A stretch of DNA of 64,000 nucleotides. Source: Verrucomicrobiia bacterium (GTDB lineage: Bacteria > Verrucomicrobiota > Verrucomicrobiia > Palsa-1439). Positions 1 to 64,000 of this stretch are shown here, in pieces; position 1 is the stretch's first letter, and every line of letters begins with the position of its first letter. Both the position numbers and the translations under genes were made by a program. The stretch lies in assembly GCA_052146795.1 (NCBI GenBank), contig JBKQMH010000151.1, positions 1,502 to 65,501 on the forward strand. Reading direction: 5' to 3'. The notes beneath the pieces were generated by a model. It was not told the origin of the DNA, searched no databases, and saw only the letters and a list, made by a program, of their open reading frames with translations.

Positions 1-571
1 ATGCGGAAGCGAAGGCGGACGCAGGCTAAAGCCGTGCGGCTACGGGGGAAACGGCGTGGCTACAACGACGAGGAGCGGCGGGATACCTACACGACAGGCA
101 TCCTGCCCTACAATAAGGAGGGGGCGGAGCGCGGCGAGATCGTTTTTTTGACCGGCGATCGGAAAGGGCTGGACAGTCGTCATGCGGTAGTGTATGGTCG
201 GCGCAGTTGTAGTTCTTTGATATGAATAGAGGGGCGGCGTAGGCCCGTCGGACGGGCCATGCCGCCCTACCATTCGGAGACGCGCGGGAGGGGGTAGGCC
301 CCAAACATGTAATTCTGCAAAACGAAGCCAATTATAATTGACAAAACTTTGGCATTTGGGTCGTTGTGGGACAGTAAGTTACGGAGAAGAGAGGGGGTAA
401 AATGTGGTTGGCTTCGTTTTGTCAAAACGAAGCCAAAATTGGGTTCGTTTGCCTCGTTCCGGCCCGTTCGCGGTGCGTTTCGGGCTTGGATTCGTCGGAA
501 CGAGGCCAGGGTCGAGGTCGATATCGGACATGGCTTGACCGGGTTACGATGAGGACCTATTCTGCGCCCAT

Positions 572-1618
<1,047 letters not shown>

Positions 1619-1624
1619 TTTCGG

Positions 1625-2698
1625 CTACGGCGTTTTCGTGACGAAGTAGCCGCGCACGATCACTCCGAGAATGCGTTTGTCCGCGGCGGCGACGGGACGC
1701 GGGCCGGGTTTGCCGGAGAGTTCCTGGCCGTAGGCGCGGCGGTAGGCTTCTTTGCCGGAGCGAAAGGCGAGGCGGGTGACGACAAAACCGGTGGCGCTCG
1801 CGGCGGTGCTGTCGGGCTGTTGCAGAACGCGCTCCAGCTTCTCGTCGAAGCACTTGATTCGGACGTGCCATTTCAATGGACCGATTCGTTTCGTGGTGAC
1901 TTCGTGCCGGTGCTTCAGGCAAACGCGCGACAGTCGTGCGAGGCGCGCGCGTTCCAGCGCCGCGGCTTGCTTGTCGATGTCCGCCGCGTGGCGCGCCACC
2001 TGATTTCCGTAGGCGTCGTAGAAGGCGTCGGTCAATGCGAAATGCGAGCGGAAGACGGTGATGTGGTCGATGCGCTGCCGCTCGTCGAGCGAGTCGTGAA
2101 GTTCGGCCTTGTCGATGTCGATGAGGCAGAATTTGTTGTCGGAAGCCGAGTACAGGACGTTTTTCGCTGAGATATCCAAATAGATGATGCCCGCGTCGTG
2201 CATTTGTCGCAGGAACCGCCCGAGCGACGATTGGAACTCGGGCGTCTTCGACTCGGGACACATCAGCAATTGTACGTAGCCGGGCAGCCCTTCGGTGATC
2301 AGCGCGCTCTCCAACAGCCCGTACCATCCCCAACGTTCTCCGTGCGCGAGGTGTGGCACCACGGCGATCCCCCGGGCTTGGAACGCCGGGGCAAACCTCC
2401 ATTCTCTGCGGCTCTTGTCTGACCGAACGAAATACGCCACGGGCGCCAGCCCGCGCCGCTCGTGCTGGTAGCGCTTGATGTAAAATTCGCGGTTGGCGAC
2501 GCGGCGAAGGGTCACGGTCGTTGCGGAGGAGGTCTTGACCGGTTCGCCGGGTTCTTGAAGCACTTCGGCCAGCAGCGATTCGAATGGCGGAGCGAACTCC
2601 CAGCGAAGTCCCTGGTAGGTTGTCCGGGTCACGCCGCCATCGTAGGGAAGTCCGGGCCGCTCGTCAACCAGTGGGTGCCCGACAGGCGACGGAATCAT
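1625..2698 (-). CDS. Lipopolysaccharide kinase (Kdo/WaaP/InaA) family protein
   Basis: 357-aa ORF. Protein-kinase-like motifs typical of Kdo/WaaP kinases (IIYLDISAKNVLY catalytic-loop-like, CLIDIDKAE Mg-binding-like). Lies in an envelope-glycan gene context. Family assignment by motif only. Confidence 0.5.
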   Translation of the reverse strand: MIPSPVGHPLVDERPGLPYDGGVTRTTYQGLRWEFAPPFESLLAEVLQEPGEPVKTSSATTVTLRRVANREFYIKRYQHERRGLAPVAYFVRSDKSRREWRFAPAFQARGIAVVPHLAHGERWGWYGLLESALITEGLPGYVQLLMCPESKTPEFQSSLGRFLRQMHDAGIIYLDISAKNVLYSASDNKFCLIDIDKAELHDSLDERQRIDHITVFRSHFALTDAFYDAYGNQVARHAADIDKQAAALERARLARLSRVCLKHRHEVTTKRIGPLKWHVRIKCFDEKLERVLQQPDSTAASATGFVVTRLAFRSGKEAYRRAYGQELSGKPGPRPVAAADKRILGVIVRGYFVTKTP

Positions 2699-3628
2699 CT
2701 ACGCCGGTTTTTGGGCGACGAACGCCAGATAATCCGTCAGGTTGCGACGTTCCAACGCCCCGTGGAACCAGCGGGACACCGGCGAGGGATTGATCTTGTA
2801 CTTCAGTTTTGACCAAGAGCGACAGTACACAAGCTCAAACCCGGCTTTCTCCAGCATCAGCCGCAGACTGCCTTCATCAAAATTGAAAACGTGATGGGGA
2901 AAGCCGAAATGTTTGAACTGCTTGCGCGCCAGACCGTGCCGATTCAGAAACGTTTTGTACCGGTTGGTCAAGCCGCGCCAGTTCGGCACTTGGCCGAATA
3001 GATGCCCGCCCGGCCGCGTGATGCGCCGAATTTTGGCGAGGATTTCCAGCGGATTGTGAACGTGCTCGAGGACGTCCCAAAAAATCACCGCGTCGATGCT
3101 GTCTTCCTCAATATCGGCTTCCTCGATGCGCCCGCAACGCACGGTTACCCCCAGTTTCTCATGCGCCAGATTCGCCAGGCGTCGGGAAATGTCGATGCCC
3201 TCGGCTCGAAACCCGCGTCGGTTCGCTTCATAAACGGTCAGGCCGAATCCCGATCCCACGTCCAACAATCGTCCTCCCGTCGGGACGTACTTCACCACCA
3301 AATCCAACAGATCGGCTTTGACCTTGTAGCTGGACAGGGAATTGACGACGTAGCCTGTTTGCTGTTTCCATTGGTCATAATTGAAGTTGTCGAATACCGA
3401 GATATCGGAGAAGTCCTCGCTCTCGTAGATTTCGGCAAGCTTGCGCGGCGTCAACCGCGGCGAGACGAACATCAGGCCGCATCCATCGCACAGCCGGATT
3501 CCGAGACCATCCGTGCGCTGAAAAAGAAACCGGTTCCGCGCCGCCGGTCCGCACGTCGGACACTCCACCTCTTCCATGTCGGCAGAGTCGTACCTCGTCG
3601 TTGCCATTGCTGAGTCCGCCACCTCCAT
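2699..3628 (-). CDS. Class I SAM-dependent methyltransferase with N-terminal zinc ribbon
   Basis: CPTCG...CDGCG zinc-ribbon, then motif I LLDVGSGFG and motif post-I/II (DAVIFWDVLEHV). Start chosen at MEVADS (3628); the track ORF extends to 3670. Confidence 0.7.
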   Translation of the reverse strand: MEVADSAMATTRYDSADMEEVECPTCGPAARNRFLFQRTDGLGIRLCDGCGLMFVSPRLTPRKLAEIYESEDFSDISVFDNFNYDQWKQQTGYVVNSLSSYKVKADLLDLVVKYVPTGGRLLDVGSGFGLTVYEANRRGFRAEGIDISRRLANLAHEKLGVTVRCGRIEEADIEEDSIDAVIFWDVLEHVHNPLEILAKIRRITRPGGHLFGQVPNWRGLTNRYKTFLNRHGLARKQFKHFGFPHHVFNFDEGSLRLMLEKAGFELVYCRSWSKLKYKINPSPVSRWFHGALERRNLTDYLAFVAQKPA

Positions 3629-3685
3629 GCGCAAAACCGTAGTCCAAACGCCACGTCCGGGCAAACACAAACCGCCGGCGGAGAA

Positions 3686-4504
3686 TCAACTGTAGGAGAA
3701 CCAACCATTGGCCTGTTTCGTTCTCAGGCGCGCACATCCCGTCTCATCTGTTGCGTGGCGCACCGAACGCCGTAATTCGTACAGTTTTCCGTACTTCAGA
3801 AACGCCGAATAACCTTCCATGAACGCGATCGTCAACCCCTCGGTGCCATCCAGAAAGCCGCACTTGAAGATGTAGGATTTCAGAAAACCGCCGATACTGT
3901 GGCCGGCGACGCGCCACCCCGTCCCGCGCAAGCCCCGGTCACGAGCATTCAGCGCTCCCCACGTGCTGTAGCGATCCACTTTGCTCAGGTACTGACTGAG
4001 ATTGCGAAAACCGTGATGCTCCAGTTTCCCGCGGCACCAACCCACTTGCCCATCCAGCTGAATCTCGGCATGGACGTGCTTGCTTTCGTAGCGGCCCAGA
4101 TCACGGCGGAACAGCCGCAGCACCTTGTCCGTCCTCCACGTCCCGTGGCGTATCTGCTTTCCCCCCATGAAATTCCGCCGACGAATCCAGTAACCGTCAT
4201 ACTGCGGCCTCTCCAGGATGCCTTGGATCTCCGCCGCCAGCTCCGGCGTCACCCGTTCATCGCTATCGACGATCAACACCCACTCGTGTCGCGCCTGCGG
4301 AATGGCCCAGTTCTTCTGCGCGGCGCTGTTGACGTATTCGTGCTGCAGAATCCGGTCCGTGTACTTGCGGGCAATCGCCAGCGTCCCGTCCGTGCTGAAC
4401 GAGTCCACCACCATGATCTCATCGGCAAACCTGACGCTGGCCAGGCAACCTTCGATCACGCCTTCCTCATTGCCGCATGGGATGATTACGGTTAGGCGTT
4501 CCAT
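3686..4504 (-). CDS. Family 2 glycosyltransferase (LPS/glycan core type)
   Basis: IIPCGNEEGVIEGCL...VVDSFSTDGT nucleotide-sugar binding region and DSD (LIVDSDERV) DxD motif. 272 aa. Confidence 0.75.
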   Translation of the reverse strand: MERLTVIIPCGNEEGVIEGCLASVRFADEIMVVDSFSTDGTLAIARKYTDRILQHEYVNSAAQKNWAIPQARHEWVLIVDSDERVTPELAAEIQGILERPQYDGYWIRRRNFMGGKQIRHGTWRTDKVLRLFRRDLGRYESKHVHAEIQLDGQVGWCRGKLEHHGFRNLSQYLSKVDRYSTWGALNARDRGLRGTGWRVAGHSIGGFLKSYIFKCGFLDGTEGLTIAFMEGYSAFLKYGKLYELRRSVRHATDETGCARLRTKQANGWFSYS

Positions 4505-4660
4505 ATCGCGTGCATGCGTTCAGCGGTTTGTTCGGCCAATAGAACCAGTCCCCTTGTCCTCACCACTGACTCAACCTCCTTCATGTCCAATACAATAGTC
4601 TATCACTTTGATAGAGTAAAGAGAAATTTTCGGCGTCCAGAATCCACTGGATATGACCCG

Positions 4661-5506
4661 ATGACTTGGTTTATATCGTTCATCACCATGGGGTCGCCGC
4701 AGCCACAACCAACCGCCATTGTCGGCCAGACGCTTCTGCCCATCTCCGTGCCTATCATCACCCTGAATGAGGAACAAAACCTCGCGCGCTGCTTGGAGAG
4801 CGTGCGCGGCCTGGCGTCGGAGATTGTGGTGCTGGACTCCGGGTCGGTTGATCGCACCAGGGAAATCGCCCGGGACTTCGGCGCGAACTTTGAGGTCCAT
4901 CCGTGGCAGGGACACGTCGCACAAAAGAACGCCGCGTTGAGTCACTGCACCCAACCGTGGGTGCTGTGCCTGGATGCCGACGAGGCGCTGTCACCGGAAC
5001 TGGCCCGGTCAATCCGCCAGTTGTTTGCCACGGGCCAGCCGAATGCGAACGGGTTTTGGGTGAACCGGCGAACGTATTATCTTGGCGACTGGATCCGTCA
5101 CGCGTGGTACCCCGAGTGGCGGTTGCGTCTGGTTCGACGGAACCATGCGGAATGGCGTGGTCTCGATCCGCACGACAAGCTGGAAGCCGATGGGGCGACG
5201 GCGCGACTCGATGGCGATTTGCTGCACTATCCGCCGTTTGCCAGCGTCCACGACCATTTGCAAAGCACGATCGGTCACGCACGCACCATGGCCCGCTCGT
5301 ATGCCAGTGCGGGTCGCCGGTGCCACTGGTACCATCTGCTGTTGTCGCCTTGGGCAGCGCTGTTCAAGTCCTACGTGCTCAAGCAGGGCTGGCGCGATGG
5401 CTGGCGGGGTCTGATGATCGCTTGTGTGACGCTGATCGGCACGATGGCCAAGTACGTCTTTCTCTGGGAAACACAGCGCGCCAATTCGAGCGGCCACTCG
5501 GCGTAG
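4661..5506 (+). CDS. Family 2 glycosyltransferase (divergent paralog-like partner of 3686..4504)
   Basis: ISVPIITLNEEQNL...VVLDSGSVDRT and LCLDADEAL (DxD). Start placed at MTWF (4661) or MGSP (4688); the track ORF starts at 4514 in AT-poor leader. Confidence 0.7.
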   Translation: MTWFISFITMGSPQPQPTAIVGQTLLPISVPIITLNEEQNLARCLESVRGLASEIVVLDSGSVDRTREIARDFGANFEVHPWQGHVAQKNAALSHCTQPWVLCLDADEALSPELARSIRQLFATGQPNANGFWVNRRTYYLGDWIRHAWYPEWRLRLVRRNHAEWRGLDPHDKLEADGATARLDGDLLHYPPFASVHDHLQSTIGHARTMARSYASAGRRCHWYHLLLSPWAALFKSYVLKQGWRDGWRGLMIACVTLIGTMAKYVFLWETQRANSSGHSA

Positions 5507-5538
5507 TGGCGACTGGCCAACTGAAAACCGCGTGACCG

Positions 5539-6405
5539 TTACCTGCGCCGCGAGTAGGGATTCGCGCCCGCGGCAAGCTTCAGTCCTTCCTCTGTGAATG
5601 TCAGACACAACTCGTCCAGATAGGCCTTTATCCAGCGGTCAGCAACGATCCGTTCCTGCACCTCTTGGGGCAATTCTTCCTTCCAGCGAAGGTCGAAGTA
5701 GCTGGTTTTTTGCTCTTTGATCCAATCGTACTTCCGTTTCTGCGTGCCAATGTGTTCGCGGTTCCAGTATTCGAGTTCGCCGGGCTCAAACGATAAGCCG
5801 ATCCACTCCGTCAATCGCCGCACTTCGCCGGCCGTGTCTTTCGCCAGGTCGCGGTAGGTCACCAACTCGGCGTCGAACTGGTGCCGACGAATGAATCGCG
5901 TGATGGCCCTGTTCTGCTGAAGCCAGCGGTACATCAACATCGACGGCAGATCCCCGAACGCCGCCCGACCGGGTACCTGCGGCCAGGAGCGCAGTAATTT
6001 CCACCGGAGTCGCATCCGGTTGGTCTTCTCCTCCGGCAGCATCCAGCGACGAACCAGCGCCCGCGGGTCGCGAATCAGATGAACGCATTTTCGGTGATGA
6101 CGGTCGTCTCCGACAAACATCTCCATCCAACCGCGGAGCACCTTGGACGTGTCCACCAGCGCCTCGATGTGCGGGTCGACCCGCGAGAAAATAATGCCGT
6201 ACACATCCCGGATGTTGTGTGGACCGATCCCTTCGAAAATCGGGCTGGAAGTGAAATACACCTCCTTCAACATCATCCCCTTCGTGCGCTTCAATTGGAA
6301 CAATTCCCCGACGTGCAGCGCCTTCGAATGGCTGCCCAGCAACAGCGACAAATAATGCGAACCCGCGTAGCTCGTGGACAGGATGTGGACGACGGTTTTC
6401 TTCAT
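5539..6405 (-). CDS. Sulfotransferase-family protein (putative)
   Basis: N-terminal P-loop-like 5'-PSB region (ILSTSYAGSHYLSLLL) and 3'-PB-like IRDPRALVRRW motif. Start moved to MKKTVVHIL (6405) because the longer track ORF (to 6552) runs through the tRNA at 6492..6566. Confidence 0.55.
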   Translation of the reverse strand: MKKTVVHILSTSYAGSHYLSLLLGSHSKALHVGELFQLKRTKGMMLKEVYFTSSPIFEGIGPHNIRDVYGIIFSRVDPHIEALVDTSKVLRGWMEMFVGDDRHHRKCVHLIRDPRALVRRWMLPEEKTNRMRLRWKLLRSWPQVPGRAAFGDLPSMLMYRWLQQNRAITRFIRRHQFDAELVTYRDLAKDTAGEVRRLTEWIGLSFEPGELEYWNREHIGTQKRKYDWIKEQKTSYFDLRWKEELPQEVQERIVADRWIKAYLDELCLTFTEEGLKLAAGANPYSRRR

Positions 6406-6491
6406 GTCGCGAGCCGCACGGTATTGGCCGCCACGCACGTAATCAAGGACATTCTCCCTCGCCGACTTCGCGACCTTCTCAGAATGAGATT

Positions 6492-6566
6492 TGGTGCCAG
6501 GGGGGAGAGTTGAACTCCCGACCAAGGGCTTATGAGTCCCCTGCTCTACCACTGAGCTACCCTGGC
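6492..6566 (-). tRNA. tRNA-Met (anticodon CAU); tRNA-Ile2(lysidine) not excluded
   Basis: Minus-strand read: GCCAGGG-TA-GCTC-AGTGGTA-GAGC-A-GGGGA-CTCATAA-GCCCT-TGGTC-GGGAG-TTCAACT-CTCCC-CCCTGGC-A-CCA. It has a 7-bp acceptor stem, D and T arms, a CUCAUAA anticodon loop and an encoded CCA. G1:C72 argues against an initiator tRNA. Confidence 0.8.
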
Positions 6567-6750
6567 GCCGTCGTGAAGTGCCGTATGATTAGCGAGCCGC
6601 CCGGAAATTTCAACTGCGTTTTTTCCCTCAGCATGAAACGGACGACTTCGACAATATCAGGGTGTGAACCGCAAATCTAGGCGGTTCGCCAACAGTCCAA
6701 AACTGGGGCGGCAGCGGCCCGAGTGTTCCTTCGTGGCGGGTTGGAAAAAA

Positions 6751-6905
6751 GTTGTCACTCTTAGTTGTCACTCCTCATGAAAAAATGAGGCGATTCAGGA
6801 TGACGTGAGAAAAAGAGCAGTCGGCGTGTAGCCTTTAATTTTGCGGCGTTTGATGACTAGGGAGCACGCGAGAGGAAACCAGCGAAAATAGCCCGTTCGT
6901 CTTAT
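6751..6905. repeat. Intergenic repeat R1, copy 1 (tandem GTTGTCACTC x2 + hairpin CCTCAT-N6-ATGAGG + ...GATTCAGGATGACGTGAGA...ACCAGCGAAAATAGCCC)
   Basis: About 90% identical to 9129..9217 apart from a ~60-nt insertion (6816..6875). Confidence 0.7.
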
Positions 6906-6935
6906 GAGTCCCCTGCCGTAGGGATCTGGAACCGG

Positions 6936-6966
6936 AAGGTTCGCAAAGCGTCCAAAGCGAGGAGAG
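6936..6966. repeat. Intergenic repeat family B, copy B1 (core AAGGTTCGCAAAGCGTCCAAAGCGAGGAG only)
   Basis: Shares the 29-nt core with the B2-B5 copies. Confidence 0.6.
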
Positions 6967-7019
6967 GCGTACAGTGGTAAACACTGGTTGCGGGTGGCAA
7001 GCTGGGATAAACTCTTGGC

Positions 7020-8945
7020 GTGTTGAAACTGCGTCAGTTCATCCCGTTGTTGGTGGTCGCCGTGGGGTTGCTGGCGTATCACAACAGTTTCACCGCGCCG
7101 TTCATCTTCGATGACGTCACCTCGATCGTGAAGAACCCGACGATCCGTCGACTATGGCCGATATGGGGGCCGCTGTTGCCGCCTCATGAGGGCGGCTCGA
7201 CAGTCGAAGGCCGGCCCGTGCTCAATTTCTCATTGGCCCTGAACTATGCGGTTGGCGGCGTGACGCCATGGGGTTATCACGCGCTGAATCTGGCGATTCA
7301 CATCCTCGCCGGCTTGACCCTGTTCGGGATTACCCGGCGGACGTTGCTGCGGCCGGCCCTGTGCGGGCGGTTTGGCGCGGAGGCAACGTCCTTGGCGCTG
7401 GCTGTCGCTGGAATCTGGACAGTCCACCCGCTGCAAACGGAGGCGGTCACGTACGTGGCGCAACGCGCCGAATCGCTCATGGGGCTGCTCTATCTGCTGA
7501 CGTTGTATGGCTTTATTCGGGGGGTAGAATCGCTGAAGTCGGGGTGGTGGTACGCGCTTTCCGTAACCGCGTGCCTGCTTGGCATGGGGACCAAGGAGGT
7601 CATGGTTTCCGCCCCGCTGATCGTGCTGGCCTATGATGGGCTGTTTGTGGCCGGGCGCGTCCAACAGGCGTGGCGGAAGCGATGGCGGCTCTATACGGGG
7701 CTGGCGAGCACTTGGCTGCCGCTCGGTTGGCTGGTGGCGAATACGGGCACCCGGGGCGGCTCCGCCGGCTTGGGGGGTGTCGTTGGCTGGTGGGAGTACG
7801 CGCTGACGCAGTGTCGGGCTATTGTGCGGTACTTGAGGTTGTCGGTGTGGCCCGACCCGCTCGTTTTCGACTACGGGACAACGACGATCCCCCACTTGGG
7901 GCAGGCTTTGCCTTACGCGCTGATTCTGGCGGCCTTGGCTGCGGGAACCATGATCGCGCTGTGGCGCCACCGCCCCATCGGTTTCCTGGGCCTCTGGTTC
8001 TTCGCAATTCTGGCCCCAAGTTCCAGCGTGGTGCCGGTGATCACCCAAACAATGGCCGAACACCGCATGTACCTGCCGCTGGCAGCGGTAGTTACGATGG
8101 CCGTGGTCGGCGCGTTTGCGCTCGGGAAACGCCTGCTGGGCGCGTGGCCGAGGCTGGGTCGGTTGGTCGCGTGGGGAATGGTCGGTGTCGTAGTGCTGTG
8201 GCTGGCAGTGCTGACGATCCAACGCAATTTTGACTACAGCTCAGAATTACGGATCTGGCAGGACACGGTGGCCAAGTGTCCCGACAACCCGCGCGTGCAC
8301 TACAATCTGGGGGTCGTCTTGGGGCAAGCGGGCAAGATTGACGATGCCATTGGGCACTATGAGCAGGCACTGCGGATCAAACCCGATGATGTCAAAACGC
8401 ACTGCAACCTGGGGATCGCCTTGAGGCAAGAGGGCAAGATTGACGATGCCATTGGGCAGTATGAACAGGCGCTTCGGATCAAGCCGGATTACGCCGACGC
8501 GCACAACAATCTGGGGACCGCCTTGAGGCAAGAGGGCAAGATTGACGATGCCATTGAACAGTATGAACAGGCACTACGGATCGATCCCGATTTCGCCGAT
8601 GCGCACTACAATCTGGGGACCGTCTTGGGGCGGGCGGGCCGAATACCGGAGGCGATAGAGCATTTGCAGGAGGCGCTGCGGATCGAGCCGAATTTCGCCG
8701 AGGCGCACTGCAACCTGGGCATCGCGTTGGGGCAAGTCGGCAAGATTGAGGATGCCATTGGGCACTATGAGCAGGCGCTACGGATCAAACCGGATTACGC
8801 CGATGCGCACTACAATCTGGGGATCGCCTTGGGGCAGGCGGGCCGGATACCGGAGGCGATAGAGCACTTGCAGCAGGCGCTACGGATCAAGCCCAATTTC
8901 ACCCAAGCGCAGAACGCGCTTGCGCGGCTGCAAGCTCGCCAGTAA
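7020..8945 (+). CDS. TMTC-like protein: N-terminal polytopic membrane domain (DUF1736/PMT-like) + C-terminal TPR repeats
   Basis: 641 aa. N-terminal LAYHNSFTAPFIFDD...NPTIRRLWPIW...NLAIHILAGL signature as in transmembrane-and-TPR (TMTC/O-mannosyltransferase-like) proteins. About 11 TM segments, then at least 7 canonical 34-aa TPRs (HYNLGxALxxxGKIDDAIxHYEQALRIKPD). Confidence 0.7.
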   Translation: MLKLRQFIPLLVVAVGLLAYHNSFTAPFIFDDVTSIVKNPTIRRLWPIWGPLLPPHEGGSTVEGRPVLNFSLALNYAVGGVTPWGYHALNLAIHILAGLTLFGITRRTLLRPALCGRFGAEATSLALAVAGIWTVHPLQTEAVTYVAQRAESLMGLLYLLTLYGFIRGVESLKSGWWYALSVTACLLGMGTKEVMVSAPLIVLAYDGLFVAGRVQQAWRKRWRLYTGLASTWLPLGWLVANTGTRGGSAGLGGVVGWWEYALTQCRAIVRYLRLSVWPDPLVFDYGTTTIPHLGQALPYALILAALAAGTMIALWRHRPIGFLGLWFFAILAPSSSVVPVITQTMAEHRMYLPLAAVVTMAVVGAFALGKRLLGAWPRLGRLVAWGMVGVVVLWLAVLTIQRNFDYSSELRIWQDTVAKCPDNPRVHYNLGVVLGQAGKIDDAIGHYEQALRIKPDDVKTHCNLGIALRQEGKIDDAIGQYEQALRIKPDYADAHNNLGTALRQEGKIDDAIEQYEQALRIDPDFADAHYNLGTVLGRAGRIPEAIEHLQEALRIEPNFAEAHCNLGIALGQVGKIEDAIGHYEQALRIKPDYADAHYNLGIALGQAGRIPEAIEHLQQALRIKPNFTQAQNALARLQARQ

Positions 8946-8952
8946 GTGACTA

Positions 8953-9075
8953 CCCTCGGCACTTCAAACCGCACGGTTCGCAAAGCGTCCAAAGCGGGGA
9001 GCTATCTTCGACCTGACGCAAATGGGGAGCCTTTGCTGAGGGTGTGGGCTGTCGAAGCCCCACGGCGTTCGAGGA
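8953..9075. repeat. Intergenic repeat family B, copy B2 (full length ~120 nt)
   Basis: CCCTCGGCACTTCAAACCGCACGGTTCGCAAAGCGTCCAAAGCGGGGAG...CAAATGGGGAGCCTTTGCTGAGGGTGTGGGCTGTCGAAGCCCC. Aligns with B5 (16783..16900) and B4 (12313..12415). Confidence 0.7.
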
Positions 9076-9128
9076 GTTGGCATTGTGGGGCGTCGCGGAT
9101 GCGACCCGTACCCGGCGAGGGTGCGGAT

Positions 9129-9217
9129 CGTTGTCACTCTTACTTGTCACTCCTCGGTCGAAAATGGGTCGATTCAGGATGACGTGAGAGAAAACCAGCG
9201 AAAATAGCCCTTTCGTA
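9129..9217. repeat. Intergenic repeat R1, copy 2 (compact form)
   Basis: GTTGTCACTCTTACTTGTCACTCCTC...GATTCAGGATGACGTGAGAGAAAACCAGCGAAAATAGCCC. Abuts the stop of the PKD protein gene. Confidence 0.7.
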
Positions 9218-11134
9218 TTACGGCAACAATACGCGCACGCGGTAATACAGGTCGGGACTGGCCGTTACATTCGAGTCCGTCATGCTGGTGATGGTACCGG
9301 AGCCGTTCCCGCCACTGAGAATATTGGTCTGGCCCGTATCCTCCCAACCGCCATTCGTGTAGTCGCCGATGGCGTCACCGGTTGTGTAATCCAGCACGTT
9401 CGTCCGCGACGCAATCCCCGGCATGTAACTGTTGTCCCCGTTGGCGCCAAGATATGTCACTACCACGTTCGTATTCCCCGCCACCAACTGCTCCGCGATG
9501 CTGATAATGTGCAGGTACGCTGCCCCGTTGGTGGCATTGAAGCCCGCCATGAACTTGTTGGTGTTGCTCATGCCGTCGCCCGTGTAGGAGGCGTTCGGAC
9601 CACATAACGCGCAGTTGTTGGTGAGACCGTAGCCCCGCTGCCACCACGCGAATGGATCGTACACGCTGATCAAGTTCACCACCGTGTCCGTACTGGACTC
9701 ACCATTACCGGTCACGATTTCCTGCACGGTGTAGGAGCCCGGATTCACGTAGATGTCCGACGGGTTCTGACTGCTCGACGTGTTGCCATCCCCAAACGCC
9801 CATGCCCAGCCTGTGGGCGAGCCGGTCGAGGTATCGTAAAAATACACAGTCAGTGGCGCCGGCCCGCTGGCGGGATTGTTCGTGAAACTCGCCACCGGCG
9901 GCGGGGGTGTCGCACTGCGGACCACAATGTAGTTGGGCTTGGTGTTGGTGTTGGACCCGCCAAGGCCGCTGACGATCAAACTTACCTGGTTGCTGCCCGT
10001 CGTTTGATAAACGTACTGAACGCTCGTCGCCGTGGTGTTCGTGGTGCCACCATCCCCAAAGCTCCAGAACCGATTGGTAATCGAGCCGGTCGACGTGTCT
10101 GCGAACGTCACGGTCAGGGGTGCGGACCCATTGGTGGGACTGCCGCTGAAAAGGGCCGACGGCGGACCAACCGATCCCAGGCTCGAGAGACCCAGCGTGA
10201 CCAATTCGTAGGCGGCCGGCACATTCGTGGTTTGGCCGGCCGTCATCCCCGCAATGTTGTTGGATACCATCAACATATCGGTGCGGTTCAGCGCGTTGAC
10301 CGTCACCGCCTGATTGGAAACCAGTCCTGACGCCAGTCTCGCCGCGTAGGTATTGGTAATGATCCGGCACCGCACCGTTACCGGAACATTCGAAGGCATC
10401 GGGCTGGTCGGTTGGAACCAAAAGAAACTGCTGACAAAATCATTCGTCAATCCCGACATCGCGATGCCCTGCCATTGGGAGTAATTAATGTTCGGGCTTA
10501 CCCAGGTGAACATCAGGTGGCTGCCGTCGGACAACACGGTGGCGATCATTCGATCGAACCCGTTGAACAGCTCCTTTTCATAGGTGGTGGATTCGGTAAG
10601 GGCATAGGCGTCGTTCGTGATGTTCGCGTGGTAGTCGCTGTCGAAGACAAAGGTGCCGGAGCCGGCGTTCCATGTGTCCACCTCGGTTATCGGGTGGATC
10701 TCATACTGCCGTTCCCCCTGGTGCTCGGTATAAAAGCGAAAGATCCCGTGCGTTCTGCCCTGATCCGTATTTAGCGTGTTCAGATGGGAGACCTGGGCGG
10801 ACGTCACGTTGATGACTTCGGTGTGGATCGGTGAGTAACCTGAGTTGGAGCCGGTCTTGCCGGTACCAGACGAATTGATGGCCATCTCGATATCCTCATC
10901 GCCATCGGAGTTGATGGAACCGCTGGGGAACAAGAACTGCCACAAATTCGTACCGCCGCCGATCGATGGGTACTGCGCGTTGGCCAACGGGGAAATCTGG
11001 AGGCTGTCCACCTCCCACAAACTGGCCATCAGATTGACTTCAGCAAAGGTATTGGTCATGATCGTCTGTGCACGGACCACCCCGGCACAGATAAACAGAG
11101 CGACCCCAGCCAGCACGACCTTTTTCGTCACCAT
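9218..11134 (-). CDS. Secreted PKD-domain protein (two PKD domains)
   Basis: Signal peptide MVTKKVVLAGVALFICAGVVRAQ. Two PKD signatures (PLTVTFADTSTGSITNRFWSFGDGGT and PLTVYFYDTSTGSPTGWAWAFGDGNTSS). Thr/Ser/Asn-rich. Confidence 0.7.
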   Translation of the reverse strand: MVTKKVVLAGVALFICAGVVRAQTIMTNTFAEVNLMASLWEVDSLQISPLANAQYPSIGGGTNLWQFLFPSGSINSDGDEDIEMAINSSGTGKTGSNSGYSPIHTEVINVTSAQVSHLNTLNTDQGRTHGIFRFYTEHQGERQYEIHPITEVDTWNAGSGTFVFDSDYHANITNDAYALTESTTYEKELFNGFDRMIATVLSDGSHLMFTWVSPNINYSQWQGIAMSGLTNDFVSSFFWFQPTSPMPSNVPVTVRCRIITNTYAARLASGLVSNQAVTVNALNRTDMLMVSNNIAGMTAGQTTNVPAAYELVTLGLSSLGSVGPPSALFSGSPTNGSAPLTVTFADTSTGSITNRFWSFGDGGTTNTTATSVQYVYQTTGSNQVSLIVSGLGGSNTNTKPNYIVVRSATPPPPVASFTNNPASGPAPLTVYFYDTSTGSPTGWAWAFGDGNTSSSQNPSDIYVNPGSYTVQEIVTGNGESSTDTVVNLISVYDPFAWWQRGYGLTNNCALCGPNASYTGDGMSNTNKFMAGFNATNGAAYLHIISIAEQLVAGNTNVVVTYLGANGDNSYMPGIASRTNVLDYTTGDAIGDYTNGGWEDTGQTNILSGGNGSGTITSMTDSNVTASPDLYYRVRVLLP

Positions 11135-11210
11135 TGGCGAAGCATCTCACAGATTGGCCAACATCGCAAGAAAAACTTGGGCTATGCGGAACCTTCTTAC
11201 CGGCGGAGAT

Positions 11211-11657
11211 TCACTTGTGCGCGGCGGGGACAGCCGCGGTATTGGTAGAACTACCGGTGTTCGGCTCTTCCGTCCCATTGAAATAGTATGACACCCTCGT
11301 GCCATCCTTTTTCATCCATTGCAGACGGCCGCCGACATGGGTGGCCCCGATATTGCCGAGCCAGTCGATCACCTCGCCGACGCCGTTGGTCTGCGAGACG
11401 TCGAACTCCGCTTCGTGCTCTTCTCGTTCGCCATGGTACCCCGCTGGTTGGAACCCCTTGGCTAGGAACACCGTCGATGAGAATTTTCCGTCGGCAAAGC
11501 TCAGCGTGTCGTCGAATCCCTGGTCACTCTTGTCAGCGGGTGCGTCCGCGAGAACAATTCTTACCTTGGCGCGTATGCCGTCCAAGGCCCCGGCCCCGCA
11601 GTTCATCGCAATGACCGTCAGCGCCACAATACCCAGTGCGCAGAGGGTGAGCCTCAT
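11211..11657 (-). CDS. Hypothetical secreted protein
   Basis: Signal-like MRLTLCALGIVALTVIAMNC. No recognisable domain. Start chosen at MRL. Confidence 0.35.
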   Translation of the reverse strand: MRLTLCALGIVALTVIAMNCGAGALDGIRAKVRIVLADAPADKSDQGFDDTLSFADGKFSSTVFLAKGFQPAGYHGEREEHEAEFDVSQTNGVGEVIDWLGNIGATHVGGRLQWMKKDGTRVSYYFNGTEEPNTGSSTNTAAVPAAHK

Positions 11658-11861
11658 AAATCGGCTCGTCTTTGCTTCGTGGTACATAGCTGCGAAGTGT
11701 AGCAAGTTTCCGTGGCCAAGCAAGCGCCCGTGCGGGATACCGGTCGCACTTCAAACCAGGCGCACGGGTACTATCGGTTCGGCACTACCCCATGAGGATT
11801 CGGCGTGAGCGGGCCGGTGGCAGCTGATGCCATCGCCCTTGCGCCGCCGCCTGCCGGATTC

Positions 11862-11915
11862 CCTTCGTCATTTCAAATCGCAGGGTTCGCAAACCGTCCG
11901 AAGCGGGAACTCCTT
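11862..11915. repeat. Intergenic repeat family B, copy B3 (partial)
   Basis: TTCAAATCGCAGGGTTCGCAAACCGTCCGAAGCGGGAACTCC. Confidence 0.55.
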
Positions 11916-11992
11916 TTTGTGCTTTCTTCGCGGTTCCGTCAGGAGTCTAATGGGGTTCACACACTTGGCGGATGTAGAAGTTAGGAGAATTT

Positions 11993-12271
11993 ATGAAACT
12001 GAGAACGACGGAGGACGTCCTGCTGATAGTTGCCTTTACCCTTATTGCCGCAGGCCTTATCCTCGGCATTGGCGGCTGGATGTGGGGTCTGAACGCTTTG
12101 TCCGGTGTTGTGGGCACCACGGCGACCCCGCCCGGACACGTTCAGACCGGAATTAGCGTTGTGTTCATCTGCTTTTTCATAGCCACTCCGATGTTGATTA
12201 TAGGATTTCTCATGCTTGTAGTATCCGTTATCGTTCATTTCGCGACGAAGCGGAAAGGCCATGCAAACTGA
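11993..12271 (+). CDS. Small membrane protein (2-3 TM), unknown function
   Basis: 92 aa, hydrophobic helices, AGGAG 7 nt upstream of the ATG. Confidence 0.45.
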   Translation: MKLRTTEDVLLIVAFTLIAAGLILGIGGWMWGLNALSGVVGTTATPPGHVQTGISVVFICFFIATPMLIIGFLMLVVSVIVHFATKRKGHAN

Positions 12272-12312
12272 ACCACATGGTGGAGCGAACTGACGAGCCG
12301 CTACGCGGTAAT

Positions 12313-12415
12313 CCTCGGGAGTTCAAACCGCAAGGTTCACAAACCGTCCGAGGCGAGGAGCCGTTTTGTTTATACGGCACAATTGGGAAACCTCGGCTGA
12401 GTGTGTGGGATCGTT
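12313..12415. repeat. Intergenic repeat family B, copy B4
   Basis: CCTCGGGAGTTCAAACCGCAAGGTTCACAAACCGTCCGAGGCGAGGAG...CTCGGCTGAGTGTGTGGGATCG. Retains the CTCGG/CCGAG inverted repeat. Confidence 0.65.
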
Positions 12416-12488
12416 TTAGACCTCGGCGACACCGTGGTGATCCAACAGCCCACTCGACTTGCCGGGGCGCCACTGTTACCGTTCGGCC

Positions 12489-14456
12489 ATGTCTGGGGGT
12501 ACTACGGCACTCGGGTTGTCTGAGGTTGCGGAACCCGCGGCCTCACCGCACCGATGGAAGACCATCCTTGGCGGTGGGATGATTGTCCTCGCCGCTCTGG
12601 CGGCCTACCACAACAGCTTCGCAACGCCATTTCTCTTTGATGATCTCGCCTCGGTTGAGAAAAATCTGACCATTCGCCATCTCTGGCCGATCTGGAAAGC
12701 CCTGTCGCCGTCCGCCACTTCGCTCGTGGGAGGTCGCCCGGTCGTGAACCTCTCTCTGGCCCTCAACTATGCGCTGGGGGGGACGGGCGTGTGGGGTTAT
12801 CACGCGTTCAATCTGAGCGCGCATGTTCTGGCGGGCTTGACGCTGTATGGCATCGTGCGGCGGACATTCTTGAGCCCGTTGTTGCGGGAACGATTCGGCG
12901 CGGCGGCCGAGTGGGTAGCTCTGGCGGTGGCGGTCATCTGGACGGTTCATCCGCTGCAGACGGAAGCAGTGACCTACATATCCGAACGTTGCGAGTCGTT
13001 GATGGGGTTGTTCTACCTGCTGACGGTGTATTGCTTCATTCGTGGGACGAACGCCCAGAGATCGGTCTGGTGGTTCACCTTGTCCGTGGCCGCGTGTTTC
13101 CTGGGCATGGCGAGCAAGGAGGTGATGGTGACGGCTCCCGTGATGGTGCTGCTGTATGATCGGACGTTTGTCAGCGGGAACGTTCGGGAAGCATGGACTC
13201 GACATTGGCGCCTGTATCTGGGGTTGGCCAGCAGTTGGCTGTTGCTGGGCTGTTTGATGGCCGATTTGCACAACCGCGGTGTCGGCTATGGCTTGGGGAT
13301 TGCGTGGTGGGGCTATGCGCTGATGGAATGTCGAGCGGTGGTGCAGTACCTCCGGCTCGCCGTTTGGCCGCATCCGCTGATTTTGGATTACGGAGAGTAT
13401 GTGCCGACAGGGCATCTGGCGGCGGCACCGTACGTACTGATTCTGGCGGCCCTGGCAACCGGCGTTTTGTTCGCGCTGAAGCGGTACCCAGCCATCGGGT
13501 TTGTTGGGGCCTGGTTTTTCGTGATTCTGGCTCCGACCTCCAGCGTGGTGCCGATTGGGGGATCACCGATGGCGGAACACCGGATGTACCTGCCGCTGGC
13601 ATCCGTGGTTACGATGACCGTGGTCGCCGCGTTTGCGCTCGGGAAATGGCCGTTACATAAGCAGCAGGGTGCCGTACTGGGATGCGTGGCGGGTGGTTTC
13701 GTGGTGGTGCTGCTCACATTCCTCACAATCCAACGGAATCGGGACTACAACTCGGCGGTGACCATCTGGCAGGACGCTGTGGAGAAACGTCCCAACAACC
13801 CCCGTGCCCACTACAATCTGGGGGTCGCCTTGGGGCCAGCGGGGAAAATTGACGATGCCGTTGAACACTATGAACAGGCGCTACGGATCAAGCCGGATTA
13901 CGCCGAGGCACACTACAATCTGGGGGTTGCCTTGGGGCAACTGGGCAAGATCGACGATGCCATTGAACACTATGAACAGGCGCTGCGTTTCAACCCCGAT
14001 TACGCCGATGCGCACGACAACTTGGGGACCGCCTTGAGGCAAGTGGGCAAGATTGACGATGCCATTGAACAGTATGAGCAGGCCCTGCGGATCAAGCCCG
14101 ATTTTGCCATGGCGCACTACAACCTCGGGAATGCCTTGAGGCAAGTGGGCAGGATTGACGATGCCATCGTCCATTACCAGCAGGCCCTGCGGATCGAACC
14201 CGATTTCGCCGACGCGCACAACAACCTGGGGACCGCCTTGGGGCGCGCGGGCAGGATACCGGAGGCGATAGAGCATTTGCAGCAAGCGCTGCGGATCAAG
14301 CCCGATTTCGCTGAGGCACACTGCAACTTGGGGATCGCCTTGGGGCAGGCGGGCAGAACACCGGAGGCGATAGAGCATTTGCAGCAGGCGCTGCGGATCA
14401 AGCCCGATTTCGCCCAAGCGCAGAACGCGCTGGCGCGACTGCAAGCCCGCCAGTGA
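12489..14456 (+). CDS. TMTC-like protein, paralog of 7020..8945 (membrane domain + TPR array)
   Basis: Same LAAYHNSFATPFLFDD...IRHLWPIW signature. Colinear with the first copy. C-terminus nearly identical (ALRIKPDFAQAQNALARLQARQ*). Alternative start MIVLAAL at 12579. Confidence 0.7.
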   Translation: MSGGTTALGLSEVAEPAASPHRWKTILGGGMIVLAALAAYHNSFATPFLFDDLASVEKNLTIRHLWPIWKALSPSATSLVGGRPVVNLSLALNYALGGTGVWGYHAFNLSAHVLAGLTLYGIVRRTFLSPLLRERFGAAAEWVALAVAVIWTVHPLQTEAVTYISERCESLMGLFYLLTVYCFIRGTNAQRSVWWFTLSVAACFLGMASKEVMVTAPVMVLLYDRTFVSGNVREAWTRHWRLYLGLASSWLLLGCLMADLHNRGVGYGLGIAWWGYALMECRAVVQYLRLAVWPHPLILDYGEYVPTGHLAAAPYVLILAALATGVLFALKRYPAIGFVGAWFFVILAPTSSVVPIGGSPMAEHRMYLPLASVVTMTVVAAFALGKWPLHKQQGAVLGCVAGGFVVVLLTFLTIQRNRDYNSAVTIWQDAVEKRPNNPRAHYNLGVALGPAGKIDDAVEHYEQALRIKPDYAEAHYNLGVALGQLGKIDDAIEHYEQALRFNPDYADAHDNLGTALRQVGKIDDAIEQYEQALRIKPDFAMAHYNLGNALRQVGRIDDAIVHYQQALRIEPDFADAHNNLGTALGRAGRIPEAIEHLQQALRIKPDFAEAHCNLGIALGQAGRTPEAIEHLQQALRIKPDFAQAQNALARLQARQ

Positions 14457-14492
14457 GTGGCAGGCTCCCGTGTATCAGTTCGGAGGTTTGGA

Positions 14493-15149
14493 ATGGATAT
14501 CTCTTTCTCGTGTGCCGATTGCGGTCAAAAGCTTGTCGTCGATGAATCGGGCACCGGTCTGGTTGTCCCGTGTCCGACGTGTGGGCATAATCTTACGATT
14601 CCTGCTGCCCCAACTCTTGCGGGAACGACTTCGAGAAAACCGTCAGCGACAAGCGCCGCAACCTCATCGGCGGGTCCAAGCAAATCCAATTGGCAGCCAA
14701 AGATTCCCAAGGCCGAGAAATGGATGGTTGCACTGGGGGGCGCGTTGCTCGGCATCGGATTGTTAGGCTTCTTCGGCTACACATTCTACGGCAGGCTGTC
14801 GCAGAAAGATCCCCCGGCTCTGCTGAAACAGCACGTGGCGACCATGCAGGAGACGTATGCCGGGCTTTTTCATGCGAAGATTGTCGAGTGCACCTATGAT
14901 GTGCAGAAGACCGACTCTCTGGTCTCCCCCTATATCGGGTATGTGAACTACACCGAAGACATGGGCAAAGGCGCGATGGCGAAATACAAAATCACCCTAG
15001 CATTTCAAGACGGTGCATGGGTGTTACAGACTGTACAGAGGCAGTTTGTCTGGGCGGGAGGCTCAAGCTCTTGGAAAGAAATTTTGCCTTCCGATGACAC
15101 CGCCAGTAGCGCTCCGTTCCGGGTGGTTAAGCATGCCCTCGGACTGTAA
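14493..15149 (+). CDS. Zinc-ribbon (CxxC...CPTC) membrane-anchored hypothetical protein
   Basis: MDISFSCADCGQKLVVDESGTGLVVPCPTCGH, one TM helix, then a C-terminal soluble domain. GGAGG 6 nt upstream of the ATG. Confidence 0.5.
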   Translation: MDISFSCADCGQKLVVDESGTGLVVPCPTCGHNLTIPAAPTLAGTTSRKPSATSAATSSAGPSKSNWQPKIPKAEKWMVALGGALLGIGLLGFFGYTFYGRLSQKDPPALLKQHVATMQETYAGLFHAKIVECTYDVQKTDSLVSPYIGYVNYTEDMGKGAMAKYKITLAFQDGAWVLQTVQRQFVWAGGSSSWKEILPSDDTASSAPFRVVKHALGL

Positions 15150-15425
15150 GGATGCGCCGACATGTTTTCCCCAAATCATCACACTGTCGGACTTGTCGGT
15201 ATATGCAAGGCGGTGCTGACAAGCAACCACTTCAACGGCGCGAAAAAGGACAATGAAGCCCATAAATACGCGCCCGCACCGTTCGTCGTTCTGTGTTGAC
15301 AGCGACTCCGAAGCGGACAAAAATTGGCACGGTAACAATAACAGCGTTCCATTGGCGTGCCGCGTTTTGCAGCCAACTCGCCACTCAGGTATGACGTGAA
15401 GAAAAATAATTCTGTGAACCTAAAG

Positions 15426-16109
15426 ATGTTGCTGTTTGGTGTTGGTTTGTCGTTGATGTTGGCTGGACAAACACTCCGCGCCCAGCAACGCGATGCTGAC
15501 CTCGCGCGAATCCACGAACTCCGAGCCAGTGCGGACCGAGGCGATGCCAAAGCCCAGATTGAATTAGGCGTCTGCTACGACAAGGGCCAGGGCGTGAGGA
15601 AAGATGAGGTGGAGGCGGTGAAATGGTTTCGCAAAGCCGCCGAGCAGAATCTCGCCGTGGCTCAATACAATCTGGGCGTCTCCTACGCCACCGGCCAGGG
15701 CGTGACGAACGATGTGGTGGAGGCAACGAAATGGTTTCGCAAAGCCGCCGAGCAGAATCTCGCCGCAGCTCAATACAATCTGGGCTGCGGCTACTACACG
15801 GGCCAGGGCGTGACGAACGATGTGGTGGAGGCACCGAAATGGTTTCGCAAAGCCGCCGAGCAGAATCTCGCCGCGGCTCAATACAATCTGGGCGACTGCT
15901 ACGACAGGGGCCACGGCGTGAAGAAGGATGAGGTGGAGGCGGTGAAATGGATGGCACTGGCGGCGGCGCAGGGTATGGAGGAGGCAAAGGCTGCCATCCC
16001 TTTGCTTCAAAAGAAGCTGCCAGAGAAGCAAATTGAGGACGGGGAATGGCGCGCGATTGATTGGCTCGAAAATTGGAAGAGGGCGACGGCAACTGCGCCG
16101 CAGCAGTAG
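15426..16109 (+). CDS. Sel1-repeat (HcpA-like) secreted protein
   Basis: Signal peptide MLLFGVGLSLMLAGQTLRA. At least 4 Sel1 repeats (KWFRKAAEQNLAxAQYNLGxxYxxGxGVxxD). Confidence 0.7.
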   Translation: MLLFGVGLSLMLAGQTLRAQQRDADLARIHELRASADRGDAKAQIELGVCYDKGQGVRKDEVEAVKWFRKAAEQNLAVAQYNLGVSYATGQGVTNDVVEATKWFRKAAEQNLAAAQYNLGCGYYTGQGVTNDVVEAPKWFRKAAEQNLAAAQYNLGDCYDRGHGVKKDEVEAVKWMALAAAQGMEEAKAAIPLLQKKLPEKQIEDGEWRAIDWLENWKRATATAPQQ

Positions 16110-16152
16110 CGGCGAGACTGCGGCTTACACAAACTCTTCAACGGTACGAAAA

Positions 16153-16566
16153 ATGATAATCAAGCAACTGAATACGAGACGAGTCATCGCCGTGTTGTCA
16201 AGTGTGGTATGTATCTGGCTGGCGCTGTCGACGACGACGTGTTTTGGCGGGGAGACCGTTGAGCCGGGGCGAGCCGTCTTGGACAAACTCCTCAAGGCAA
16301 TCGAAACGAACGACCACGACGCCGTCATGGCGGTGGATGGCACCGACGGTTTCAAGGCGGCTTTGACAAAGGAGAGTCTGGCAGGAGCCAGCGGCCAGCT
16401 TTCGCCACGGATGAAGAAGGGGTATCAGTGTTTGTATCTGGGCGAATTGAAACAGCATGGCACTCGGGTTCTTCTTTGGAAGCTCGTGTTCAAGGATGGC
16501 GGTGATGACACGCTGGCCAGGCTCATTCTGAAGGACGGCAAGGTGGCCGGGTTTGGGTTGCAATAA
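16153..16566 (+). CDS. Hypothetical secreted protein
   Basis: MIIKQLNTRRVIAVLSSVVCIWLALS signal-like N-terminus. No known domain. Confidence 0.4.
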   Translation: MIIKQLNTRRVIAVLSSVVCIWLALSTTTCFGGETVEPGRAVLDKLLKAIETNDHDAVMAVDGTDGFKAALTKESLAGASGQLSPRMKKGYQCLYLGELKQHGTRVLLWKLVFKDGGDDTLARLILKDGKVAGFGLQ

Positions 16567-16635
16567 TAGCTCGCCGTTCGTTCCGTTTCCTTCAACCATA
16601 GGCCACGCCATTGTCTTCGCTCGGGCATTAGGCTG

Positions 16636-16778
16636 ACGTGCACTACAATCTGGGGGTCGCCTTGGGCCAAGCGGGCAGGATGCCGAAAGCGATCGAGCAA
16701 CTTGAACAGTCGCTAAAACCCCGGCCAATTTTGCCCCGCGACAAACGCGTTGGCACGACTGCAAGCTGGCCACTAAGT
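16636..16778 (+). pseudogene. Orphan 3' fragment of a TMTC/TPR-family gene (last TPR + C-terminus), degenerate
   Basis: Nucleotide similarity to 8800..8945 (CACTACAATCTGGGGGTCGCCTTGGG...GCAAGCTGGCCACTAAGTGG against ...GCAAGCTCGCCAGTAAGTGA), followed by repeat B5 exactly as at the intact gene ends. No upstream membrane domain. Confidence 0.5.
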
Positions 16779-16782
16779 GGCA

Positions 16783-16900
16783 ACCCTCGGACGTTCAAAC
16801 CCCAAGGTTCGCAATTCGTCCAACGCGGGGAGGCATTTTGAGATGGCGCAAATGGGGAACTCCTGCTGAGGGATGTGGCCGTCGAGGCCCACAATTCCAA
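16783..16900. repeat. Intergenic repeat family B, copy B5 (full length)
   Basis: CCCTCGGACGTTCAAACCCCAAGGTTCGCAATTCGTCCAACGCGGGGAG...CAAATGGGGAACTCCTGCTGAGGGATGTGGCCGTCGAGGCCC. Confidence 0.7.
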
Positions 16901-16919
16901 GTGGGGGGGTGGTGGCGGC

Positions 16920-18218
16920 CTACTCAACCGTACCAATCTGGAAGTTCAGAATGGCCCGCTGGATCTCATAGTCGTACTTGGCGCTGGTATTGGCGATCTG
17001 GGCTGATGTCATGTCGAGCTGAGATTGGCTGACCTCGACGATGGAACTGCTTCCCATCGTGTAGCGGGCCTGCGCCAAATCAAAGGCCAGACTCGCGTTC
17101 TCGAAGAGCTTCTGGGTCAGGTCGAGCCGTTCGTAGGCGTAATTGACATTCAGGCCGGCGTTCCGCACGTCCTGGATGGCCGTGTTCTCGGCGTCGCGAA
17201 GTGATTCGGCGGCGGCTTGCGCGCGTAGTTCGGCTTCGGATGCCTTGGCCGCGTTCAACCCGGCATCGAAGACCGGGAGGCTCAAGTTGACGCCGGCAGC
17301 GGCGTAGCGATCCTCAAAATGGGCTGTATCACGAATCGGGATCAGCCCCCCGGCACCAAACGCCATGATGGTCGGATAGTTCAACGCCTTTTGGGCCCGG
17401 GCAAATTGCGAGGCGGAATCACGTTCCAACCGCAATCGGGCCAAATCCGGGCGTTGCGACAATGCGGTATCGACCAGCCCGGTGGGATCGACGGTCTTGG
17501 GCGCTGGCCTGGACTCTTCAATCAAACGATAGACACGGCGGTTGCGATCTCCCAAGACCGTGGACAGGGCATTGAACGCCTGATCCAAATCGTTTTGAGC
17601 CTGGGCGACCAACAATTGGCCCTGTTCGTAGGTCACGGCGGCGAAACGCAAATCGAGTTCCGACCGAAGTTTGTTGGTGGTCAGGGCGGTGATCTGGTCC
17701 AACAAGACCTTGCGCGTTTCCAGGGTTTGGCGGGCCACGTCCAACACCGATTGTGCCTTCAGCGCTGTGAAGAATGCCACGTCTACCTGGAGCACGATTT
17801 CATCCCGTGTGGCCTCGGTGTTGGCGGACGCTGCACGTGAGGACAATCGCGAACTGTTCAGCAGGTGCGCCGTCCGTCCGAAATCGGTCAGCAATTGGGT
17901 GACCATCACCCCATCCGCCTCGCGCTGGTAGATAGACGAATTCGCCAAGCCGCCCGCCGCAATGCGGGTGTTGGCGTCCCCGTGCCCGACCGCCGTGGCG
18001 TCAAACATCACATTCGGCAGGAGCCCGGCCCGCACCTGTGTAATCACCTGCTTCGATGCCAGCGCCTGCAAGTCGGCTTCGGAGATCTTCGGATGATTGC
18101 GCAGTGCGATATTCCGCGCCTCGCGTAGCGTCAGTGGTTGCAGTTCCTCCGCATTGGCCGGACTGAGGCCAATTGCGAGACAACAGACAGCGGCGAGGTG
18201 GGTCCGTCCCCAGTTCAT
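16920..18218 (-). CDS. Outer-membrane efflux protein (TolC/OprM family)
   Basis: Signal peptide, two OEP repeat halves. 4-nt overlap with the upstream RND gene. Confidence 0.8.
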   Translation of the reverse strand: MNWGRTHLAAVCCLAIGLSPANAEELQPLTLREARNIALRNHPKISEADLQALASKQVITQVRAGLLPNVMFDATAVGHGDANTRIAAGGLANSSIYQREADGVMVTQLLTDFGRTAHLLNSSRLSSRAASANTEATRDEIVLQVDVAFFTALKAQSVLDVARQTLETRKVLLDQITALTTNKLRSELDLRFAAVTYEQGQLLVAQAQNDLDQAFNALSTVLGDRNRRVYRLIEESRPAPKTVDPTGLVDTALSQRPDLARLRLERDSASQFARAQKALNYPTIMAFGAGGLIPIRDTAHFEDRYAAAGVNLSLPVFDAGLNAAKASEAELRAQAAAESLRDAENTAIQDVRNAGLNVNYAYERLDLTQKLFENASLAFDLAQARYTMGSSSIVEVSQSQLDMTSAQIANTSAKYDYEIQRAILNFQIGTVE

Positions 18219-21200
18219 GCGACTCCTTTACTCATCGCGGCATTGGCTTCTTTCCGCCGATAGATCAGGAAATAGAAAGCGGGCACAAGAAAAATCGCTT
18301 GTGCGGCGGAGACGGACAGGCCTCCGATCAACGCGCGGGCCAGAGGGGCGTACGCTTCGCTGCCGGTACCCATCTTCGCCGCCATCGGAATCAACCCGAT
18401 TGCCGTCGCCAAGGTCGTCATCATGACCGGGCGCAATCGCACTCGCGGCCCGAGCACCACCGCCTCACGCAAGGACCGGCCCTCCTCGCGCAGCCGATTG
18501 ATGAATTCGACAATGAGAATGCTGTCCGTAACCGAAATCCCGACCATCAACAGGACACCCATCAGCGACATCACGCTGATCGGCGTGCCCGTCAGAAACA
18601 GCATCAGCAGCACCCCGGTCAGTCCCGGCGGCACTGCCAGCAGAATCAGAAACGGGTCCACGAAGGAGCGGAACTGGGCCACCAAAATCAAATAAACCAA
18701 AATGACCGACAGCGTCAGACCAATGGCGAAGCTCTGGAACGAGTCGCGCATCGCCTGCACCGTGCCCCGTACGGTAACAGTCATGTTTTCCGGCAAGTGG
18801 GTTTTGCCGATGATCTTTTGGACTGCGGCGTACACTTTGCTCAGGTCCTCACCCTTCGGCGCGACGTACACATCCACCGTCCGACGGATCTGGTAGTGAT
18901 CCACCTCGGTGGGCGTCTGGATGTGGGAGATGTGGACCACCGAATCCAACCGGGTCGGCACCTTGAGGTTCGGCGCCCGGAGCGGCATCGTGCCGAAGTC
19001 GGCAAGATTGTTCACGATGTTTTCCGGGTATTGCACGGTCAAGAAGTAGTTGTTGCCGGTCTGCGGATCAATCCAATAACTTGGCGCAATCATCTGATCC
19101 GACGTCAGGGCGGTGATCACGCTGTCCACGACGTCCTTGGCGCTGAGGCCGAGTTCGCTGGCGCGCTCGCGATCAACCTGCAGTTTGAGAGACGGATAAT
19201 CCACGTCCTGCGGCACGAGCACGTCGCTGACGCCCGGCAGCACGCGAACCTGTTGGGCAATGTTATTCGCGATGTTGTGGGCCGCAGCGAGGTCCATGCT
19301 GCTGACCTGAATATCGAACGGCGCGGGCATGCCCTGATTGAGGATGGCATCGACCAACCCGCCGGTCTGGAAGTAGGCGCTGACCTGTGGCAGGTCGCGT
19401 TTGAGCCGGGCGCGTACCAGGTCCATGTAGGCAAAACTGCTGAGTTTACGGTTTTCGTTCAATCCTACCTGCACGACTGCCGTGCTTGGACAGGAATTGG
19501 GGTTGAGGATGGAGTTGAAGCCGGGCGTGGTCCCGATGTTGGAGACGATGATTTTGAGATCGTGCTTCGGAACCACGTCGCGCACGATGTCCTCCACCTG
19601 ACCGACCAGTTTGTCTGTCAGTTCGATGCGGGTGCCGGAAGGGGCTTTCAGACTGATCACGAACTGGCCGGGATCGGTCCGCGGAAAGTAGGACTTGCCG
19701 ATCAGCGGATAGAGTCCCAGGCTCAGCACGAACACGCCACTGATGGCGAGAACGGTCGATAGCGGCCGCAGCAAGGCGACGCCCAGGTGTTTTTCGTAGC
19801 CGTCGAGCATCCTTGTAAAATGACCGTTGAACCACGCGTTGAATCTTTGGCCAAAGCCCACGGGCTTGGCATGATCGCCCTCGGCGGAAGCGCTGGCTTC
19901 GTGGGATTGATGACCCTTGATCAGCTTCGCGCAGTACAGCGGCACGACGGTCATGGCCACGAAATAGGAAGCAAACAACGACAACACCAACGAAAGCCCG
20001 AGCGCCCCGAACAAGAATTTACTGACGCCGTACAGCATGGTGACGGGAAACAGCACCACCACCAAGGTGAGAGTTGCCGCCAACACCGGCAGCGCGACTT
20101 CCTCACCGCCGCGTTCGGCGGCGACCTCGGGCGGTTCCCCCATTTCGAGATGGCGGTAAATGTTCTCCAGGACGACGACGGAATTGTCGATCAGCCGGGA
20201 AAATGCCAGCGCCAAGCCGCTCAAGATCATGCTGTTGATCGTGCTCCCGCCCAGCGCGAGCGCGATGAACGCGGCCAGCGCCGAGAGCGGAATGGAAAGG
20301 AACACCGCCGCGGTCGCCCGCATGCTGCCCAGGAAAATCAGGATCATCAACCCGGTCATGATCAAGCCAATGGCGCCTTCGTGGACCAGCGTCTCAATGG
20401 CTGTTTTCACGAACACCGATTGATCAAACACCACCTGGGTCACGAGTTGCTTGGGCACATCCAGCAGTTTGGAAATGACCTTCCTGACGCCGTTGACGAC
20501 GGCGATCGTGTTGGCGTTACCTCCCAATTTCACGACCGGCAAGTACACGGAATGCTGACCGTTGACGCGGACAATGTTGTATTGGATTTGCGAGGCGTCC
20601 ACGGCTTTGCCGACGTCGCGCACCAACACAGAAGACGGGATATCTCGGGAAGTTCGCTCGGGCACCATCACAGTGCCGGATGCTTCCCCGACGGTTTTCA
20701 AGGGGACCAGATTGAGGTCGCGCATGCTGTTGATCTGGCCGTCGGCATAGACGGTGTAATCGTAGGGACCGATTTTCACGTCGCCGGCCGGCAGGATCAG
20801 GTTGGCTTCGTTCACGTTGTGTACCACGTCCATGACGCTCAACCCATGCGCCTCCAGCTTGAGCGGGTCCACGTAGACCATGATCTGGCGATACCGGCCG
20901 CCAAAGGCGGGCGGCAGAGACGCGCCCGGCACACCCGCCATTTGGTTGCGGATCGTAAACTGGCCAAGGTCACGCAGTTGCGCCTCGGTCAGTCCCTCGC
21001 CTTTGAGCGTCACCAGGCACACCGGCAAGCTGGACGCGTCGAACGGCATCACAATCGGCGGCAGCGTGCCCGGCGGCAGATAGCGCATGGTGGACATGGC
21101 CAGGTTGGCGACGCTGGCGGCGTCGAGGTCCGGATTGGAACCCGGCTGGAAATACACCTTGATGAGGCTGATGCCTGTGAGCGAGCGCGACTCCATGTGA

Positions 21201-21427
21201 TCGAGACCGGGCGCCAGCGTGAACATCCGTTCGAATTGGCCGGTGATATCGTTTTCGATCTGTTCGGGGGCCATGCCGGAGTAAAATGTGACAACAACGA
21301 CGACGGGAATCTTGATGGGAGGAAACAAATCGACCGGCATCTGCAGCAGGCTTGTCGCCCCCACCACACAGATGATCAGGCACAGCACTACAATCAGGTA
21401 CGGGTATCGGAGAGCAAATCGTGACAT
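18215..21427 (-). CDS. RND efflux transporter permease (AcrB/CusA/CzcA superfamily; heavy-metal type suggested by context)
   Basis: 1070 aa, 12-TM RND architecture, TM4 motif SRLIDNSVVVLEN. Operon with cusRS-type TCS, MFP and OMF. Confidence 0.85.
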   Translation of the reverse strand: MSRFALRYPYLIVVLCLIICVVGATSLLQMPVDLFPPIKIPVVVVVTFYSGMAPEQIENDITGQFERMFTLAPGLDHMESRSLTGISLIKVYFQPGSNPDLDAASVANLAMSTMRYLPPGTLPPIVMPFDASSLPVCLVTLKGEGLTEAQLRDLGQFTIRNQMAGVPGASLPPAFGGRYRQIMVYVDPLKLEAHGLSVMDVVHNVNEANLILPAGDVKIGPYDYTVYADGQINSMRDLNLVPLKTVGEASGTVMVPERTSRDIPSSVLVRDVGKAVDASQIQYNIVRVNGQHSVYLPVVKLGGNANTIAVVNGVRKVISKLLDVPKQLVTQVVFDQSVFVKTAIETLVHEGAIGLIMTGLMILIFLGSMRATAAVFLSIPLSALAAFIALALGGSTINSMILSGLALAFSRLIDNSVVVLENIYRHLEMGEPPEVAAERGGEEVALPVLAATLTLVVVLFPVTMLYGVSKFLFGALGLSLVLSLFASYFVAMTVVPLYCAKLIKGHQSHEASASAEGDHAKPVGFGQRFNAWFNGHFTRMLDGYEKHLGVALLRPLSTVLAISGVFVLSLGLYPLIGKSYFPRTDPGQFVISLKAPSGTRIELTDKLVGQVEDIVRDVVPKHDLKIIVSNIGTTPGFNSILNPNSCPSTAVVQVGLNENRKLSSFAYMDLVRARLKRDLPQVSAYFQTGGLVDAILNQGMPAPFDIQVSSMDLAAAHNIANNIAQQVRVLPGVSDVLVPQDVDYPSLKLQVDRERASELGLSAKDVVDSVITALTSDQMIAPSYWIDPQTGNNYFLTVQYPENIVNNLADFGTMPLRAPNLKVPTRLDSVVHISHIQTPTEVDHYQIRRTVDVYVAPKGEDLSKVYAAVQKIIGKTHLPENMTVTVRGTVQAMRDSFQSFAIGLTLSVILVYLILVAQFRSFVDPFLILLAVPPGLTGVLLMLFLTGTPISVMSLMGVLLMVGISVTDSILIVEFINRLREEGRSLREAVVLGPRVRLRPVMMTTLATAIGLIPMAAKMGTGSEAYAPLARALIGGLSVSAAQAIFLVPAFYFLIYRRKEANAAMSKGVA

Positions 21428-21442
21428 GGCAAGAACAGGTTT

Positions 21443-22138
21443 TTACAGACGATTCTGTTTGACGGCGGCCCGGAGTTTTTCGATGGAGAAGTCCGGTGAC
21501 TGGCACAGTTTGATGAGCCCCTGCTCCTCGGTGTCGATTTTCGCCGCCACCGGCGGGATTTGGGTGGCAATGTCCTCGGGGATGGATTGGACTCCGTGCT
21601 GATCACCGTGCAGCAAATCTCCGGACTGGATCTTCAATCCGCCGATCTCGACCAGCGTGCCGAATTCAACGATGTGAACATAGGCGTGGGATACCGAAGT
21701 GCCGCCGGTGAAAAGTTGGAAGCCAAGCTTTTCGGCTGCCGGTATGTCCCGCACGGCGCCGTTGGTCACCGCGCCGACGCAACCGAGCGCATGCAGGATG
21801 TTGAAGTGTACCACGCCGAGCAATGACCCGAGTCCGGTTCTGGTAGCCATATCCTGCACCACAACCACCCGCGGCGCGGGCACGGAGACGATGTAGTCCC
21901 ACCAGTCGGTCCGGTCCAGGTAGGCGTCACCGGCAAACGCCGGGGCCGATCCACGAATCTTTACCGTGACCGCGTAACCGGCCACATGGGGCAGATGCGG
22001 GAACAGGCAGCGCACAGTGCCGTCGGTGAATCCTTCATTGCGCAGGCGGTGTTGAAAACTCTCGATGGCGTTGGCCAGCGTAGAAGCATCGAGGCGGCGC
22101 AAGGCTTCCAGTTGCTCGGTAGTCAGGGGTGCTTTCAT
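21443..22138 (-). CDS. RraA-family protein (RNase E regulator / HMG-CHA aldolase-like)
   Basis: 231 aa with RraA/DlpA-like fold motifs (GDLLHGD...GVQSIP, GGTSVSHAYV). Its start overlaps the MFP stop by 4 nt, so it is embedded in the efflux operon. Confidence 0.6.
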   Translation of the reverse strand: MKAPLTTEQLEALRRLDASTLANAIESFQHRLRNEGFTDGTVRCLFPHLPHVAGYAVTVKIRGSAPAFAGDAYLDRTDWWDYIVSVPAPRVVVVQDMATRTGLGSLLGVVHFNILHALGCVGAVTNGAVRDIPAAEKLGFQLFTGGTSVSHAYVHIVEFGTLVEIGGLKIQSGDLLHGDQHGVQSIPEDIATQIPPVAAKIDTEEQGLIKLCQSPDFSIEKLRAAVKQNRL

Positions 22139-23310
22139 TCCACAACCTCAGGCTTGATTGTTTTGGTTTCGACCTTCTGGCCCGGTTTGAGTTGGGCGGG
22201 ATTGCCCAGCATCACCAGGTCCCCTTCTCGCAGGCCGGAGACGACTTCGTACTTGGACGGCGTTTCGAGTCCCAGCGTCACCGGGCGTTCCTCGATTTCA
22301 TGGTTGGCGTTGACGATGAGAACCTTGGTGGTTCCGCCCGAGGCCGAGGCCTGGATGGGAATGGCCAGGCATTGTGGGCGCTCTTCCGCTTTGAACGCCG
22401 CCGTCGCGTACATGCCCGGGTCGATTTCGAGATTCGGGTTGAGCACCTCCAGTTCGGTGATCATCGTTCGTGTGTCCTCGGCGACTCTTCTGGTGAAACG
22501 AGTAATCGTGCCTGTGAACGTCTTGCCCTCCAGAGATTCCACGCGCACATCCACCTTGTCCCCCAGATGGATGTCATTGACGTACTCCACGGACACGGGG
22601 AAATCGAGTCGCAGGTGGTAGTTGTCAGAGATCCGCAGCAACGACTTGGCCTGGGTCGCGGCCGCCGTGCCCGCCTCGATGAGCGCGCCGGGGTCGGCGT
22701 AACGCCACGTGATCACGCCATCAAACGGAGCGTTGATTTGTGTATAGGCCAGCAGCGTCTGGTATTTCGCCACGTCGGCTTTGACGGCGTCGATGGCCGC
22801 CGCCGTCTCATGGTCCTTGGCTTCAGCGGTATCGAGGTCCTGTTGGGCGACGAGATTGGGCTGCTGCTGGTTGACCCCGACGAGGCGGGTGTAGATAAGA
22901 TGAGCGTCGACGTGATCGGCTTCGGCTTTCTTCACGGCGGCCATGGCGTTGTGGAGTTCATCCGATAATTCCGGAACTTCGAGCGTGGCCAGGAGTTGAC
23001 CGGCTTTCACCCGGTCGCCGAAGTCCACATTCATCTGGTCCACGTAACCGGAAACCTTCGCGTGCAACTCCACCTCTTCGTACGGGCGGAACTCCGCCGG
23101 GATGGTTACCTCACGGTACAGGTCTTCGCGATCCACTTTCGCCACGGCGACCACGGGCTGCGAGCGAGTGGCAGGTTCACGGCTCGCCTCCGCATGGCGT
23201 ACCACCCACAGCAATCCCACAGCGACCACCACCGCCCCTGTGATAAAGACCAGCCGTAGTTTGGGGCGCGCGCGCAGGTGCTGCCAGAATCCAACAGTGT
23301 TCGGTTTCAT
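22135..23310 (-). CDS. Efflux RND periplasmic adaptor (membrane fusion protein, HlyD/CusB-like)
   Basis: N-terminal TM anchor, coiled-coil, lipoyl/beta-barrel MFP domains. Confidence 0.8.
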   Translation of the reverse strand: MKPNTVGFWQHLRARPKLRLVFITGAVVVAVGLLWVVRHAEASREPATRSQPVVAVAKVDREDLYREVTIPAEFRPYEEVELHAKVSGYVDQMNVDFGDRVKAGQLLATLEVPELSDELHNAMAAVKKAEADHVDAHLIYTRLVGVNQQQPNLVAQQDLDTAEAKDHETAAAIDAVKADVAKYQTLLAYTQINAPFDGVITWRYADPGALIEAGTAAATQAKSLLRISDNYHLRLDFPVSVEYVNDIHLGDKVDVRVESLEGKTFTGTITRFTRRVAEDTRTMITELEVLNPNLEIDPGMYATAAFKAEERPQCLAIPIQASASGGTTKVLIVNANHEIEERPVTLGLETPSKYEVVSGLREGDLVMLGNPAQLKPGQKVETKTIKPEVVE

Positions 23311-23317
23311 AGCATCT

Positions 23318-24736
23318 TCATGGAGATTTCTTGCTGTGGGTTAAGGGTATTTTGACGCGGAAGAGGCTTCCACCACGGTAACTCTGCGCTTCTACCGTCG
23401 CTCCGTGCGCGGTACAGATTGATTTGACAATCGCCAGGCCCAACCCCGCGCCGCCCGGGTCGCGGGTCCGCGCCTTGTCCACACGGAAGAAGCGATCAAA
23501 CACGTGCGGTAGGGCGTCTGCCGGAATGCCGATGCCATTGTCGGACACCTCCAACACCGCGTGACCGTTGGCGGCGGCGACGCGCAAATGATTTGCGCCC
23601 CCGGCCGGTGTGTACTTGATGGCGTTGTCGAGAAGGTTCACCACCACCTGTTTGAGCCGCGCCCGATCCCCGATAACCATCACGCGTTGTTTCGCGTCGC
23701 AGGTGACCGTGATCCCTTTGTCTTCGGCGAGCAGGCTCATCTGCTCGGCGGTCGTCACCGTCAATTCCGCCAGGTCGAACTGGATCCACTCGGTTTGCGC
23801 CTCGCCGGCATCGAGTCGCGACAGGGCGAATAATTGTTCGACGATTCTCGTCAGTCGTTCGACTTCTTCGAGCAGGCTGCCCAGCGTCTCGCGCAACTCG
23901 GGCTTCTGGCGAACGTCGGAAGCGAGGCTTTCGAGTTCGGCGCGCATGGCCGTCAGCGGCGTGCGCAATTCATGGGAGGCGTCAGCGACAAACCGTTTGG
24001 AATTCAGGAGGGCGTCTTCCAATCGCCCAATCATCAGGTTTAGCGACAACGAGAGCCGTTCGAGTTCCTCGGCGGTGTGCGCCACCGGCAAACGCTCGCC
24101 CAGGTTGTGTTGTGTGATCTGCTCCGCCTTCCGCGCGATTTGATCGACGGGCGCGAGCGCGCGCCCGACCAGCAGGTAGCCAACGCCGGTGGCCACGAGC
24201 ACGGCCACCGGCAGCCCGATGGCCAGCAGCACCAAAAGCTGGTGAAGCATCGCCTCGACCGGCGCCATTGGCGCCCCGACCTCCACAACGTAACGCACAC
24301 CATTGGCCGACGGGGAATTCAGCGCCGCAATGAGCAGGGTTTTCTTGTCGGCAAGTCTCTGTGTTCGCACGGATTCCTCCGTCGGCGGGCCAGAGAGGGA
24401 CGGTAATCCAGTCGGGTCGAAGCTCTGATCCGTGGGAGGATTCGAAGCATAGAGAACGCTTCCATCCGGACGCGATACACGGATGAAGCGGTCGTTGATC
24501 TCCGGGGCATACAGGGAATTGATTTCCTTGCCGATGGCGGCCTCGCCGGTTTGGCTCACGTTGGCGAGGAGGGTGTCGGCGATCTGCTGCGCGCGGCGCT
24601 TCTGGGTTTCGGCAAGGTTGGCTTCCAGATAATGTTTCAGGCCCACGAACATGAGCGCGGCCAGCAGAAGAAACACGGCGGTCAACAGGCCGGCGTACCA
24701 GGCGATCAATCGAAATCTCAGGGAGCGCGTGCTCAT
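23318..24736 (-). CDS. Heavy-metal-type sensor histidine kinase (CusS/CzcS-like)
   Basis: MSTRSLRFRLIAWYAGLLT N-terminus typical of heavy-metal sensor kinases. HAMP, HisKA (ASHELRTPLT), HATPase (GGAGLGLAIV). Confidence 0.85.
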   Translation of the reverse strand: MSTRSLRFRLIAWYAGLLTAVFLLLAALMFVGLKHYLEANLAETQKRRAQQIADTLLANVSQTGEAAIGKEINSLYAPEINDRFIRVSRPDGSVLYASNPPTDQSFDPTGLPSLSGPPTEESVRTQRLADKKTLLIAALNSPSANGVRYVVEVGAPMAPVEAMLHQLLVLLAIGLPVAVLVATGVGYLLVGRALAPVDQIARKAEQITQHNLGERLPVAHTAEELERLSLSLNLMIGRLEDALLNSKRFVADASHELRTPLTAMRAELESLASDVRQKPELRETLGSLLEEVERLTRIVEQLFALSRLDAGEAQTEWIQFDLAELTVTTAEQMSLLAEDKGITVTCDAKQRVMVIGDRARLKQVVVNLLDNAIKYTPAGGANHLRVAAANGHAVLEVSDNGIGIPADALPHVFDRFFRVDKARTRDPGGAGLGLAIVKSICTAHGATVEAQSYRGGSLFRVKIPLTHSKKSP

Positions 24737-25413
24737 AATTCGGTTTCATCTGTGAGGCAGTAACCCACGCCGCGCACGGTGCGGATCAACTTGGGCTCGT
24801 GTCCCTCATCCACCTTTTCCCGCAAATGGCGCACATACACGTCCACGATATTGGTGAGTCCCTCGAAACTTTCGTCCCAGACGTGCTCGATGATCATCGT
24901 TCGGGAGAGCACCCGGTCGGCGTGGGACGCGAGGTACTCCAGGAGCGCGTATTCTTTCGAGGTCAACTCGATGCGCTTGCCCGCGCGCTTGACCTGTTGC
25001 GTGAGGCGATCGATTTCGAGGTCAGCGATTCGCAGCACGTGGTCGTGGCTGGCCGGGGGACGGCGCAGCAACGCTTTGACACGAACCAGCAATTCGGCAA
25101 ACGCGAACGGCTTTGTCAGGTAGTCATCGGCGCCGGCCTCGAAATTTTCGACCTTGTCCTTGGTGGCGTCGCGCGCGGTCAGCACGAGCACCGGTGCTTT
25201 GCTGCCCTTGCGACGAAGACGGCGGAGCAATTCCGTGCCGTTGAGACCGGGCAGCATCAGGTCGAGGATGATGAGATCGTAGTCGATATTCGACGCCATT
25301 TCCCAGCCGCTGTCGCCGTCGGAAGTGACGTCGACGGCAAACCGCTCGGCGCGCAATCCGCGGACGATGGCGTCGGCCACTTTCCGTTCATCTTCTATGA
25401 GCAATAAGCGCAT
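24733..25413 (-). CDS. OmpR-family response regulator (CusR/CopR-like)
   Basis: Receiver (LLLIEDE...DLIILDLMLPG) plus winged-helix trans_reg_C (TVRGVGY). Start at MRLLLIED. Confidence 0.85.
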   Translation of the reverse strand: MRLLLIEDERKVADAIVRGLRAERFAVDVTSDGDSGWEMASNIDYDLIILDLMLPGLNGTELLRRLRRKGSKAPVLVLTARDATKDKVENFEAGADDYLTKPFAFAELLVRVKALLRRPPASHDHVLRIADLEIDRLTQQVKRAGKRIELTSKEYALLEYLASHADRVLSRTMIIEHVWDESFEGLTNIVDVYVRHLREKVDEGHEPKLIRTVRGVGYCLTDETEL

Positions 25414-25529
25414 GTCGCTTTTGACACCACCATACCATGACAGACTCACATTAAGATTGCATGAACGCCAAGTTAAAATTCCTTCAGAAACTTTGCACAG
25501 AAGCAAATCTGTGGCAACATGGCAGTGTT

Positions 25530-26045
25530 ATGAAAGCTTACTACACAGTTGTCATTCTGACAGCCGCCACGTTGTGGTCCGGCTGCGCCTTTGGCCCGCG
25601 CGGAATGGTGTTGGAACCCGTCGGGCCGTCACCCACCCCGGTGGCAGAAAACAACGGGGCGGGCTCATTGGTGGTTTACACGGCGTATGAAGTTAACTCC
25701 ATCGGCATCGGTGATTACGAGGAACGGCGCCACTATTCCGACTACAAGGTCCTTACCGATGACGGAAAACTCTTGCGAACCGTGCACAACGATGTCGGCG
25801 CAATCAGGCAGGCCACGCATGTGACCCTGCCGGTGGGCAAGTATCGCGTCGTCGCCAATGCGAACGGGTACGGAACCGTGACCGTGCCGGTGGTGATTGG
25901 ATCCAATCGCCTAACCGTGGTGCATCTCGAAGGCGGAGCTTCCTGGCCCGATATGGCCGCCGACAGTCAGGCCAGCGCCGTTCGCTTGCCCGATGGAGAA
26001 ATCGTCGGCTGGCGAGCCCCCGCAGAAAGTGCGCGGACTCCGTAG
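25530..26045 (+). CDS. Lipoprotein, unknown function (paralog pair member 1)
   Basis: MKAYYTVVILTAATLWSGC lipobox-like signal. Shared architecture with 26099..26590 (VYTA.E...KYVV.A.A...G.V.V.I....VRLP.G..VGWRA). Confidence 0.45.
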   Translation: MKAYYTVVILTAATLWSGCAFGPRGMVLEPVGPSPTPVAENNGAGSLVVYTAYEVNSIGIGDYEERRHYSDYKVLTDDGKLLRTVHNDVGAIRQATHVTLPVGKYRVVANANGYGTVTVPVVIGSNRLTVVHLEGGASWPDMAADSQASAVRLPDGEIVGWRAPAESARTP

Positions 26046-26098
26046 TCCACTCGGTTGGCCACGATGCTGAGAGGTAGACGTAACACAGGCGAAGAACC

Positions 26099-26590
26099 AT
26101 GAGTAATCGTCTGGCCGCTTGGTTGGTCGTCGGGATATTACCCATGGTGGCTTCCTGCGCGGCTTCAAGAGATTCTGTTGTGATCGGCCCCGTTGGTCCT
26201 CAGCCGTCGATAGCGGATGATTTGGCTCCCAAAGGCTATCTAAAGGTCTACACGGCGACGGAAGACCACGATGACGGGCATGTACATTATTTCCCCCACA
26301 CCAGTTACACCATCTACTCCGAGGATGGGAAAACAGTCGTGAAAAAAGTGGCCAACGCCATCAGTATTCATGATGAAGACCCGTCCCTTGTCCAGGTACC
26401 CGCCGCTAAGTATGTGGTCCTCGCGAAAGCCGAGAACTGCGGCATGGTGAGGATCGCGGTCATCATTACACCGGGACAACTCACCAAGATTGATCTGCAG
26501 TATGACTGGAAGCATCGCACGCCTTCCGGAACCGCCGCCGATTGGGTGCGATTGCCGAATGGCCAGGTCGTCGGCTGGCGGGCGCAGTGA
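26099..26590 (+). CDS. Lipoprotein, unknown function (paralog pair member 2)
   Basis: MSNRLAAWLVVGILPMVASC lipobox. Colinear similarity with 25530..26045. Confidence 0.45.
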   Translation: MSNRLAAWLVVGILPMVASCAASRDSVVIGPVGPQPSIADDLAPKGYLKVYTATEDHDDGHVHYFPHTSYTIYSEDGKTVVKKVANAISIHDEDPSLVQVPAAKYVVLAKAENCGMVRIAVIITPGQLTKIDLQYDWKHRTPSGTAADWVRLPNGQVVGWRAQ

Positions 26591-26711
26591 ACCAAGCCAG
26601 CCGATGGCTCTCGTTGGTGCGGCGTGCGATGTCTGGTATCGGCGCGGGCGAGATCAACGACCTCGCCGAATCCCCGATCAGCCTCATGCCCAACGGCGAA
26701 AAGATCGAGTT

Positions 26712-28160
26712 CTAGAACGAGAACTGAGCCCGCCCGAGGAGTACCTGCTCGGTTTCGCGGTTGACGGGAGTGTACGTCGTCGTCGTTTCGGAGCCCTGGC
26801 CCCAGGTGAACCAGGTCCGGTCATAATCGAGGACGAGCTTCACGTTGTTGTTCATGTACCAATTGAGGCCAACGCCCCATTCACGCGCGTTTTGAGCGGA
26901 CTTCGTCGGATCGGCGAATCGTACATCCGCGGCCGTCGGCGCTGTGCCGAATGCTCGTGGATCAATATCGAGAGCGCCATAGCGGGCCGCGAACTCAAAG
27001 GCGCCCCAGTCGTGCGACCTCGGGTTGAATGGATGTCGCGGGATGACGCCATTGTAGCTGGCGTCCTCGCCAGTCAGTACGAAGGTCCCCACCACCTGCC
27101 AGGCGTTATTGTGGATGAAAAAGTGATGGGTGCCGTTTTGAAGCTCTTGATCCGCGAACGTGTACTCGCTGAGCACTCCCAGCGGTCCCCAATAGTAATA
27201 GCCCTGTGGCGCCAGACGGTATTCCAACCCATTCGGAACCACTCCCTTTCCGAACGTGAAGAATGTGAGCTGCCCGGGCGTTTTGTAAGTCGCCAGGTTC
27301 GTGGTCGTCCCGCTTAAGTCGCGATCACCAATTGTCCCGCCAACACCCACGCCCAAGCCCTTGATCGGATCAATACTTGTCGTCTTGAAAGGCTGGGTGA
27401 AAATGCGCGCCGCGCCGTCCATCGAATTCCAGGTAGCCACATCCGCGATGCCCCCGTCCACGACGCCGTTGAAGACGCCGCCGGCGTAGCTGACGGTCCC
27501 GTCCAACAAATCACCCGAAACTTGGACGCCGGCGCTACGTTGCGGCACCAGGGCCGTCGGCAGGCCGCGCTCGGCGAAATCCGCCCACCGGTCTTCCTGC
27601 AGCCACTCGAGCCCGACGGGTACCTTGAATTTGCCGGCGCGGATCTTCAGCCATGGCCAGTAATGCCATTCCACGAAGGCATCTTGCAGAACGGTCGTAC
27701 CATTCCCAAAATCAGGCATGATCCGGAAGTCGAAATCCCGGTCCACGGTGCCTTGCAGATAGGGACGGACCCGCCTCATGAGGAACGTGTCCGTGGCATT
27801 ATTAGCCTTGTCGTAAAGATAAAACCTCCCGTCCGCCTGCGCGTACCCGCCGATCCGTAGCACGAAGTTGCTATCCGCCGACTCAAGGCCGAATCCGTCC
27901 GACCCTGCCAGAATGATCGGCGCCGGCTTCGCCGGTTCCGCAGCCTGAGTGGACTGTTGCTGTGCTTGCTGCTGCGCCTGCTGTCGGTCGAGCTCGCGCT
28001 GATGCTTCAGGTCTTGGATCTCCTGCTCCAATCGGTTAATTCTGTCATCGACCGTAGCCGCGGGCGCCGCGTTGGTATCATCCGCGAACAAACTCCCGGC
28101 GAACGCAATGACCGTTGCTCCCACCGTCATCAGAACTAGAATGCGTTGACGCATCTTCAT
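26712..28160 (-). CDS. Phosphate-selective porin O/P (OprO/OprP-like) outer-membrane protein
   Basis: Signal peptide, N-terminal coiled-coil/Gln-rich segment, beta-strand-rich body ending in aromatic F, as in the OprO/OprP family. The upstream promoter carries Pho-box-like phased repeats. Confidence 0.6.
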   Translation of the reverse strand: MKMRQRILVLMTVGATVIAFAGSLFADDTNAAPAATVDDRINRLEQEIQDLKHQRELDRQQAQQQAQQQSTQAAEPAKPAPIILAGSDGFGLESADSNFVLRIGGYAQADGRFYLYDKANNATDTFLMRRVRPYLQGTVDRDFDFRIMPDFGNGTTVLQDAFVEWHYWPWLKIRAGKFKVPVGLEWLQEDRWADFAERGLPTALVPQRSAGVQVSGDLLDGTVSYAGGVFNGVVDGGIADVATWNSMDGAARIFTQPFKTTSIDPIKGLGVGVGGTIGDRDLSGTTTNLATYKTPGQLTFFTFGKGVVPNGLEYRLAPQGYYYWGPLGVLSEYTFADQELQNGTHHFFIHNNAWQVVGTFVLTGEDASYNGVIPRHPFNPRSHDWGAFEFAARYGALDIDPRAFGTAPTAADVRFADPTKSAQNAREWGVGLNWYMNNNVKLVLDYDRTWFTWGQGSETTTTYTPVNRETEQVLLGRAQFSF

Positions 28161-28220
28161 GGTTCCTCTCTTCTGGACCCCCTCTACAATAATTGGGTTC
28201 TCACCGGCTTGCCCGGCCTA

Positions 28221-28271
28221 TTGTCTATGTATATGATAGACATTGTCTAAGTCTATTGATTTGATAGATGT
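28221..28271. promoter_or_regulatory. 11-bp-phased direct-repeat array (TTGTCTA / TATGATA / TTGTCTA / TATTGAT / TAGATGT), Pho-box-like
   Basis: Heptamers start at 28221, 28232, 28243, 28254 and 28265 (exact 11-bp period), 60-110 bp upstream of the porin start. Also contains the palindrome TAGACATTGTCTA. Confidence 0.45.
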
Positions 28272-28618
28272 TTGCAAGCGTTTTTTTGCGATTTGTTGGT
28301 GTTGACCCGGTTCTCTGCAAACCCTTGGGCCACAAGCCCGCAACTGGCCAGCCCATTGCCCGGGGATACGCTCACCTCAACTACGGACACTCAACCATGG
28401 CCCACGAAATTAAGACCCTGCTCATTGATGACCGTGAATCGGGTGCGGTGTACGTCCGCAGCTCGACCCCCGTGTAGGGCTGGAACCTTTCCGATCCCTG
28501 ACACGAATTGGCTTGACGCGATGCTTCGGCAAACGGTATCAGCCACCCAACACCCCGTTTGTGGGCCAGTCATCTGGCTCACAGTATCGTCCCGTCTGCG
28601 CAAGGTTAGGAGAACACG

Positions 28619-28687
28619 ATGAAACGGTCCGTTACCCTGATGTTGAAGGCGAATTTGCCATGTAAGGAGAAGCGGGCCGAATCATGA
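28619..28687 (+). other. 22-codon upstream ORF (MKRSVTLMLKANLPCKEKRAES) translationally coupled (ATGA) to 28684 gene
   Basis: AGGAG 7 nt upstream of its ATG. Its TGA overlaps the ATG of the downstream gene, whose own SD is poorly spaced. Confidence 0.35.
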
Positions 28688-30195
28688 TCTATCCGTTTTG
28701 GGACGAGCCGTTCGGCTACGGGATCTTGATGGCGATCATCGCGGTGCTGCACGTCTTCGTGTCGCATTTCGCCATCGGCGGCGGGCTGTACCTGGTCGTC
28801 ACCGAGCGCCGGGCCACAAAAGCCGGTGACCAGGCGACGCTGGAATTTTTACAGCGACTGAGCCGGTTCTTTGTCCTGATCACGTTGGTTTTCGGCGCGC
28901 TGAGCGGCGTGGGGATTTGGTTTGTCATCGGTCTGCTGAACCCGGCCGCCACCGAGGCGCTGATCCACAACTTCGTCTGGGGCTGGGCCATTGAGTGGAC
29001 GTTCTTCGTCGTCGAGATCACCGCCGCGATTGTCTATTACTACGGTTGGAACAAGCTGGCGGCGCGCGAGCACCAAATCGTCGGGTGGATCTATTTCATT
29101 TTTGCGTGGCTGTCGCTGGTGATCATCAACGGCATCATCACGTTCATGTTGACGCCCGGCCGATGGCTGCAGACCGGGAATTTCTGGGACGGTTTCTTCA
29201 ATCCGACCTACTGGCCGTCGTTGGTGATGCGAACGGGCGTATCGCTGATGCTGGCCGGCCTGTATGCGCTGCTCGTCGCGGCGCGTTATCCCGCCAGCGA
29301 TTTCAAGGCGCGCACGGTGCGCTACACGACAACGTGGGGCATCGTGGGCCTCGGTGTAACCGCGCTGTCGGAGTGGTGGTATTGGAATGCCATCCCCGCG
29401 GCGATCACCACCAAGGCGGCGCAGATCATGGCGACGCCGATGCACGCGATGCAGTATACGGTCTGGCTGGCCGCCGTCATCGGCGTGCTGTTGGTGGTTT
29501 TTGGGTGGTTGGCGGCGCGGCGGCTGCCGACGGCGGTTGCGGCGATATTGATGGTGCTCGGGCTGGCTTGGTTTGGTGCGTTTGAATCGTTCCGCGAATC
29601 GGTCCGCAAACCGTACATCATCACCGGCTACATCTATGGCAACGGCGCGGAGCTGGCCCGGGCCGGGACCTACACGAACGCGGGGTTCCTCGCCCAGATA
29701 AAGTACACGACCGGCGACGAGGGGGCGGATTTGTTCCGGCATTCGTGCCGAAGCTGTCACACGCTCACCGGCTACAAGGCGCTGAAGCCGGCATTCGACG
29801 GCACGGACCGCGCGTTCATCGGGGCGATTGTTCGTTCGACAAACCTGCTCAAGGGTAACATGCCGCCGTTCCTCGGCACGCCAGCCGAAGCGGACAAGAT
29901 CGCGGATTATCTGTACCAGCAAATCGACAAGCGGCCACTCGGCGAGGTGTACGGTTTGCAGGGCGAAGCGCTCGGTCGGAAGGCGTACGACATCCGCTGC
30001 GGCAAGTGCCATATTTTGGGCGGGGCCAGCGACAAATCGAAGTCGTTCGCCGGTCAGGGCCCCGACGACCTCAACGCGATGCTCGATATGAGCGCCGATC
30101 TCGGCAAGGGGATGCCCGCCTACACCGGTAGCGGCCCCGAGCGCGCGGCGCTGGTCGCCTATCTTCAGAAACTCGGCAAACAGGTCAAAAAATGA
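28684..30195 (+). CDS. Polytopic membrane protein fused to C-terminal dihaem cytochrome c domain
   Basis: About 9 predicted TM helices with conserved His (AVLHVFVSHFAIGGG). C-terminal soluble region with two CxxCH (CRSCH, CGKCH). Paralogous to the next gene. Confidence 0.6.
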   Translation: MIYPFWDEPFGYGILMAIIAVLHVFVSHFAIGGGLYLVVTERRATKAGDQATLEFLQRLSRFFVLITLVFGALSGVGIWFVIGLLNPAATEALIHNFVWGWAIEWTFFVVEITAAIVYYYGWNKLAAREHQIVGWIYFIFAWLSLVIINGIITFMLTPGRWLQTGNFWDGFFNPTYWPSLVMRTGVSLMLAGLYALLVAARYPASDFKARTVRYTTTWGIVGLGVTALSEWWYWNAIPAAITTKAAQIMATPMHAMQYTVWLAAVIGVLLVVFGWLAARRLPTAVAAILMVLGLAWFGAFESFRESVRKPYIITGYIYGNGAELARAGTYTNAGFLAQIKYTTGDEGADLFRHSCRSCHTLTGYKALKPAFDGTDRAFIGAIVRSTNLLKGNMPPFLGTPAEADKIADYLYQQIDKRPLGEVYGLQGEALGRKAYDIRCGKCHILGGASDKSKSFAGQGPDDLNAMLDMSADLGKGMPAYTGSGPERAALVAYLQKLGKQVKK

Positions 30196-31217
30196 ACCTC
30201 CCCGATTACGAATTTCTTTCCGCGCCGCTCTGGCTGATCACGGTCCTGCATGTGTTGACGCTGACACTGCATTTTGTGGCGATGAACTTCCTGTTCGGCG
30301 GCGTCATCATCACACTGTACGCGGCGGTCCGGCGGCGCTGGGATGATCCGACGCTGAAAAAGTTTGTGCGGCTGTTCCCCAGCGCGATGGCGGCGACGGT
30401 CACGCTTGGCGTGGCGCCCTTGCTGTTCCTGCAGATGGTCTATCCCAAGCAGATGTACGCGGCGGCGATCGTGAGCGGCTGGTTCTGGCTGCTGATTATC
30501 GCGGTGGCCATCGTCGTCTATTACGCGCTGTACCGCTGCGCGTTCAAGGCCGAGCGGACGGGTCGGATCAGCCAGGCAGCCCTGGGGCTGGCGTTGCTCG
30601 GACTGCTCTACATCTCGCTGACGTACAGTTCCGTATTCTCGATGGCGGAACGGCCGGGCCAGATTCACAGCCTGTACGCGCAGGATCAATCCGGCTGGAT
30701 GTGGAACCCCGCGGCAGGCGATTACGTCTTGCGCTGGCTGCACATGATGCTCGGCGCGGTCACGGTCGGCGGGTTTTTTGTCGGGATGATTGGACGCGAC
30801 GAGCCGGCGGCGTTCGCGTTGGGCAAACAGTTTTTTGTGGTCGGCATGGTGTTGGCGATGGTGGCGGGGATGGCCTATCTGCTGACGTTGCTGCCGTATC
30901 TGGAGGCGTTCATGCACACGCCAGCGATCTGGGGACTGACGGTGGGCGTGCTGCTCTCGCTCGGGTCACTGCATTTCTTCTTCAAGCGGAGATTCTGCGA
31001 GTCGGGCACGATGTTGTTCGTCTCGATGTTGACGATGGTCTATGCCCGGCACACCGTGCGGCTGTTGAAACTGGCGGCCCAGTTCGACCCCGGTACCTGG
31101 CACGTCGCCCCGCAATGGTCGGTGTTTATCCTGTTCCTGATCTGCTTTGTCGTGATGCTGGCGGTGGTCGGCTACATGCTCCGACTGGTCTTCGGTGCGA
31201 AGCGCGGCGCATCGTAG
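30192..31217 (+). CDS. Polytopic membrane protein, paralog of the membrane domain of 28684..30195 (no cytochrome c domain)
   Basis: LITVLHVLTLTLHFVAMNFLFGG aligns with MAIIAVLHVFVSHFAIGGG of the upstream gene. 4-nt overlap (ATGA). Confidence 0.5.
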   Translation: MNLPDYEFLSAPLWLITVLHVLTLTLHFVAMNFLFGGVIITLYAAVRRRWDDPTLKKFVRLFPSAMAATVTLGVAPLLFLQMVYPKQMYAAAIVSGWFWLLIIAVAIVVYYALYRCAFKAERTGRISQAALGLALLGLLYISLTYSSVFSMAERPGQIHSLYAQDQSGWMWNPAAGDYVLRWLHMMLGAVTVGGFFVGMIGRDEPAAFALGKQFFVVGMVLAMVAGMAYLLTLLPYLEAFMHTPAIWGLTVGVLLSLGSLHFFFKRRFCESGTMLFVSMLTMVYARHTVRLLKLAAQFDPGTWHVAPQWSVFILFLICFVVMLAVVGYMLRLVFGAKRGAS

Positions 31218-31238
31218 TGTGGGCGTCTTTCTGCGATA

Positions 31239-31249
31239 TGTCGCTTAGC
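31239..31249. repeat. 11-bp direct repeat TGTCGCTTAGC (left flank of low-GC cassette)
   Basis: Identical 11-mer at 32839..32849, exactly 1600 bp away. Confidence 0.4.
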
Positions 31250-31339
31250 GATATATCATGGATGGCGCGCGGGCTGTGGTGCGCATGTCATGATTATAGG
31301 TCTGACCCCGATTACTCTAACGGCGTCAGGTCTGCCGTG

Positions 31340-31918
31340 CTATTTGGAGGGTTTCGGTTTGGTTGTTGGAGGCTTTTGCGGAGCGGCTGGCTTCGTGGGC
31401 GGCTTACTCGATGAGGCTGCTTTAGGTGAGCTATTGGCGACCTTCAGTTGCTGTTGCATTAAAGTTTGGAATTTGAGGCTGACTCCTGCGTCTCTTAGGA
31501 GCTCCCCTAGACACTTTTCTAGCGCCTCGCGATTCGAACACTGGTGTTCCGCACCACCCCAAGTCACGGTGCAGGGGTAGCCGTTTCTGTGCTGCTGCCA
31601 CCTCGCCAGCTCATAGACCGTGCTTCCTCCGGCCTTTGGATTCCTAGCAATGATCGCCCAGTAACGCTTTGGCTCTGATGGCGGGCGAAGCATAGCAGCT
31701 CCGATTGCAGCCAGACCAGTAAGAGGCGGCTCAACCTGTTGCTCAACGCGGACGTCGATCGCTCCCTTACTAGCTGCAGATACATCTTTGTTGAGTTGCG
31801 ACAGGACGGCCTTAATCTCGTTTCGTGCTGCGGTCACCTTATCTGCAGCGGTTTGCCCTTGGGCAAAGTCGCCTTTGAAGTCTCTCATCCTTGTTTTCCT
31901 TTCAGTTGAGTCTCTCAA
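31340..31918 (-). CDS. Hypothetical protein with Lys/Pro-rich C-terminal tail (low-GC cassette)
   Basis: 192 aa, no recognisable domain. 17-nt overlap with the upstream EEP gene. About 45% GC against ~63% in the flanks. Confidence 0.45.
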   Translation of the reverse strand: MRDSTERKTRMRDFKGDFAQGQTAADKVTAARNEIKAVLSQLNKDVSAASKGAIDVRVEQQVEPPLTGLAAIGAAMLRPPSEPKRYWAIIARNPKAGGSTVYELARWQQHRNGYPCTVTWGGAEHQCSNREALEKCLGELLRDAGVSLKFQTLMQQQLKVANSSPKAASSSKPPTKPAAPQKPPTTKPKPSK

Positions 31919-32861
31919 TGACGCTTATGACAGGGAAATGGTCAAATTTGACTGCTGTATCCTGGACTAGGGCATCTAGTGGCGGCAATCGGAGAATTCT
32001 CGTTTCACGCTCATTCAGTTGCCAGCCCCCTGGCCTCAAAAACGACGAAGAGAACATAATCTGATCAATAGTTCTCCAATGTGTTCTTGGGTCAGAATCA
32101 CAAAAGCATGTCCCGCCAAAGCTCTTGGTTTGCTTGTCTGAGGCATACGGGTGAGACTCGCCAAGGTGCCGCCAAAAGGGATTATAGAGAAAGTTAGTGC
32201 TGGACCGGGCGAGCTCCCTATCCCGCGTCGCCAGAAGACGCTGAGCTAATGACGCATCGAATGGTTCGTCATTGTAATCCCCGAGAAGGATAATGGCGGG
32301 CTCGACGACGACTTCTCTAATGTTATCGACGGCATTTCTCAACTCGACCCCCAAGTCTTCCCGTTTAGGGGTATTGATCCCCAGAACGCGACTTGGCCAG
32401 TGCGACACCAAAACGTGCACCGAAGACTGGGACGAGGGGATGAAGAATTCGAGCTTGTTCGCGACTTTCAGCGAGCCCGTTCCCTGATCGCCAATGAGTG
32501 CTACCCCTCCCTGTTTTATGAGTCTCGTGCCATTGTAGATGACCCCAGTGTTAAACTCCAGGCCATCAGCCTTAGTGCCATCGAATATGTCGTGATGGGC
32601 AAGGGCACATTGATCACACAAGCGGCCAAGATCTTTGATCGAGACCTCGCCCAATGCCAAGCAATCGACAGCAAGATCTCTCAACAAGAACTGCACGACC
32701 TGAACCGCGACTTGTTTCTGCTCTTTTTCTTGAGCTCTCCTGACGCGGGGCGGAGACAAACTCGTGTTCCACCAAGCAAAGGTCAGTCGCTCAAGCTGCG
32801 GGCTCTGCTTAGAACTTGGCGTTGCTAATTTTGCTGTTTGTCGCTTAGCCATTGCATACAA
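31902..32861 (-). CDS. Endonuclease/exonuclease/phosphatase (EEP) family protein (low-GC cassette)
   Basis: EEP motifs: LTFAWWNTS (N-terminal Mg-binding strand), LLGDYNDEP, IDQIMFSSS, DHFPV. Confidence 0.65.
   Translation of the reverse strand: MYAMAKRQTAKLATPSSKQSPQLERLTFAWWNTSLSPPRVRRAQEKEQKQVAVQVVQFLLRDLAVDCLALGEVSIKDLGRLCDQCALAHHDIFDGTKADGLEFNTGVIYNGTRLIKQGGVALIGDQGTGSLKVANKLEFFIPSSQSSVHVLVSHWPSRVLGINTPKREDLGVELRNAVDNIREVVVEPAIILLGDYNDEPFDASLAQRLLATRDRELARSSTNFLYNPFWRHLGESHPYASDKQTKSFGGTCFCDSDPRTHWRTIDQIMFSSSFLRPGGWQLNERETRILRLPPLDALVQDTAVKFDHFPVISVIERLN
32839..32849. repeat. 11-bp direct repeat TGTCGCTTAGC (right flank of low-GC cassette)
   Basis: See 31239..31249. Confidence 0.4.
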
Positions 32862-33067
32862 GCGTTAAGTTCAACTGATTTCGATTGCCCGCGGAGCTAC
32901 GTGCCGTCGCCCTGACCGCAACTCAGGGCGTGCCCAGTTCCTGCAGAACAGTCGCTAGAGTTTACACATTTAGTGATTTTTGCACAAGCGCAGTTGGTCG
33001 TCATGGGCGAAATGCGGCGGGCGCAGGGGTGGCACAAAGTGATTGCCAGACGCGGCCAATTACCGGT

Positions 33068-35074
33068 CTACGACACGCCGAACGCACGCAGGCCCTGAAA
33101 GACAAGCAGGGAAGCGACGTAGGCCAGGACCGTCATGTAACCGAGTTGGAAGACGGGCCATTTGAGGCTGTTGGTCTCGCGGCGCGTGATGGCTTGCGTC
33201 GCCAGACATTGCATCGCCAGGACGTAGAAAATCAACAGGCTCGCGCAGGTGGCGGTTGTGAACACTTTGGCGCCGTTGGACCGCTGGGCGCGGCGCAGGG
33301 AATCGTAGAGTGATTCCGGGTTTTTCTCGGCGGCATTCTCCCCCACCCCGTACACGACGGCCAGCGTCGAGACCACGACTTCGCGCGCGGCGAAGGAACT
33401 GACGATGCCGATCCCGATTTGCCAGTCGAACCCCAGCGGGCGGATGGCAGGCTCGATCCAGCGCCCGAGATGGCCCGCCGCCGAGTTCGCCAGCGCGGAA
33501 TGACTGATGAGCCGGCCCGCTTGTTCCTGCAATTCGTCGGCGGCCGGCCCGGTCAGTTTCGCGGCCTGTTGCTGCAAGGCGACGGCTTCGGGAGGCGGCG
33601 CGCTCTTGGGATAGGTGGCCAGCGCCCACAACGCGATGGAAATCAACAGAATCACCGTCCCGGCTTTTCGGATAAAGACCCACGCGCGATCCAGCATCAG
33701 GAGGATTGCCGTCCGCAGGCTCGGCAACTTGTAACTCGGCAACTCCAGCACCAGTGGATGCGTTTCGCCCTTCAAGATCGTGTGTTTCAGCGCCAACGCC
33801 GCGACAATCGCCGCGACCAGACCCAGCACGTACGCGCCGCTAAACACGAGCGCCGCTTTCCACGCGTCGTGCGCGAACAACAATGCCGCCAGCATGCTGT
33901 ACACCGGGATCCGGGCGGAGCAGGACACGAGCGGCAGGACGAGAATCGTCACCAACCGGTCCCGTTTATCTTCGATGACGCGGCTGGCCATGATGGCCGG
34001 GATGGCGCAGGCATGGGCGGAGAGCAACGGCACAAACGCCTTGCCCGGCAGACCCACGCGTCGCATGAGCCGGTCCATCACAAACGCCGCGCGCGCCAGA
34101 TAGCCCGTGTCCTCCAGCAACGAGAGACAGAAGAACAGAATGCAAATCTGCGGCAGAAACACCAGCATCCCGCCCAGGCCGCCGATGCCTCCCTTGACGA
34201 GGAGGCTGCGTACATCGCCCGCCCCCATGTGTTGTTCGATCCATGAACCGAGATGGCTGAACAAGCCGTCGATCAAATCCATCGGGATCTGCGCGATGCG
34301 GAAAATCAGGAAGAACACACCCAGCATCACCCCGAAAAACACCAGCACCCCGATCACGGGATGCGTCAACACGGCGTCCAGCCGCTCCGTCCACGGCTGC
34401 GTCACCCGCGGCAAACGCTCGACGCAGTGCCCGACGATCGCGTCCGTCCACGCGTAGCGGGACTTGAACCGGCAACCACTGCATCCGGCGCACATCGGCA
34501 CCGCGGACACAGGCGCCGGCGCGGTCTTCAAGTGTTCGATGGCGCGGCGCAGTTCGCCCAGCCCGCGGCCGGTGCGCGCGACCATCGGTATGACCGGGCA
34601 GCCGAGCGCCCGCGCCAGCTTTACGGCGTCGATGCGGACGCCAGCCGCCTCGGCGAGGTCCATCATGTTGAGGGCGACCACGACCGGGAGTTTCATCTCG
34701 ATAATCTGGCTGACGAGAAACAGGCTCCGACTCAGGTTTGTCGCGTCGGCCACGACAATTGCCGCGTCCGGCCTGCCGGTCTTCGGGGATCGGCCGGTGA
34801 TCACATCCACGGCAACGCGCTCTTCCTCCGATATCGCCTGGAGATCGTAGCACCCGGGCAAATCAATGATTTCGATGGTTTCATCCCGCACCGAGAAGTG
34901 GCCGACCCGGCGCTCGACGGTGGTGCCGGGATAATTCGCCGTCTGCGCGCGCAATCCTGTCAGGGCATTGAACAGCGTGGTTTTCCCGCCGTTCGGGTTG
35001 CCGGCCAGGACGAGCCGGTACGTGTCCTGCGACACGGCTTTCGCCGGCGGACAACAGGATGCCGTGGCACTCAT
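33068..35074 (-). CDS. feoB: Ferrous iron transporter FeoB
   Basis: G-domain (GNPNGGKTTLFNALTG, DLPG), GDI domain, and two gate-motif membrane halves. Start at MSATAS (35074); the track ORF N-extension overlaps feoA. Confidence 0.9.
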   Translation of the reverse strand: MSATASCCPPAKAVSQDTYRLVLAGNPNGGKTTLFNALTGLRAQTANYPGTTVERRVGHFSVRDETIEIIDLPGCYDLQAISEEERVAVDVITGRSPKTGRPDAAIVVADATNLSRSLFLVSQIIEMKLPVVVALNMMDLAEAAGVRIDAVKLARALGCPVIPMVARTGRGLGELRRAIEHLKTAPAPVSAVPMCAGCSGCRFKSRYAWTDAIVGHCVERLPRVTQPWTERLDAVLTHPVIGVLVFFGVMLGVFFLIFRIAQIPMDLIDGLFSHLGSWIEQHMGAGDVRSLLVKGGIGGLGGMLVFLPQICILFFCLSLLEDTGYLARAAFVMDRLMRRVGLPGKAFVPLLSAHACAIPAIMASRVIEDKRDRLVTILVLPLVSCSARIPVYSMLAALLFAHDAWKAALVFSGAYVLGLVAAIVAALALKHTILKGETHPLVLELPSYKLPSLRTAILLMLDRAWVFIRKAGTVILLISIALWALATYPKSAPPPEAVALQQQAAKLTGPAADELQEQAGRLISHSALANSAAGHLGRWIEPAIRPLGFDWQIGIGIVSSFAAREVVVSTLAVVYGVGENAAEKNPESLYDSLRRAQRSNGAKVFTTATCASLLIFYVLAMQCLATQAITRRETNSLKWPVFQLGYMTVLAYVASLLVFQGLRAFGVS

Positions 35075-35355
35075 GCGCACCGTTCCACGACCACGTGTCG
35101 CGCCAGCCGACCCGACACACCGATGCGCGCCCCCAGCAGCCGGAGGATGAGCGGGTTGCCCCGGCGGACGACTTCGAGTTCGCGTCCGACACACAACCCC
35201 ATCGCCATCAGCCGTTGCATCGCCTCCCCGGCCGGTTCGATGTGCTGGACGACAGCCCGCGAGCCGGACGGCAGTTCGTTCAAACTGCACCGGCCGTTGG
35301 CGGGTTCGGCGGCTGATTTGGCCGGTGTGGTAGGTTTTGTCGTCATGGTCGCCAT
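35071..35355 (-). CDS. feoA: Ferrous iron transport protein FeoA
   Basis: SH3-like FeoA motifs (LNELPSGSRAVVQHI, RLMAMGLCVGRELEVVRR, PLILRLLGARIGV). 4-nt overlap with feoB. Confidence 0.7.
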   Translation of the reverse strand: MATMTTKPTTPAKSAAEPANGRCSLNELPSGSRAVVQHIEPAGEAMQRLMAMGLCVGRELEVVRRGNPLILRLLGARIGVSGRLARHVVVERCA

Positions 35356-35677
35356 CGAGTTGTAACAAAGCCCGAGGGTCATTGCCACACCGCCCTGCCA
35401 TTCAACCCCATGCACCGGCTGGACTGCCCCATCAGGAAATCAGGCACCAACCTCGTCGACTGGGTCCACCCTCCAGGCGTTGCGCCCGGGGCAGGCGAAT
35501 AGGTTGGCGCGAGGACCGTTCGTTGACTCTCCGCGATCACAACGCCGAGCGCGGGAGTGAGCGGCATTCGAAATTTGTATGTCGTGCCGGGATAATCCGA
35601 CTCGGCCATGCACGTGCCCGTACCGACTGTGCGGTTGTCGGCGATCGCAACGTTATTCTCGTGACAGTGCATGGTCG

Positions 35678-37048
35678 TCAGTAGGCAAAGGTTTCCAGTT
35701 CATAACGCCCGAGGTGCGGTCGGCCGCGCCGTTCGTTGAATCGAAGGGCCTCGCGGATGGCTTGTTCCTGCGCGCGCATCTGCGCGACGGACAACGACTC
35801 GATCTGTAGCGCGCTGGTTTGTTCGGTGTACCGGCTGTTCGGGTACGTCACCAAGGGCGAAAAATAGATGAAATCATCGCGGCCCAGCGGCAGGTTGTTG
35901 ATCAGGCGCGCCGTCTCCCGCACGTGGGCTTCGGCAAACTCGCGACCGCCAGCACCCAACAGCGCGATCACTCCCACGGTCAGCCCGGCCGTCTTCAGGC
36001 TCGTGACGCATTGGGCGATGCCCTCGCTCGTGGCCGGTTTGCACAGCCACTTCAACAAGTCGTCGTCGCCCGTTTCCAAACCGACATAGACCCGGCGCAG
36101 GCCGAGTTCCCGTAATTCCTCAAAATCGGCGGTGGTACGCCCGGGTCCCGCAAACGCGTCGAGGAACGTGCTCACGCCGTCGAAGCGCGTCTCGTGACCC
36201 AGCCACCAACTGGCGGGAACGTGCTCTTCGGTGTGCGGTGGCAGCTCGAAATGCTCGTGGAGCACGCCAAAGATTTTCACCAAATCCTCGTGTGGCAGGC
36301 TCAGCGCATTGGCCTCACCCAGAAAAATGGAACGTCGTCCCCGCAACGCTTTCCCATGGTATGCAATCGCGTCGGTCACGTGTTTGGCAAACTGGGCGGG
36401 GGTCTTGCGTCCGTAGACCGCGTCGCGATACAACTCGCAGAACAGGCAGCACGAATACGCGCACCCTTCCGTCGCCTGGAGCACGAGCGCGTTGTATTGG
36501 TCGGGCGGAAGCACGGCGACGCGACCGTAAATCGAATGAAATCGTTCCGCATCGCGGCGCGCGGCCGGCTGGTCAAACATCGCGGCGCGTTGCAATGCCG
36601 GCAGGATCTCCGCGAGCGCCTGCCCCGGTCCCGGTTTCGCGTATTCCAACGCGATCGAATTCCCCCGCAATTCGTTCATCACCTGGACAGCCTTCTCGTG
36701 GGCTCCCGTCACCAACGCGTCGGCATCTTCCGTGAGGAGAACGCAACGTTCGATGCCGCCACCCTGTTGGACGGAACGCCGGTGGGTCACCAACACTTGA
36801 TGCGACAGGCCGCGACGTCGATGATGATCGGGCCTCGCGACCTTAGTCAGGCGTCCCTCGAGGTCGTAATGCAACGCCACGTCATTCTCGAAGTAGAGTG
36901 CGAGTTCGAATGCCGAGAGCGCGACGTAGACCCGTTCCCCACCCGACAGGAGCACTTGTAAACCCGCGGTGTAGCGTGGCACCTGCCCGAACGCGAGCGC
37001 CTCCTGGTACTGCAACAGGTTTGTTTTTGTTTCTGCCCCGACTTTCAT
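35678..37048 (-). CDS. Cys-rich hypothetical protein, possible non-canonical radical-SAM-like Fe-S enzyme
   Basis: 456 aa. Cluster EGCAYSCCLFCELY (Cx3CCx2C, not canonical Cx3Cx2C), later GLETGDDD (glycine-rich SAM-site-like). Directly downstream of two SPASM radical-SAM genes. Confidence 0.35.
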   Translation of the reverse strand: MKVGAETKTNLLQYQEALAFGQVPRYTAGLQVLLSGGERVYVALSAFELALYFENDVALHYDLEGRLTKVARPDHHRRRGLSHQVLVTHRRSVQQGGGIERCVLLTEDADALVTGAHEKAVQVMNELRGNSIALEYAKPGPGQALAEILPALQRAAMFDQPAARRDAERFHSIYGRVAVLPPDQYNALVLQATEGCAYSCCLFCELYRDAVYGRKTPAQFAKHVTDAIAYHGKALRGRRSIFLGEANALSLPHEDLVKIFGVLHEHFELPPHTEEHVPASWWLGHETRFDGVSTFLDAFAGPGRTTADFEELRELGLRRVYVGLETGDDDLLKWLCKPATSEGIAQCVTSLKTAGLTVGVIALLGAGGREFAEAHVRETARLINNLPLGRDDFIYFSPLVTYPNSRYTEQTSALQIESLSVAQMRAQEQAIREALRFNERRGRPHLGRYELETFAY

Positions 37049-37071
37049 AAATCAATCTCTCGGTCGCTCCG

Positions 37072-38262
37072 TCAGGCGGTCAACGCCGTCGCCTCGGCAT
37101 AGCCGATTTCCTTGTTGGTCAAATAGCAGGCTGGGTCGGACGCCCACGGATCGCCGTACACCTGCGCCGCCCGGACGCGGAAACTCCCGCCGCAAATGTC
37201 CTGGAACCGGCACTGCCCGCACCGTCCCTTGAGTAACGGCAAGCGGTTCCGCAATTTCGCCAAGAGCGGGATCGAGTTGTCGGACCAAACCTGGCTGAAC
37301 GGCCGCTGCTTCACATTGCCCAGCGTGGCGGCCTGCCAGAACTGGTCGGGATGGACGTTGCCTTGCGTGTCGATATTGGCGATCCCGATGCCCGAGGAGT
37401 TGGCGCCGCCGCCATTCCACTTCATCAATTTGTGGACCTGCTCGGCGCGTTCGGCGTCGCGCTCGCACAGCTTCAAGTACACGTAGGCGTTGTCCGCGTG
37501 GTTGTCGACCGTCAGGATTTCCTTCTTCAACCCTCGTTGATGAAACGACAGGGTACGTTCGAGAATGATGTCCATGGCGCGACGAATCTCCGCCGTCGTC
37601 AACTCGTCGGCGGCGTTGCCGCGACCCGAATACACGAGATGATAAAAGCACGCGCGCTGGATGCCCTCGGCCTCGATGAAGTTGAAAATGTCGTGCAAAT
37701 CCATGCAATTGCGGCGAGTCAGCGTCAGGCGCAAACCAACTTTCTGATCGACCGCGCGACAATTACGCATCCCGCGCACCGCTCCCTCGAATGCGCCCTT
37801 CTTGCCGCGGAAAATATCGTTGGTCTCGCCAATGCCATCCAGCGAGATGCCGACGTACGTGGTGCCGAGTTCCTTGAGCTTCTTCGCCGCGGCTTCATCC
37901 AGTAACGTACCGTTCGTCGAGAGCGTAAGTCGGAGTCCCTTGCCGACGGCATAGCCCATGAGATCGAACAAGTCAGGTCGGGTGAGCGGCTCGCCGCCGG
38001 AAAACAAGACGGCCGGTACTTGGAACACCGCGAGGTCGTCGATCACCCGCAACGCTTCGTCGTGAGTCAGTTCGCCGGGATACTTCTGCGCGTAGCTGTC
38101 CGAGTAACAATGCACGCAACGCAGGTTGCAGGTGCGCGTGACGTTCCACACGACGATCGGACGGCGTTCCGCGGCGGATTTCGGAGCACCCTGGCCATGA
38201 CCGTATCGCAACCCATCGGCGGGCTGCTCTTCACCACAGTAAAGCTTGGTAATGTTGACCAT
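37072..38262 (-). CDS. Radical SAM/SPASM protein, NirJ/AhbC/AhbD family (haem-type tetrapyrrole modification)
   Basis: VVWNVTRTCNLRCVHCY (Cx3Cx2C), LFSGGEPL, C-terminal SPASM cysteines (CGQCRFQDICGG...CY). Confidence 0.7.
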   Translation of the reverse strand: MVNITKLYCGEEQPADGLRYGHGQGAPKSAAERRPIVVWNVTRTCNLRCVHCYSDSYAQKYPGELTHDEALRVIDDLAVFQVPAVLFSGGEPLTRPDLFDLMGYAVGKGLRLTLSTNGTLLDEAAAKKLKELGTTYVGISLDGIGETNDIFRGKKGAFEGAVRGMRNCRAVDQKVGLRLTLTRRNCMDLHDIFNFIEAEGIQRACFYHLVYSGRGNAADELTTAEIRRAMDIILERTLSFHQRGLKKEILTVDNHADNAYVYLKLCERDAERAEQVHKLMKWNGGGANSSGIGIANIDTQGNVHPDQFWQAATLGNVKQRPFSQVWSDNSIPLLAKLRNRLPLLKGRCGQCRFQDICGGSFRVRAAQVYGDPWASDPACYLTNKEIGYAEATALTA

Positions 38263-38287
38263 GACGCTTCCTCCCGGCGTTGCCGCG

Positions 38288-39445
38288 CTACAATGCTTCG
38301 TCCAAAATCTCCTGTTTCCTCATCCGTCGCGGCTCGTAAATGCAGTGTGGCTCTTCCGCCATGTAATTGCCGTGGGTTGCGTAAAATGCCCGGGCACGAC
38401 AGCCGAGACACACTTTTTTGAATTCACACAGCCCGCACTTGCCTTCGAGTTGTTCGACATCGCGCAGGCGACTGAACACTTCCGAGTGCTCCCAAATCTC
38501 CTGCACCGGCTGGTGTTTCACGTTGCCCGCGCTAACGGGCAGATAACCGCACGGGAAAACCTCGCCCGTGTGCGACACGAAGCAAATGGCGCTGCCAGCC
38601 AGGCAGCCCTTCGTCATCGCGGCCATGTTCGGACCGCCGCCATGGCTCGGACGCCCCGGATGACCGTGTCCGGGTTTACCATGGCTGTGCGTGGCCTCGA
38701 TGTGAACATGCTCCACTGTAGCGCGCTGACGCATCACGCGGAAATAATGCGGCGCGCACGTCGCCTTGAGATGAAGAGCGCGCTCCTTGCTCTTGTCGTA
38801 CATCCAGTTGAGCACGCGCTCGTATTCCTCGGCGGGCAGCATGTTCGACTCGGCGATTTGCACCCCGCAGCCGACGGGGACCAGCATGAACAGGTGCAAC
38901 GCGTCTGCGCCAAGTTCCTGGGCGGTGGCATAGAGTGTCTCGATCTGGTGCACATTGTGCCGGGTGACGGTGCAGTTGATTTGCATGCTCATCCCGAGGC
39001 GGCGCAGGTGACGAAAGCCTTTCACCGCCGCCGCCAACGAGCCGGGCTGGCGACGAAAACTGTCGTGTGTGGTCTCGTCGGCGCCATCAATGCTGATCGC
39101 GACGCGTTGGATGCCGCTATCAACAATCGCGTGGGCCATGCGTTCGTCGATGAGCGTCCCGTTGGTGGCCAACGCTACCGCCAACCCTTGGTCGCGCGCG
39201 TGCACCGCGATCTGGAAAATGTCCGGTCGGAAAAGTGGTTCGCCACCGGACAGGACGAGGATGGGTTTGGCAAACGCTGCCAATGCGCGGACAAACAGCA
39301 GCGCTTCCTGGGTGCTAAGATCGTTTTTCATGAGCTGCCGGCTCACGTCGAGACGGCGGCAATGAATGCACTCCAGATTGCAGCCCGCCGTCGTCTCCCA
39401 AAAGAGAAGCCTCAGCTCGTTGTGGTTTTTGGTTTCTGCGACCAT
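38288..39445 (-). CDS. Radical SAM/SPASM protein, NirJ/AhbC/AhbD family (AhbD/haem-synthase-like)
   Basis: LFWETTAGCNLECIHC, LSGGEPL, SPASM (CGLCEFKKVCLGCRARA). Start placed at MVAETKNH (39445) because a sigma-54-like promoter element lies inside the longer track ORF. Confidence 0.7.
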   Translation of the reverse strand: MVAETKNHNELRLLFWETTAGCNLECIHCRRLDVSRQLMKNDLSTQEALLFVRALAAFAKPILVLSGGEPLFRPDIFQIAVHARDQGLAVALATNGTLIDERMAHAIVDSGIQRVAISIDGADETTHDSFRRQPGSLAAAVKGFRHLRRLGMSMQINCTVTRHNVHQIETLYATAQELGADALHLFMLVPVGCGVQIAESNMLPAEEYERVLNWMYDKSKERALHLKATCAPHYFRVMRQRATVEHVHIEATHSHGKPGHGHPGRPSHGGGPNMAAMTKGCLAGSAICFVSHTGEVFPCGYLPVSAGNVKHQPVQEIWEHSEVFSRLRDVEQLEGKCGLCEFKKVCLGCRARAFYATHGNYMAEEPHCIYEPRRMRKQEILDEAL

Positions 39446-39462
39446 AGCCGCAGAATGATTTA

Positions 39463-39477
39463 GCACTGACGGTGCCA
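39463..39477 (-). promoter_or_regulatory. Candidate sigma-54 (-24/-12) promoter, minus strand reads TGGCACCGTCAGTGC
   Basis: GG-N10-GC spacing. Shares TGGCA-N-CTGC architecture with 45310..45324 and 61962..61976. 18 nt upstream of the ATG. Confidence 0.35.
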
Positions 39478-39654
39478 GCACGAGGAAGCGAAGTTCTAAC
39501 TAACGGTGCTGCAATGAACTACGCAGGAAAACACGATGAGGCCTGTGCCCTAAGAACCTGACATTTTGGCAAGATGGCACGAGCCATGTCGACAAGTTGT
39601 CGGCTTGGCCCACTTACTTCAGGAGTGACCGCTGTTTTGGCGCCCCATCTGATA

Positions 39655-41667
39655 CTAGAAGCGGACGCTGCAACTGGCGCTGACCAGATTCGCGACGTAG
39701 TTGTTGAAACCGCCGGTGCTGGACTCGTCGTACGAGTAGAACCCGTAGCGAAGGCGGGCGACCGCATTCTTGCTGATCTTGCGGCTGACGCCTGCCTGAA
39801 CTGCATGGCGTTGGAAATTCAATCCCAGTGGCAGACCGGCGGCGTCGTTGTTGCTGAAATTGTCCGAACACGAGTAGCTGTATTCAAGTGTGAGATCGGT
39901 CTTGTTGTCGATCGCGTAGCCGGTTGTGGCCATGACCGTATACACGTTGCCCCGGTACGTTTGGACGGCGGGGTTTTGATTGACGGGCGTGCTCGTCCGC
40001 GTGTCTTGCAACGAGAAGTAGCCGGTCAGGTACCATCGAGACATCGGCGTGACCGTCGCGCTCACGCTGTAAATATTCAAATCGTAATCGCCCGACTGGA
40101 GTGTGCCGCCGGGCGTAATCACCGGAACAGCTTCCGTGCTGGTGCGGATGTCGGTGGACACGAGCTGGTAGGTGAACGCGACGCTGAACCGCGAGCACGG
40201 GCGCAAGGTCAGTTTGGCCATGGCCTCGTCGGTGGTGAAATCCTGCGCGGTGATGAATCCGGGGTAGCCCACAACGGTGTCGATGGGATAGTCGTAGTCA
40301 TCGTGATCAATGTAATGTCGATAACTGCCGGCCAGCGTCATACGGGACAGCGGTGCGGTGTTGAAGCCAACGCGGTAGTCCTGTCGCAATGTTGTCTCGT
40401 TGGAGTCGACGGCGAGGCTGGAAGCGCCGTCCTCCGTCTCCGTTTGGTCCAAATCGATTTGCTCTTCGTTCCATTGGCCCTCGGCGTAGAGGGTGGTGTA
40501 CGGAATCTTCGTATACCGCATGCCGAGGGTTTCTGAGAGGCTCTCGGTGTTCTCGGACGAACGAATCAGGTTGGTCGTCGCCGCCGAACCGCCTTGTGCG
40601 AGAAGCGCGTCGGTAAAACCGTGCGTATCTGTTTTTTCCGCCTGCAATCCGCCGTAGAGAATGAGGCCCTTGAACGGCCCAAACATGGTATTCAGGTTGA
40701 CCACGTCGGAATCCAACTCAACCCCGATCGCATTGGCCGTCCCGCCGATGTCGAACGGCCCGACCGGCGGCGGGGTACTTACCTGGATGTCGCCGTTACC
40801 GGAGAGCGAGCTGTGCAGATAACCGAGCGACCAATACACCTTGTCATTCACATGGCAGTCCATATGGAACGTATTGTAGAAGGCATCCTGATGATAGTCC
40901 TCGTGAACTGTCACCGTTTGGCTGGAACTCGTGTTCAGGTCTATCGAGGTATCATCGCGCGTATCATCGCTGCCGAAGTGTTCATAGCGGAAGTCGTCCA
41001 ACAGGTGGACCTTGCTAATGTCATAGTCCACGCTCAATTTGACGATATCGGTGTGTTCTTTGATGCCGTCGGTCGAGGGATAAATCTTGCGCGTGTTCGC
41101 GCCCTGCGTGACGCCCCCCCACTCGACCAATGATTCGTCGCCATCCTGTGATTGTCGCTCATAGCCGACGGTGACTTTGGGGAGATTGGGCAAGGTCAGT
41201 CCAGCCTCGAAGAAGATATCGCTGTTATCGATCCGCAGGCCTTGATCCAGACGGAATGACGACGGCGTAAACGGCCCGTAGAAGCCCCCCTGGCTGTCGT
41301 AGTACTCGCGATATTCGGTGTACCCGGTCCGAACAAAACCGAAGTCCCGTTTCGTCAATTGTAACTGGAATTTGTAGTCGTGCTCATCAATGATAAACCG
41401 GCCTTCGCCATCGAGCGTCGTGTCTTTGTTGAGATCGTAATGCAGCGTTCCATCCTCAACGCCGCCGTTCCAGCCCGGCTCGATCCCGAGGTCTTCGCGG
41501 AATTTCTGGGCATTGCCGGACACCTTCGCATACGTCACCTCCGGCGTCCCGGACAACTGGATCGGCGAATTGGTTTGCGAATCATCGCCCCGGGCAGCGG
41601 CGAGCGTCATCAGTCCCAGCGGGAGGGTAACGAGGAGCACTTTGTAGAAGGTGTATTTCATCACCAT
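39655..41667 (-). CDS. Large outer-membrane beta-barrel of a porin-cytochrome conduit (MtrB/OmbB-like by context)
   Basis: 670 aa, signal peptide, alternating-hydrophobic strand pattern throughout, C-terminal ...SCSVRF. Immediately downstream of two multihaem cytochromes. Confidence 0.55.
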   Translation of the reverse strand: MVMKYTFYKVLLVTLPLGLMTLAAARGDDSQTNSPIQLSGTPEVTYAKVSGNAQKFREDLGIEPGWNGGVEDGTLHYDLNKDTTLDGEGRFIIDEHDYKFQLQLTKRDFGFVRTGYTEYREYYDSQGGFYGPFTPSSFRLDQGLRIDNSDIFFEAGLTLPNLPKVTVGYERQSQDGDESLVEWGGVTQGANTRKIYPSTDGIKEHTDIVKLSVDYDISKVHLLDDFRYEHFGSDDTRDDTSIDLNTSSSQTVTVHEDYHQDAFYNTFHMDCHVNDKVYWSLGYLHSSLSGNGDIQVSTPPPVGPFDIGGTANAIGVELDSDVVNLNTMFGPFKGLILYGGLQAEKTDTHGFTDALLAQGGSAATTNLIRSSENTESLSETLGMRYTKIPYTTLYAEGQWNEEQIDLDQTETEDGASSLAVDSNETTLRQDYRVGFNTAPLSRMTLAGSYRHYIDHDDYDYPIDTVVGYPGFITAQDFTTDEAMAKLTLRPCSRFSVAFTYQLVSTDIRTSTEAVPVITPGGTLQSGDYDLNIYSVSATVTPMSRWYLTGYFSLQDTRTSTPVNQNPAVQTYRGNVYTVMATTGYAIDNKTDLTLEYSYSCSDNFSNNDAAGLPLGLNFQRHAVQAGVSRKISKNAVARLRYGFYSYDESSTGGFNNYVANLVSASCSVRF

Positions 41668-41674
41668 GGCTCCG

Positions 41675-42481
41675 TCAATACCGCAGGTGCGCGTTAATGT
41701 CCGAACCGTGAACGGCCGTGTGACAACCCGCGCTGAAACAGGTGCCCTGTTCTAGGAAGCTGGTGGGCGCAAACCCGGCGTGCGGCATGTTCCCGATCGA
41801 TACGACGCCGGGCAGGGTGGGCGAGGCCACCTGCGCGTGGCACTTCAGGCACAGATTATTGTCGCGCTCGGTCAACATCTTCGGGTTGATCGAGCCGTGC
41901 ACGTTGTGGCAAGAGGTGCACCCTTCGCGCATCGCCTCATGCTCGTAGACGTGCGGCCGGGCCTGCTCGCGATGGCATTGCGCGCAATCCTCGTTCACGC
42001 GGCCGACCAGCATGCCCTTCGGTTTGAGAATGTCTTCGCCATGCGGATCGTGACAGGAGATGCAACTCATCCGCCCTTCCTTGACGGGATGATGGTATTG
42101 GAGACTAAACTCGGCGTTCTTATCGAGATGGCACTGGAAACACGCCTCGGGACTCTTGCCGGGGTTGACGATCAGTTTGCGGTCCCCGCCCGAATCCACA
42201 TGTAAACTGCCGGGACCGTGGCAACTCTCGCATCCTTGCCCTTCCACACGCGGTCCCTCGCCGGGAATCTGGATTCGCGCGTGCTCCGTAAGCTTGAAGT
42301 TCTTCACTTCCTTCTCGTGGCACAACGCGCATTGATCCATGCCGACGTACTTGGCGCCCGGAATCATCGGCGGGGCAAGAACCACCCGATCCACCGTCGC
42401 GCAGGAGATGATCAATGCGGCCAACGCGGCGCCACCGATGGCTGCGACTGTTACCGCAGTTGAGGATCGTGGGCTATTCAA
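41675..42481 (-). CDS. Periplasmic multihaem cytochrome c (7 CxxCH + 1 Cx4CH), lipoprotein-like signal
   Basis: CALCH, CESCH, CFQCH, CISCH, CAQCH, CTSCH, CLKCH, CFSAGCH. Signal with ...LIISC. Confidence 0.8.
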   Translation of the reverse strand: MNSPRSSTAVTVAAIGGAALAALIISCATVDRVVLAPPMIPGAKYVGMDQCALCHEKEVKNFKLTEHARIQIPGEGPRVEGQGCESCHGPGSLHVDSGGDRKLIVNPGKSPEACFQCHLDKNAEFSLQYHHPVKEGRMSCISCHDPHGEDILKPKGMLVGRVNEDCAQCHREQARPHVYEHEAMREGCTSCHNVHGSINPKMLTERDNNLCLKCHAQVASPTLPGVVSIGNMPHAGFAPTSFLEQGTCFSAGCHTAVHGSDINAHLRY

Positions 42482-42592
42482 GGATCACCTCTGGTACCAA
42501 TCTCTGCCTGCGAAGGGTCGGGCGGCCGCCTTCGACGACTTGCGTCCTCTGAGCCGCCGCCCGTGTCGAAACCCGCGCCATCGCGCCCACTC

Positions 42593-45280
42593 CTACCGGA
42601 GGACGGCGTACGGATAGGCGTTCGTGTACGTCCTGGTCACGTCATTGTAAAAGTTCGTGCTCAGATCGGTGTAGGTCGTTTGCAACAGGCGGATGGTGAA
42701 CTGCGAGTTGTGCACGCCCATGCTGCCTTCGAAATACTCCAGATTCCAATTCCAAGCGGCCTTGCGTTGCGCTGCCGTCAAAGCTACATTGTTGGTGGAA
42801 TAGCCGCCGCCGAAATAAATAGTGCTTCCATGCGCGATGGTATTGGAGAGACCCGTCGCGTACATCAGGGTCGCCAGATTGTTCAACAGTCCCTGCGTTT
42901 GCGTCTGGATGCCTTCGATCACGCCATTCGTATTGCCGTCATAATTTTGGAAGTTCGCCGCCTGATAGTCGAAGTTAGTGACCGGCCCGAAGCTCCCGTG
43001 GCACTGGTTGCACGCGGCAATGTTCTCCACCACATTGGTCATACCATTCGTGCCCACATATTGGTACGTCATCTCAAACGTGTGGGAGCCCAGCACGTTC
43101 GCATAGGTGGCAAGGTTGTTTGCCGTGATCACAACCGGCGCGTCATTGACGAGGATCGTGTCACCCGCCTTGAGTGAATACATATGGCATTCTTGGCAGC
43201 TCGCCAGGTACGTGTGGAAAGAATTCCCCATCTCCTGGCCATAATCGCAGGCGCCCAAGCCGGCGAACATTTCGCCAGCGGTGCTCATGTCCGGTGTAGT
43301 TGTCTGGTAGAACATCTGATTGGTACCGGAGCCGCTGACCTGGATTTGCGTCGGCCACATTCGCTCATTGTGGCAGACCATGCAGGCCGCGGACAAACCA
43401 GCATTGGTCACGGTGACGGTGCTGTTGGTCAACGCCAGATTCGCCGTGGTCAGGCTGTCGCCGAGGCCGATGCGAACCGTCGGGCTGTTCGTCAGTAGCG
43501 GGTTGCCCAATTGGACGGTGTCATAAACCCGCAATTGGTGGCGCGCCGAATCGGGCGCATTGCCGAAGTTGCTATGCGGATCGTGGCAGACCTGGCAGGT
43601 CAACGGCCCGGTGCCCAGGGCCACCGCGGTCAAGCCCGCCGCGTTGGTGATGGCGGCGGCGACCTGGTTCGTCGCGACGCTGATAAAGGCAGCGGGCGAA
43701 TGGCATCGCGCGCAGCCTGAATTGTTGCCCTCTGAATCGGATATGCTCTCAAACGCTCCCGCGTGCGGCGAAATCTCCCATTGCTGGACATTGACTTCCT
43801 CGGTGCCGCTCTGGTGGCAGCTCGAGCAGACCTTCTCATTCAGGCTGACGGACGGCGAACCCGGATGCTGGCTGCCGGGACCGTGGCAGTTTTCGCACTG
43901 GATGTTGGCCAGATTCTGGAGCTGAGCGGGCATCAACGCGTAGTTGCCCGCTTGGAGCACGGTGGGGAAATTCCAGCCAAGTTGTTGTTGGACAGCATAG
44001 AAATTGCCGTTGGCCGCCGCCGCCGGTGATTGGTTGAAGCCGACGGTATGGCATTGGAAGCAAGACTCGTTGTAATGCGAGGAGAGGACTCCGTCCACCC
44101 CGCGCTGGGCCATCGTCGCATGCCCCGTCCCTTGCCACGGCGTAACCATATCGGCCAGACCGACCAGGTTGCCCGGGCCATGGCAGATCGCGCAGAACTC
44201 CACACCGGTCCAGCTGGCCGCCGTGTTGGTGACAGTCTGGCCCGTGACATTGTCCTGAATCACGTATATGCCCTGGACGTCAGGCCGCAACGCAGCGATC
44301 AAACCATTGGTGTGTGTAAGGGCGGCGACGGAACCAGCAGGCTTGGACACGAGTGACCAGTTCATGCTATTGGTCGCCCCCTTATAAAAGGCGGTTACGC
44401 CTGCCGGAATATTCGGTTGTGCGGGCGTCTGGACGGAACACGCCACCGTGAAAACCCCGGTGCGTGTGACCGAGCCATTGCTGACGAGCACTTGGAAGCC
44501 GTACGTGGCTGCGCCCGCCTCTTCGTTGTCAAGGGAAATGCCGCTGGCAGCGCCAAACCGATGTTCTGGCGGCACATACGGTTGATTCGTGTAAACGCCG
44601 GCGGTGTGAAAGTCGATAGTGTTCACGAAGGGTGCTGTCGTCGTGGCCATATCCACGAAGTTCGTCAGCGCATCCGTGGTGAAACTGGTCGAGACAGCGC
44701 CGTTGGCGCTCAGCGCAACCGTCTTGCCGCTGGTCTGGCTCCAGGTGTACGTCAGCGTCCCTGCCAGGCCACTGGTGGGGACGATCGAGCCGTCCAGCGT
44801 TACCGAGTTTTCGAATCCCACATCGTAGAGGTTTGTCGTCACAGTCAGAGACCCCGACGGAACGGCGTTGGTGACGGAGGTGATGGTAACGTGCAATGTC
44901 TTTGAGCCGATGTTCTTGCGGTCAAAAGTCGCGGTCACGTGCACAGTCGCAACGCCAACGAAGTTGGTGGGGATGAGAACCGATGTGCCCGACACGTTCG
45001 TACTGGCGCCAACCGGCGGGTTGGTAATGGTGAGCACGGGGAACTTCGTCGTCCGGAATTTTTTGCCGCTGACCGTGGCCTTGACGACCAACGGACCCGT
45101 GTTGGTCACGACATTCAAATCGAACTGGTAGCTGAGCGTGCCTCCCGACACGATGGTCCCGGCAGCTGAGACAGTCCCAAGCTTGGCGGCAGCAGGCGCG
45201 GCGTGTGTTTGCAAAGCGACCATGGTAGACAGTGCGACGACCAGCGCACCGACTCGTTTCAGAAAATGTGTTCCCGTCAT
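42593..45280 (-). CDS. Large secreted/surface multihaem cytochrome c (9 CxxCH) with N-terminal beta-rich (Ig-like) region
   Basis: Signal peptide, ~330-aa Thr/Val-rich N-terminal region, then CAICH, CFQCH, CENCH, CSSCH, CARCH, CQVCH, CMVCH, CQECH, CNQCH. Confidence 0.8.
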   Translation of the reverse strand: MTGTHFLKRVGALVVALSTMVALQTHAAPAAAKLGTVSAAGTIVSGGTLSYQFDLNVVTNTGPLVVKATVSGKKFRTTKFPVLTITNPPVGASTNVSGTSVLIPTNFVGVATVHVTATFDRKNIGSKTLHVTITSVTNAVPSGSLTVTTNLYDVGFENSVTLDGSIVPTSGLAGTLTYTWSQTSGKTVALSANGAVSTSFTTDALTNFVDMATTTAPFVNTIDFHTAGVYTNQPYVPPEHRFGAASGISLDNEEAGAATYGFQVLVSNGSVTRTGVFTVACSVQTPAQPNIPAGVTAFYKGATNSMNWSLVSKPAGSVAALTHTNGLIAALRPDVQGIYVIQDNVTGQTVTNTAASWTGVEFCAICHGPGNLVGLADMVTPWQGTGHATMAQRGVDGVLSSHYNESCFQCHTVGFNQSPAAAANGNFYAVQQQLGWNFPTVLQAGNYALMPAQLQNLANIQCENCHGPGSQHPGSPSVSLNEKVCSSCHQSGTEEVNVQQWEISPHAGAFESISDSEGNNSGCARCHSPAAFISVATNQVAAAITNAAGLTAVALGTGPLTCQVCHDPHSNFGNAPDSARHQLRVYDTVQLGNPLLTNSPTVRIGLGDSLTTANLALTNSTVTVTNAGLSAACMVCHNERMWPTQIQVSGSGTNQMFYQTTTPDMSTAGEMFAGLGACDYGQEMGNSFHTYLASCQECHMYSLKAGDTILVNDAPVVITANNLATYANVLGSHTFEMTYQYVGTNGMTNVVENIAACNQCHGSFGPVTNFDYQAANFQNYDGNTNGVIEGIQTQTQGLLNNLATLMYATGLSNTIAHGSTIYFGGGYSTNNVALTAAQRKAAWNWNLEYFEGSMGVHNSQFTIRLLQTTYTDLSTNFYNDVTRTYTNAYPYAVLR

Positions 45281-45309
45281 AAATGGTTGTCCTCCATCTC
45301 CCTGCTATG

Positions 45310-45324
45310 GCAGTGGACGTGCCA
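45310..45324 (-). promoter_or_regulatory. Candidate sigma-54 promoter, minus strand reads TGGCACGTCCACTGC
   Basis: TGGCACG-N4-CTGC with GG-N10-GC spacing, 30 nt upstream of the cytochrome ATG (GGAGG SD between). A sigma-54-dependent regulator is encoded immediately upstream. Confidence 0.5.
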
Positions 45325-45626
45325 AGGTCATCGTCCAATTCTGTAAGCGTGGCGCTGACAGCTACTTACTTGAAACGGCATGCTGGCACAAGACAATAAA
45401 TCACTGGAAGCTGCGCGGATTCGCTCAAAGAAATGCGTGCTTCCGCGCAACAGGACATCAACGCGCCAACCCAATGGCACCGCTTTCAACGGTTTTCGGG
45501 GCAGAACCGGCACACGGCACGAGCAGTGCTAAGCCGATAACGGTATGCTCACAGGCAGGACGTTGGGACTCGTGCTCGCGCTGATCGGGGTGATCGTAAT
45601 CGCCCTGTCAGCGGTCGTGATCTACT

Positions 45627-47027
45627 TCAGCACTTCGCCGCGCTGAGTTCGCTGGTCGTCGCGGCCAGATACCCGTACTTGATCAACCGGCGACGTAACG
45701 CGTCGCGCTCGATCCCCAGCAATTCCGCCGCGTGACACTGGTTGGCGCCGGCGCGTTCCATCGCCTGGTAAATCAATTCGCGTTCCACCTCCGCCAGTGC
45801 CACACCACCGGGGGGCAATTGAATGAGGGAATGTCCATTCAACCGCGTGCCCAGCCGCAGCTCCGTCGGCAGGTGTTCGGGCAGCACCACCTCGGCTCGC
45901 TCGAGGATGACCAGCCGCTCGATAACGTTGCGCAACTCGCGCACGTTGCCCGGCCATGCGTACTGCTGCAGCATCGTGGCGGCTTCCGCCGAAAGTTTCT
46001 TGATTGGCCTGTTGAACTCCTCAGAAAACCGAGCGAGGTAATGTTCCGCCAGCAACGGGATGTCTCCCGCTTGTTCGCGCAAGGACGGCATCCGCAGCGA
46101 AATGACCTTGAGCCGATAGTACAAATCCTGTCGGAATTCTCCCTTGGCCACGGCCTCCTCAAGGTTCTTGTTGGTCGCGGCGATCACACGCACATCCACG
46201 GAGATGTTTTGCGTGCCTCCGACGCGTTGAAACTCTCGCGACTCCAACACCCGCAGCAATTTCGCCTGCAGCGCGGGTTTCATGTCACCGACCTCATCGA
46301 GCAACACCGTGCCGCCGTCCGCGAGTTCAAATAGCCCCCTCTTGGTATTCTTCGCGTCGGTGAACGCGCCGCGCTCATGTCCGAACAACTCGCTTTCGAT
46401 GAGCGCGTCCGGAATTGCCGAGCAGTTGATCCCCATGAACGGCTGATTGGCCCGCGCGCTGCCGAAATGAATCGCGCGCGCCGCCAACTCCTTGCCCGTC
46501 CCGTTCTCGCCGTCGATGAACACCGTCGTGGCGTCGCTCTCGCCGACCCGCGCAATCAACTCTCGCACCTGGCGCATCTGCGGACTCACCCCGACAAGGT
46601 TTTCCAAGCCGAACTTGCGGCGTTGCGCGCGGCGGATGCGCGTGACTTCCCGACGCAGTTTCAAGTCCTCGCGCGCCTTTTCCAGCGCCACGCGCACTTC
46701 GTCAAACTCGAACGGCTTGCACAGATAATTGTACGCGCCGAGCCGCACGCATTCGACGGCGCGCGCGATCGACGTTTCCGCGGTCAACATGATGACGGCG
46801 ATGTCGCGCTCCAGATTCCTGATCTCTTGCAGCACTTGTACGCCGTCGATTCCCGGCAATCGTAAATCCAGCAGCACCAGGTCGAAACCGTCCTCGCGGA
46901 TGAGGTTCAGTCCCTCCTCGCCCGTCGGCGCCGATTCGACCTCGTAGCCTTCGCGGCCCAGCTTTTGTTGAAGTGACCAACGTACGAGTTTCTCGTCGTC
47001 GATAATGAGTATCTTAGTTCTCGACAT
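45627..47027 (-). CDS. Sigma-54-dependent response regulator (NtrC family)
   Basis: Receiver (ILIIDDE), AAA+ sigma-54 activation domain (GESGTGKE-like FIDGENGTGKE, GAFTDA), C-terminal HTH. Confidence 0.9.
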   Translation of the reverse strand: MSRTKILIIDDEKLVRWSLQQKLGREGYEVESAPTGEEGLNLIREDGFDLVLLDLRLPGIDGVQVLQEIRNLERDIAVIMLTAETSIARAVECVRLGAYNYLCKPFEFDEVRVALEKAREDLKLRREVTRIRRAQRRKFGLENLVGVSPQMRQVRELIARVGESDATTVFIDGENGTGKELAARAIHFGSARANQPFMGINCSAIPDALIESELFGHERGAFTDAKNTKRGLFELADGGTVLLDEVGDMKPALQAKLLRVLESREFQRVGGTQNISVDVRVIAATNKNLEEAVAKGEFRQDLYYRLKVISLRMPSLREQAGDIPLLAEHYLARFSEEFNRPIKKLSAEAATMLQQYAWPGNVRELRNVIERLVILERAEVVLPEHLPTELRLGTRLNGHSLIQLPPGGVALAEVERELIYQAMERAGANQCHAAELLGIERDALRRRLIKYGYLAATTSELSAAKC

Positions 47028-48540
47028 GAGCGAATTCCTTCCGTGTTTCCATTCCGCCTGGCGACGCAATCATCTCGGGTTTGCAAACGGCCAACTCCAG
47101 GGTAATTGTCGTTCCTTTTCCCGGCTCGCTATCCACCGCGATGGTGCCGTGGTGCTTCTCAATGATCGTGCGGGTGATCGACAGTCCGAGGCCTGTGCCG
47201 CGATGTTTCGTGGTGAAAAATGGGGAGAAAATCTTGGCGAGATGCTCGCGCGCAATCCCAACTCCTGTGTCCCGCACCCGGATGCGGACAATGCCGCCGC
47301 CATCGCGCTTGGCTGATTCTGTGGAGACGGTGAGCGTCCCGCCGCCGGGCATGGCCTGAACGGCGTTAAGCAGGATGTTGAGCAGTGCCTGCTGCATTTG
47401 CCCCGGATCGGCGAAGATGTGCGGCAGATCGGCGGCCAACCGCTCCTCGATTTTGATATGAAACTTCTGGGCGTCGGGCCGTACCAGCGCGAGCATCGGC
47501 CGGATGAATCCGTGCACGTCGCAGGGCGCCATCTCCGGATCACGGAGCCGCGCGAATTCGAGAAGATCGTGCAGCGTGCGGTTGAGCCGGGTGATCTGGC
47601 GATGAATCTCAGCGACGATTTCGGCCCGCTGGCCGTTGAGGTTGTTCTCTTCCGATAACACCTCCACCGCCGCGCCGATTCCGGCAAGCGGATTACGAAT
47701 TTCGTGCGCGATGCCCGAGGCCAGCTCGCCGATCGATGCCAGCTTGCCGGCTTGCTGGATTTGCTTCTGATGCGATTCCTCAAGTTCCCGCGTGGCGTTG
47801 TCGAGGCTTTGCACCATCGCGTTAAAACCGCTGGCGAGTTCGCCGATTTCATCCCCGGTCTCGGTCACCGCTCGGGCGTCGAGGTCGCCCGTTTGCACTT
47901 TGCGCATCTGTTCGAGTACGCGGCTGACGGGCTGCGTGACGAGCCGCACAATGAGCAGCCACAGCACGATGCCGACCAGCACGAAAATCACCACCCCGTA
48001 CACGATCAGCAGATTGCGGTTGCTGGCGACGCTGGCCTCGGCGGGGGCGAGTGATTTCTCCACGACGATGGCGCCGATGACGGCGGATTTCGGATCGTGG
48101 CAACGCTGGCAACTCTCGCTGTTGAGCACCGGCCGCATCACCACGGAGAGCCGCTGGCCGTCCTCGACGCGGGTGCCCTGCAACACCTGATTTTCGGTGA
48201 ACAACTCCGGCGGCACCGACATCACCGCGCGTTGCACCTCCTGCGTGTCGGTCGAGAACACCACCGTGCCGTCGGGTTTGATGAGGCGTCCGCGCCAAAT
48301 CTCGTCCGCGCCCTTTAGCTTTTGCAGGAACCCCTGCACCTCTTCATGGCGTTCGCTGAGCATGACGCCGTTGAGGTACTCGTGGACGAGCGACGCGGCG
48401 ATCAGGTTTTGCGCCTGGGTGCGCTCGTGCCACCACGCGCTCTGCACGCGAATGACAAAGTACGTGTAGATCGCAATCACCACGGCAACCGTCACGCCGA
48501 CCGCAACCAACATTTTCGCGGTGAGGTTGCGTCTAAACAT
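47014..48540 (-). CDS. Sensor histidine kinase with periplasmic haem-c (CxxCH) sensor domain
   Basis: TM-periplasmic domain-TM-HAMP-HisKA (AHEIRNPL)-HATPase (GTGLGLSI). The periplasmic segment contains CQRCH (nt 48097..48111). Confidence 0.8.
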   Translation of the reverse strand: MFRRNLTAKMLVAVGVTVAVVIAIYTYFVIRVQSAWWHERTQAQNLIAASLVHEYLNGVMLSERHEEVQGFLQKLKGADEIWRGRLIKPDGTVVFSTDTQEVQRAVMSVPPELFTENQVLQGTRVEDGQRLSVVMRPVLNSESCQRCHDPKSAVIGAIVVEKSLAPAEASVASNRNLLIVYGVVIFVLVGIVLWLLIVRLVTQPVSRVLEQMRKVQTGDLDARAVTETGDEIGELASGFNAMVQSLDNATRELEESHQKQIQQAGKLASIGELASGIAHEIRNPLAGIGAAVEVLSEENNLNGQRAEIVAEIHRQITRLNRTLHDLLEFARLRDPEMAPCDVHGFIRPMLALVRPDAQKFHIKIEERLAADLPHIFADPGQMQQALLNILLNAVQAMPGGGTLTVSTESAKRDGGGIVRIRVRDTGVGIAREHLAKIFSPFFTTKHRGTGLGLSITRTIIEKHHGTIAVDSEPGKGTTITLELAVCKPEMIASPGGMETRKEFAHVEN

Positions 48541-49819
48541 GGCCGCTCGCCTCCATCGGGCCGATTACCCTCACATGCTCCGTCGCAGACGCGTGCGAGT
48601 GGCCGCCAATATCCGGATGCTCGAACAACGGCAGGTAACGCGCCGCCAACCCGAAGAGTACGACCCCAAACGAAAGCAGATTCAGTACGACGGTGATCTC
48701 AATCCATGACGGGAAGTAGTTCGAGTGGGTCGCCGGCAACAGGCCGATCCAGGCGACGTTGAGCCGATTCAGGTTAACCCCCAGGATGACGGGAATCGCC
48801 GCGGCAAACGCCCAGCGCCGACGGCCCGACCATCGCGTCTTCAGCACCACGAACAATGGCAGCGTCAGCAGCAGCATCTCCAGGGTGAACGTGAAACCCT
48901 GAAGCGGGCAGCGGAATATATACATCCACGCATTCCGCGCCGTGAGATCCGCGATGCGGAGAAACAGATAGAGAAACAGTAGCGGCGTCATCCCCTTGGC
49001 CAGCGACGTGAGCACGCGCGGTTCCAGCGGCTTGTGGAATATCCAGAACGACAAGGCGGACACGAAGATCGCCATCGCAAAACCAGAAATGAGCGCGCTA
49101 ATGAAGAACAGGATCGGCAGTAGCGGCGTATACCACAGCGGCAACAGCTTGGTGGGTAGAATGAGGAACAGTGAGCCGAGCGACGACTGGTGCAACGTCG
49201 AGAGGATTACGCCGCAAATGACAAAGGGGACGGTGATCGCGTGTACGGCACGTGACACGCGCGTCCAGCCCAGTTTATCGAGCAGGATCGGCGCGAACTC
49301 CACGGACAGCACGCCCGTGTAGAGCATGACGCACCAGGACACTTCAAACAGTACCGAGTGATGTTGCCAGTAGAAGATCGGTCGCCAGATTTGGTGGTAT
49401 CGACCGAGATCGACGAGCAACGCGCCGGAGGCCGACAGCATGTAGCCGAGATACGCAGCCAGAACCACCGGCCGAAGGATCGGGTAAAACGTGCGGATGC
49501 GAAAGATATACACCATGCACGCCGTGAGGAACCCGCCCGCCGCAAAGGCGATTCCGCAGACAACCAACGCTTTCCAGATGCCCCATGGAAATTGATCGGT
49601 AAGATTCGTCACCGCGCCGAGGCCCAGTGCATACCGTGAGGTGAACCCGTAACCTCCCAGACCCCAGAGCACGATCAGCAATGACCAGCCAAATACGCCC
49701 GACAGGTGCTTGGGAGTTTGACGGCCGGAGAGCAACCAGCAAGCGAACACCGCACCGCACATCATGACCAAGACGCCGATGACGCGGAACAATGCCAGGA
49801 TCCAGTTAAAATCGTTCAT
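48533..49819 (-). CDS. NrfD/PsrC-family integral membrane quinone-interacting subunit (module A)
   Basis: Start at MNDFNWIL. About 10 TM segments; paralog of 51574..52878 (DQFPWGIW, YWQHHSVLFEV). Confidence 0.7.
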   Translation of the reverse strand: MNDFNWILALFRVIGVLVMMCGAVFACWLLSGRQTPKHLSGVFGWSLLIVLWGLGGYGFTSRYALGLGAVTNLTDQFPWGIWKALVVCGIAFAAGGFLTACMVYIFRIRTFYPILRPVVLAAYLGYMLSASGALLVDLGRYHQIWRPIFYWQHHSVLFEVSWCVMLYTGVLSVEFAPILLDKLGWTRVSRAVHAITVPFVICGVILSTLHQSSLGSLFLILPTKLLPLWYTPLLPILFFISALISGFAMAIFVSALSFWIFHKPLEPRVLTSLAKGMTPLLFLYLFLRIADLTARNAWMYIFRCPLQGFTFTLEMLLLTLPLFVVLKTRWSGRRRWAFAAAIPVILGVNLNRLNVAWIGLLPATHSNYFPSWIEITVVLNLLSFGVVLFGLAARYLPLFEHPDIGGHSHASATEHVRVIGPMEASGHV

Positions 49820-50673
49820 GGCCGCTCCGTCGGGTTCCGTGTCCGCCAGCGAACCACCGCGCTCAGGACCAAGCCGACACCGATGACCACAAATGGCACC
49901 TTCGAAATGGCCTTCCACGTCAGCGATGGCAGCGGATCCTTTGGCAGGCCGCGCGGGAACCCGAGATCTTCCGGCGCGGTATCGGACAAGTACAACCACG
50001 ATGTGCCACCGGCAACGTCTTCGCCGTATAGCGACGTGTAGCGGTTCGGTTGCGTGTCCAGCCGGGCCTTCGCCTCCTGCAACAACTCGCGGCGTTTCCC
50101 AAACTTCAGCGTGACGGTCGGACACGCGGCGACGCAGGCCGGGGATTGGCCTTTCGCCTGACGGTCGGCGCAGAAATCACATTTGGCGACGCGCGGCATG
50201 AACGCGTTGTTCCACTCGTACTTCGGCACACCGAACGGACAGGCCAGAATGCAGTAGCGGCAGCCGATACAGATGCTCTCGTTGTAAACGACCGGCCCGC
50301 TCGCGGTCTTCTCCAATGCCCCGACGGGGCAGACCGACACACACGCCGGGTCCAGGCAGTGCATGCATTGCCGTTTCACCGGCTGTTTGGGTTTCGTGTT
50401 CCCGTCCCGGAAATCGATGAACGTCCGCGTGCGAAAACTCAGTTTGCCGTCGCCGGCGCCGTAACCAATTGCTTCGGTGGGAAGGGCATCGAAGCCCGCT
50501 CGTACCCGGCAGGCGTTCTCGCAGGCCCGGCAGCCGATGCAGCGCGTGAGGTCCACCAAGACGCCGGCCGATGCTGACGGCTCAACCGGCGATTCCGCGA
50601 GAAGGGCGCGAGCAGACGCGATCGTCAACGCGCCGGTCGCCGCGGTCTTGAAGAATTGTCGACGGGAAATCAT
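49816..50673 (-). CDS. Tat-exported 4x[4Fe-4S] ferredoxin subunit (NrfC/PsrB/HybA-like) with C-terminal TM anchor (module A)
   Basis: MISRRQFFK twin-arginine signal. Four Cys clusters (CIGCRACENAC, CMHCLDPACVSVCP, CIGCRYCILACP, CDFC...CVAACP). Confidence 0.85.
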   Translation of the reverse strand: MISRRQFFKTAATGALTIASARALLAESPVEPSASAGVLVDLTRCIGCRACENACRVRAGFDALPTEAIGYGAGDGKLSFRTRTFIDFRDGNTKPKQPVKRQCMHCLDPACVSVCPVGALEKTASGPVVYNESICIGCRYCILACPFGVPKYEWNNAFMPRVAKCDFCADRQAKGQSPACVAACPTVTLKFGKRRELLQEAKARLDTQPNRYTSLYGEDVAGGTSWLYLSDTAPEDLGFPRGLPKDPLPSLTWKAISKVPFVVIGVGLVLSAVVRWRTRNPTERP

Positions 50674-51587
50674 CGCGGCGGCTCCCCGTGTTTCTTTCGG
50701 CGGAAATGCGGCAACGCGACGCCCAGAAAAATGCCCAACAGGAACGACAGGCCGACCACGGGCGGAAACACGCGGCGGTTGGCCGCGAGTATCTCGCGCA
50801 ATTTGGCGGTTTCCGTTTCCAACTCAGTGAGACGCGCCTCGAGTTTTTCCGGTGCGACCGCTTTGAGTCGGTGGACCTCTTCTTCTAGCGTGGCGTTTTC
50901 GTGGCTCGCGTGCACCATATCGCGGTGGCAATTGGCGCAGGTCTCGGCACCGACGCCGAACGTGTGGCCGCGCACGCCGAGGCCGCGGGTCTTCATACCG
51001 ACGCCCTTCACCTCGGGCATGTGACAGCTCAGGCAGTGCAGGCCTTCAATCGCGTGGGTCGCATGGGAGAAGTCCTTGAGCCGTTCCGTGTGGCAGGTGC
51101 CGCACATTTGGTCGGGCTGGTCTTTGTGCAGTTGCATCCCATGCATCTTGTGGCAATCGAAACAGCGGATGTTCTTCTGGCCGTGCGCACTGACCCGCCA
51201 TTCGCCATAGGTAATGGCATGGCAGCTTTGGCACACTTCGGACGTGACGGGCAGCGTCAACTTCGATTTGTCCGGGTGATCGTCCTTCATGACGCCGTGG
51301 CAGGACTCGCAACTGACACCGTCATGCGAAACCTTGCCCGATTTCGGGTCGGACCGGCTGGTGTGGCAGACGAGGCATTCCCATTTCTTGCCCTCGGTCG
51401 TCCACTCGTTCAGGAACATGTCGTTTATCGTTTGGGCGTGGGGCGAGCCCTGCCAATCCTTCACCTCCTGCTCGTGGCACAGCGCACACCGCTCGGATTC
51501 TTTCTCTTCACCCTGTGCGCGCACGGCGGTCGGCACGAGTGCCAGCACGGCTGCAAGGACAATCACGGTTTGTCTAGGAAGACACAT
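50670..51587 (-). CDS. Octahaem cytochrome c with C-terminal TM anchor (module A)
   Basis: 8 CxxCH in ~250 aa; coiled-coil then hydrophobic helix at the C-terminus. Confidence 0.85.
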   Translation of the reverse strand: MCLPRQTVIVLAAVLALVPTAVRAQGEEKESERCALCHEQEVKDWQGSPHAQTINDMFLNEWTTEGKKWECLVCHTSRSDPKSGKVSHDGVSCESCHGVMKDDHPDKSKLTLPVTSEVCQSCHAITYGEWRVSAHGQKNIRCFDCHKMHGMQLHKDQPDQMCGTCHTERLKDFSHATHAIEGLHCLSCHMPEVKGVGMKTRGLGVRGHTFGVGAETCANCHRDMVHASHENATLEEEVHRLKAVAPEKLEARLTELETETAKLREILAANRRVFPPVVGLSFLLGIFLGVALPHFRRKKHGEPPR

Positions 51588-52878
51588 CTAGTGGACTCTC
51601 TTTCTCGTCTGCGACCTTCGATCCTGGTTCCGAAACTCCTTGTGGATGTTGCGGCTTCTTGCCGATGTCGGGATGCTCGAACAGGGGGAGGTAGCGCGCC
51701 GCCAACCCGAAACACACCACCCCCAGGGAAATCAGATTGAGCGTGACCACCAGTTCCTGCCACGAGGGCACATAAATGGCTTCCGCCGAGGGAAGCATGT
51801 GAAACCACGCGACGTTCAGACGATTCACAATCACCGCGGCCACCACGAGAGCCGCCGCCCAGAAAACGATCCGCGGCTGGCGAACCAATCGTGGACTCAG
51901 CAGAATAAAGGTGGGCACCAGCAGCAAAGTCATCTCCAGGAAAAAGGTGAAGGTTTGGAAGGGGAGCGGCGCCAGGTACACCCACTTGCCCCGCACCGTC
52001 ATGTCGATCACGCGGATGGTCAGCAACAGGAGGATCACCAGCGGAATCACCCGCGCCAGCGAGGTGATGATCGGCGCCTCCAGACTCCGCTGGAACGCCC
52101 GTGCGGAAAGGGTGGACTCCACAATCGTCATCGCCAGGCCTACGGCCACGGCGCTGATGAGAAAATACAGCGGCAGCAAGGGCGAATACGTGGTCGGCCA
52201 CAATTTCTCGGGCACGATCAGGAACAGCGCTCCCAGCGACGATTGGTGCAGCGTGGATAGAATGACGCCGGCAATTACCACCGGAATCGTAATCGAGTGG
52301 ACAAACCGCAGCGCGCGATGCCAATGAAACCTTTCCAACAGAAGCGGCAGGAACTCCACAGTGAGCACGATGTTGTACAACGTCACGCACCAGCCGACCT
52401 CGAACATCACCGAATGATGCTGCCAGTAAATCATCGGATGCCAGATGTTATACGGCCGGCCCAGATCGACCATCAGTCCCCCGACCACGAGCAGGTAGCC
52501 CAGATACGCCGTGAGCACCGCCGGCCGCAGGATCGGGTAGAATTTCCTCAGCCCAAAGATATACACCGCGCCGGCAGTCAAAAATCCGCCTGCGGACAAG
52601 GCGACACCGCTGAGCACATCGAACCCAATCCAGATGCCCCACGGAAACGTATCCGAAAGGTTCGTCATTGCGCCCAACCCGCCCGTAAACCGCGTCACGA
52701 CCGCCATGCCCCCCAGCGCCCAGAGAATCGGCAACAGCACCCACCACGCCAAGCCGAGGCTGACCTGCTGCGGTACTTTTCGGCCAGCCAGCAACCAGCA
52801 CGCACCCACTGCCAGCCCACCCATGACCAGCGCGGCGACCGCCTTGAGCAGAATCACCAGATAGACCGACTCAGACAT
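51574..52878 (-). CDS. NrfD/PsrC-family membrane subunit (module B)
   Basis: Paralog of 48533..49819. Confidence 0.7.
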   Translation of the reverse strand: MSESVYLVILLKAVAALVMGGLAVGACWLLAGRKVPQQVSLGLAWWVLLPILWALGGMAVVTRFTGGLGAMTNLSDTFPWGIWIGFDVLSGVALSAGGFLTAGAVYIFGLRKFYPILRPAVLTAYLGYLLVVGGLMVDLGRPYNIWHPMIYWQHHSVMFEVGWCVTLYNIVLTVEFLPLLLERFHWHRALRFVHSITIPVVIAGVILSTLHQSSLGALFLIVPEKLWPTTYSPLLPLYFLISAVAVGLAMTIVESTLSARAFQRSLEAPIITSLARVIPLVILLLLTIRVIDMTVRGKWVYLAPLPFQTFTFFLEMTLLLVPTFILLSPRLVRQPRIVFWAAALVVAAVIVNRLNVAWFHMLPSAEAIYVPSWQELVVTLNLISLGVVCFGLAARYLPLFEHPDIGKKPQHPQGVSEPGSKVADEKESPLDVSS

Positions 52879-53737
52879 GCACAAGCCTCCGGTTTCGCAA
52901 CCGGTAAATCCCGCTGAGCACCAGTGCCAGCGTGACCACCACGATCGGCACCTTCGAGAGCGCCTTCCACGTCAAGGATGGAAGGGCGACCGACGGCAGG
53001 TCAGTGCGAAACCCCAGTTGGTCCATGGGCACGTCCGAGAGGTAAATCCACGCAGTGCCGCCGACCACCTTGTCGCCGTAGATCGAGACGTAACGCTTGG
53101 GATTGGCCGATAACCGCAGCAGCGCTTCGCGCAGAATCTCCGGCCGCTTGCCAAACCTCAGTGTGCCGGTGGGGCACGCCGCCACGCACGCCGGCACCCG
53201 GCCGTCAGCCACGCGGTCGTCGCAGAAATCACACTTGCCCACGCGCGGCGTCACCCCCTCGTTCCATTCGTAGCGAGGTACGCTGAACGGGCAGGCAATC
53301 ATGCAGTAGCGGCACCCAATGCACCGCGACGCCTCATACACCACCGAGCCGCGCGGCGTCTTGTGCAACGCCGCCACTGGACAGGCCGAGACGCACGCTG
53401 CATCCAGACAGTGCATGCATTGTTTCTTGACGGAGAATCTGGTCTTGGCGGCTGGCTGACCGTGCGCCGTCCGAAAGTCCACAAACGTCCAGGTTGTGAA
53501 CGAGAGCCGACCTTCGCCGGGACCGTAGCCGAAACCCTCCGTTGGCAGGCCCGGCCGGTTCTGGCGCACCCGGCAGGCATTTTCACAGGCGCGGCAGCCG
53601 ATACAGCGGGTCAGGTCCACCAACACGCTGGATTGCTGGTCCGGATTTACCGGCGGTTCGTCGGCCGTGGCGCGCACCGGCAACAGTATCGCTCCCAACC
53701 CCGCCGCGCCCGTCGTGAGAAATCGGCGGCGCGACAT
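52871..53737 (-). CDS. Tat-exported 4x[4Fe-4S] ferredoxin subunit (module B)
   Basis: Starts MSRRRFLTTGAAGLG (ATG at 53735..53737). The 562-aa track ORF is an out-of-frame N-extension. Paralog of 49816..50673. Confidence 0.85.
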   Translation of the reverse strand: MSRRRFLTTGAAGLGAILLPVRATADEPPVNPDQQSSVLVDLTRCIGCRACENACRVRQNRPGLPTEGFGYGPGEGRLSFTTWTFVDFRTAHGQPAAKTRFSVKKQCMHCLDAACVSACPVAALHKTPRGSVVYEASRCIGCRYCMIACPFSVPRYEWNEGVTPRVGKCDFCDDRVADGRVPACVAACPTGTLRFGKRPEILREALLRLSANPKRYVSIYGDKVVGGTAWIYLSDVPMDQLGFRTDLPSVALPSLTWKALSKVPIVVVTLALVLSGIYRLRNRRLVHV

Positions 53738-53838
53738 TCCCCCGGGGTGGTCATTCTGAGCGCGGGGAAGAAGCTTTGGATCGCCTCCCTTGTGGGGATC
53801 TTCGCTTCGGTCAGGGTGAAAGACTGGAAAAGCGGCGT

Positions 53839-54759
53839 TCATTTCGACAGTCCCTCCCTCGTAGGTTTCCGACTGCGGCGATGGACCACGGCGTACTCGA
53901 TGGCCACGCCGAGACAAAAGGCCACAACCACGATTACGGAGAACACCCGTCGGTTGGCCCGCACCGCCGCGCGCAGTTGGTCGTTTTCCTTCCGCTCGTC
54001 GGTGACCTGTTTCTGCAGTGTTTCCGGAGTCATCTCCTTGAGGCGCTGCACCTCGCTCTCCAAGACGGCAATGTCGCTGCGGCTGTGCACCATTTCCTTG
54101 TGGCAAATGGCACAGGTCTCCGCGCCAACACTGAACGCGTGCCCGCGCGCGCCGGTCCCCTTGATCTTCAGCCCGGCGTTCATCACCTCCGGCATGTGGC
54201 AATCGATGCACTTCACGCCCTTGACGTGATGGGTCGCGTGCGAGTAGTCCTTCAACCGTTCCGTGTGGCAGGTGCCGCACATTTGGTCCGGGTCGTCCTT
54301 GCGCAGCTTCATCTCGTGCATCTTGTGGCAGTCGAAGCAGCGGATGTTCTTCTGGCCGTGACGGCTGATACGCCACTCGCCGTAGGTAATGCTGTGACAG
54401 GACTGACACGTCTCGGCGGTCACGGGCAACAGCTTCTTCACCTTGTCGGGATGGTCCGCAGTCGCCGGCCCGTGACAGGACTGGCAACTCACGCCGGCAT
54501 GAGAGAACGTGCCGGTCTTGCGGTCGTACTGGCTGGTGTGGCAGACGAGGCATTCCCACTTCTCACCTTCCTGGTCCCACTCGGCGAGAAATCGGCTGTT
54601 GATGGTGTGCGCGTGTGGCGAGTCCGTCCACTCTTTCGTTTCCTGCTCGTGGCAGAGGGCGCAGGTGTCGGATTCCTTTTCCTCGTCGGCCCCCCACACG
54701 GGCGCCAGTGGGACGAGCGTCACCAGCAACGCCGCAACCATCAATTCGGAGCGAGTCAT
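53839..54759 (-). CDS. Octahaem cytochrome c with C-terminal TM anchor (module B)
   Basis: Start at MTRSELMVAALL (signal peptide). 8 CxxCH. Paralog of 50670..51587. Confidence 0.85.
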   Translation of the reverse strand: MTRSELMVAALLVTLVPLAPVWGADEEKESDTCALCHEQETKEWTDSPHAHTINSRFLAEWDQEGEKWECLVCHTSQYDRKTGTFSHAGVSCQSCHGPATADHPDKVKKLLPVTAETCQSCHSITYGEWRISRHGQKNIRCFDCHKMHEMKLRKDDPDQMCGTCHTERLKDYSHATHHVKGVKCIDCHMPEVMNAGLKIKGTGARGHAFSVGAETCAICHKEMVHSRSDIAVLESEVQRLKEMTPETLQKQVTDERKENDQLRAAVRANRRVFSVIVVVAFCLGVAIEYAVVHRRSRKPTREGLSK

Positions 54760-56726
54760 CGCGGGGTCTTTCCTTTCTCCAGCTCCGCGGCCGGAGCTTC
54801 GGGTTTGGGTTTCGGCGCGCACGGGTCAGGGGCATGCGCCCCCTTCTTGCCGATCAACCAGGCGGGGTTCATCGGGTACTCCTTCGGATCGAAGATGACC
54901 CAGTAGAAATGCCAGACCAGAATTGCCAGGGTCGCCAAGACCGCCTCGTAGTAATGGATCACCTGGGCCACATCGTGCCACACCTTGGGGACCAATCGCA
55001 GCACCGTGTTGGTGAAAATCAGCATCGCCCCTGTAATAATCATCACGAACGAGCCCCAGACCAGCGCCCAATACTCGGCCTTTTCGGCGTAGTTCCAGCG
55101 ACGGTGCGGCGGCGGCGTCTGACGCAGGCCGAGGTTGAACGCCAACTGGGCAGCGGCGTCCCGCAGATCGTGCGGCACCATCCATAACGTCCACAAGTAG
55201 CTGCGGCCCCGGCGGGTGCCGACCAGGGTGAACAGATGCACCACGAAGAACACCGCGAACGTCCAGCCGCAGACGCGATGGATCATCCCCCGAATGTAGG
55301 CCCCCGTCTCCCCGAGCGCACGGAACGGCCAACTCCAACCCGCGTCGGGAAACTTGTGCGCGAATCCCGTATAGGCCAGCAGGATGAACAGCACCGTCAG
55401 CAGCCAATGTTGGGCGCGCACCAGTCGCGTCAAACGCGGTTCTGCGTGCGCGTCCGCGTTCACGGCGCGGACGTGGGCGCGGGTTTTGCGCAGATAGTCG
55501 AGCAGATTGAAGGTGGACATGCCGCCGATGGTCAGCAGAATCAAGCCGATGTAGAGCCGGGAGATGAAATTCACCAGCCACGGTTTGCCTTCCGCGGCCC
55601 CCGGCGGCGCGTGAATGCGGAAGAACTCCGCGCTGAGCCGATTGCCAATGCCAGGATGACACTTCCCGCAAGTCTCCGGCAGGTTCTTCGGATTAATTGT
55701 CGAGAGCGGATCGCTCGCGGGCAGGATGTCATGGATGCCATGACACGAGGCACAATTGGCCGCGGTCAGGTTGCCGCCTTGCAAGGCCAATCCGTGAAAG
55801 CTTTGCACATACGTCGTAAATACGTTTGGCGGCAGACGATACTGTGTCACGATCCGCTGCGCGGCGTGACACTGACCGCAGGTCTCGGGGATGTTGGCGG
55901 GCGACACGCGGGAGGTGGCCAGTTTGACGGCTTGGATCGAGTGTTCGCCATGACAATCGGTGCAGACGGGCGCGTCGCGGACGCCGCTCTTGACCGCTCG
56001 GCCGTGAACGCTACGGAGGTAGGTTTGTTCAACGTTTTCGTGGCATTTGCCGCAGGTGCTGGGGACATTCTGCCAGTAGAGCTTCGACGCGGGATTGGTC
56101 GACCGATGCAAGTTGTGGGAGCCGTGGCAATCCGTGCACACCGCGGCGTTGATTTCACCTTTTTGCAGCAGCGCGATCCCGTGGACGCTCGAATCGTAGC
56201 TCACGATCGGCGTGCGCTGACGGAGATGAAACTTCTCCATTTCCGCCGTGTTGGCGTGACAGCGCCCGCAGGTCTGGGGAAGATTGGTGCGGTACACCGG
56301 CGAGGCGGGGTTGCGATAGTTCAGCAAGTAGTGGTTGTTGCCGTGGCAGTCCTTGCAGGAGGCCGCCTCCGGCACGCCCTTGTGGATCGCCTGGCCGTGA
56401 TCGCTGTTCAAATAAATTTCCGTCTCGACCCGGTGGCACTGGCTGCAACTAACCGGCTTGGCCTGGAAATTGTCCGGATGCGGCACGTCGGTGATGTCCG
56501 AGTGGCAACTCGTGCACAGGTTCTTGGCGTGGATCGATCCGTCGAATTTGCCCTCGTCCACAAACAGCGAGACCGCCTGGCCGGTGGCGTTGGTCGTCAC
56601 CAAATTCCGGTCGCTGTGGCACGCAAAACAGTCGGAGTTGTCGATCGCCGAGGCGCTCGGTGAGGTCGCGGGCAGTGCCGCGACCAGCATCATCGAGAGC
56701 ACGACCGAACGGATCGGCGTCCTCAT
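54756..56726 (-). CDS. Undecahaem cytochrome c fused to C-terminal dihaem-b-type (FdnI/HydC-like) membrane domain (CbcL-like), copy 1
   Basis: Start MRTPIRSVVLSMMLVA (ATG 56724..56726). 11 CxxCH. C-terminal ~250 aa has 4-5 TM helices with His-bearing motifs. Confidence 0.8.
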   Translation of the reverse strand: MRTPIRSVVLSMMLVAALPATSPSASAIDNSDCFACHSDRNLVTTNATGQAVSLFVDEGKFDGSIHAKNLCTSCHSDITDVPHPDNFQAKPVSCSQCHRVETEIYLNSDHGQAIHKGVPEAASCKDCHGNNHYLLNYRNPASPVYRTNLPQTCGRCHANTAEMEKFHLRQRTPIVSYDSSVHGIALLQKGEINAAVCTDCHGSHNLHRSTNPASKLYWQNVPSTCGKCHENVEQTYLRSVHGRAVKSGVRDAPVCTDCHGEHSIQAVKLATSRVSPANIPETCGQCHAAQRIVTQYRLPPNVFTTYVQSFHGLALQGGNLTAANCASCHGIHDILPASDPLSTINPKNLPETCGKCHPGIGNRLSAEFFRIHAPPGAAEGKPWLVNFISRLYIGLILLTIGGMSTFNLLDYLRKTRAHVRAVNADAHAEPRLTRLVRAQHWLLTVLFILLAYTGFAHKFPDAGWSWPFRALGETGAYIRGMIHRVCGWTFAVFFVVHLFTLVGTRRGRSYLWTLWMVPHDLRDAAAQLAFNLGLRQTPPPHRRWNYAEKAEYWALVWGSFVMIITGAMLIFTNTVLRLVPKVWHDVAQVIHYYEAVLATLAILVWHFYWVIFDPKEYPMNPAWLIGKKGAHAPDPCAPKPKPEAPAAELEKGKTPR

Positions 56727-58930
56727 GGCTGTTCTCCGACGTTGGCGGGTTGCATCGCCGCTGGGGGCGGCGCGCCGGGCCGCCCGGTTTCGCGCGAGTG
56801 CAACCGCGATGCCATCGCATACACGATCAGCGCCAATAGCACCAACCCCAGACCGAAGAAGACGTAGCCGAACGAGCGGTGGATGCTCCGCCATTTCTGC
56901 CACTCGTCCTTGACGCGGTAATCGTCGAGATGCTTCTCGCCCTCGAGCCGGTCGTACCACCGCTTCCGCTCGTGCAGCATTTCCGTCTTCGAGATCCGGC
57001 CGGAGAAAATCACCGTGTCCATCGGGAATTTTTCCAGCCGGAAGTGCGTGTTGAAGAAGTGGAACGTGAAGATGAACCCGGCCGCCAGCAACGCCTCGTC
57101 GGAATGGATGATGAGCGCGATATTGATGACCCAGCCCGGCATGAACCGCGTGAAGAACTGCGGAAACCACATGACCAGCCCCGACAGCCCGATGGCGAAA
57201 ACTCCCCAAAATACCGCCAGGTAGTCGAACTTCTCCCAGTACGTCCACCGGTCAAACTGCGGCCGCGGTCCGTTGCCGAAGAACCATTTCTGGTGCGCGA
57301 TGAAATCCCGCCAGTCCTGCAGTGTGATCAGCATCGAGTCGGGACCGAACACGACCTTCAGCGCCCGTTTCAATTGGAACTTGCCGGTTTGCGGGTCGCG
57401 GAAACCCGGTCGCCGCGCCCAGATCGTGTTCAGCAACTCGATCACGTGCAGCGAAAAACAGACGAACAGGACGAACGCCGCAAAGTGATGGAACGTCCGC
57501 GCCACCGCCGCCCCGCCCAAGAGGTTGAAAATGCTCTTGGCCCAGTCCGTGTAATAGAATTTCAACGGCATCCCGGTCATGACCAGCAACAGGAAACTGG
57601 TCACGAGCATGAAGTGCAGCATCCGCTCGAACGGCAGGAACCGCGTGAACCATTCGTCGCCAGTTTGCGCGCTGATTTTGGCTTCGCGGAACGATTTCGA
57701 GTCGTGGCGATACAGGTAGCCGGAGCGGAAAAACCAGAACACCGTGTGCACCCCGAACACGCCAAACGTCCCGATCAACAGCGAGGTCATCACCATAAAC
57801 GTCAGGTGCAACGCCGGATAATGCTTCGCGTCCAGCGGATTGGCGTGCGGGATGTACTTGGTAAAACTGACGGTTGCCTTGGCGTGACATTGCCGGCAGG
57901 TCTCAACGATGTGCGCGGGCGACAAACGCGACTGCGGATCGGAGGGCGGCAGGATGTCGTGATACCCGTGACAATCGTAACAGGCGGCCACCTCGGGTGC
58001 GACGTTCGGTTTTCCCAGTGCCATCGCCTTGCCGTGGTAGGTCTCACGATAGTAGGCGAGCCGGTCTTTATGACACCCGCCGCACCGCTCATCGCTCATC
58101 AGTTTCTTGAAATCCCCGCCCTCGGGCGACTCGATTTGGTGCGCCGTGTGGCAATCACTGCAGACCGGAGCCCGCGGGTCGCCCTTGGCGAGCAATTGGC
58201 CGTGGATGCTGCTCTCGTACACCTTTTCCACACTGACGTGACACTTCCCGCACGTCTTGGCGATATTGGCATGATTGATCGGGGAACTGCGATCAACCGC
58301 CCGCTTGATGGTGTGGACGCCGTGGCAATCATTGCAGGACGGCGCGACGATCAGCCCCATTTTTAACAAGGCCCGCCCGTGGATGCTCTCGGCGTATTGC
58401 ACCGGCGCCTCCGGGTACTTCATGCGGTACTCGCTCGTCAGCCCGGGGTTGCTGTGGCATTTCGCGCAGGTGTGCGGAAGATTCAGTTTGAAGACCGGCG
58501 AATCCGGGTTTTTGACAGCCAGAATGTCGTGGGTGCCGTGGCAGTCCTTGCACGTCGGCGCACCTGACGCTCCCATCGCGCGGCTCACCCCGTGGATGCT
58601 GGTGGCGTACTCCTTGCCAACGACCTCGTGGCAACCCGCGCAGGATACCGACGGCGGGTTCGCGTCATGCGGCAATTCCGTAATGCCCGTATGACAACTC
58701 GTACAGAGGTTCTTGCCGTGGATGGACGCCGCGAATTGCTGATCGTCCACAAACAGCGAAACCGCCTGGCCGGCGGCGTTCGTCTTGACGAGCGACTTGT
58801 CGGAGTGGCAGGCGAAACAGTCAGCGTTGTCGATGGCCCGTGCGCGCGCCACGGGCCACAAACACAGACTCAGCAGGCACACCCATGCTGCCCGCCATTT
58901 GTTACGACCTCGCATAACTGTGGTACCCAC
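56723..58930 (-). CDS. Undecahaem cytochrome c fused to dihaem-b-type membrane domain (CbcL-like), copy 2
   Basis: Signal peptide. 11 CxxCH, colinear with copy 1 (both begin IDNxDCFACHSD). C-terminal polytopic His-rich domain. Start at 58930 or 58915. Confidence 0.8.
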   Translation of the reverse strand: MGTTVMRGRNKWRAAWVCLLSLCLWPVARARAIDNADCFACHSDKSLVKTNAAGQAVSLFVDDQQFAASIHGKNLCTSCHTGITELPHDANPPSVSCAGCHEVVGKEYATSIHGVSRAMGASGAPTCKDCHGTHDILAVKNPDSPVFKLNLPHTCAKCHSNPGLTSEYRMKYPEAPVQYAESIHGRALLKMGLIVAPSCNDCHGVHTIKRAVDRSSPINHANIAKTCGKCHVSVEKVYESSIHGQLLAKGDPRAPVCSDCHTAHQIESPEGGDFKKLMSDERCGGCHKDRLAYYRETYHGKAMALGKPNVAPEVAACYDCHGYHDILPPSDPQSRLSPAHIVETCRQCHAKATVSFTKYIPHANPLDAKHYPALHLTFMVMTSLLIGTFGVFGVHTVFWFFRSGYLYRHDSKSFREAKISAQTGDEWFTRFLPFERMLHFMLVTSFLLLVMTGMPLKFYYTDWAKSIFNLLGGAAVARTFHHFAAFVLFVCFSLHVIELLNTIWARRPGFRDPQTGKFQLKRALKVVFGPDSMLITLQDWRDFIAHQKWFFGNGPRPQFDRWTYWEKFDYLAVFWGVFAIGLSGLVMWFPQFFTRFMPGWVINIALIIHSDEALLAAGFIFTFHFFNTHFRLEKFPMDTVIFSGRISKTEMLHERKRWYDRLEGEKHLDDYRVKDEWQKWRSIHRSFGYVFFGLGLVLLALIVYAMASRLHSRETGRPGAPPPAAMQPANVGEQP

Positions 58931-59699
58931 TCAGCAGGAAGTTCACGCCGTAGTAGGTGAAAATGACCGAGGCAAAGCCGACGATCGAAATCCAGGCGGC
59001 GCGTTTGCCTTTCCAGCCCCGCATGAAGCGGCAGTGCAGGAATACGGCGTAGATGAACCACGTGATCAGCGACCAGGTTTCCTTCGGGTCCCAGCTCCAG
59101 TACGTGCCCCACGCGGAATTCGCCCAGACCGCGCCCGAGATGATGCCGACCGTCAGAAACAGAAAACCAAACGAGATGGTCTTGGCCGTCGCGGCATCCA
59201 GTGCCTCGGTAATGTCGGCTTGTGCCTTGCTGCCAGTGCGCGACGCGATCAAATAGCCAGCGCCCGTCAGCGCGGCGACAGCAAACCCGCCGTAGCCGAG
59301 GAAGGCTGTGAACACATGGAAGGTAAGCCAGTTACTGCGGAGCGCCGGCATGAGGGGTTGGATTTTCGTCTCAAACGTGCTCGCGTACGCCAGCGTGACC
59401 ACCGCCAGCAACGCAGTCGCCGCGCCGAGGACGGGGATGCGGTGGCGAACCTGCAGGGCGAGATACACGACCACTATCGCCCACGTAAACAGCACCATCG
59501 ATTCGAACATGTTGCTGAACGGCGCCCGACCGGCTGCGAACCAGCGCACGGCCATGTACACCGTTTGCGCCGCCACGCCCGCCGCGAGGAACACGGTCGC
59601 GCTCGAGGCGAACCATCCCTTTTTCGAGAACAGGTTAGCTGCCGAGAACAGTAGCGCCGTGAGATACCCAGCCAGGCTGAGATTGAATGCCCACGCCAT
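58902..59699 (-). CDS. ccsA: Cytochrome c biogenesis protein CcsA (system II)
   Basis: WGxxWxWD-type tryptophan-rich motif (AWGTYWSWDPKETWSLITW), 8 TM. The annotated start overlaps the hemA 3' end by 65 nt, so the true start may be downstream. Confidence 0.8.
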   Translation of the reverse strand: MAWAFNLSLAGYLTALLFSAANLFSKKGWFASSATVFLAAGVAAQTVYMAVRWFAAGRAPFSNMFESMVLFTWAIVVVYLALQVRHRIPVLGAATALLAVVTLAYASTFETKIQPLMPALRSNWLTFHVFTAFLGYGGFAVAALTGAGYLIASRTGSKAQADITEALDAATAKTISFGFLFLTVGIISGAVWANSAWGTYWSWDPKETWSLITWFIYAVFLHCRFMRGWKGKRAAWISIVGFASVIFTYYGVNFLLSGYHSYARS

Positions 59700-60720
59700 A
59701 GAGCCGCTCCTTTTCGAGGTTAAGTTTGGTCATCAAGGCCATCGCCCGCGTATTGACGATCTGGTCGCAGGCGGCCAGTTCCTGCTCTCGCGACCGCACG
59801 TTTTCACGCACGAGCGATTCGAGGTCGTCGATGTTGTAGAGGTACACGCCGTCGAGGCGTTGCACGTCGGGGTCGACGTTGCGCGGAACAGAAATATCGA
59901 TGAGGAACAACGGGCGGTTGCGCCGGTGTTTCATCAACGCCTCCACGTCGGCCCGATGCAATAGCGTTTTCGGGCAGCCCGTCGAGGCGACGACAATGTC
60001 GGCATCGGCCATCGCGGACAGGCAGGATTCAAACTGCACCGCCTGCCCGCCGAATTCGTTCGCCAGTTCGACGGCACGGTCGAAGGAACGGTTGGAGACG
60101 AGGATGGATCGGGCGCCCTTCTTGGCAAGGTGGCGGACGCAGGCTTCGCCCATCTGGCCCGCGCCGATAATGATCACGGTTTGCTTCGACAGGTCATGGC
60201 GGAAAATCTTTTCGGCCAATTCGACCGCCACGCTGCCCACGGAGGTCGCGCCGCGCCCGATGCTTGTGCGAGCGCGGATTTCCTTGGCTGCCTGAAAGGT
60301 TTTTTGGAAAACGCGGTTCAGCACGCGGCCAGTCAGCCGTGCCTCTTGGGCAATGTCATAGGCTTTTTTCACCTGGCCGGTGATTTCCGTCTCACCGATC
60401 ACCATCGAGTCGAGCCCGCCCGCAACGCGAAACAGGTGGCGCAGCGCCCCGACATCTTCATGTACGTACACGTGCGAGCCGTAATCACGCGGTTCCGCGC
60501 TGAGCAATCGGAAGAGTGAATCGATGCGGCCGGTCACCCGCGCTGTCGTGCCGTAAATCTCCACACGATTACAGGTCGAGAGCAGGACGATTTCATCCAG
60601 GTCGCCGCAAATCTTCAAGCGGCATGCCTGGCAGACCAACTTGGACGGTTTGACCGCGAGTTGCTCGCGCAATTCGACCGGCGCCGTCTTGTAGCTCACT
60701 CCCGCCACAAAGAGTGTCAT
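59635..60720 (-). CDS. hemA: Glutamyl-tRNA reductase
   Basis: TCNRVEIY catalytic motif, GAGQMGE NADPH-binding. 361 aa, so the C-terminal dimerisation region is shorter than typical. Confidence 0.85.
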   Translation of the reverse strand: MTLFVAGVSYKTAPVELREQLAVKPSKLVCQACRLKICGDLDEIVLLSTCNRVEIYGTTARVTGRIDSLFRLLSAEPRDYGSHVYVHEDVGALRHLFRVAGGLDSMVIGETEITGQVKKAYDIAQEARLTGRVLNRVFQKTFQAAKEIRARTSIGRGATSVGSVAVELAEKIFRHDLSKQTVIIIGAGQMGEACVRHLAKKGARSILVSNRSFDRAVELANEFGGQAVQFESCLSAMADADIVVASTGCPKTLLHRADVEALMKHRRNRPLFLIDISVPRNVDPDVQRLDGVYLYNIDDLESLVRENVRSREQELAACDQIVNTRAMALMTKLNLEKERLYGVGIQSQPGWVSHGATVLGS

Positions 60721-61931
60721 GACGATTTCCTCCGGGAGTCGAACCAGGGATTGAGGTAGAAGACGATGAACAGTCCGGCGATCATCAAGGCGAACCCGGA
60801 GTAAACGACCGCGACGCCGGGATCCTTCACCACTTGGAGTGACGTGTAGGACAAATCCTCGGGGTTATAGCCGGATTGGTAGAAGGTGTAGCCCTTGTAC
60901 GAAAACGGGCTGTTGACCTCGACGACACGGTGACCAACGACTGACTCGCCCTCGATCAATTCCAGCGTGCTCTTGAACGATTTGATTGGGCCCGCGGGCA
61001 TTGCCTTTTGCGTCACCGCGCCGCGACTCTCGTACACCATTTCCAACGGGCTTGGGCCGGAGGACTGGCTGTCCTTCGTGTGCATGTCAAAGTCCGGAAA
61101 CCTGGCAAACAGCCAGCGATGGTTCTGGTAGGTCGAGCCGTTGACCGCCACGAGGATCGCAGGATTGCGCGGTTCGTTGGACCGGCTGGTGACCTCGCGT
61201 GTCTGCATATCGACGACGAAGTCGGGTAGATACTTCAGGATCGTGATCTTGAATTCGCCGAACGCCTGCTCCACGCCCACCTTGACCGGCAATGTGGCCT
61301 CGAGTTTTTTCTCCGGCCACGAAACCTGCAGTCCGTCCCCGCCATTCTCATTCTTGGCTTGCGCTTCGCGACCAACACCTGCACCAGATTGGTCGTAGGT
61401 CTCGATTTCGAACTTCGTGAGGTGAATCGCAAACGGCAGTGGCTTGGCGCTGTTCTCGGTTACGACCTGGGCGTTGGTCTCGCCCTCGCGAAGCTCGATA
61501 TAGCCCTTCTCGCCCCAGACGCCCCGGATCACACCGCCCGTCAGGATCAGGAGTATGCTGATATGTGTGAGCATCGAGCCGAAAGCGCGGTAGCGCGCGT
61601 AACCGCTGGTCCGCCGCACGGTGGCAAACCGCGGCGAGCTGCATACCGCCACGGTCGCGGCGAGCGTGCCGAGCAAACCGATAAACCATACCGAATAGAA
61701 AACGTGCGTCAGCCCCAGCTTGCCAAGCAAATCCATGCGCCCGGCAGCATCGGGATTGTGACGAATGTATTTCGCCACATCCGCTCCCTGTGGGATCAGC
61801 GTGCCGGCGACGCAGGCGACCGCGATGATGACGACGACTGTGACCGCAAACTTTACCGAGGCCAATCGATCCACTAGCGAGGCAGTGAGGCGTTTCTCCG
61901 GCGTATCAAACCTGTTTGTAGCTTTAGCCAT
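60717..61931 (-). CDS. resB: Cytochrome c biogenesis protein ResB/CcsB (system II)
   Basis: N-terminal TM, large periplasmic domain, C-terminal TM pair. 4-nt overlap with hemA. Confidence 0.8.
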   Translation of the reverse strand: MAKATNRFDTPEKRLTASLVDRLASVKFAVTVVVIIAVACVAGTLIPQGADVAKYIRHNPDAAGRMDLLGKLGLTHVFYSVWFIGLLGTLAATVAVCSSPRFATVRRTSGYARYRAFGSMLTHISILLILTGGVIRGVWGEKGYIELREGETNAQVVTENSAKPLPFAIHLTKFEIETYDQSGAGVGREAQAKNENGGDGLQVSWPEKKLEATLPVKVGVEQAFGEFKITILKYLPDFVVDMQTREVTSRSNEPRNPAILVAVNGSTYQNHRWLFARFPDFDMHTKDSQSSGPSPLEMVYESRGAVTQKAMPAGPIKSFKSTLELIEGESVVGHRVVEVNSPFSYKGYTFYQSGYNPEDLSYTSLQVVKDPGVAVVYSGFALMIAGLFIVFYLNPWFDSRRKSS

Positions 61932-61961
61932 GGTGATCTAATCGATACAGCCTGCGGTTTA

Positions 61962-61976
61962 GCAGTGGCCTTGCCA
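61962..61976 (-). promoter_or_regulatory. Candidate sigma-54 promoter, minus strand reads TGGCAAGGCCACTGC
   Basis: 13/15 identical to the element at 45310..45324, 31 nt upstream of the resB ATG. Confidence 0.45.
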
Positions 61977-62134
61977 GCAAGTCGCAACAAACCAACAGAA
62001 CTTTTGCAACAAGCTGATTGACAGGGCATTGCGGTGCGCGAAATCACGCACACACGGAATATGGCGAACCTGATAGGAGCGACAGATTGGCGGGAAGGAA
62101 CCATTTCTTGACAGCTTGTCATCCAGTCAGGAAA

Positions 62135-62172
62135 CGAAAAACGCCGCGCGAGATCGTTCTCTCGCGCGGCGT
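62135..62172 (-). terminator. Rho-independent terminator for the tetrahaem-c gene
   Basis: Perfect GC-rich inverted repeat CGCCGCGCGAGA-tcgt-TCTCGCGCGGCG, followed on the minus transcript by UUUUUC. Confidence 0.7.
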
Positions 62173-62194
62173 TGGCGATTCAATCGCGACTCGG

Positions 62195-62800
62195 CTAGTG
62201 CTTCACTTTCGGGTCGGGATGCGCGATCTTCGCGAACGCTTGCTCGTAATCGAAGCCGACCTTCTTACCGTCCTTGGTTGTGTAGCGGTCAGGCTTCCAA
62301 GTCGGGTTCTGATCGTTGTGGCACATCTCGCAGCTCTTCGACGCGGGATAAACCAATCCGGCTTCAATGGCTTTCGCATGGTCTTCCATCGTGCTTTTCG
62401 CCATGTATTTTTTCCCCGGGCCGTGACACGACTCGCAGGTGACGCTATCTTCGGGTTTGATCTTTTCAGTGGCGGCTGCTTCGGTGAAATTGTACGCGGT
62501 CGAGTGACATCTCAGGCATTTCCCGCTGGTCTGCGGATTGTCAACGCCGACTTTGGCGCCGGCAGCCTTGGCCTCGGGCGTCCCAAGCAATTCGAACGCT
62601 TTGGCATGAGGGCTGGCCTGCCATTTGCCATACGCGTTGCCGCCGTCCTCGGATTTGTGGCAGATGCTGCACATTTTGGCGCCAACATAGTTGGCCGCGT
62701 CGCGTTCGGCAGCGAAACTGCCGCGTGTGCTCACCAATGCCGCGGCGAGCATGAATCCCCCTGCTAAAACGAATCGTTGTCTCATCATCGCATCCCCCAT
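62195..62800 (-). CDS. Tetrahaem cytochrome c (periplasmic)
   Basis: Signal peptide; CSICH, CLRCH, CESCH, CEMCH. Confidence 0.8.
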   Translation of the reverse strand: MGDAMMRQRFVLAGGFMLAAALVSTRGSFAAERDAANYVGAKMCSICHKSEDGGNAYGKWQASPHAKAFELLGTPEAKAAGAKVGVDNPQTSGKCLRCHSTAYNFTEAAATEKIKPEDSVTCESCHGPGKKYMAKSTMEDHAKAIEAGLVYPASKSCEMCHNDQNPTWKPDRYTTKDGKKVGFDYEQAFAKIAHPDPKVKH

Positions 62801-63025
62801 AGATAGATTGTCGTACAGATGTATGTTAACAACTTACGTGCCATTCATTGTGACCACAATCGCAACAACCTTCAAGCAAGAATGTTCGGTTGCGCACTGA
62901 ATTGGGTCAGGACTCGTGTCCCATCCATGGATGCGCGATTTCGCGCCCCCCGGTGCGCGATTTGGCGCAGCGATTGTCGTTAGCCCCGTGCTGCGGCCTG
63001 CGGTGGTTCCCCGCCCCACGTCACG

Positions 63026-64000
63026 TCAATGCTGCGTCTGCGCCGGGAGCTCGTGTGGCACACCGTAGACGTCGAAGTGATACTGACGACCGTGAAAGGT
63101 GACGGTGCTCTCCGAGAGATGACCGATGACGCCAAACACCACCGCCAACACCACGGCAACCACGCCAATCGTCACGGCGATGGGCCGTTTCTTCGGATTG
63201 CGTTCGGGGCTGCGATCGAGGAACGGCCAGAGCAGCAGCAACACCTGGGGAATCAACGAGACAAACAGCCCGAACGTCTTCGGGAAGTATTTCAACAACT
63301 GATAGGTCGAGAGAAAATACCATTCCGGCTTGATGCCTTCGGGCGTCGTGAATGGGTCGGCTTTCTCGCCGAGTTCGACGGGCCAAAGCACCACGAGCGT
63401 CACGAGGATGCCGATCAATACGCAGAATACCACGCCCTCTTTGAGGACGTGATTGGGGAAGAACGGGATGCCGTTCGCTTGGTCGATGGGTTTTTCTTCG
63501 CCCACGCGCTCCAGCGTGGCCAATCCCTGCACCCGCATCAGAACCAGGTGCGTCGCCAGCAGCATCGTCAACACCCACGGCAGCACGACCACATGCAGCA
63601 CGTAAAACCGCGCCAGCGTTTCGCCCGTCACGCCTTCGCCGCCGCGCAGCAACACCTTGAGATATTGGCCCGCCACCGGAATCGCCCCGGTGATCTCCGT
63701 GCCAACGGTCGTGGCCCAATAGGAGAGCTGGTTCCACGGCAGCAAGTAGCCGGTGAAACCGAACGTCACAGTACAGCCGACGATGAATACGCCGAGCACC
63801 CACGTCAGCTCACGCGGTTTCTTGTACGCTCCCATGAAAAACGTGCGCATCATGTGCACCAGCACACAGAGAATCATCAACGTCGCGCCCCACGCGTGCA
63901 GCCCGCGGATCAGCCAGCCAAAGTGGGCCTTGGTCATGATGTAGCGCACGCTCTCGAACGCCGTGTTCGTGGTCGGGCGGTAGTAGATCATCAGCAAAAT
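63026..64000 (-). CDS. Cytochrome b (fused b6/subunit-IV type) of a bc-type complex, 5' end beyond window
   Basis: His-bearing helices (WLIRGLHAWGATLM, HVVVLPWV) and C-terminal subunit-IV-like PEWYFL motif. N-terminus truncated by the window edge. Confidence 0.8.
   Translation of the reverse strand: MLLMIYYRPTTNTAFESVRYIMTKAHFGWLIRGLHAWGATLMILCVLVHMMRTFFMGAYKKPRELTWVLGVFIVGCTVTFGFTGYLLPWNQLSYWATTVGTEITGAIPVAGQYLKVLLRGGEGVTGETLARFYVLHVVVLPWVLTMLLATHLVLMRVQGLATLERVGEEKPIDQANGIPFFPNHVLKEGVVFCVLIGILVTLVVLWPVELGEKADPFTTPEGIKPEWYFLSTYQLLKYFPKTFGLFVSLIPQVLLLLWPFLDRSPERNPKKRPIAVTIGVVAVVLAVVFGVIGHLSESTVTFHGRQYHFDVYGVPHELPAQTQH

Follow-up and report, generated by a model that had tools for sequence, protein, structure and literature searches.

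A short intergenic repeat, termed E here, is conserved as a linear, strand-specific sequence and not as a hairpin, and it belongs to a single clade of Verrucomicrobiia from peat and soil. Its putative role is probably to mark the boundaries of gene units and to provide a joint for gene swapping. The specific reading that we tentatively put forward is that E is a 3' boundary element of single-gene units, which would be recognized by its sequence and would double as a recombination joint.

Copies of E in the 64-kb window

The first-pass annotation had listed five copies in the window, i.e., the whole stretch of 64 kb that was analyzed. All five were confirmed by in-register repeats and by an nhmmer profile, and all are on the plus strand. 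The 29-nt core is present at 6936, 8973, and 16804 with at most three mismatches (zero expected from shuffles), and a wider 28-mer additionally matches at 11872 and 12322. The repeat search retrieved five in-register copies of 51 nt at 6911, 8948, 11857, 12307, and 16779, with identities of 75-100%, and the five profile matches have E-values from 1e-14 to 2e-17. A sixth, weak nhmmer match (E-value 0.12) lies on the plus strand at 6667-6703, and the profile found no further copy in the 64 kb. This match, B0, is a decayed copy beside the tRNA-Met gene; in a syntenic relative (locus L006) the same position holds a well-preserved E with the right half GGTTCGCAAAGCGTCCACAGCGGGGAGCC.

The window contains two plus-strand stacks among minus-strand genes, namely B1-TMTC1-B2 and B3-small ORF-B4-TMTC2, the latter continued further downstream by a TMTC remnant and B5. 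B1 (6911-6965, 42.9 bits with nhmmer) is degenerate in its left arm and intact in its right block, and is followed by a leader (6966-7019), homologous to leaders elsewhere, which extends to the start codon of the TMTC-like gene TMTC1 (7020-8945; Pfam TPR families). TMTC1 has a membrane N-terminal domain and TPR repeats, and is annotated as a 641-aa gene in GCA_052144815.1. As had been claimed, B2 (8943-9009, 65.9 bits) lies directly behind this gene, from its stop codon onward, and a convergent PKD gene lies opposite, with its 3' end toward B2.

In the second stack, B3 (11858-11918; repeat search and nhmmer), which has an ortholog in L006, is followed by a leader of a second type (11919-11992) and a small membrane ORF of 92 aa (11993-12271). 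The exact protein is annotated as a gene on six public contigs, and it matched no Pfam family. An apparent relic of a PEP-CTERM tail precedes B3. B4 (12303-12368, 60.7 bits) is located 32 nt behind the stop codon of the small ORF and 120 nt ahead of TMTC2 (12489-14456; PMT_2 and TPR according to Pfam, 655-aa gene call), and behind the TMTC2 stop codon E is reduced to GTGGCA alone. B5 (16774-16840, 64.2 bits) indeed follows a pseudogenized TMTC-like gene, a frameshifted remnant of about 150 nt on the plus strand (16627-16776, 80-85% DNA identity to 8794-8951) that retains the last TPR unit and the tail ...NALARLQAGH* and has internal stops in its translation. A convergent outer-membrane efflux gene (Pfam OEP) has its 3' end 80 nt from B5. 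B1, B3, and B4 are upstream of plus-strand genes (TMTC1, the 92-aa ORF, and TMTC2), and thus E is not confined to 3' ends.

Two earlier descriptions were correct only in part. The extended arm of the repeat is real at B2, B4, and B5, where an nhmmer arm model matches the plus strand at 9019-9061 (E-value 1e-10), 12380-12433 (a diverged copy, 7.6e-9), and 16849-16903 (the best copy, 1.2e-13). However, it is not part of E, but an independent family of dispersed hairpin repeats that is also found away from E. The CCTCGG/CCGAGG complementarity of B4 is unique to this copy, but it arises from B4's own AAA>GAG change and is no family feature.

Conservation, distribution, and gene context

E has a length of about 65 nt, the consensus (TAA)GTGGCAaCCCTCGGAAGTTCAAACCGCAAGGTTCGCAAAnCGTCCAAAGCGGGGAGCCAATTTC, a near-invariant core, AAGGTTCGCAAAnCGTCCAAAGCGGGGA, and sharp boundaries at about -19 and +42 around the anchor. 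Most core positions approach 2 bits, also in copies outside the search pattern, although most copies were found with patterns fixing part of the core, which inflates the apparent conservation at those positions. Conservation is about 95% for E versus about 70-88% for flanking coding DNA. The window is 88% identical to L006 between 9182 and 12216, while E together with its leader shows only about three differences; B3 and its L006 ortholog have private variants in common and are about 97% identical, and this comparison points to purifying selection on individual copies. Copies not used as seeds are most intact between two co-oriented genes, with 3.5 core mismatches there, 5.7-5.9 with one such neighbor, and 9.2 with none (small n).

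Pattern scans and nhmmer identified, among the matches listed, at least 235 copies in at least 159 further loci with many unrelated neighbors, and therefore the scenario of debris confined to the TMTC paralogs does not hold. The loci include 39 in 12 Verrucomicrobiia MAGs, with 1-7 strict matches per MAG, and, again among the matches listed, at least 120 peat and soil metagenome contigs.

E typically starts 0-30 nt behind the stop codons of TMTC-like and PEP-CTERM genes and of numerous small genes unrelated to these (median 22 nt for co-oriented upstream genes), while the distance to the next start codon spreads broadly around a median of 233 nt. About 40 unrelated C-termini have their stop codon 14-49 nt ahead of the anchor, and therefore E is not a paralogy artefact. 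The proposed tie to TMTC-like 3' ends was correct insofar as many genomes contain the junction ...LQAGQ* TAA-GTGGCA-E, but it is not exclusive: the 134 unique upstream genes comprise 35 TMTC-like, 26 PEP-CTERM, and 73 other genes. PEP-CTERM genes are found upstream of E in 26 cases versus 7 downstream, TMTC-like genes in 35 versus 28. All but two of about 160 loci have E on a single strand. The gene calls stem from a custom caller and the context counts thus carry some error; for the 178 copies with both neighbors called, the upstream and downstream strands are (+,+) in 105, (+,-) in 36, (-,+) in 26, and (-,-) in 11 cases. A co-oriented downstream gene is present at about 73% of copies, and 26 of the 178, B1 and B3 included, have no co-oriented upstream gene. 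Co-oriented E-gene-E-gene-E stacks occur in many loci. Array genes encode PIG-L deacetylases, methyltransferases, DUF374, and DUF5069 proteins according to Pfam, and NUDIX-, GNAT-, MOSC-, and CYTH-like proteins as judged by eye from translations.

The intergenic regions are mosaics of reusable modules, i.e., E, the arm hairpin, the B1- and B3-type leaders, and a GTCATTCYGAGC module. The right flank of E falls into one array-terminal class and two classes in which a conserved leader is fused to the next gene on the plus strand. Terminal-class copies continue with GCCAATTT... into unrelated DNA, often toward a convergent gene; among 89 such copies 68 could be evaluated, of which 56 are array-terminal and 31 face a convergent gene. 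The B1-type leader keeps a constant length of about 58 nt in L021, L023, L035, and metagenome loci and always precedes a plus-strand gene; no obvious promoter was seen within these 58 nt. The B3-type leader has 26 unique homologs ahead of unrelated genes and ends with a Shine-Dalgarno motif.

Alternative explanations

An sRNA or 3'-UTR element duplicated with the genes had been proposed before, and analysis of structure and covariation had been suggested as a check. For structured RNA in general, including a cis-regulatory fold in a 3' or 5' UTR, this analysis revealed no supported fold on either strand: Rfam had no match even at an E-value ≤ 1, and RNAalifold of 58 copies yielded -2 to -4 kcal/mol and zero compensatory pairs. 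The pairing proposed for the B3-type leader is found in 70.3% versus 70.0% with shuffled partners, and the 3' flank of E folds no better than controls. Although the minus-strand consensus folds somewhat better than shuffles (z = -2.5) and about 94% of copies are sense-oriented inside probable transcripts, this reading is largely refuted and retains a very small probability. E has no dyad symmetry, bottom-strand hairpin, U-tract, or terminal inverted repeats. Without hairpin and U-tract it cannot be an intrinsic terminator, and the sRNA, MITE, attC, and REP readings were rejected because neither a conserved RNA or DNA hairpin, nor an Rfam match, terminal inverted repeats, or a regularly associated transposase or integrase was found. 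REP and dRS3 units are palindromes that are found in either orientation. E resembles REP/BIME of enterobacteria and NIME/dRS3 of Neisseria as part of short-module mosaics at gene ends that are recombination substrates, but it is non-palindromic, strand-locked to transcription, and much better conserved across species. The least probable explanation is functionless, neutral debris of a local TMTC gene duplication. The last approximately 40 nt of the TMTC genes are common to B2 and B5 together with E, but E has sharp edges, exceeds its flanking coding DNA in conservation, and lies beside dozens of unrelated genes at more than 150 loci in at least 12 species (among the matches listed). Its spread over MAGs, metagenome contigs, and unrelated C-termini refutes this explanation.

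It is unlikely that E is a dedicated recombination site of an integron-like cassette system, in which [leader-ORF-E] units are moved by a recombinase encoded elsewhere. The attC sites of integrons are imperfect palindromes (R''-L''/L'-R') that fold as bottom-strand hairpins; E has no palindrome or such fold, no R''/R' boxes could be read from its sequence, and it is conserved as sequence. E has parallels in chromosomal integron arrays with homogeneous attC sites, such as the Vibrio cholerae repeats: single, often small and unrelated ORFs of accessory type (Pfam and by-eye calls) are co-oriented, the same repeat of about 60-120 nt follows directly behind their stop codons, and the repeats are the points at which neighbors differ between relatives, with mosaic flanks in close ones. 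Some arrays contain n+1 repeats for n genes (L003 and B1-TMTC1-B2), and arrays are closed by the terminal class of E. A tyrosine recombinase gene adjoins E in three loci, but no integron integrase lies near E, and no recombinase is regularly found beside it in 1.03 Mb of loci. Furthermore, the leaders are long compared to integron cassettes, the copies are scattered over many contigs rather than forming one array, no clean presence/absence polymorphism of any unit was found, and the sole mapped breakpoint is the end of E-plus-leader homology, not a fixed point inside E.

Much less probable is that a non-autonomous mobile element ends in E. This could be a MITE, as suggested earlier, or a rolling-circle element of the IS91/ISCR type with E as an oriIS-like end. 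Like oriIS, E is non-palindromic, strand-specific, and located beside variable genes. Its bottom strand, GCGGTTTGAACTTCC, resembles the ISCR27 oriIS, GCGGTTGAACTTCCTATACC (PMC8894482; ISCR27 sequence read in L166), the shared stretch of 14-15 nt near one boundary being GCGGTT(T)GAACTTCC, and the tetranucleotides GTTC, CTTG, and CTCG of the IS91 family occur in E (PMC13181058). However, the match falls into the left arm, which is variable and less conserved, and just 28 of 235 copies have it exactly. E lacks the terminal TATACC, tblastn and phmmer found no IS91-family (HUH) transposase in 1.03 Mb of loci, and BLAST against plasmids showed no link between E and ISCR elements. A few loci have IS110 and IS4 transposase genes (IS4 judged by eye) in the vicinity of E. 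Neither terminal inverted repeats nor target duplications nor an ssDNA hairpin are present, and the copy number per genome appears to be low.

A minor but real possibility is that E is a portable promoter or 5' control module, to which RNA polymerase would bind together with a dedicated sigma factor or activator, and that the 3'-end copies are by-products of recombination between E copies. The consensus can be read as an ECF-like layout, TCAAAC-N16-CGTCC, with AAC-N16-CGTC spacing and a start near +30. Most copies have a co-oriented downstream gene, B1- and B3-type copies lie at fixed distances ahead of non-homologous genes, B3 is conserved despite the absence of an intact upstream gene, and left-truncated copies keep a plus-strand gene downstream. 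E with the B1 and B3 leaders falls within the operational definition of putative mobile promoters, intergenic families of 50-100 nt with at least 80% identity upstream of non-homologous genes within or across genomes (Matus-Garcia, Nijveen and van Passel, 2012, PMC3488235). Promoter activity is putative for both. This class is defined only by its location ahead of genes, whereas the tighter link of E is with the stop codon preceding it, and about a quarter of the copies lack a co-oriented downstream gene. A convergent gene is faced by 27% of copies and by 46% in the commonest class. In Proteobacteria, PEP-CTERM genes have a common upstream cis-regulatory site with a sigma-54 -24/-12 motif and an activator site (Haft et al., 2006, PMC1569441). 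E shares with it that conserved DNA is common to many single-gene PEP-CTERM operons in one lineage, and a link to a TPR protein and to surface biology of the exopolysaccharide type; however, it has no GG-N10-GC match as read from its sequence, and it is mostly at the 3' end of PEP-CTERM genes, not the 5' end. Conservation is higher in the spacer GCAAGGTTCGCAAA than in the putative -35 element, unlike recognition by sigma alone. No ECF sigma gene adjoins any copy (L095 has one at a distance of about 3 kb), and the copies in the window have no sigma-70-like site.

E as a proposed boundary and recombination joint

Its position alone suggests a boundary function for E. A lineage-specific protein that reads the sequence may bind to the near-invariant block of 30 nt, and this protein would most likely act at the transcription-unit boundary. 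There it would cause factor-dependent formation of 3' ends or insulate the upstream gene, and the leader of the following unit would start right behind. To our knowledge, termination at a linear, sequence-specific site is not an established mechanism in bacteria. The 58-nt spacing of B1-type copies, with no obvious promoter in it, fits better to a promoter or intercistronic role than to termination, and the left-truncated copies, five of six of which are still ahead of plus-strand genes, as well as the copies without co-oriented upstream gene, count against a boundary. JUMPstart elements are found in the 5' leaders of long polysaccharide operons and contain the ops sequence GGCGGTAG. Like JUMPstart/ops, E is a strand-specific sequence element with many cell-surface glycan genes, proposed to be read on the DNA during transcription and not as an RNA fold; unlike it, E does not contain ops and is present at single-gene 3' ends and between genes.

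The second part of the proposed role concerns recombination. Among related loci, both flanks of E are shared in 52 pairs, the left flank alone in 31, and the right flank alone in 30. For example, L065 equals L111 from its left side through E and leader (95%) and equals L056 on its right side (94%), and further breakpoints fall at the edges of E. The stretch from tRNA-Met to the PKD gene is a variable islet, in which the window and L006 differ exactly in the E-flanked genes. The joining of different left and right neighbors at E in related genomes indicates that E is a recombination joint, where gene units of these bacteria are duplicated, replaced, and stacked. Exchange between copies would be ordinary and homology-driven, not a dedicated site-specific reaction.

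Sequence, extent and conservation of the repeat

The five intergenic repeats reported by the first-pass annotation are real. A 29-nt core recurs at 6936, 8973 and 16804 with at most three mismatches (0 in 100 shuffles), and a shifted 28-mer additionally matches at 11872 and 12322. A repeat search of the window retrieved five in-register 51-nt copies with identities of 75-100% (family D5), and an nhmmer profile built from the five copies recovered them with E-values of 1e-14 to 2e-17. All copies of this ~65-nt repeat, termed E, lie on the forward strand, namely B1 (6911-6965), B2 (8943-9009), B3 (11858-11918), B4 (12303-12368) and B5 (16774-16840). The profile also found a weak sixth copy, B0 (6667-6703), and no others in the 64-kb window.

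One genome per species was searched with a degenerate pattern that fits the five window copies; by our own arithmetic, about 0.3 chance matches are expected. The search identified 39 loci, all within 12 peat, bog and soil MAGs labelled as Verrucomicrobiia or Verrucomicrobiae, and a MAG often had several E-bearing contigs. A scan of metagenomes yielded at least 120 contigs with E, mostly from soil and peat-type projects, and nhmmer found at least 235 copies in all loci fetched (L numbers, MAG or metagenome contigs). Viral contigs contained no match, which argues against a phage origin or a phage-type promoter. A BLAST search of plasmids returned only chance matches of 24 nt and thus gave no indication of a plasmid or ISCR relationship, and a literature search with the core string retrieved only unrelated primers.

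An anchored alignment revealed sharp edges of E, from about -19 to +42 around the anchor, the reference position of the alignment, with the sequence (TAA)GTGGCAaCCCTCGGAAGTTCAAACCGCAAGGTTCGCAAAnCGTCCAAAGCGGGGAGCCAATTTC. Within E, nearly all positions of a ~30-nt block are close to 2 bits, and this is also true for 21 copies that do not match the search pattern. Copy B3 and its ortholog in L006, the syntenic locus of a close relative, have private variants in common and are ~97% identical, compared to 88% for the surrounding region. Individual copies are therefore maintained by selection and not homogenised. The possibility that E is mere debris of gene duplication, raised by the first-pass annotation, is refuted by these individually kept copies. 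Among copies outside the search pattern, the core was best preserved between two co-oriented genes, with 3.5 mismatches, compared to 5.7-5.9 with one co-oriented neighbour and 9.2 with none, each value being derived from a small number of copies.

Gene context and flanking modules

In the window, a tRNA-Met gene on the reverse strand (6492-6566) precedes the E copies. The first TMTC-like gene, TMTC1 (7020-8945, +), is located between B1 and B2. It is followed by two reverse-strand genes, a PKD-domain gene (9218-11134) and a gene of 148-159 amino acids that ends near 11687. A 92-aa membrane ORF (11993-12271, +) separates B3 and B4, and B4 precedes the second TMTC-like gene, TMTC2 (12489-14456, +). 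Three small forward-strand genes lie between TMTC2 and a frameshifted TMTC remnant of ~150 nt (16627-16776), and an outer-membrane efflux gene (16920-18218, -) follows B5. The gene map bears out the earlier placement of B2 and B5 at TMTC 3' ends. Forward-strand genes start 54, 74 and 120 nt downstream of B1, B3 and B4, respectively.

Several sequence relics were observed around the window copies. A 17-nt copy of the tRNA-Met anticodon-arm region (cttatgagtcccctgc; 6903-6919, compared with 6530-6546) abuts B1 upstream, and it is also found ahead of an E copy in L016, another locus with a tRNA-Met gene. Just upstream of B3, at about 11835-11860, the sequence cttgcgccgccgcctgccgGATtcc resembles a decayed PEP-CTERM tail (..LRRRL..) with a mutated stop codon, on visual comparison with the PEP-CTERM-to-E junctions of L010 and L020. 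Past the TMTC2 stop codon (14454-14475) only GTGGCA of E survives. Next comes ggctccc, which is GGGAGCC of E in reverse complement, and this may be a scar left when an E was deleted or inverted. A full E is retained after orthologous TMTC genes elsewhere, e.g., in L030.

For all loci, genes were predicted by a caller based on their own codon usage, which reproduced the public gene calls at the window locus. With the exception of two loci, all copies of a locus are on a single strand. When both neighbours were called, they were both co-oriented with E at 105 copies, only the upstream gene was co-oriented at 36, only the downstream gene at 26, and neither at 11. The distance from the upstream stop codon to E has a median of 22 nt, and that from E to the next start codon a median of 233 nt (10-90% range 57-655 nt). 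Some 40 unrelated C-termini are located 14-49 nt ahead of the anchor; therefore, the coupling to stop codons is more than the copying of paralog junctions. Unique TMTC-like neighbours are located upstream in 35 cases and downstream in 28 cases, and PEP-CTERM neighbours in 26 and 7 cases, respectively. Stacks of the type E-gene-E-gene-E are common, including runs of unrelated genes of ~100-350 amino acids. Pfam matches of genes downstream of E include PIG-L deacetylase, methyltransferase, DUF374 and DUF5069, and NUDIX-, GNAT-, MOSC- and CYTH-like neighbours were recognized by eye from translations only. Genes for tRNAs were found in only 6 of 40 loci, which argues against a tRNA-linked island. 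A small ORF starting from TAA-GTG within E was rejected, since variation in E does not fall on synonymous sites and the PEP-CTERM junctions use a different frame.

The TMTC-like genes, which encode a membrane domain and contain TPR units with a 102-nt period, form tandem paralog arrays in the window (7020-8945 and 12489-14456) and in L004, L037, L039, L047 and L143. The DNA of their last ~40 nt (...NALARLQAGQ*) is kept across paralogs and species far above the rest of the gene.

On its left E mostly adjoins a stop codon, and on its right one of a small set of modules. The commonest right flank is the GCCAATTT class (89 copies), which runs on into unrelated DNA. Of the 68 copies of this class that could be evaluated, 31 are met by a convergent gene, 25 lie ahead of a gene without a following E, and only 12 are internal to stacks. 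The B1-type leader spans the 58 nt up to the TMTC start codon, and all nine exact matches to it are followed by a forward gene at that same distance. The B3-type leader, CTCCTTTTTGTGCTTTCCTCGCGGTTCCATCAGGGGTCTAATGGGGTTCGCACACTTGACCGGTGTGGAGGGAAT (11919-11992 in the window), is a 5' region of ~80-110 nt that includes a ribosome-binding site. It precedes unrelated genes in 26 unique copies, has a Shine-Dalgarno motif at its end, is followed by a forward gene in almost all cases, and also occurs at L061, L090, L056, L073, L007 and L018. A helix seen in it by eye (ACUCCU/AGGAGU) was discarded, the paired fraction being 70.3% versus 70.0% in shuffles, and the leader yielded no other supported secondary structure.

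The "extended arm" that had been regarded as part of the element turned out to be a second, independent repeat, CAAATGGGGAACCTCTGCTGAGGGGGTGGGCTGTCGAGGCCCACAATTC, which is fused to E, located tens to hundreds of nt away, or present without E. Twenty arm copies were found in the window and the first 39 loci (window: 9019-9061, 12380-12433 and 16849-16903), including those in L008, L016, L006 and L039. The arm appears to form a small hairpin (GTGGGCY / GTCGA loop / RGCCCAC), for which C-G, U-A and U-G alternatives were seen by eye.

Further modules were observed nearby. A 158-nt segment from the 3' flank of the PKD gene, probably the "family A" of the first-pass annotation, is found at 6747-6904 and 9130-9220, on both sides of B1-TMTC1-B2, and opens with a tandem GTTGTCACTC motif; L006 contains a single copy, 93.7% identical, adjoining its PKD gene. 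Another reusable module, TGCCCGTCATTCYGAGC...GAATCTCTC...TGCGTCGATTGC, lies between E and the TMTC-like genes downstream of it in L037, L025, L008, L001 and L032. Many metagenome and Logan contigs (L040-L159, L163-L165) start or stop in or beside E or the arm. These Logan contig ends were dismissed as transcript ends because the contigs simply break at repeats, and E is thus also a cause of breaks in short-read assemblies of these genomes.

Recombination at the repeat and nearby mobile-element genes

Similarity between loci switches at E, which is a recombination joint. When the 400-nt flanks of all copy pairs were compared, 52 pairs were similar on both sides, 31 only on the left and 30 only on the right. 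For example, the left side of L065 through E and the B3-type leader corresponds to L111 (95%), and the sequence beyond corresponds to L056 (94%), the switch occurring where the common E-plus-leader tract ends. Other pairs cease to be similar at one edge of E, either the left (-4 to -20) or the right (+42 to +60). Between the tRNA-Met and PKD genes the window and L006 differ exactly in the E-flanked cargo, with the order B0-(A repeat)-B1-TMTC1-B2-(A repeat) in the window and B0-arm-728-aa gene-(A repeat) in L006. A clean presence or absence of a single gene-plus-E unit between loci was not found, and one candidate was explained by paralogy.

Tyrosine recombinases are encoded near E in 3 of ~160 loci (L005, L043, L114), which are fragments of 1-14 kb in which a distant integrase could be missed. 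One IS110-family transposase occurs in two contigs with identical sequence (L032, L125). Tblastn and phmmer found no IS91-family or HUH (Y2) transposase in the window and 165 loci (1.03 Mb). The recombinase and IS110 genes, together with an IS4-like transposase in L025 recognized by eye, are only occasional neighbours, located up to a few hundred nt from E in a handful of loci. In L032 a left-truncated second E lies 270 nt past a full copy. An IS91/ISCR oriIS end, expected as GAACTTCCTATACC(C), was rejected on the evidence at hand; E shares only GCGGTT(T)GAACTTCC with the ISCR27 oriIS, and TATACC is absent. The oriIS-like motif belongs to the variable left arm of E and is exact in 28 of 235 copies.

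Candidate functions of the repeat

E lacks the defining features of attC sites, REPs, MITEs, Rfam RNAs, intrinsic terminators, sigma-54 sites and IS91 ends. Consensus folds of 58 copies (RNAalifold, both strands) had energies of -2 to -4 kcal/mol, with 3-8 pairs and no compensatory changes, and Rfam had no match at the gathering score in the whole window or with an E-value of up to 1 in the region 6560-17000, so that the earlier suggestion of an sRNA is not supported, and neither is a structured 3'-UTR RNA. Folds of single sequences had z values of -1.0 (+ strand) and -2.5 (- strand). No terminal inverted repeats span or bound E, folds are not consistently better than those of shuffles, and the boundary-aligned flanks of 235 copies are devoid of direct repeats; without terminal inverted repeats, target duplications or a ssDNA hairpin, the alternative suggestion of a MITE-like element had to be abandoned as well. 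A REP/BIME would be expected to be a palindrome in either orientation, in contrast to the 3-8 pairs without covariation and the one strand per locus found for E. A terminator scan detected no intrinsic terminator at the window copies, which have neither a hairpin nor a U-tract. A G-run of E can pair downstream over at least 5 bp in 32% of copies versus 21% of shuffles, with a median longest T run of 2; this terminator-like hairpin was also rejected, being restricted to a subset of copies, barely above shuffles and without a T-run.

As the best-fitting reading, we tentatively propose that E is a factor-dependent transcription boundary, serving 3'-end formation or the insulation of single-gene operons, an organisation that has been reported for PEP-CTERM genes (Haft et al., PMC1569441). 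E would form the 3' boundary of the unit that precedes it, and the leader of the following unit would be joined straight onto it. This model would explain why E lies so close to the stop codons of unrelated genes, why certain families are enriched upstream and why the flanks are mosaic. It would also cover the n+1 arrangement around TMTC1 and the GCCAATTT form that terminates arrays at convergent junctions. What is conserved in E is a linear and asymmetric block of ~30 nt; therefore, its reader would be a sequence-specific protein, which might act on DNA or on the sense RNA. Recombination at E would follow from the 65 bp of identity that the copies have in common. The data show the position of E and the recombination at it, and the molecular function is an inference from them.

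The main rival of a transcription boundary is a portable promoter, which we regard as unlikely. The consensus TTCAAAC-CGCAAGGTTCGCAAAn-CGTCC contains an ECF-type layout (AAC-N16-CGTC), in agreement with the 16-17 nt expected between -35 AAC and -10 CGT(C) motifs, and B1 has GGAAC at -35. Thus, E partly fits an ECF promoter, but the spacer, expected to be free, is its most conserved part (~2 bits versus 0.8-1.6 bits at the -35 region). Neither was a sigma gene found directly after any of the 235 copies, nor were ECF sigma, integrase or IS genes regular neighbours in the loci. The B1 and B3 modules resemble complete 5' regions, and B3 is conserved although its upstream gene is not intact. A co-oriented downstream gene is present at ~73% of copies; however, a quarter to nearly half of the copies, depending on the class, have nothing to transcribe downstream. 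Other promoter types did not fit: no sigma-70 promoters were found at the window copies, the Bacteroidetes-type layout does not match the consensus on reading, and in the consensus of E or the arm GG and GC never have, in any register, the spacing required for a sigma-54 site, such as the GG-N10-GC (-24/-12) PEP-CTERM box of Proteobacteria (PMC1569441). With its B1- and B3-type leaders before unrelated genes and its core identity above 90%, E falls under the definition of the putative mobile promoters, sequences of 50-100 nt that precede non-homologous genes and are at least 80% identical (PMC3488235), a definition that is descriptive and does not imply promoter activity.

We consider it improbable that E is the recombination site of an integron-like cassette system, with a linear ~65-nt site instead of a hairpin and a putative recombinase encoded elsewhere. 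Such a system would carry single-gene units through the genomes of peatland Verrucomicrobia, namely TMTC-like glycosyltransferases, PEP-CTERM surface proteins and small accessory genes, all with their own leaders. In organisation the E arrays are like chromosomal integron arrays with homogeneous attC sites. An attC dyad was rejected, as ssDNA folds of E plus leader have z values of +0.8 to -2.3 and structures that differ from copy to copy, and reading of the E sequence revealed no RYYYAAC or GTTRRRY boxes. A bifunctional junction, the end of one unit and the start of the next, would be an overlap of the boundary and promoter readings and is compatible with everything seen. The modular make-up of the intergenic regions with E is like that of the mosaic repeats of enterobacteria and Neisseria, and E is classified here as a dispersed intergenic boundary repeat.

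The E family is large, unusually conserved and strand-locked, and its hosts are abundant uncultured soil bacteria. Peat and soil harbour uncultured Verrucomicrobiia in abundance, and little is understood of their surface glycoproteins and of their large families of TMTC-like and PEP-CTERM paralogs. The presence of E at the ends of TMTC-like, PEP-CTERM and small accessory genes in at least 12 species offers a handle on the organisation, expression and shuffling of these genes. As a factor-dependent transcription boundary, E would represent a termination or insulation signal of a kind unusual in bacteria; as a recombination site, it would define a new cassette system.

Follow-up and report, generated by a model that had tools for sequence, protein, structure and literature searches.

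An OR-C1-type gene pair in a Verrucomicrobiia bacterium: a CydA-like subunit with a fused dihaem cytochrome c and a CydA-derived partner

The nearest described counterparts of the gene pair considered here are the OR-C1 members of the cytochrome bd superfamily. Their architecture was named, as OR-C1a and OR-C1b, by Murali, Gennis and Hemp in 2021 (bioRxiv 10.1101/2021.01.16.426971): a CydA-like subunit with eight transmembrane (TM) helices, without the Q-loop and with a C-terminal haem c domain, is encoded next to a partner that is itself derived from CydA. That survey recorded OR-C1 in Verrucomicrobiota and proposed that its members reduce O2 with cytochrome c as the donor; non-catalytic 'b-type' duplicates lose the equivalents of E99, E107, S140 and H126 (E. 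coli numbering, which is used for all CydA equivalents below). Searches of the literature for experimental work on OR-C enzymes, whether purification or assay, found none. An earlier note on this DNA, made from the sequence alone, had taken the pair for a candidate uncharacterised membrane redox module: this holds in the functional sense, the literature having yielded no biochemistry, but the module is not unrecognised, its architecture having been catalogued in 2021.

Canonical CydAB(X) oxidases (qOR1-3; E. coli 6RKO, G. thermodenitrificans 5DOQ/5IR6) have a pseudo-symmetric two-subunit core, in which subunit II is the haem-free CydB. In the CydAA' enzymes (qOR4a/qOR4b) and in OR-N, subunit II comes instead from a duplication of CydA and has an H19-type histidine. 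The qOR4a enzymes still oxidise quinol; the OR-N 'bd-like' oxidases of Nitrospirota, Nitrospinota and Chloroflexota have no quinol site and are thought to be fed by cytochrome c. Haem c is not fused to the OR-N proteins, whose TM helices number 10-14, and their operons include separate electron-donor modules. A CydA homolog with a C-terminally fused cytochrome domain has also been described in cable bacteria, where it is reported to occur without CydB and may function either as an O2 reductase or as a conduit from quinol to the periplasm (10.64898/2026.01.20.700514).

The pair that is the subject of this analysis lies on the plus strand of a 64,000-nucleotide stretch of DNA from a Verrucomicrobiia bacterium (the whole of that stretch is referred to as the window). 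Gene A (28684..30195) encodes the OR-C1a-type subunit I, of 503 aa, and gene B (30192..31217) the OR-C1b-type subunit II, of 341 aa. The stop codon of A and the start codon of B overlap in the sequence ATGA (30192..30195, plus strand), an arrangement of the kind that goes with translational coupling, and the same 4-bp overlap is present in the corresponding loci of NC10 and Syntrophotalea. A possible ribosome-binding site, AAGGAG (28664..28669, plus strand), can be read 14 nt 5' of the ATG of A. Scans for promoters and terminators around the pair gave only consensus-level matches, at about the frequency expected by chance. The original reading of the locus as two adjacent, ATGA-coupled genes for polytopic membrane proteins was exact for both ORFs.

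Protein A is divided into a CydA-like domain of eight TM helices (aa 1-310) and a fused periplasmic dihaem cytochrome c domain (aa 340-503). The membrane domain had been thought not to be obviously CydA. It nevertheless exceeds the cut-off of the Pfam CydA family (PF01654, Cyt_bd_oxida_I; 43.9 bits, against a cut-off of 26.2), with a match that extends from aa 15 to 226 and over profile positions 5-226 of 418, and it aligns in hhalign with a profile of nine canonical CydA sequences at 95.7% probability (E 9.8e-9, or about 1e-8), with H19, E99, E107, H126, S140 and the NP motif all in register. (Alignments with single E. coli CydA or CydB sequences are weak and misplace E99 onto E91 of A, which the nine-sequence profile corrects.) The AF2 model of A (pLDDT 82.3) has eight TM helices, and all ten of its top Foldseek matches in the PDB are CydA chains; searches of the PDB by sequence, with A or with its family, return the cytochrome c domain only, plus one marginal match to CydA. 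An initial estimate of about nine TM helices for each protein is therefore right for B, in the AlphaFold model of which there are nine, but one too many for A.

The residues of the putative O2-reduction site and proton channel of A fall within 28750..29118 (plus strand): H23, E104, E111, H130 and S144, the equivalents of H19, E99, E107, H126 and S140, respectively. All five are invariant in 32 close homologs and also in the A-type proteins of Maridesulfovibrio, NC10, Syntrophotalea, Holophagaceae and Binatia. The two glutamates are spaced as in qOR3, with one residue deleted between the E99 and E107 equivalents. The invariant residues of A agree, position for position, with those given for OR-C1a in Table S6 of Murali et al., E104, E111, S144 and H130 corresponding at an offset of -1 to E105, E112, S145 and H131 of the reference sequence. 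The ligands of haem b558 are missing. The TM5 motif NPTYWPSLVM (aa 173-182; 29200..29229, plus strand), placed by motif comparison and hhalign, sets M182 at the position of the b558 ligand H186, which is thus absent from A; among A-type proteins this position is occupied by M, L, F or I, never by His. The position of the second ligand, M393 of CydA, is taken by A263. There is no Q-loop, the loop between TM6 and TM7 being short.

The end of TM8 carries a motif, E301-x-x-R-E305-x-x-R308-K-P-Y311 (29584..29616, plus strand), that is invariant across phyla. Its likeness to E445-Y-G-R-Q-P-W of CydA is suggestive of equivalence, and would put E305 in the place of E445, a ligand of haem b595. That proposal takes its support from the motif, its position and a second, co-linear hhalign match (E 0.002, but only 13% probability); with an HMM of the TM7-TM8 region of A, the score of E. 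coli CydA was not significant when set beside those of 500 shuffles.

Both CxxCH motifs of A are found in its C-terminal region of ~165 aa, which matches Pfam Cytochrome_CBB3 twice (E 9e-16) and consists of two class-I cytochrome c folds in tandem. The first haem c attachment motif, CRSCH (aa 355-359; 29746..29760, plus strand), has as its probable distal ligand M393 of A, in the sequence GNMPPF; the second, CGKCH (aa 439-443; 29998..30012, plus strand), has M477, in GMPAY. C355, C358, H359, M393 and P394 of the first haem c domain are invariant, as are C439, C442, H443, M477 and P478 of the second. The domain must be periplasmic, because c-type haem is attached in that compartment and because eight TM helices and an external N-terminus bring the C-terminus to the outside. 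The distribution of lysine and arginine supports this topology for the pair (14 inside and 4 outside in B, 7 inside and 5 outside in A). That only the first of the two proteins bears such a domain was seen correctly at the outset. At the level of sequence the domain resembles the cytochromes c that are associated with haem-copper oxidases; the resemblance is confined to the soluble haem c domain, and the membrane part of those oxidases is unrelated to that of A.

B has neither haem c nor the proton-channel glutamates: in its alignment with A, G96 and a gap stand opposite E104 and E111, and TM3 contains no conserved Glu or Asp. Its AF2 model shows nine long TM helices, with the C-terminus inside by the positive-inside rule, and a loop between TM6 and TM7 of only ~12 residues. 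The conserved residues of B are H27 (equivalent to H19), H184 (equivalent to H186), M282, R286 and R290; across 110 diverse sequences of the B family, H27 is 100% and H184 95% conserved. The earlier note had remarked on a conserved histidine near the first helix of each protein. The histidine-rich helices are as it quoted them, but the residues were wrongly paired, the true correspondence being between H23 of A and H27 of B. The paralogy of A and B is too faint to be established by pairwise BLASTP (E 0.66) or by hhalign with shallow family profiles (E 0.11), and its demonstration needed a diverse B alignment, built from an exhaustive representative search, with which the B family aligns to the A family over 214 columns at 86% probability (E 5e-6). 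Together with the likeness of A and B at the level of fold, this bears out the initial claim of a homologous pair. The B family also aligns with CydA (hhalign, E 8e-4). In contrast, the CydB model (PF02322) is matched neither by B nor by any of its 110 relatives, for which there is no Pfam match at all, and the hhalign comparison with E. coli CydB gives E 0.45, a likeness of fold only. A search of the PDB by sequence with the B family found nothing. B is thus a diverged CydA duplicate in the CydB role. Unlike CydB, it has retained histidines of the H19 and H186 types, and so probably binds one b-type haem or more.

On the strength of signature residues and architecture, A and B are assigned as an OR-C1a/OR-C1b pair. 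A conforms to the published description in its eight TM helices, its lack of the Q-loop and of H186 and M393, its C-terminal periplasmic CxxCH domain and its conserved equivalents of H19, E99, E107, S140 and H126; B conforms in being adjacent, derived from CydA, devoid of the glutamates and annotated 'hypothetical protein'. In detail there is variation. A has two haems c, where the range is 0-8 in the paper and 1-8 among the A-type proteins of the present sample (one in NC10, eight in Desulfovibrionia). The gene order, A-B in the window, is B-A in Maridesulfovibrio. The paper predicts eight TM helices for OR-C1b, on other members, whereas the model of B has nine. Table S6 of the paper gives E445 as absent from OR-C1a, whereas motif and weak alignment here suggest E305 as its equivalent; for residues of OR-C1b the paper has no table. 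What is added to the published account is that B keeps histidines of the H19 and H186 types and that A probably keeps a glutamate of the E445 type. The pair in the window is otherwise a clear and typical member of a class that was catalogued in 2021.

Canonical CydAB(X) shares with A its active-site histidine, its glutamates and its proton channel, and with the pair as a whole the pseudo-symmetric two-subunit core. They differ in that A has a fused dihaem cytochrome c at the donor site instead of a Q-loop and haem b558 ligands, in that the second subunit, B, is a duplicate of CydA whose histidines are conserved, and in that no CydX, CydS or CydH accompanies A and B; no plausible small plus-strand ORF of the CydX or CydS kind was found after B. 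Small subunits of that type are not universal. The origin of B from CydA and its H19-type histidine are shared with CydAA' and OR-N, and the lack of a quinol site, with proposed feeding by cytochrome c, is a further likeness to OR-N, from which A and B are set apart by having eight and nine TM helices, a fused haem c and no conserved third gene. Compared by description, the cable-bacterial fusion has the same domain architecture as A, and the choice between the two functions considered for it arises for A and B as well.

In a sample of 20 loci that includes Verrucomicrobiia, Binatia, NC10, Syntrophotalea and Maridesulfovibrio, a B-type gene adjoins an A-type gene in 19 and is fused to it in the other (L017, encoding P0249). 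That fusion looks genuine, its linker not being Arg-rich and its contig having been seen in two samples; another, P0301, was rejected as Rosetta-stone evidence, having an Arg-rich linker and the look of a frameshifted read-through. The same B family serves the window pair and the 8-haem OR-C1a of Maridesulfovibrio, which ties the window pair, indirectly, to the Desulfovibrionia reference clade of OR-C. No third conserved gene stands beside A and B in the 20 loci, the contexts of which are mutually unrelated. The OprP-like porin and the low-GC insert to which the earlier note drew attention are both real (a divergent Porin_O_P gene at 26712..28160, minus strand, E 1e-27; a stretch 3' of B with a GC content of 0.52-0.54 against ~0.60) but are not part of the system, being absent from most related loci. 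The porin, two small upstream ORFs and downstream FeoAB were rejected as components, since no relatives but the closest have them beside the pair. PADLOC gave no match for either gene of the lower-GC insert.

The window encodes many multihaem periplasmic cytochromes, which are possible electron donors, and a large multihaem/NrfD/cytochrome b cluster; nothing for haem d synthesis or CydDC was found within it. The family is widespread, occurring in Verrucomicrobiota of soil and peat, in Acidobacteriota, Desulfobacterota, NC10 and others, and its holders include strict anaerobes (Desulfovibrionia, Syntrophotalea). Among the cultivable bacteria that carry OR-C1 are Desulfovibrio vulgaris, Syntrophotalea acetylenivorans, Chitinophaga pinensis and Flavobacterium. 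The occurrence in strict anaerobes counts against O2 reduction, O2 respiration not being the main lifestyle there; canonical bd oxidases occur in strict anaerobes too. The lack of haem d synthesis and CydDC genes from the window and the weakness of the mapping of E305 to E445 count in the same direction.

The reading that we prefer, with a probability of roughly 0.6, joins A and B in one OR-C1-type enzyme, a membrane oxidoreductase of the bd superfamily built as a heterodimer, and has it act as an O2 reductase of the bd type with periplasmic cytochrome c as the donor. Fold and family membership, topology, the conservation of residues and the two-gene unit are observed; from them we infer haem occupancy and the path of electrons, and, from the conserved residues only, O2 as the substrate. 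A would be the catalytic subunit, with helices 1 to 4-5 retaining the histidine of the active-site haem (H23) and the nearby glutamate (E104), with a cytoplasm-facing proton channel formed by E111, S144 and H130, and with E305, as the E445 equivalent, probably ligating a second high-spin haem. It has lost the quinol-oxidising part, Q-loop and both b558 ligands, and carries after TM8 the periplasmic dihaem cytochrome c in its stead. Soluble or membrane-anchored periplasmic c-type cytochromes would donate electrons to the fused haems c, from which they would pass, possibly by way of a haem b held by H184 of B, to the site of the high-spin haems in A. There O2 would be converted to water, the protons coming from the cytoplasm. 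Proton motive force would be generated by charge separation, without pumping, and the enzyme would be a copper-free cytochrome c oxidase of the bd type. The suggestion that two related subunits, one of them bearing an electron-entry cytochrome c, recall a bd-type scaffold is supported.

We entertain more tentatively the possibility that OR-C1 is a 'split' bd enzyme, its cofactors divided between two CydA-derived subunits, or else that its true substrate or direction is not O2 reduction. In the split arrangement the low-spin b558-type haem may belong to B rather than to A, bound at H184 and perhaps also by M282 and R286/R290; H27 of B is a possible site for a second haem. A may then be left with the high-spin b595/d-type pair alone (H23, E104, E305). 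Since the cofactors would be so divided, the electron path would have to cross the interface, from haem c in A to haem b in B and back to the active site in A. It may also be that orphan CydA-cytochrome fusions 'without CydB', such as that of cable bacteria, have a B-type subunit that is encoded but is invisible to Pfam and NCBIfam models.

It is doubtful that A and B are instead a conduit for electrons between quinol and periplasmic cytochromes, in the manner of CymA or bc1 and possibly reversible, in which haems b of the membrane bundle take electrons from the quinol pool, the fused cytochrome c is the exit to periplasmic acceptors and no O2 chemistry takes place. This is an explicit hypothesis for the cable-bacterial CydA homolog (10.64898/2026.01.20.700514), and it would suit H184 of B, whose CydA counterpart ligates the quinol-oxidising haem b558, as well as the prevalence of the family in anaerobes rich in multihaem cytochromes and the multihaem/NrfD/cytochrome b cluster in the window. 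Against it, the Q-loop and its quinol-binding residues are absent from B as well as from A, and A keeps, invariant across phyla, the residues of a buried proton-consuming haem site, which non-catalytic duplicates lose and for which a pure electron wire would have no need.

We also think it unlikely that the pair is a cytochrome c-fed reductase with the bd fold but another small oxidant (NO, H2O2, nitrite, chlorite or similar), or a protective O2 scavenger that conserves no energy. Structure and residues speak for this reading just as they do for an O2 reductase, demonstrating a proton-fed haem site and not its substrate; anaerobes and NC10 are among the holders of the family; and canonical bd oxidases have peroxidase-like activity and NO tolerance, and detoxify O2 in Desulfovibrio. 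However, no neighbour related to the metabolism of nitrogen oxides or peroxide is found at any of the 20 loci, and the residues conserved in A are those that go with O2 reduction in all the bd enzymes so far characterised.

An ordinary quinol-oxidising CydAB to which a cytochrome c has been fused is very improbable. The Pfam match of A and the bd fold of both proteins would agree with it, but that match covers little more than half of the profile, and the missing Q-loop, the replaced b558 ligands, the lack of a CydB match throughout the B family and the lack of a CydX-like ORF contradict it; the pair is not the plain CydAB that the earlier note had held up as the finding that would undo its proposal. 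Chance reading frames or decaying pseudogenes, in favour of which no point was found, are refuted by strong purifying selection on both genes (dN/dS 0.06-0.13), by the numbers of full-length homologs (more than 800 of the B type, thousands of the A type) and by confident AF2 models; A and B are real genes, because selection of that strength and hundreds to thousands of homologs attest to them.

For the locus in the window taken by itself, this is a modest result. The residue map does provide concrete targets for mutagenesis and structural work: in A the equivalents of H19, E99, E107 and probably E445, in B those of H19 and H186. If OR-C1 is indeed a cytochrome c-dependent bd-type O2 reductase, it would be a copper-free and possibly a third kind of cytochrome c oxidase, and one that is routinely missed when respiratory chains are reconstructed from genomes: A is usually annotated only as a 'c-type cytochrome', and B, for which there is no Pfam model, as 'hypothetical'. 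Because the family is widespread across phyla, such an enzyme could alter what is inferred about O2 tolerance and microaerobic respiration in organisms that live at oxic-anoxic interfaces.

The two genes of the pair lie on the same strand, A at 28684-30195 (503 aa) and B at 30192-31217 (341 aa), both plus, and the stop codon of A overlaps the start codon of B, as had been claimed in an earlier note made from the sequence alone, which called them ATGA-coupled. The two CxxCH motifs that it placed in the C-terminal region of A are found at residues 355 and 439, with two Pfam Cytochrome_CBB3 matches; these motifs and the M393-P394 and M477-P478 pairs downstream of them are invariant among homologs. 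The proposed nine or so transmembrane helices for each protein hold in the AlphaFold model of B (9) but not in that of A (8). The topology is N-out and the cytochrome c domain of A is periplasmic. Comparison with three related loci gives dN/dS values of 0.06-0.13, strong purifying selection on each gene; the A family comprises more than 4,000 scored matches, and that of B 821 close matches and 1,422 clusters at 50% identity.

The earlier note saw no obvious resemblance to CydA. In fact, the first 226 residues of A match Pfam Cyt_bd_oxida_I at 43.9 bits (gathering threshold 26.2), and the best ten PDB matches of its AlphaFold model (pLDDT 82) are all CydA chains. An alignment of 40 A-type sequences matches a canonical CydA profile (9 sequences: that of E. 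coli K-12 and those of eight diverse cydA genes carried on plasmids) with 95.7% probability (E 1e-8). In that profile-profile alignment H23, E104, H130, S144 and N173-P174 of A stand in register with H19, E99, H126, S140 and N177-P178 of E. coli CydA, and E111 corresponds to E107, with a one-residue deletion between the two glutamates; the position of H186 is occupied, also in register, by M182. Position 182 apart, these residues are invariant in A-type proteins of Verrucomicrobiia, Holophagaceae, Binatia, NC10, Syntrophotalea and Maridesulfovibrio; at 182 a His is never found in these six lineages, its place being taken by M, L, F or I. Thus, A retains the oxygen-site and proton-channel residues, but its Q-loop and the ligands of haem b558 are gone. 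An invariant motif shared by A-type proteins where TM8 ends on the periplasmic side, E-x-x-R-E305-x-x-R-[K/R]-P-[Y/F], resembles E445-Y-G-R-Q-P-W of CydA, in which E445 is a ligand of haem b595. The two motifs form a co-linear second hhalign match (E 0.002, 13% probability), and the region gave no significant score against CydA in a plain HMM test against shuffles; equivalence of E305 with E445 is plausible and unproven. (E445 is given as absent in OR-C1a by Murali et al., bioRxiv 10.1101/2021.01.16.426971.)

B has no Pfam or NCBIfam match, its 110 diverse relatives have no Pfam-A match, and pairwise and shallow-profile comparisons of B with A are not significant. A B profile built from an exhaustive search of representatives matches the A family over 214 columns, TM1 to TM6 (86% probability, E 5e-6), and the canonical CydA profile with E 8e-4. 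The AlphaFold model of B (pLDDT 86) has strong structural matches to bd subunits only; its Foldseek TM scores are 0.66-0.69 against CydB (G. thermodenitrificans and M. smegmatis) and 0.64 against CydA. Opposite A-E104 and A-E111 stand G96 of B and a gap; lacking both glutamates, B is therefore a 'b-type' duplicate as Murali et al. define it. H27 of B, the H19 equivalent, is invariant in the B-family alignment, and H184, which corresponds to the b558 ligand H186 of CydA, is 95% conserved; M282 (94%), R286 (99%) and R290 (95%) are conserved too. The TM5 motif, NPVAQVKFVH in E. coli CydA and NPTYWPSLVM in A, has the B consensus DPxLxPRxLH. B thus keeps both CydA histidines, unlike haem-free CydB, and, to judge by these residues, probably binds haem.

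In 11 genome loci, ten from Verrucomicrobiia and one from Binatia, A lies directly upstream of B; among these, only close relatives also carry FeoAB, the porin or the two-gene insert. Beside B relatives as distant as 25-35% identity, the adjacent gene is A-type as well: on an unassigned metagenome contig (L014), in NC10 and Syntrophotalea acetylenivorans, each with a 4-bp overlap, and in Maridesulfovibrio (L018/L019), with B preceding A; A there has 821 aa and eight CxxCH, a form highlighted by Murali et al. (bioRxiv 10.1101/2021.01.16.426971). A contig that occurs in two samples (L017) codes for a complete fusion of A with B, 859 aa long (P0249), which is topologically consistent because the end of A and the start of B are both periplasmic. 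A second apparent fusion, P0301, resembles a frameshift artefact and was rejected. No third gene is conserved beside the pair across the compared loci, and no CydX-like ORF was found 3' of B. The functional unit is the A-B pair.

The bd superfamily has been split into qOR, OR-C and OR-N by Murali, Gennis and Hemp (bioRxiv 10.1101/2021.01.16.426971), who record OR-C in Verrucomicrobiota and describe OR-C1b as a CydA-derived partner adjoining OR-C1a; their OR-C1b proteins are mostly haem-c-free 'hypothetical proteins', among them Desulfovibrio entries with gene identifiers next to those of OR-C1a genes. Their OR-C1a reference residues (Table S6: F183, H24, E105, E112, S145, H131, Y119, Y121, V77, W80) recur in A as the same set, offset by one (M182, H23, E104, E111, S144, H130, Y118, Y120, V76, W79). 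A and B make up a typical OR-C1 module. The earlier intuition of a bd-like scaffold with electron entry by cytochrome c was right, and 'uncharacterised' is apt as to biochemistry (a literature search turned up no experiments on any OR-C enzyme) but not as to cataloguing, which dates from 2021. The classification, reportedly published later in ISME J, has been adopted in subsequent papers. Retention of both CydA histidines in B is an addition to it, and the E305 motif as a match for E445 is plausibly a second.

The divergent upstream gene is a porin (Porin_O_P) and the DNA 3' of B is of lower GC, both as originally noticed. The latter is a two-gene insertion (31340-32861, minus; GC 0.52-0.54 against ~0.60) between B and feoB, found only here and in the closest relative, L001; it encodes a 192-aa protein with a Pro/Lys-rich C-terminus and no family match and a 319-aa EEP-family nuclease/phosphatase (Exo_endo_phos_3, E 6e-12), neither matched by PADLOC. 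FeoB (777 aa), FeoA and three genes for radical SAM proteins, of which one has a SPASM domain, follow at 33068-39481 (minus). Four related Verrucomicrobiia loci also have FeoB downstream of the pair, and in L009 it is the next gene after B; in distant lineages it is absent from this place. On the other side, two adjacent small ORFs (25461-26590, plus; 194 and 163 aa) with lipoprotein-like N-termini, similar C-terminal endings (…GEIVGWRAP and …GQVVGWRAQ) and no Pfam family are flanked by the porin and by an OmpR-type two-component system; their conservation extends to L001 only. The upstream block at 18215-25506 (minus: AcrB-type RND pump, RraA-like protein, HlyD-type membrane fusion protein and that two-component system) is syntenic in L005 and elsewhere is not linked to the pair. 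At 42593-58930 (minus) lies a large cluster of respiratory or extracellular-electron-transfer-like character. Besides an MtrC-like multihaem cytochrome of 895 aa and a further multihaem cytochrome c, it encodes a pair of NrfD-like membrane proteins, a 4Fe-4S dicluster protein and a sigma-54 response regulator together with a histidine kinase; two more of its proteins join multihaem cytochrome c to a cytochrome b561-type domain, an architecture resembling that of Geobacter CbcL. This cluster shows that periplasmic c-type cytochromes are abundant in the organism.

Periplasmic c-type cytochromes (several multihaem proteins are encoded in the window) would deliver electrons to the two haems c of A and thence, possibly by way of a b-type haem on B-H184, to a high-spin haem site on A-H23 (perhaps also E305), where O2 would be reduced to water with cytoplasmic protons arriving via E111, S144 and E104. 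The main alternative, taken from the cable-bacteria literature, makes the pair an electron conduit from quinol to the periplasm and not an O2 reductase; lack of a Q-loop speaks against it, but with the H186-type histidine kept in B it is still a live, if less likely, rival. Invariance of the channel residues in A-type subunits is the chief reason to favour a proton-consuming catalytic site over an electron wire. These residues are lost in non-catalytic duplicates, B here and also qOR4b and several OR-N 'b' subunits (Table S6, bioRxiv 10.1101/2021.01.16.426971). Reduction of a different oxidant at that site, or a purely protective role, is likewise a less likely alternative.

For the family, this locus adds incremental residue-level detail only. 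Since none of the 110 diverse B-type proteins matches Pfam-A and the B of the window has no NCBIfam match, a second subunit with the bd fold is invisible to standard annotation, which could be why organisms with a CydA-cytochrome fusion have been said to 'lack CydB' (10.64898/2026.01.20.700514, a preprint on cable bacteria).

Follow-up and report, generated by a model that had tools for sequence, protein, structure and literature searches.

We describe a block of foreign DNA, about 1.8 kb long, that fills a variable site between two core genes in a soil Verrucomicrobia genome and whose cargo is a pair of genes found together on phages, plasmids and chromosomal islands. The first gene encodes an enzyme of the EEP superfamily with its catalytic residues intact, and the second a small partner protein belonging to a large family. 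We infer, with modest confidence, that this pair is an undescribed two-gene module, borne by mobile elements, of the toxin-plus-regulator kind and with a role in defence or exclusion. The stretch analysed (hereafter, the window) comprises 64 kb from a Verrucomicrobiia MAG, and the features discussed below are the following:

31218 to 33000, unstranded: accessory block, occupying the hotspot that separates the convergent 341-aa membrane-protein gene and feoB.
31236 to 31265, plus strand: 30-bp element ATATGTCGCTTAGCGATATATCATGGATGG, what is left of a small element located downstream of the 341-aa membrane-protein gene.
31239 to 31249, plus strand: left copy of the 11-mer, inside the 30-bp element, which is older than the cassette.
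31340 to 31888, minus strand: partner gene, 182 aa, with a conserved alpha/beta core of 150 aa and a disordered, Lys/Pro-rich tail of 32 aa.
31889 to 31901, minus strand: intergenic spacer of 13 nt, AAGGAAAACAAGG, with a Shine-Dalgarno-like AAGGA...AAGG.
31902 to 32852, minus strand: EEP-fold enzyme gene, 316 aa, with its ATG at 32852 and matches to PF19580, PF03372 and phrog_24714.
32839 to 32849, plus strand: right copy of the 11-mer, covering codons 2-5 (A-K-R-Q) of the EEP gene.
32853 to 32886, minus strand: conserved leader of 34 nt upstream of the EEP start, at the end of which DNA homology with the copy of relative L001 ceases.

The preliminary description of this DNA had placed a fall in GC content, to about 45%, exactly between two copies of an 11-bp repeat. 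A low-GC segment does exist, and the DNA between the repeats is the lowest-GC stretch of 1.6 kb in the window, but the windowed GC content measured for it was 53.0%, against 61-65% in the flanks and a window mean of 59.8%. A sharper signal than GC came from GC3, which was 0.54-0.57 in the cassette versus 0.74-0.85 in the flanks. The compositional break does not fall at the repeats, which begin at 31239 and 32839: the comparison with relatives delimited the foreign DNA from approximately 31218 to 32989-33000. As for the surroundings, the flanking genes agree with those first reported, with a cytochrome-type membrane pair on one side of the cassette and feoB/feoA on the other. It was also correctly observed that no integrase is found in the vicinity, as no recombinase of any kind adjoins the cassette in the window; nor does any other recognisable defence gene stand next to the pair there.

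The foreign origin of the block is evident from the relatives. In L014 the site is empty, and the two core genes are separated by a 62-bp spacer. Other relatives carry different cargo at the same place, namely two DDE transposases in L009, an APH kinase in L008 and a NACHT NTPase with a 593-aa protein in L011. Because the relatives show both an empty site and differing cargo, the site between the 341-aa membrane-protein gene and feoB is a variable hotspot. The same comparisons, together with an atypical codon usage, support the horizontal acquisition proposed in the preliminary description. In L006, the block differs from that of the window at five positions over 1,783 bp (99.7% identity), its edges are sharp and its flanks are 94-96% identical, which means that a 1.8-kb block is near-identical across lineages with 4-6% divergence in their flanks. 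Since the edges are sharp and lack an identical flanking tract, a swap of cargo by homologous recombination is not clearly supported. A copy of the module with 77% identity was also found in L001, on an unrelated contig, beside an integrase, an AbiJ_NTD4 protein and a G2P-type Rep protein; its homology to our sequence (blastn) is confined to window positions 31337-32886.

Signs of an integron cassette were also looked for: no intI is present beside the site, inspection by eye showed no GTTRRRY core of attC in 31218-31339, and the 3' hairpin is unremarkable (z=-1.2). The locus is nevertheless similar to the defence-island hotspots that lie between core genes, in that relatives have the site empty or filled by a NACHT NTPase, by IS elements or by the pair. 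It differs from them in having neither an integrase nor an obvious att site.

The 11-mer TGTCGCTTAGC is present exactly twice in the window, its copies 1600 bp apart, and had been read as the scar of an insertion. We now consider it scarcely credible that a transposon-like or site-specific insertion duplicated an 11-bp target at this place. The two copies do bracket most of the low-GC DNA, and the match around them extends to 19/24 nt. When two 150-bp zones are placed at a distance of about 1.6 kb, they have an 11-mer in common in 0.9% of placements, so the chance of such a match is of the order of 1%. Exact direct pairs of 11-mers number 2,499 in the window, mostly in TPR-repeat genes; with a match that reaches 19/24 nt, the repeat is unusual but not exceptional.

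What decides the matter is the history of each copy. The 30-mer around the left repeat is found, identical in L009 and with three mismatches in L007, in two relatives that lack the cassette, and the homology to cassette-free relatives continues for at least 20 bp past the left 11-mer, to at least 31269. In L009, the 30-mer is part of a 443-bp insertion whose bounds are marked by a 108-bp duplication of 3'-terminal sequence from the 341-aa gene. Because the EEP gene begins at the ATG at 32852, the right copy falls within conserved coding sequence of the cargo itself, and in the L001 orthologue it reads GCTAAACGGCA, with two synonymous differences. Neither repeat lies at a compositional or insertion boundary, because the relatives place the edges of the block at 31218 and about 33000. 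The single 11-mer that was anticipated at an empty site is missing as well, since that of L014 holds no copy even when one mismatch is allowed. The 11-bp repeats are incidental, with no part in the insertion mechanism. A circular cassette recombining at the 11-mer was also considered and discarded, given that the circle would turn the EEP start ATG into ATC. Scans that use the sequence only should take a caution from this case, in which an exact 11-bp repeat around a compositional island was no insertion scar.

The assignment of the larger minus-strand gene to the EEP family, made in the preliminary description, was confirmed by matches above the cut-off to PF19580 (45.6 bits, cut-off 27, E=6e-12) and PF03372 (25.8 bits, cut-off 24.5, E=1e-5), as well as by a match to phrog_24714 (E=3e-27). 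The protein has at least 553 homologues. Its AF2 model (pLDDT 85) shows the four-layer alpha/beta EEP fold and matched 257 PDB structures at E<=1e-3, the top-ranked of which were all EEP proteins (TDP2, nocturnin, ANGEL2 and 3mpr). In 37 homologues, no variation occurs at E69, H151, D192, N194, D263 or H305, and conservation at N29 and D304 is at least 90%; catalytic roles were assigned to these residues from motif position and not from structure superposition. By profile, fold and conserved residues alike, the protein is a member of the EEP superfamily. With this complete catalytic set, it is a putative Mg2+-dependent phosphodiesterase or nuclease, predicted to be cytoplasmic. The earlier proposal of a secreted nuclease finds no support, as neither protein of the pair has a hydrophobic or twin-arginine N-terminus on inspection of the sequences.

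Like TDP2, nocturnin and ANGEL2, the EEP protein has the four-layer fold and lacks none of the metal-binding and catalytic residues. These are the nearest solved structures, but they are distant ones (TM of about 0.58, 12-16% identity) and have no match at the level of sequence: the PDB sequence search with the EEP protein gave no usable match, the best being nocturnin at E=0.02, and no solved EEP enzyme, ExoIII and APE1 included, was matched significantly. In contrast to them, the window protein belongs to a bacterial and phage subfamily of its own (PF19580, phrog_24714), in which the partner gene is obligate.

The partner was originally described as a 192-aa protein with no recognisable domain and with a Lys/Pro tail. 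Its start was placed further downstream, giving 182 aa, because all 27 aligned members of the family begin with M-x-D-[FY]. The lack of a domain was upheld, with no match in Pfam, NCBIfam or PADLOC and no usable match in the PDB sequence search, but the protein is not an orphan. A word-index search with the single 192-aa query recovered only two homologues; the family emerged through synteny and a profile search, which gathered 823 clusters from Proteobacteria, Desulfobacterota, Verrucomicrobiota, Zixibacteria and Spirochaetes. Its members are fairly well conserved, with the invariant motifs NP, LA.W and GYPC. The predicted fold bears a weak resemblance to frataxin and chaperone folds, and neither Pfam nor fold searches detected a recognisable DNA-binding domain. 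The Lys/Pro tail is indeed present in the window protein, but it is a lineage-specific trait confined to this protein and one relative and not a feature of the family. A role as a DNA-mimic inhibitor was rejected, as the family is not markedly acidic (median pI 6.4, net charge 0). Two fusion proteins of the family, P0160 and P0278, gave no hint of function, as their additional parts are a helical extension that is uninformative or what is probably read-through into ParA.

The two genes form a strict pair. In 84 of the 85 loci with room downstream, the gene directly after the EEP gene is the partner, in the same orientation, and the gap between them in 84 related loci ranges from -12 to +27 nt, suggesting an operon that is often translationally coupled. 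In the window itself there are two minus-strand genes, as first noted, but they do not overlap, being separated by the 13-nt spacer. Clustering of 301 neighbouring ORFs revealed no conserved third gene.

Homologues of the pair are carried by several kinds of mobile elements. In nine of 38 loci the pair abuts a P2-type portal or terminase gene, and in five of these loci gpA lies on the other side. This position is the hotspot for antiviral genes between gpA and gpQ (old/tin) of P2-like phages (Rousset et al. 2022, PMC9122126). In a Vibrio inovirus, the pair is found beside a regulator in the accessory locus; filamentous Vibrio prophages are reported to have an accessory hotspot that is often flanked by a transcriptional regulator and enriched for defence functions (PMC11630473). 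The gene order in Acinetobacter is tmRNA, integrase, the pair and an FRG protein. The pair is also the sole cargo of 3.5-kb ColE1-type plasmids of Klebsiella and of pEC904 of E. coli. A native pair of K. pneumoniae lies at 1364-2678 of pKp202_7 (NZ_CP041089). A DNA search of complete E. coli genomes recovered neither the pEC904 pair nor those of Klebsiella. In Geobacter, it is located in an island with IS, an nSTAND1 protein and RelE, and in L018 it adjoins ParE.

Genes near the pair match the AbiLi, AriA, PD-Lambda-5_B, PDC-S32 and PD-T4-4_A models, with known defence genes making up a minority of the neighbours. In qualitative terms, the pair is placed as defence-hotspot cargo would be, that is, in the P2 hotspot in five to nine of the 38 loci, in the inovirus locus, at an integrase-proximal site and near AbiJ, AbiLi, AriA and nSTAND genes. 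Two adjacent genes on mobile elements are also what is expected of a toxin-antitoxin (TA) module. The minimal two-gene module with a defence or toxin flavour that the preliminary description had envisaged is supported by homologues in the P2 hotspot, in an inovirus, on 3.5-kb plasmids and beside AbiJ, RelE, ParE and nSTAND.

The pair has no counterpart among catalogued defence systems. Searched against PADLOC-DB 2.0, the window proteins had no match at E<=1, and PADLOC gave none for the homologues from Klebsiella, E. coli and Vibrio or for the EEP protein of Geobacter; the Geobacter partner had a weak and non-significant match to DpdG (E=0.009). A catalogued system was discarded on these grounds, six homologous pairs being negative except for that weak match. 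The NCBIfam search of the pair was equally negative, and in the literature on PF19580/EEP proteins and defence we found no account of it.

Comparison with known systems shows partial likenesses. As with other cargo of the P2 gpA-gpQ region, the pair is a small self-contained module of nuclease type, and it sits exactly there in at least five P2-like prophages. It differs from that cargo in having an EEP fold instead of OLD/TOPRIM, in comprising two genes and in the chromosomal location of the window copy, outside a P2 prophage; its defensive role is a putative one. To old, tin, PARIS and other PADLOC-listed systems it has no sequence or HMM relation. RnlA-RnlB and HigB-HigA are toxin-first pairs of the toxin-antitoxin or abortive-infection kind. 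They resemble our pair in gene order, with a larger enzyme gene placed before a small cognate one whose start codon often overlaps the stop codon of the first, and in their carriage on plasmids and prophages with a patchy distribution. There is no homology between them, however, and in our case the partner is relatively conserved and without a DNA-binding domain, and the toxin role is putative. CdtB is the EEP-fold DNase of cytolethal distending toxin, which acts with CdtA and CdtC; the Cdt subunits are secreted with signal peptides, and the partners of CdtB are lectin-like. In both cases an EEP-type (here putative) nuclease is encoded with dedicated partners, but neither window protein has a signal peptide and the partner family is not similar to the Cdt partners. 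Many fast-evolving antitoxins and DNA-mimic nuclease inhibitors differ from the partner too, as the latter is fairly conserved and not acidic.

The block, acquired horizontally into a variable hotspot, carries a conserved two-gene operon as its cargo. In the mechanism that we propose, the EEP enzyme would be the effector, cutting nucleic acid or a nucleotide-linked substrate of the invader or of the infected cell, and the partner would either restrain the enzyme or sense the trigger. Counted against a defensive role are the absence of PADLOC 2.0 model matches even for the enterobacterial homologues, the minority share of known defence genes among the neighbours, the lack of any further recognisable defence gene beside the pair in the window, the conserved and non-acidic partner and the very different phosphoesters on which TDP2, nocturnin and ANGEL2 act. 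A broader claim, which we put forward only tentatively, is that the EEP enzyme and its GYPC-motif partner may constitute a new and widespread immune system against phages or mobile elements. With about 800 partner clusters, it would have as its vehicles P2-like phages and inoviruses as well as integrative islands and minimal ColE1 plasmids, and it would combine an effector chemistry uncatalogued in defence with a partner fold that has no confident relative.

Some of the same observations would also suit a TA module devoted purely to addiction and stabilisation, with an EEP toxin and a partner antidote causing post-segregational killing and no anti-phage role. Among these are the position of the pair as sole cargo of non-mobilizable ColE1 plasmids of 3.5 kb, the tight two-gene operon with its often overlapping stop and start codons, and the RelE/HTH and ParE pairs in the neighbourhood. 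We regard this explanation as rather unlikely, because a location in the P2 gpA-portal hotspot and in the variable locus of an inovirus points to anti-phage cargo, and because no DNA-binding domain that could serve autoregulation is recognisable in the partner. It overlaps with the defence module that we favour, since many TA modules are themselves defence systems.

It is quite improbable that the pair serves the element itself, with an EEP enzyme that breaks down an immune signal of the host or acts on element DNA to repair or process it (e.g., by TDP2-like removal of protein-DNA adducts) and a partner that acts as specificity subunit. The nearest folds do act on end-linked or nucleotide substrates, and several carriers use HUH rolling-circle initiators, namely gpA in P2, G2P in inoviruses and the Rep protein of L001. 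The structural similarity is generic, though, at the TM and identity values given above; the pair also occurs on chromosomal islands and on theta-replicating ColE1 plasmids without phage genes, and in P2-like phages it occupies a hotspot known for host-protective cargo. Still less probable is an ordinary metabolic or repair enzyme (a phosphatase or an AP-endonuclease-like protein) hitch-hiking with a chaperone-like partner and devoid of any conflict function. Such a role would suit the functional diversity of EEP enzymes, the naming of homologues as 'exodeoxyribonuclease III (xth)' in some database records and the weak frataxin or chaperone resemblance of the partner. Against it are the lack of significant similarity to solved EEP enzymes and a strict pairing, a patchy phyletic spread and a sole-cargo position on minimal plasmids and in phage hotspots that are unlike those of housekeeping repair.

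The site described here reveals, in soil Verrucomicrobia, a hotspot flanked by core genes whose cargo turns over between species-level relatives. The function of the pair and the role of the partner are directly testable, since tractable native examples exist in Klebsiella (the 3.5-kb plasmid with the pair alone), Acinetobacter and Vibrio. If the pair proves to be a defence or exclusion system, it would add an EEP-fold effector and a new family of small proteins to the bacterial immune repertoire.

The cassette consists of two genes on the minus strand and a short spacer:

32852 (ATG) to 31902, minus strand: gene of an endonuclease/exonuclease/phosphatase (EEP) family protein, 316 aa
Directly 3' of the EEP stop codon: spacer of 13 nt, AAGGAAAACAAGG
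31888 (ATG), minus strand: partner gene, 182 aa, start set by homologue alignment

All 27 aligned homologues of the partner (27/27) begin with M-x-D-[FY]; its start is accordingly set at the ATG at 31888, which shortens the 192 aa given in the preliminary description to 182 aa. The two genes had also been described as overlapping; since the spacer follows the EEP stop codon, they do not overlap. The reported drop in GC between two copies of the 11-mer TGTCGCTTAGC is real, this interval having the lowest GC of all 1.6-kb stretches in the window, but the value is 53.0% instead of about 45% (61-65% in the flanking genes). GC3 is a sharper compositional signal than overall GC, with 0.54-0.57 in the two cassette genes against 0.74-0.85 in their neighbours.

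Proteins identical to those of the window are annotated at NCBI as belonging to "Verrucomicrobiia bacterium" MAGs. We scanned one genome per species using as query the 341-aa membrane protein encoded to the left of the cassette, and compared the 11 resulting loci with the window by blastn and by eye. The interval between this gene and feoB was found in different states:

L014 (~89% nucleotide identity): empty; the 341-aa gene and feoB converge, 62 bp apart
L006 (~96% nucleotide identity): cassette present
L009: 5.6 kb, two DDE transposases and one protein of uncharacterised kind
L011: 4.7 kb, NACHT NTPase, 593-aa protein and rhodanese
L008: other low-GC3 genes, including an APH-family kinase

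Between these core genes lies a hotspot where cargo is swapped, occupied in the window by non-core DNA from 31218 to ~32989-33000. A related genome without the segment therefore exists (L014), and this empty site, the different cargo of L009, L011 and L008 and the GC3 contrast bear out the horizontal acquisition proposed earlier, so that both the foreign origin of the cassette and its location in a hotspot are established. In L011, at 7963-11696, a 633-aa NACHT-domain NTPase adjoins the 593-aa protein, which has no Pfam match; the two are possibly an NLR-like defence pair in the same hotspot of a related species. To the left of the site (28684-31217), two genes overlap: one encodes a 503-aa protein in which a cytochrome bd subunit-I-like membrane domain is fused to two c-type cytochrome domains, the other the 341-aa protein, which has no Pfam or NCBIfam match. 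This pair is kept across Verrucomicrobiia and also in one Binatia MAG (L016), and is apparently an uncharacterised respiratory module.

The comparison with L009 also clarified the nature of the 11-bp repeats. In L009 (6897-7555), the final codons of the 341-aa gene give way to a 443-bp insertion, after which comes a 108-bp duplicate of the gene's original 3' end. The insertion contains a 30-bp element and a small ORF of ~60-88 aa, and resembles the trace of an element that integrates into the 3' end of this gene. L006, L007 and the window have decayed versions, that of L006 being partly deleted and that of the window lacking a further 124 bp. The 11-mer does have exactly two copies in the window, as reported (31239-31249 and 32839-32849). 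The left one is contained in the 30-bp element ATATGTCGCTTAGCGATATATCATGGATGG, of which L009 has an identical copy and L007 one with three mismatches; neither of these loci has the EEP cassette. Homology between the window and L009 extends to at least 31269, and then more weakly to ~31315, so the cassette junction lies well to the right of the left repeat. The right copy falls inside the EEP coding sequence, given the start at 32852, and corresponds to codons 2-5 (A-K-R-Q); in L001, a JGI contig with an independent copy of the module, the equivalent codons read GCTAAACGGCA, with two synonymous changes. No copy of the 11-mer was found at the empty site of L014, where a single one had been expected. 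The repeats are thus not insertion scars, and a target-site duplication is effectively excluded by their positions. A circular-intermediate model was also rejected, as it would change the EEP start codon to ATC. As a coincidence the shared 11-mer is somewhat unusual: comparable pairs of zones have an 11-mer in common in only ~0.9% of cases, and the match between the two regions extends to 19/24 nt.

Most of the excess exact 11-mer pairs in the window are explained by TPR-like arrays of 102-nt (34-aa) repeats in paralogous genes (8178-8987, 13689-14396 and also 16627-16715), which account as well for the second-lowest-GC region, around 14000-14500. Near this gene cluster, a 52-nt element with core GGTTCGCAAAGCGTCCAAAGCG occurs in five copies of ~67-79% identity (6913-6964, 8950-9001, 11859-11910, 12309-12360 and 16781-16832) and may be a regulatory or terminator element. 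A segment of 64 nt plus 44 nt, with the internal tandem GTTGTCACTC...GTTGTCACTCC, is found in two copies 86% identical (6751-6904 and 9130-9220) and may represent a promoter/operator region common to paralogous genes. Further along, 50071-51509 and 53123-54684 are paralogous segments (65-76% identity, ~3.1 kb apart), indicating tandem duplication of a gene set.

The inserted block shows a history distinct from that of its flanks. Window 31218-33000 and L006 7157-8945 differ at 5 positions in 1,783 bp (99.7% identity), whereas the core-gene flanks diverge by 4-6%, with 10-15 differences per 250 bp up to both edges. This contrast indicates that the block probably spread recently and laterally into the same site of two diverged lineages. 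A simple replacement by homologous recombination would leave identical flanking tracts; the identity transitions are sharp at both edges and no such tract is present between the window and L006. We found neither a recombinase nor terminal repeats for the block; its high identity and sharp edges suggest a recent and precise spread of this 1.8-kb unit, which has no recombinase of its own. Two of the five differences are single-C insertions in the EEP gene of L006 (window equivalents 32215 and 32368) that would shift the frame between them. They represent long-read homopolymer errors or, alternatively, an inactivated copy. In L003, an otherwise near-identical strain, ~39 differences are packed in the 3' half of feoB (equivalent to window 33500-34137), a recombination mosaic that shows active homologous exchange in the population.

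The EEP enzyme scores above both Pfam thresholds, and its AF2 model (pLDDT 85) forms an EEP sandwich. No PDB chain matches it at the sequence level, the nearest solved structures being TDP2, nocturnin, ANGEL2 and an uncharacterised Bacteroides EEP protein (TM ~0.58, 12-16% identity). The canonical catalytic positions hold N29, E69, D192, N194, D263, D304 and H305, all of them invariant or nearly invariant; at the level of sequence an intact catalytic site is established, and the enzyme is therefore presumably active. A signal-peptide-like N-terminus is absent from both proteins. The Lys/Pro-rich tail noted earlier in the partner is present and disordered, but it is restricted to the window protein and its closest relative, the tail being absent or short and acidic in other family members.

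EEP homologues (at least 553, about 300 aa) occur in very diverse bacteria. A single-sequence search with the partner returned only two relatives, but a small, similar gene lies directly 3' of the EEP gene in three loci inspected, including that of Geobacter pickeringii, and the relatives have the motifs NP, ELARW and GYPC in common. A profile search recovered 28 proteins, and an exhaustive HMM search 823 cluster representatives (544 at E<=1e-10). Of the EEP loci gathered, 44 viral and 80 metagenomic, 85 combine a subfamily-level EEP score with a complete 3' end and downstream room; in 84 of these 85 the partner follows immediately on the same strand, the gap ranging from -12 to +27 nt. Pairing is therefore strict, while more distant EEP genes (below ~130 bits) mostly lack a partner. 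No conserved third gene was found among the neighbouring genes.

The pair travels on varied mobile DNA. In L001, where nucleotide identity (77%) is confined to window 31337-32886, its neighbours on one side are an integrase, a 119-aa protein and an AbiJ_NTD4 protein, and on the other a G2P-type replication protein. P2-like prophages are one vehicle: of 38 loci with flanking sequence of at least 3 kb to either side, a P2-type terminase or portal gene adjoins the pair in nine, and in five of these nine the replication gene gpA lies opposite. In P2, the gpA-gpQ locus carries old and tin and is a hotspot of antiviral systems (Rousset et al., PMC9122126); in the companion defence hotspots of P4 satellites, most tested cargo of unassigned function is reported to be defensive by a 2026 survey (PMC13586616). 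In the Vibrio filamentous prophage PQ189352 the pair adjoins a transcriptional regulator, and such prophages are reported to have an accessory-gene hotspot, often with a transcriptional regulator at its flank, that is enriched for defence functions (PMC11630473). An Acinetobacter island has the order tmRNA, integrase, EEP, partner and FRG-domain protein, and the pair is the sole cargo of ColE1-type Klebsiella plasmids (3.5 kb) and of the E. coli plasmid pEC904 (3.07 kb). In G. pickeringii (CP009788, 125130-140038), an island with an IS, the EEP pair, an nSTAND1 NTPase and a RelE/HTH pair interrupts the nuo (NADH dehydrogenase) cluster between nuoL-like and nuoM/N-like genes; in another locus (L018), the second gene upstream of the pair encodes a ParE toxin. 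Some neighbours match the PADLOC models AbiLi, AriA, PD-Lambda-5_B, PDC-S32 and PD-T4-4_A; most match none. It is thus established that phages, plasmids and islands carry the pair, at sites typical of host-protective cargo.

Taken together, the foreign origin, hotspot location, strict pairing, mobile carriage and intact catalytic site lead us to favour, by a modest degree, an effector-plus-regulator module that would serve defence or exclusion. In this reading the effector would be the EEP enzyme, with the partner acting as its inhibitor or as a trigger sensor. The main rival, a pure addiction (toxin-antitoxin) module, seems unlikely, and it overlaps mechanistically with the defence or exclusion reading. 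We consider a role in counter-defence or in element processing improbable, and a mundane enzyme very improbable.

The EEP fold of the first gene is already known, as is the broader principle of pairing a nuclease-type effector with a small partner on mobile elements. The pair has no entry in PADLOC 2.0 or NCBIfam, the partner has no Pfam family, and we found no description of the pair in the literature, although non-open-access work or the newest defence catalogues may describe it. The defence or exclusion module proposed here is moderately, not exceptionally, surprising, and the pair is a good candidate for experimental testing.
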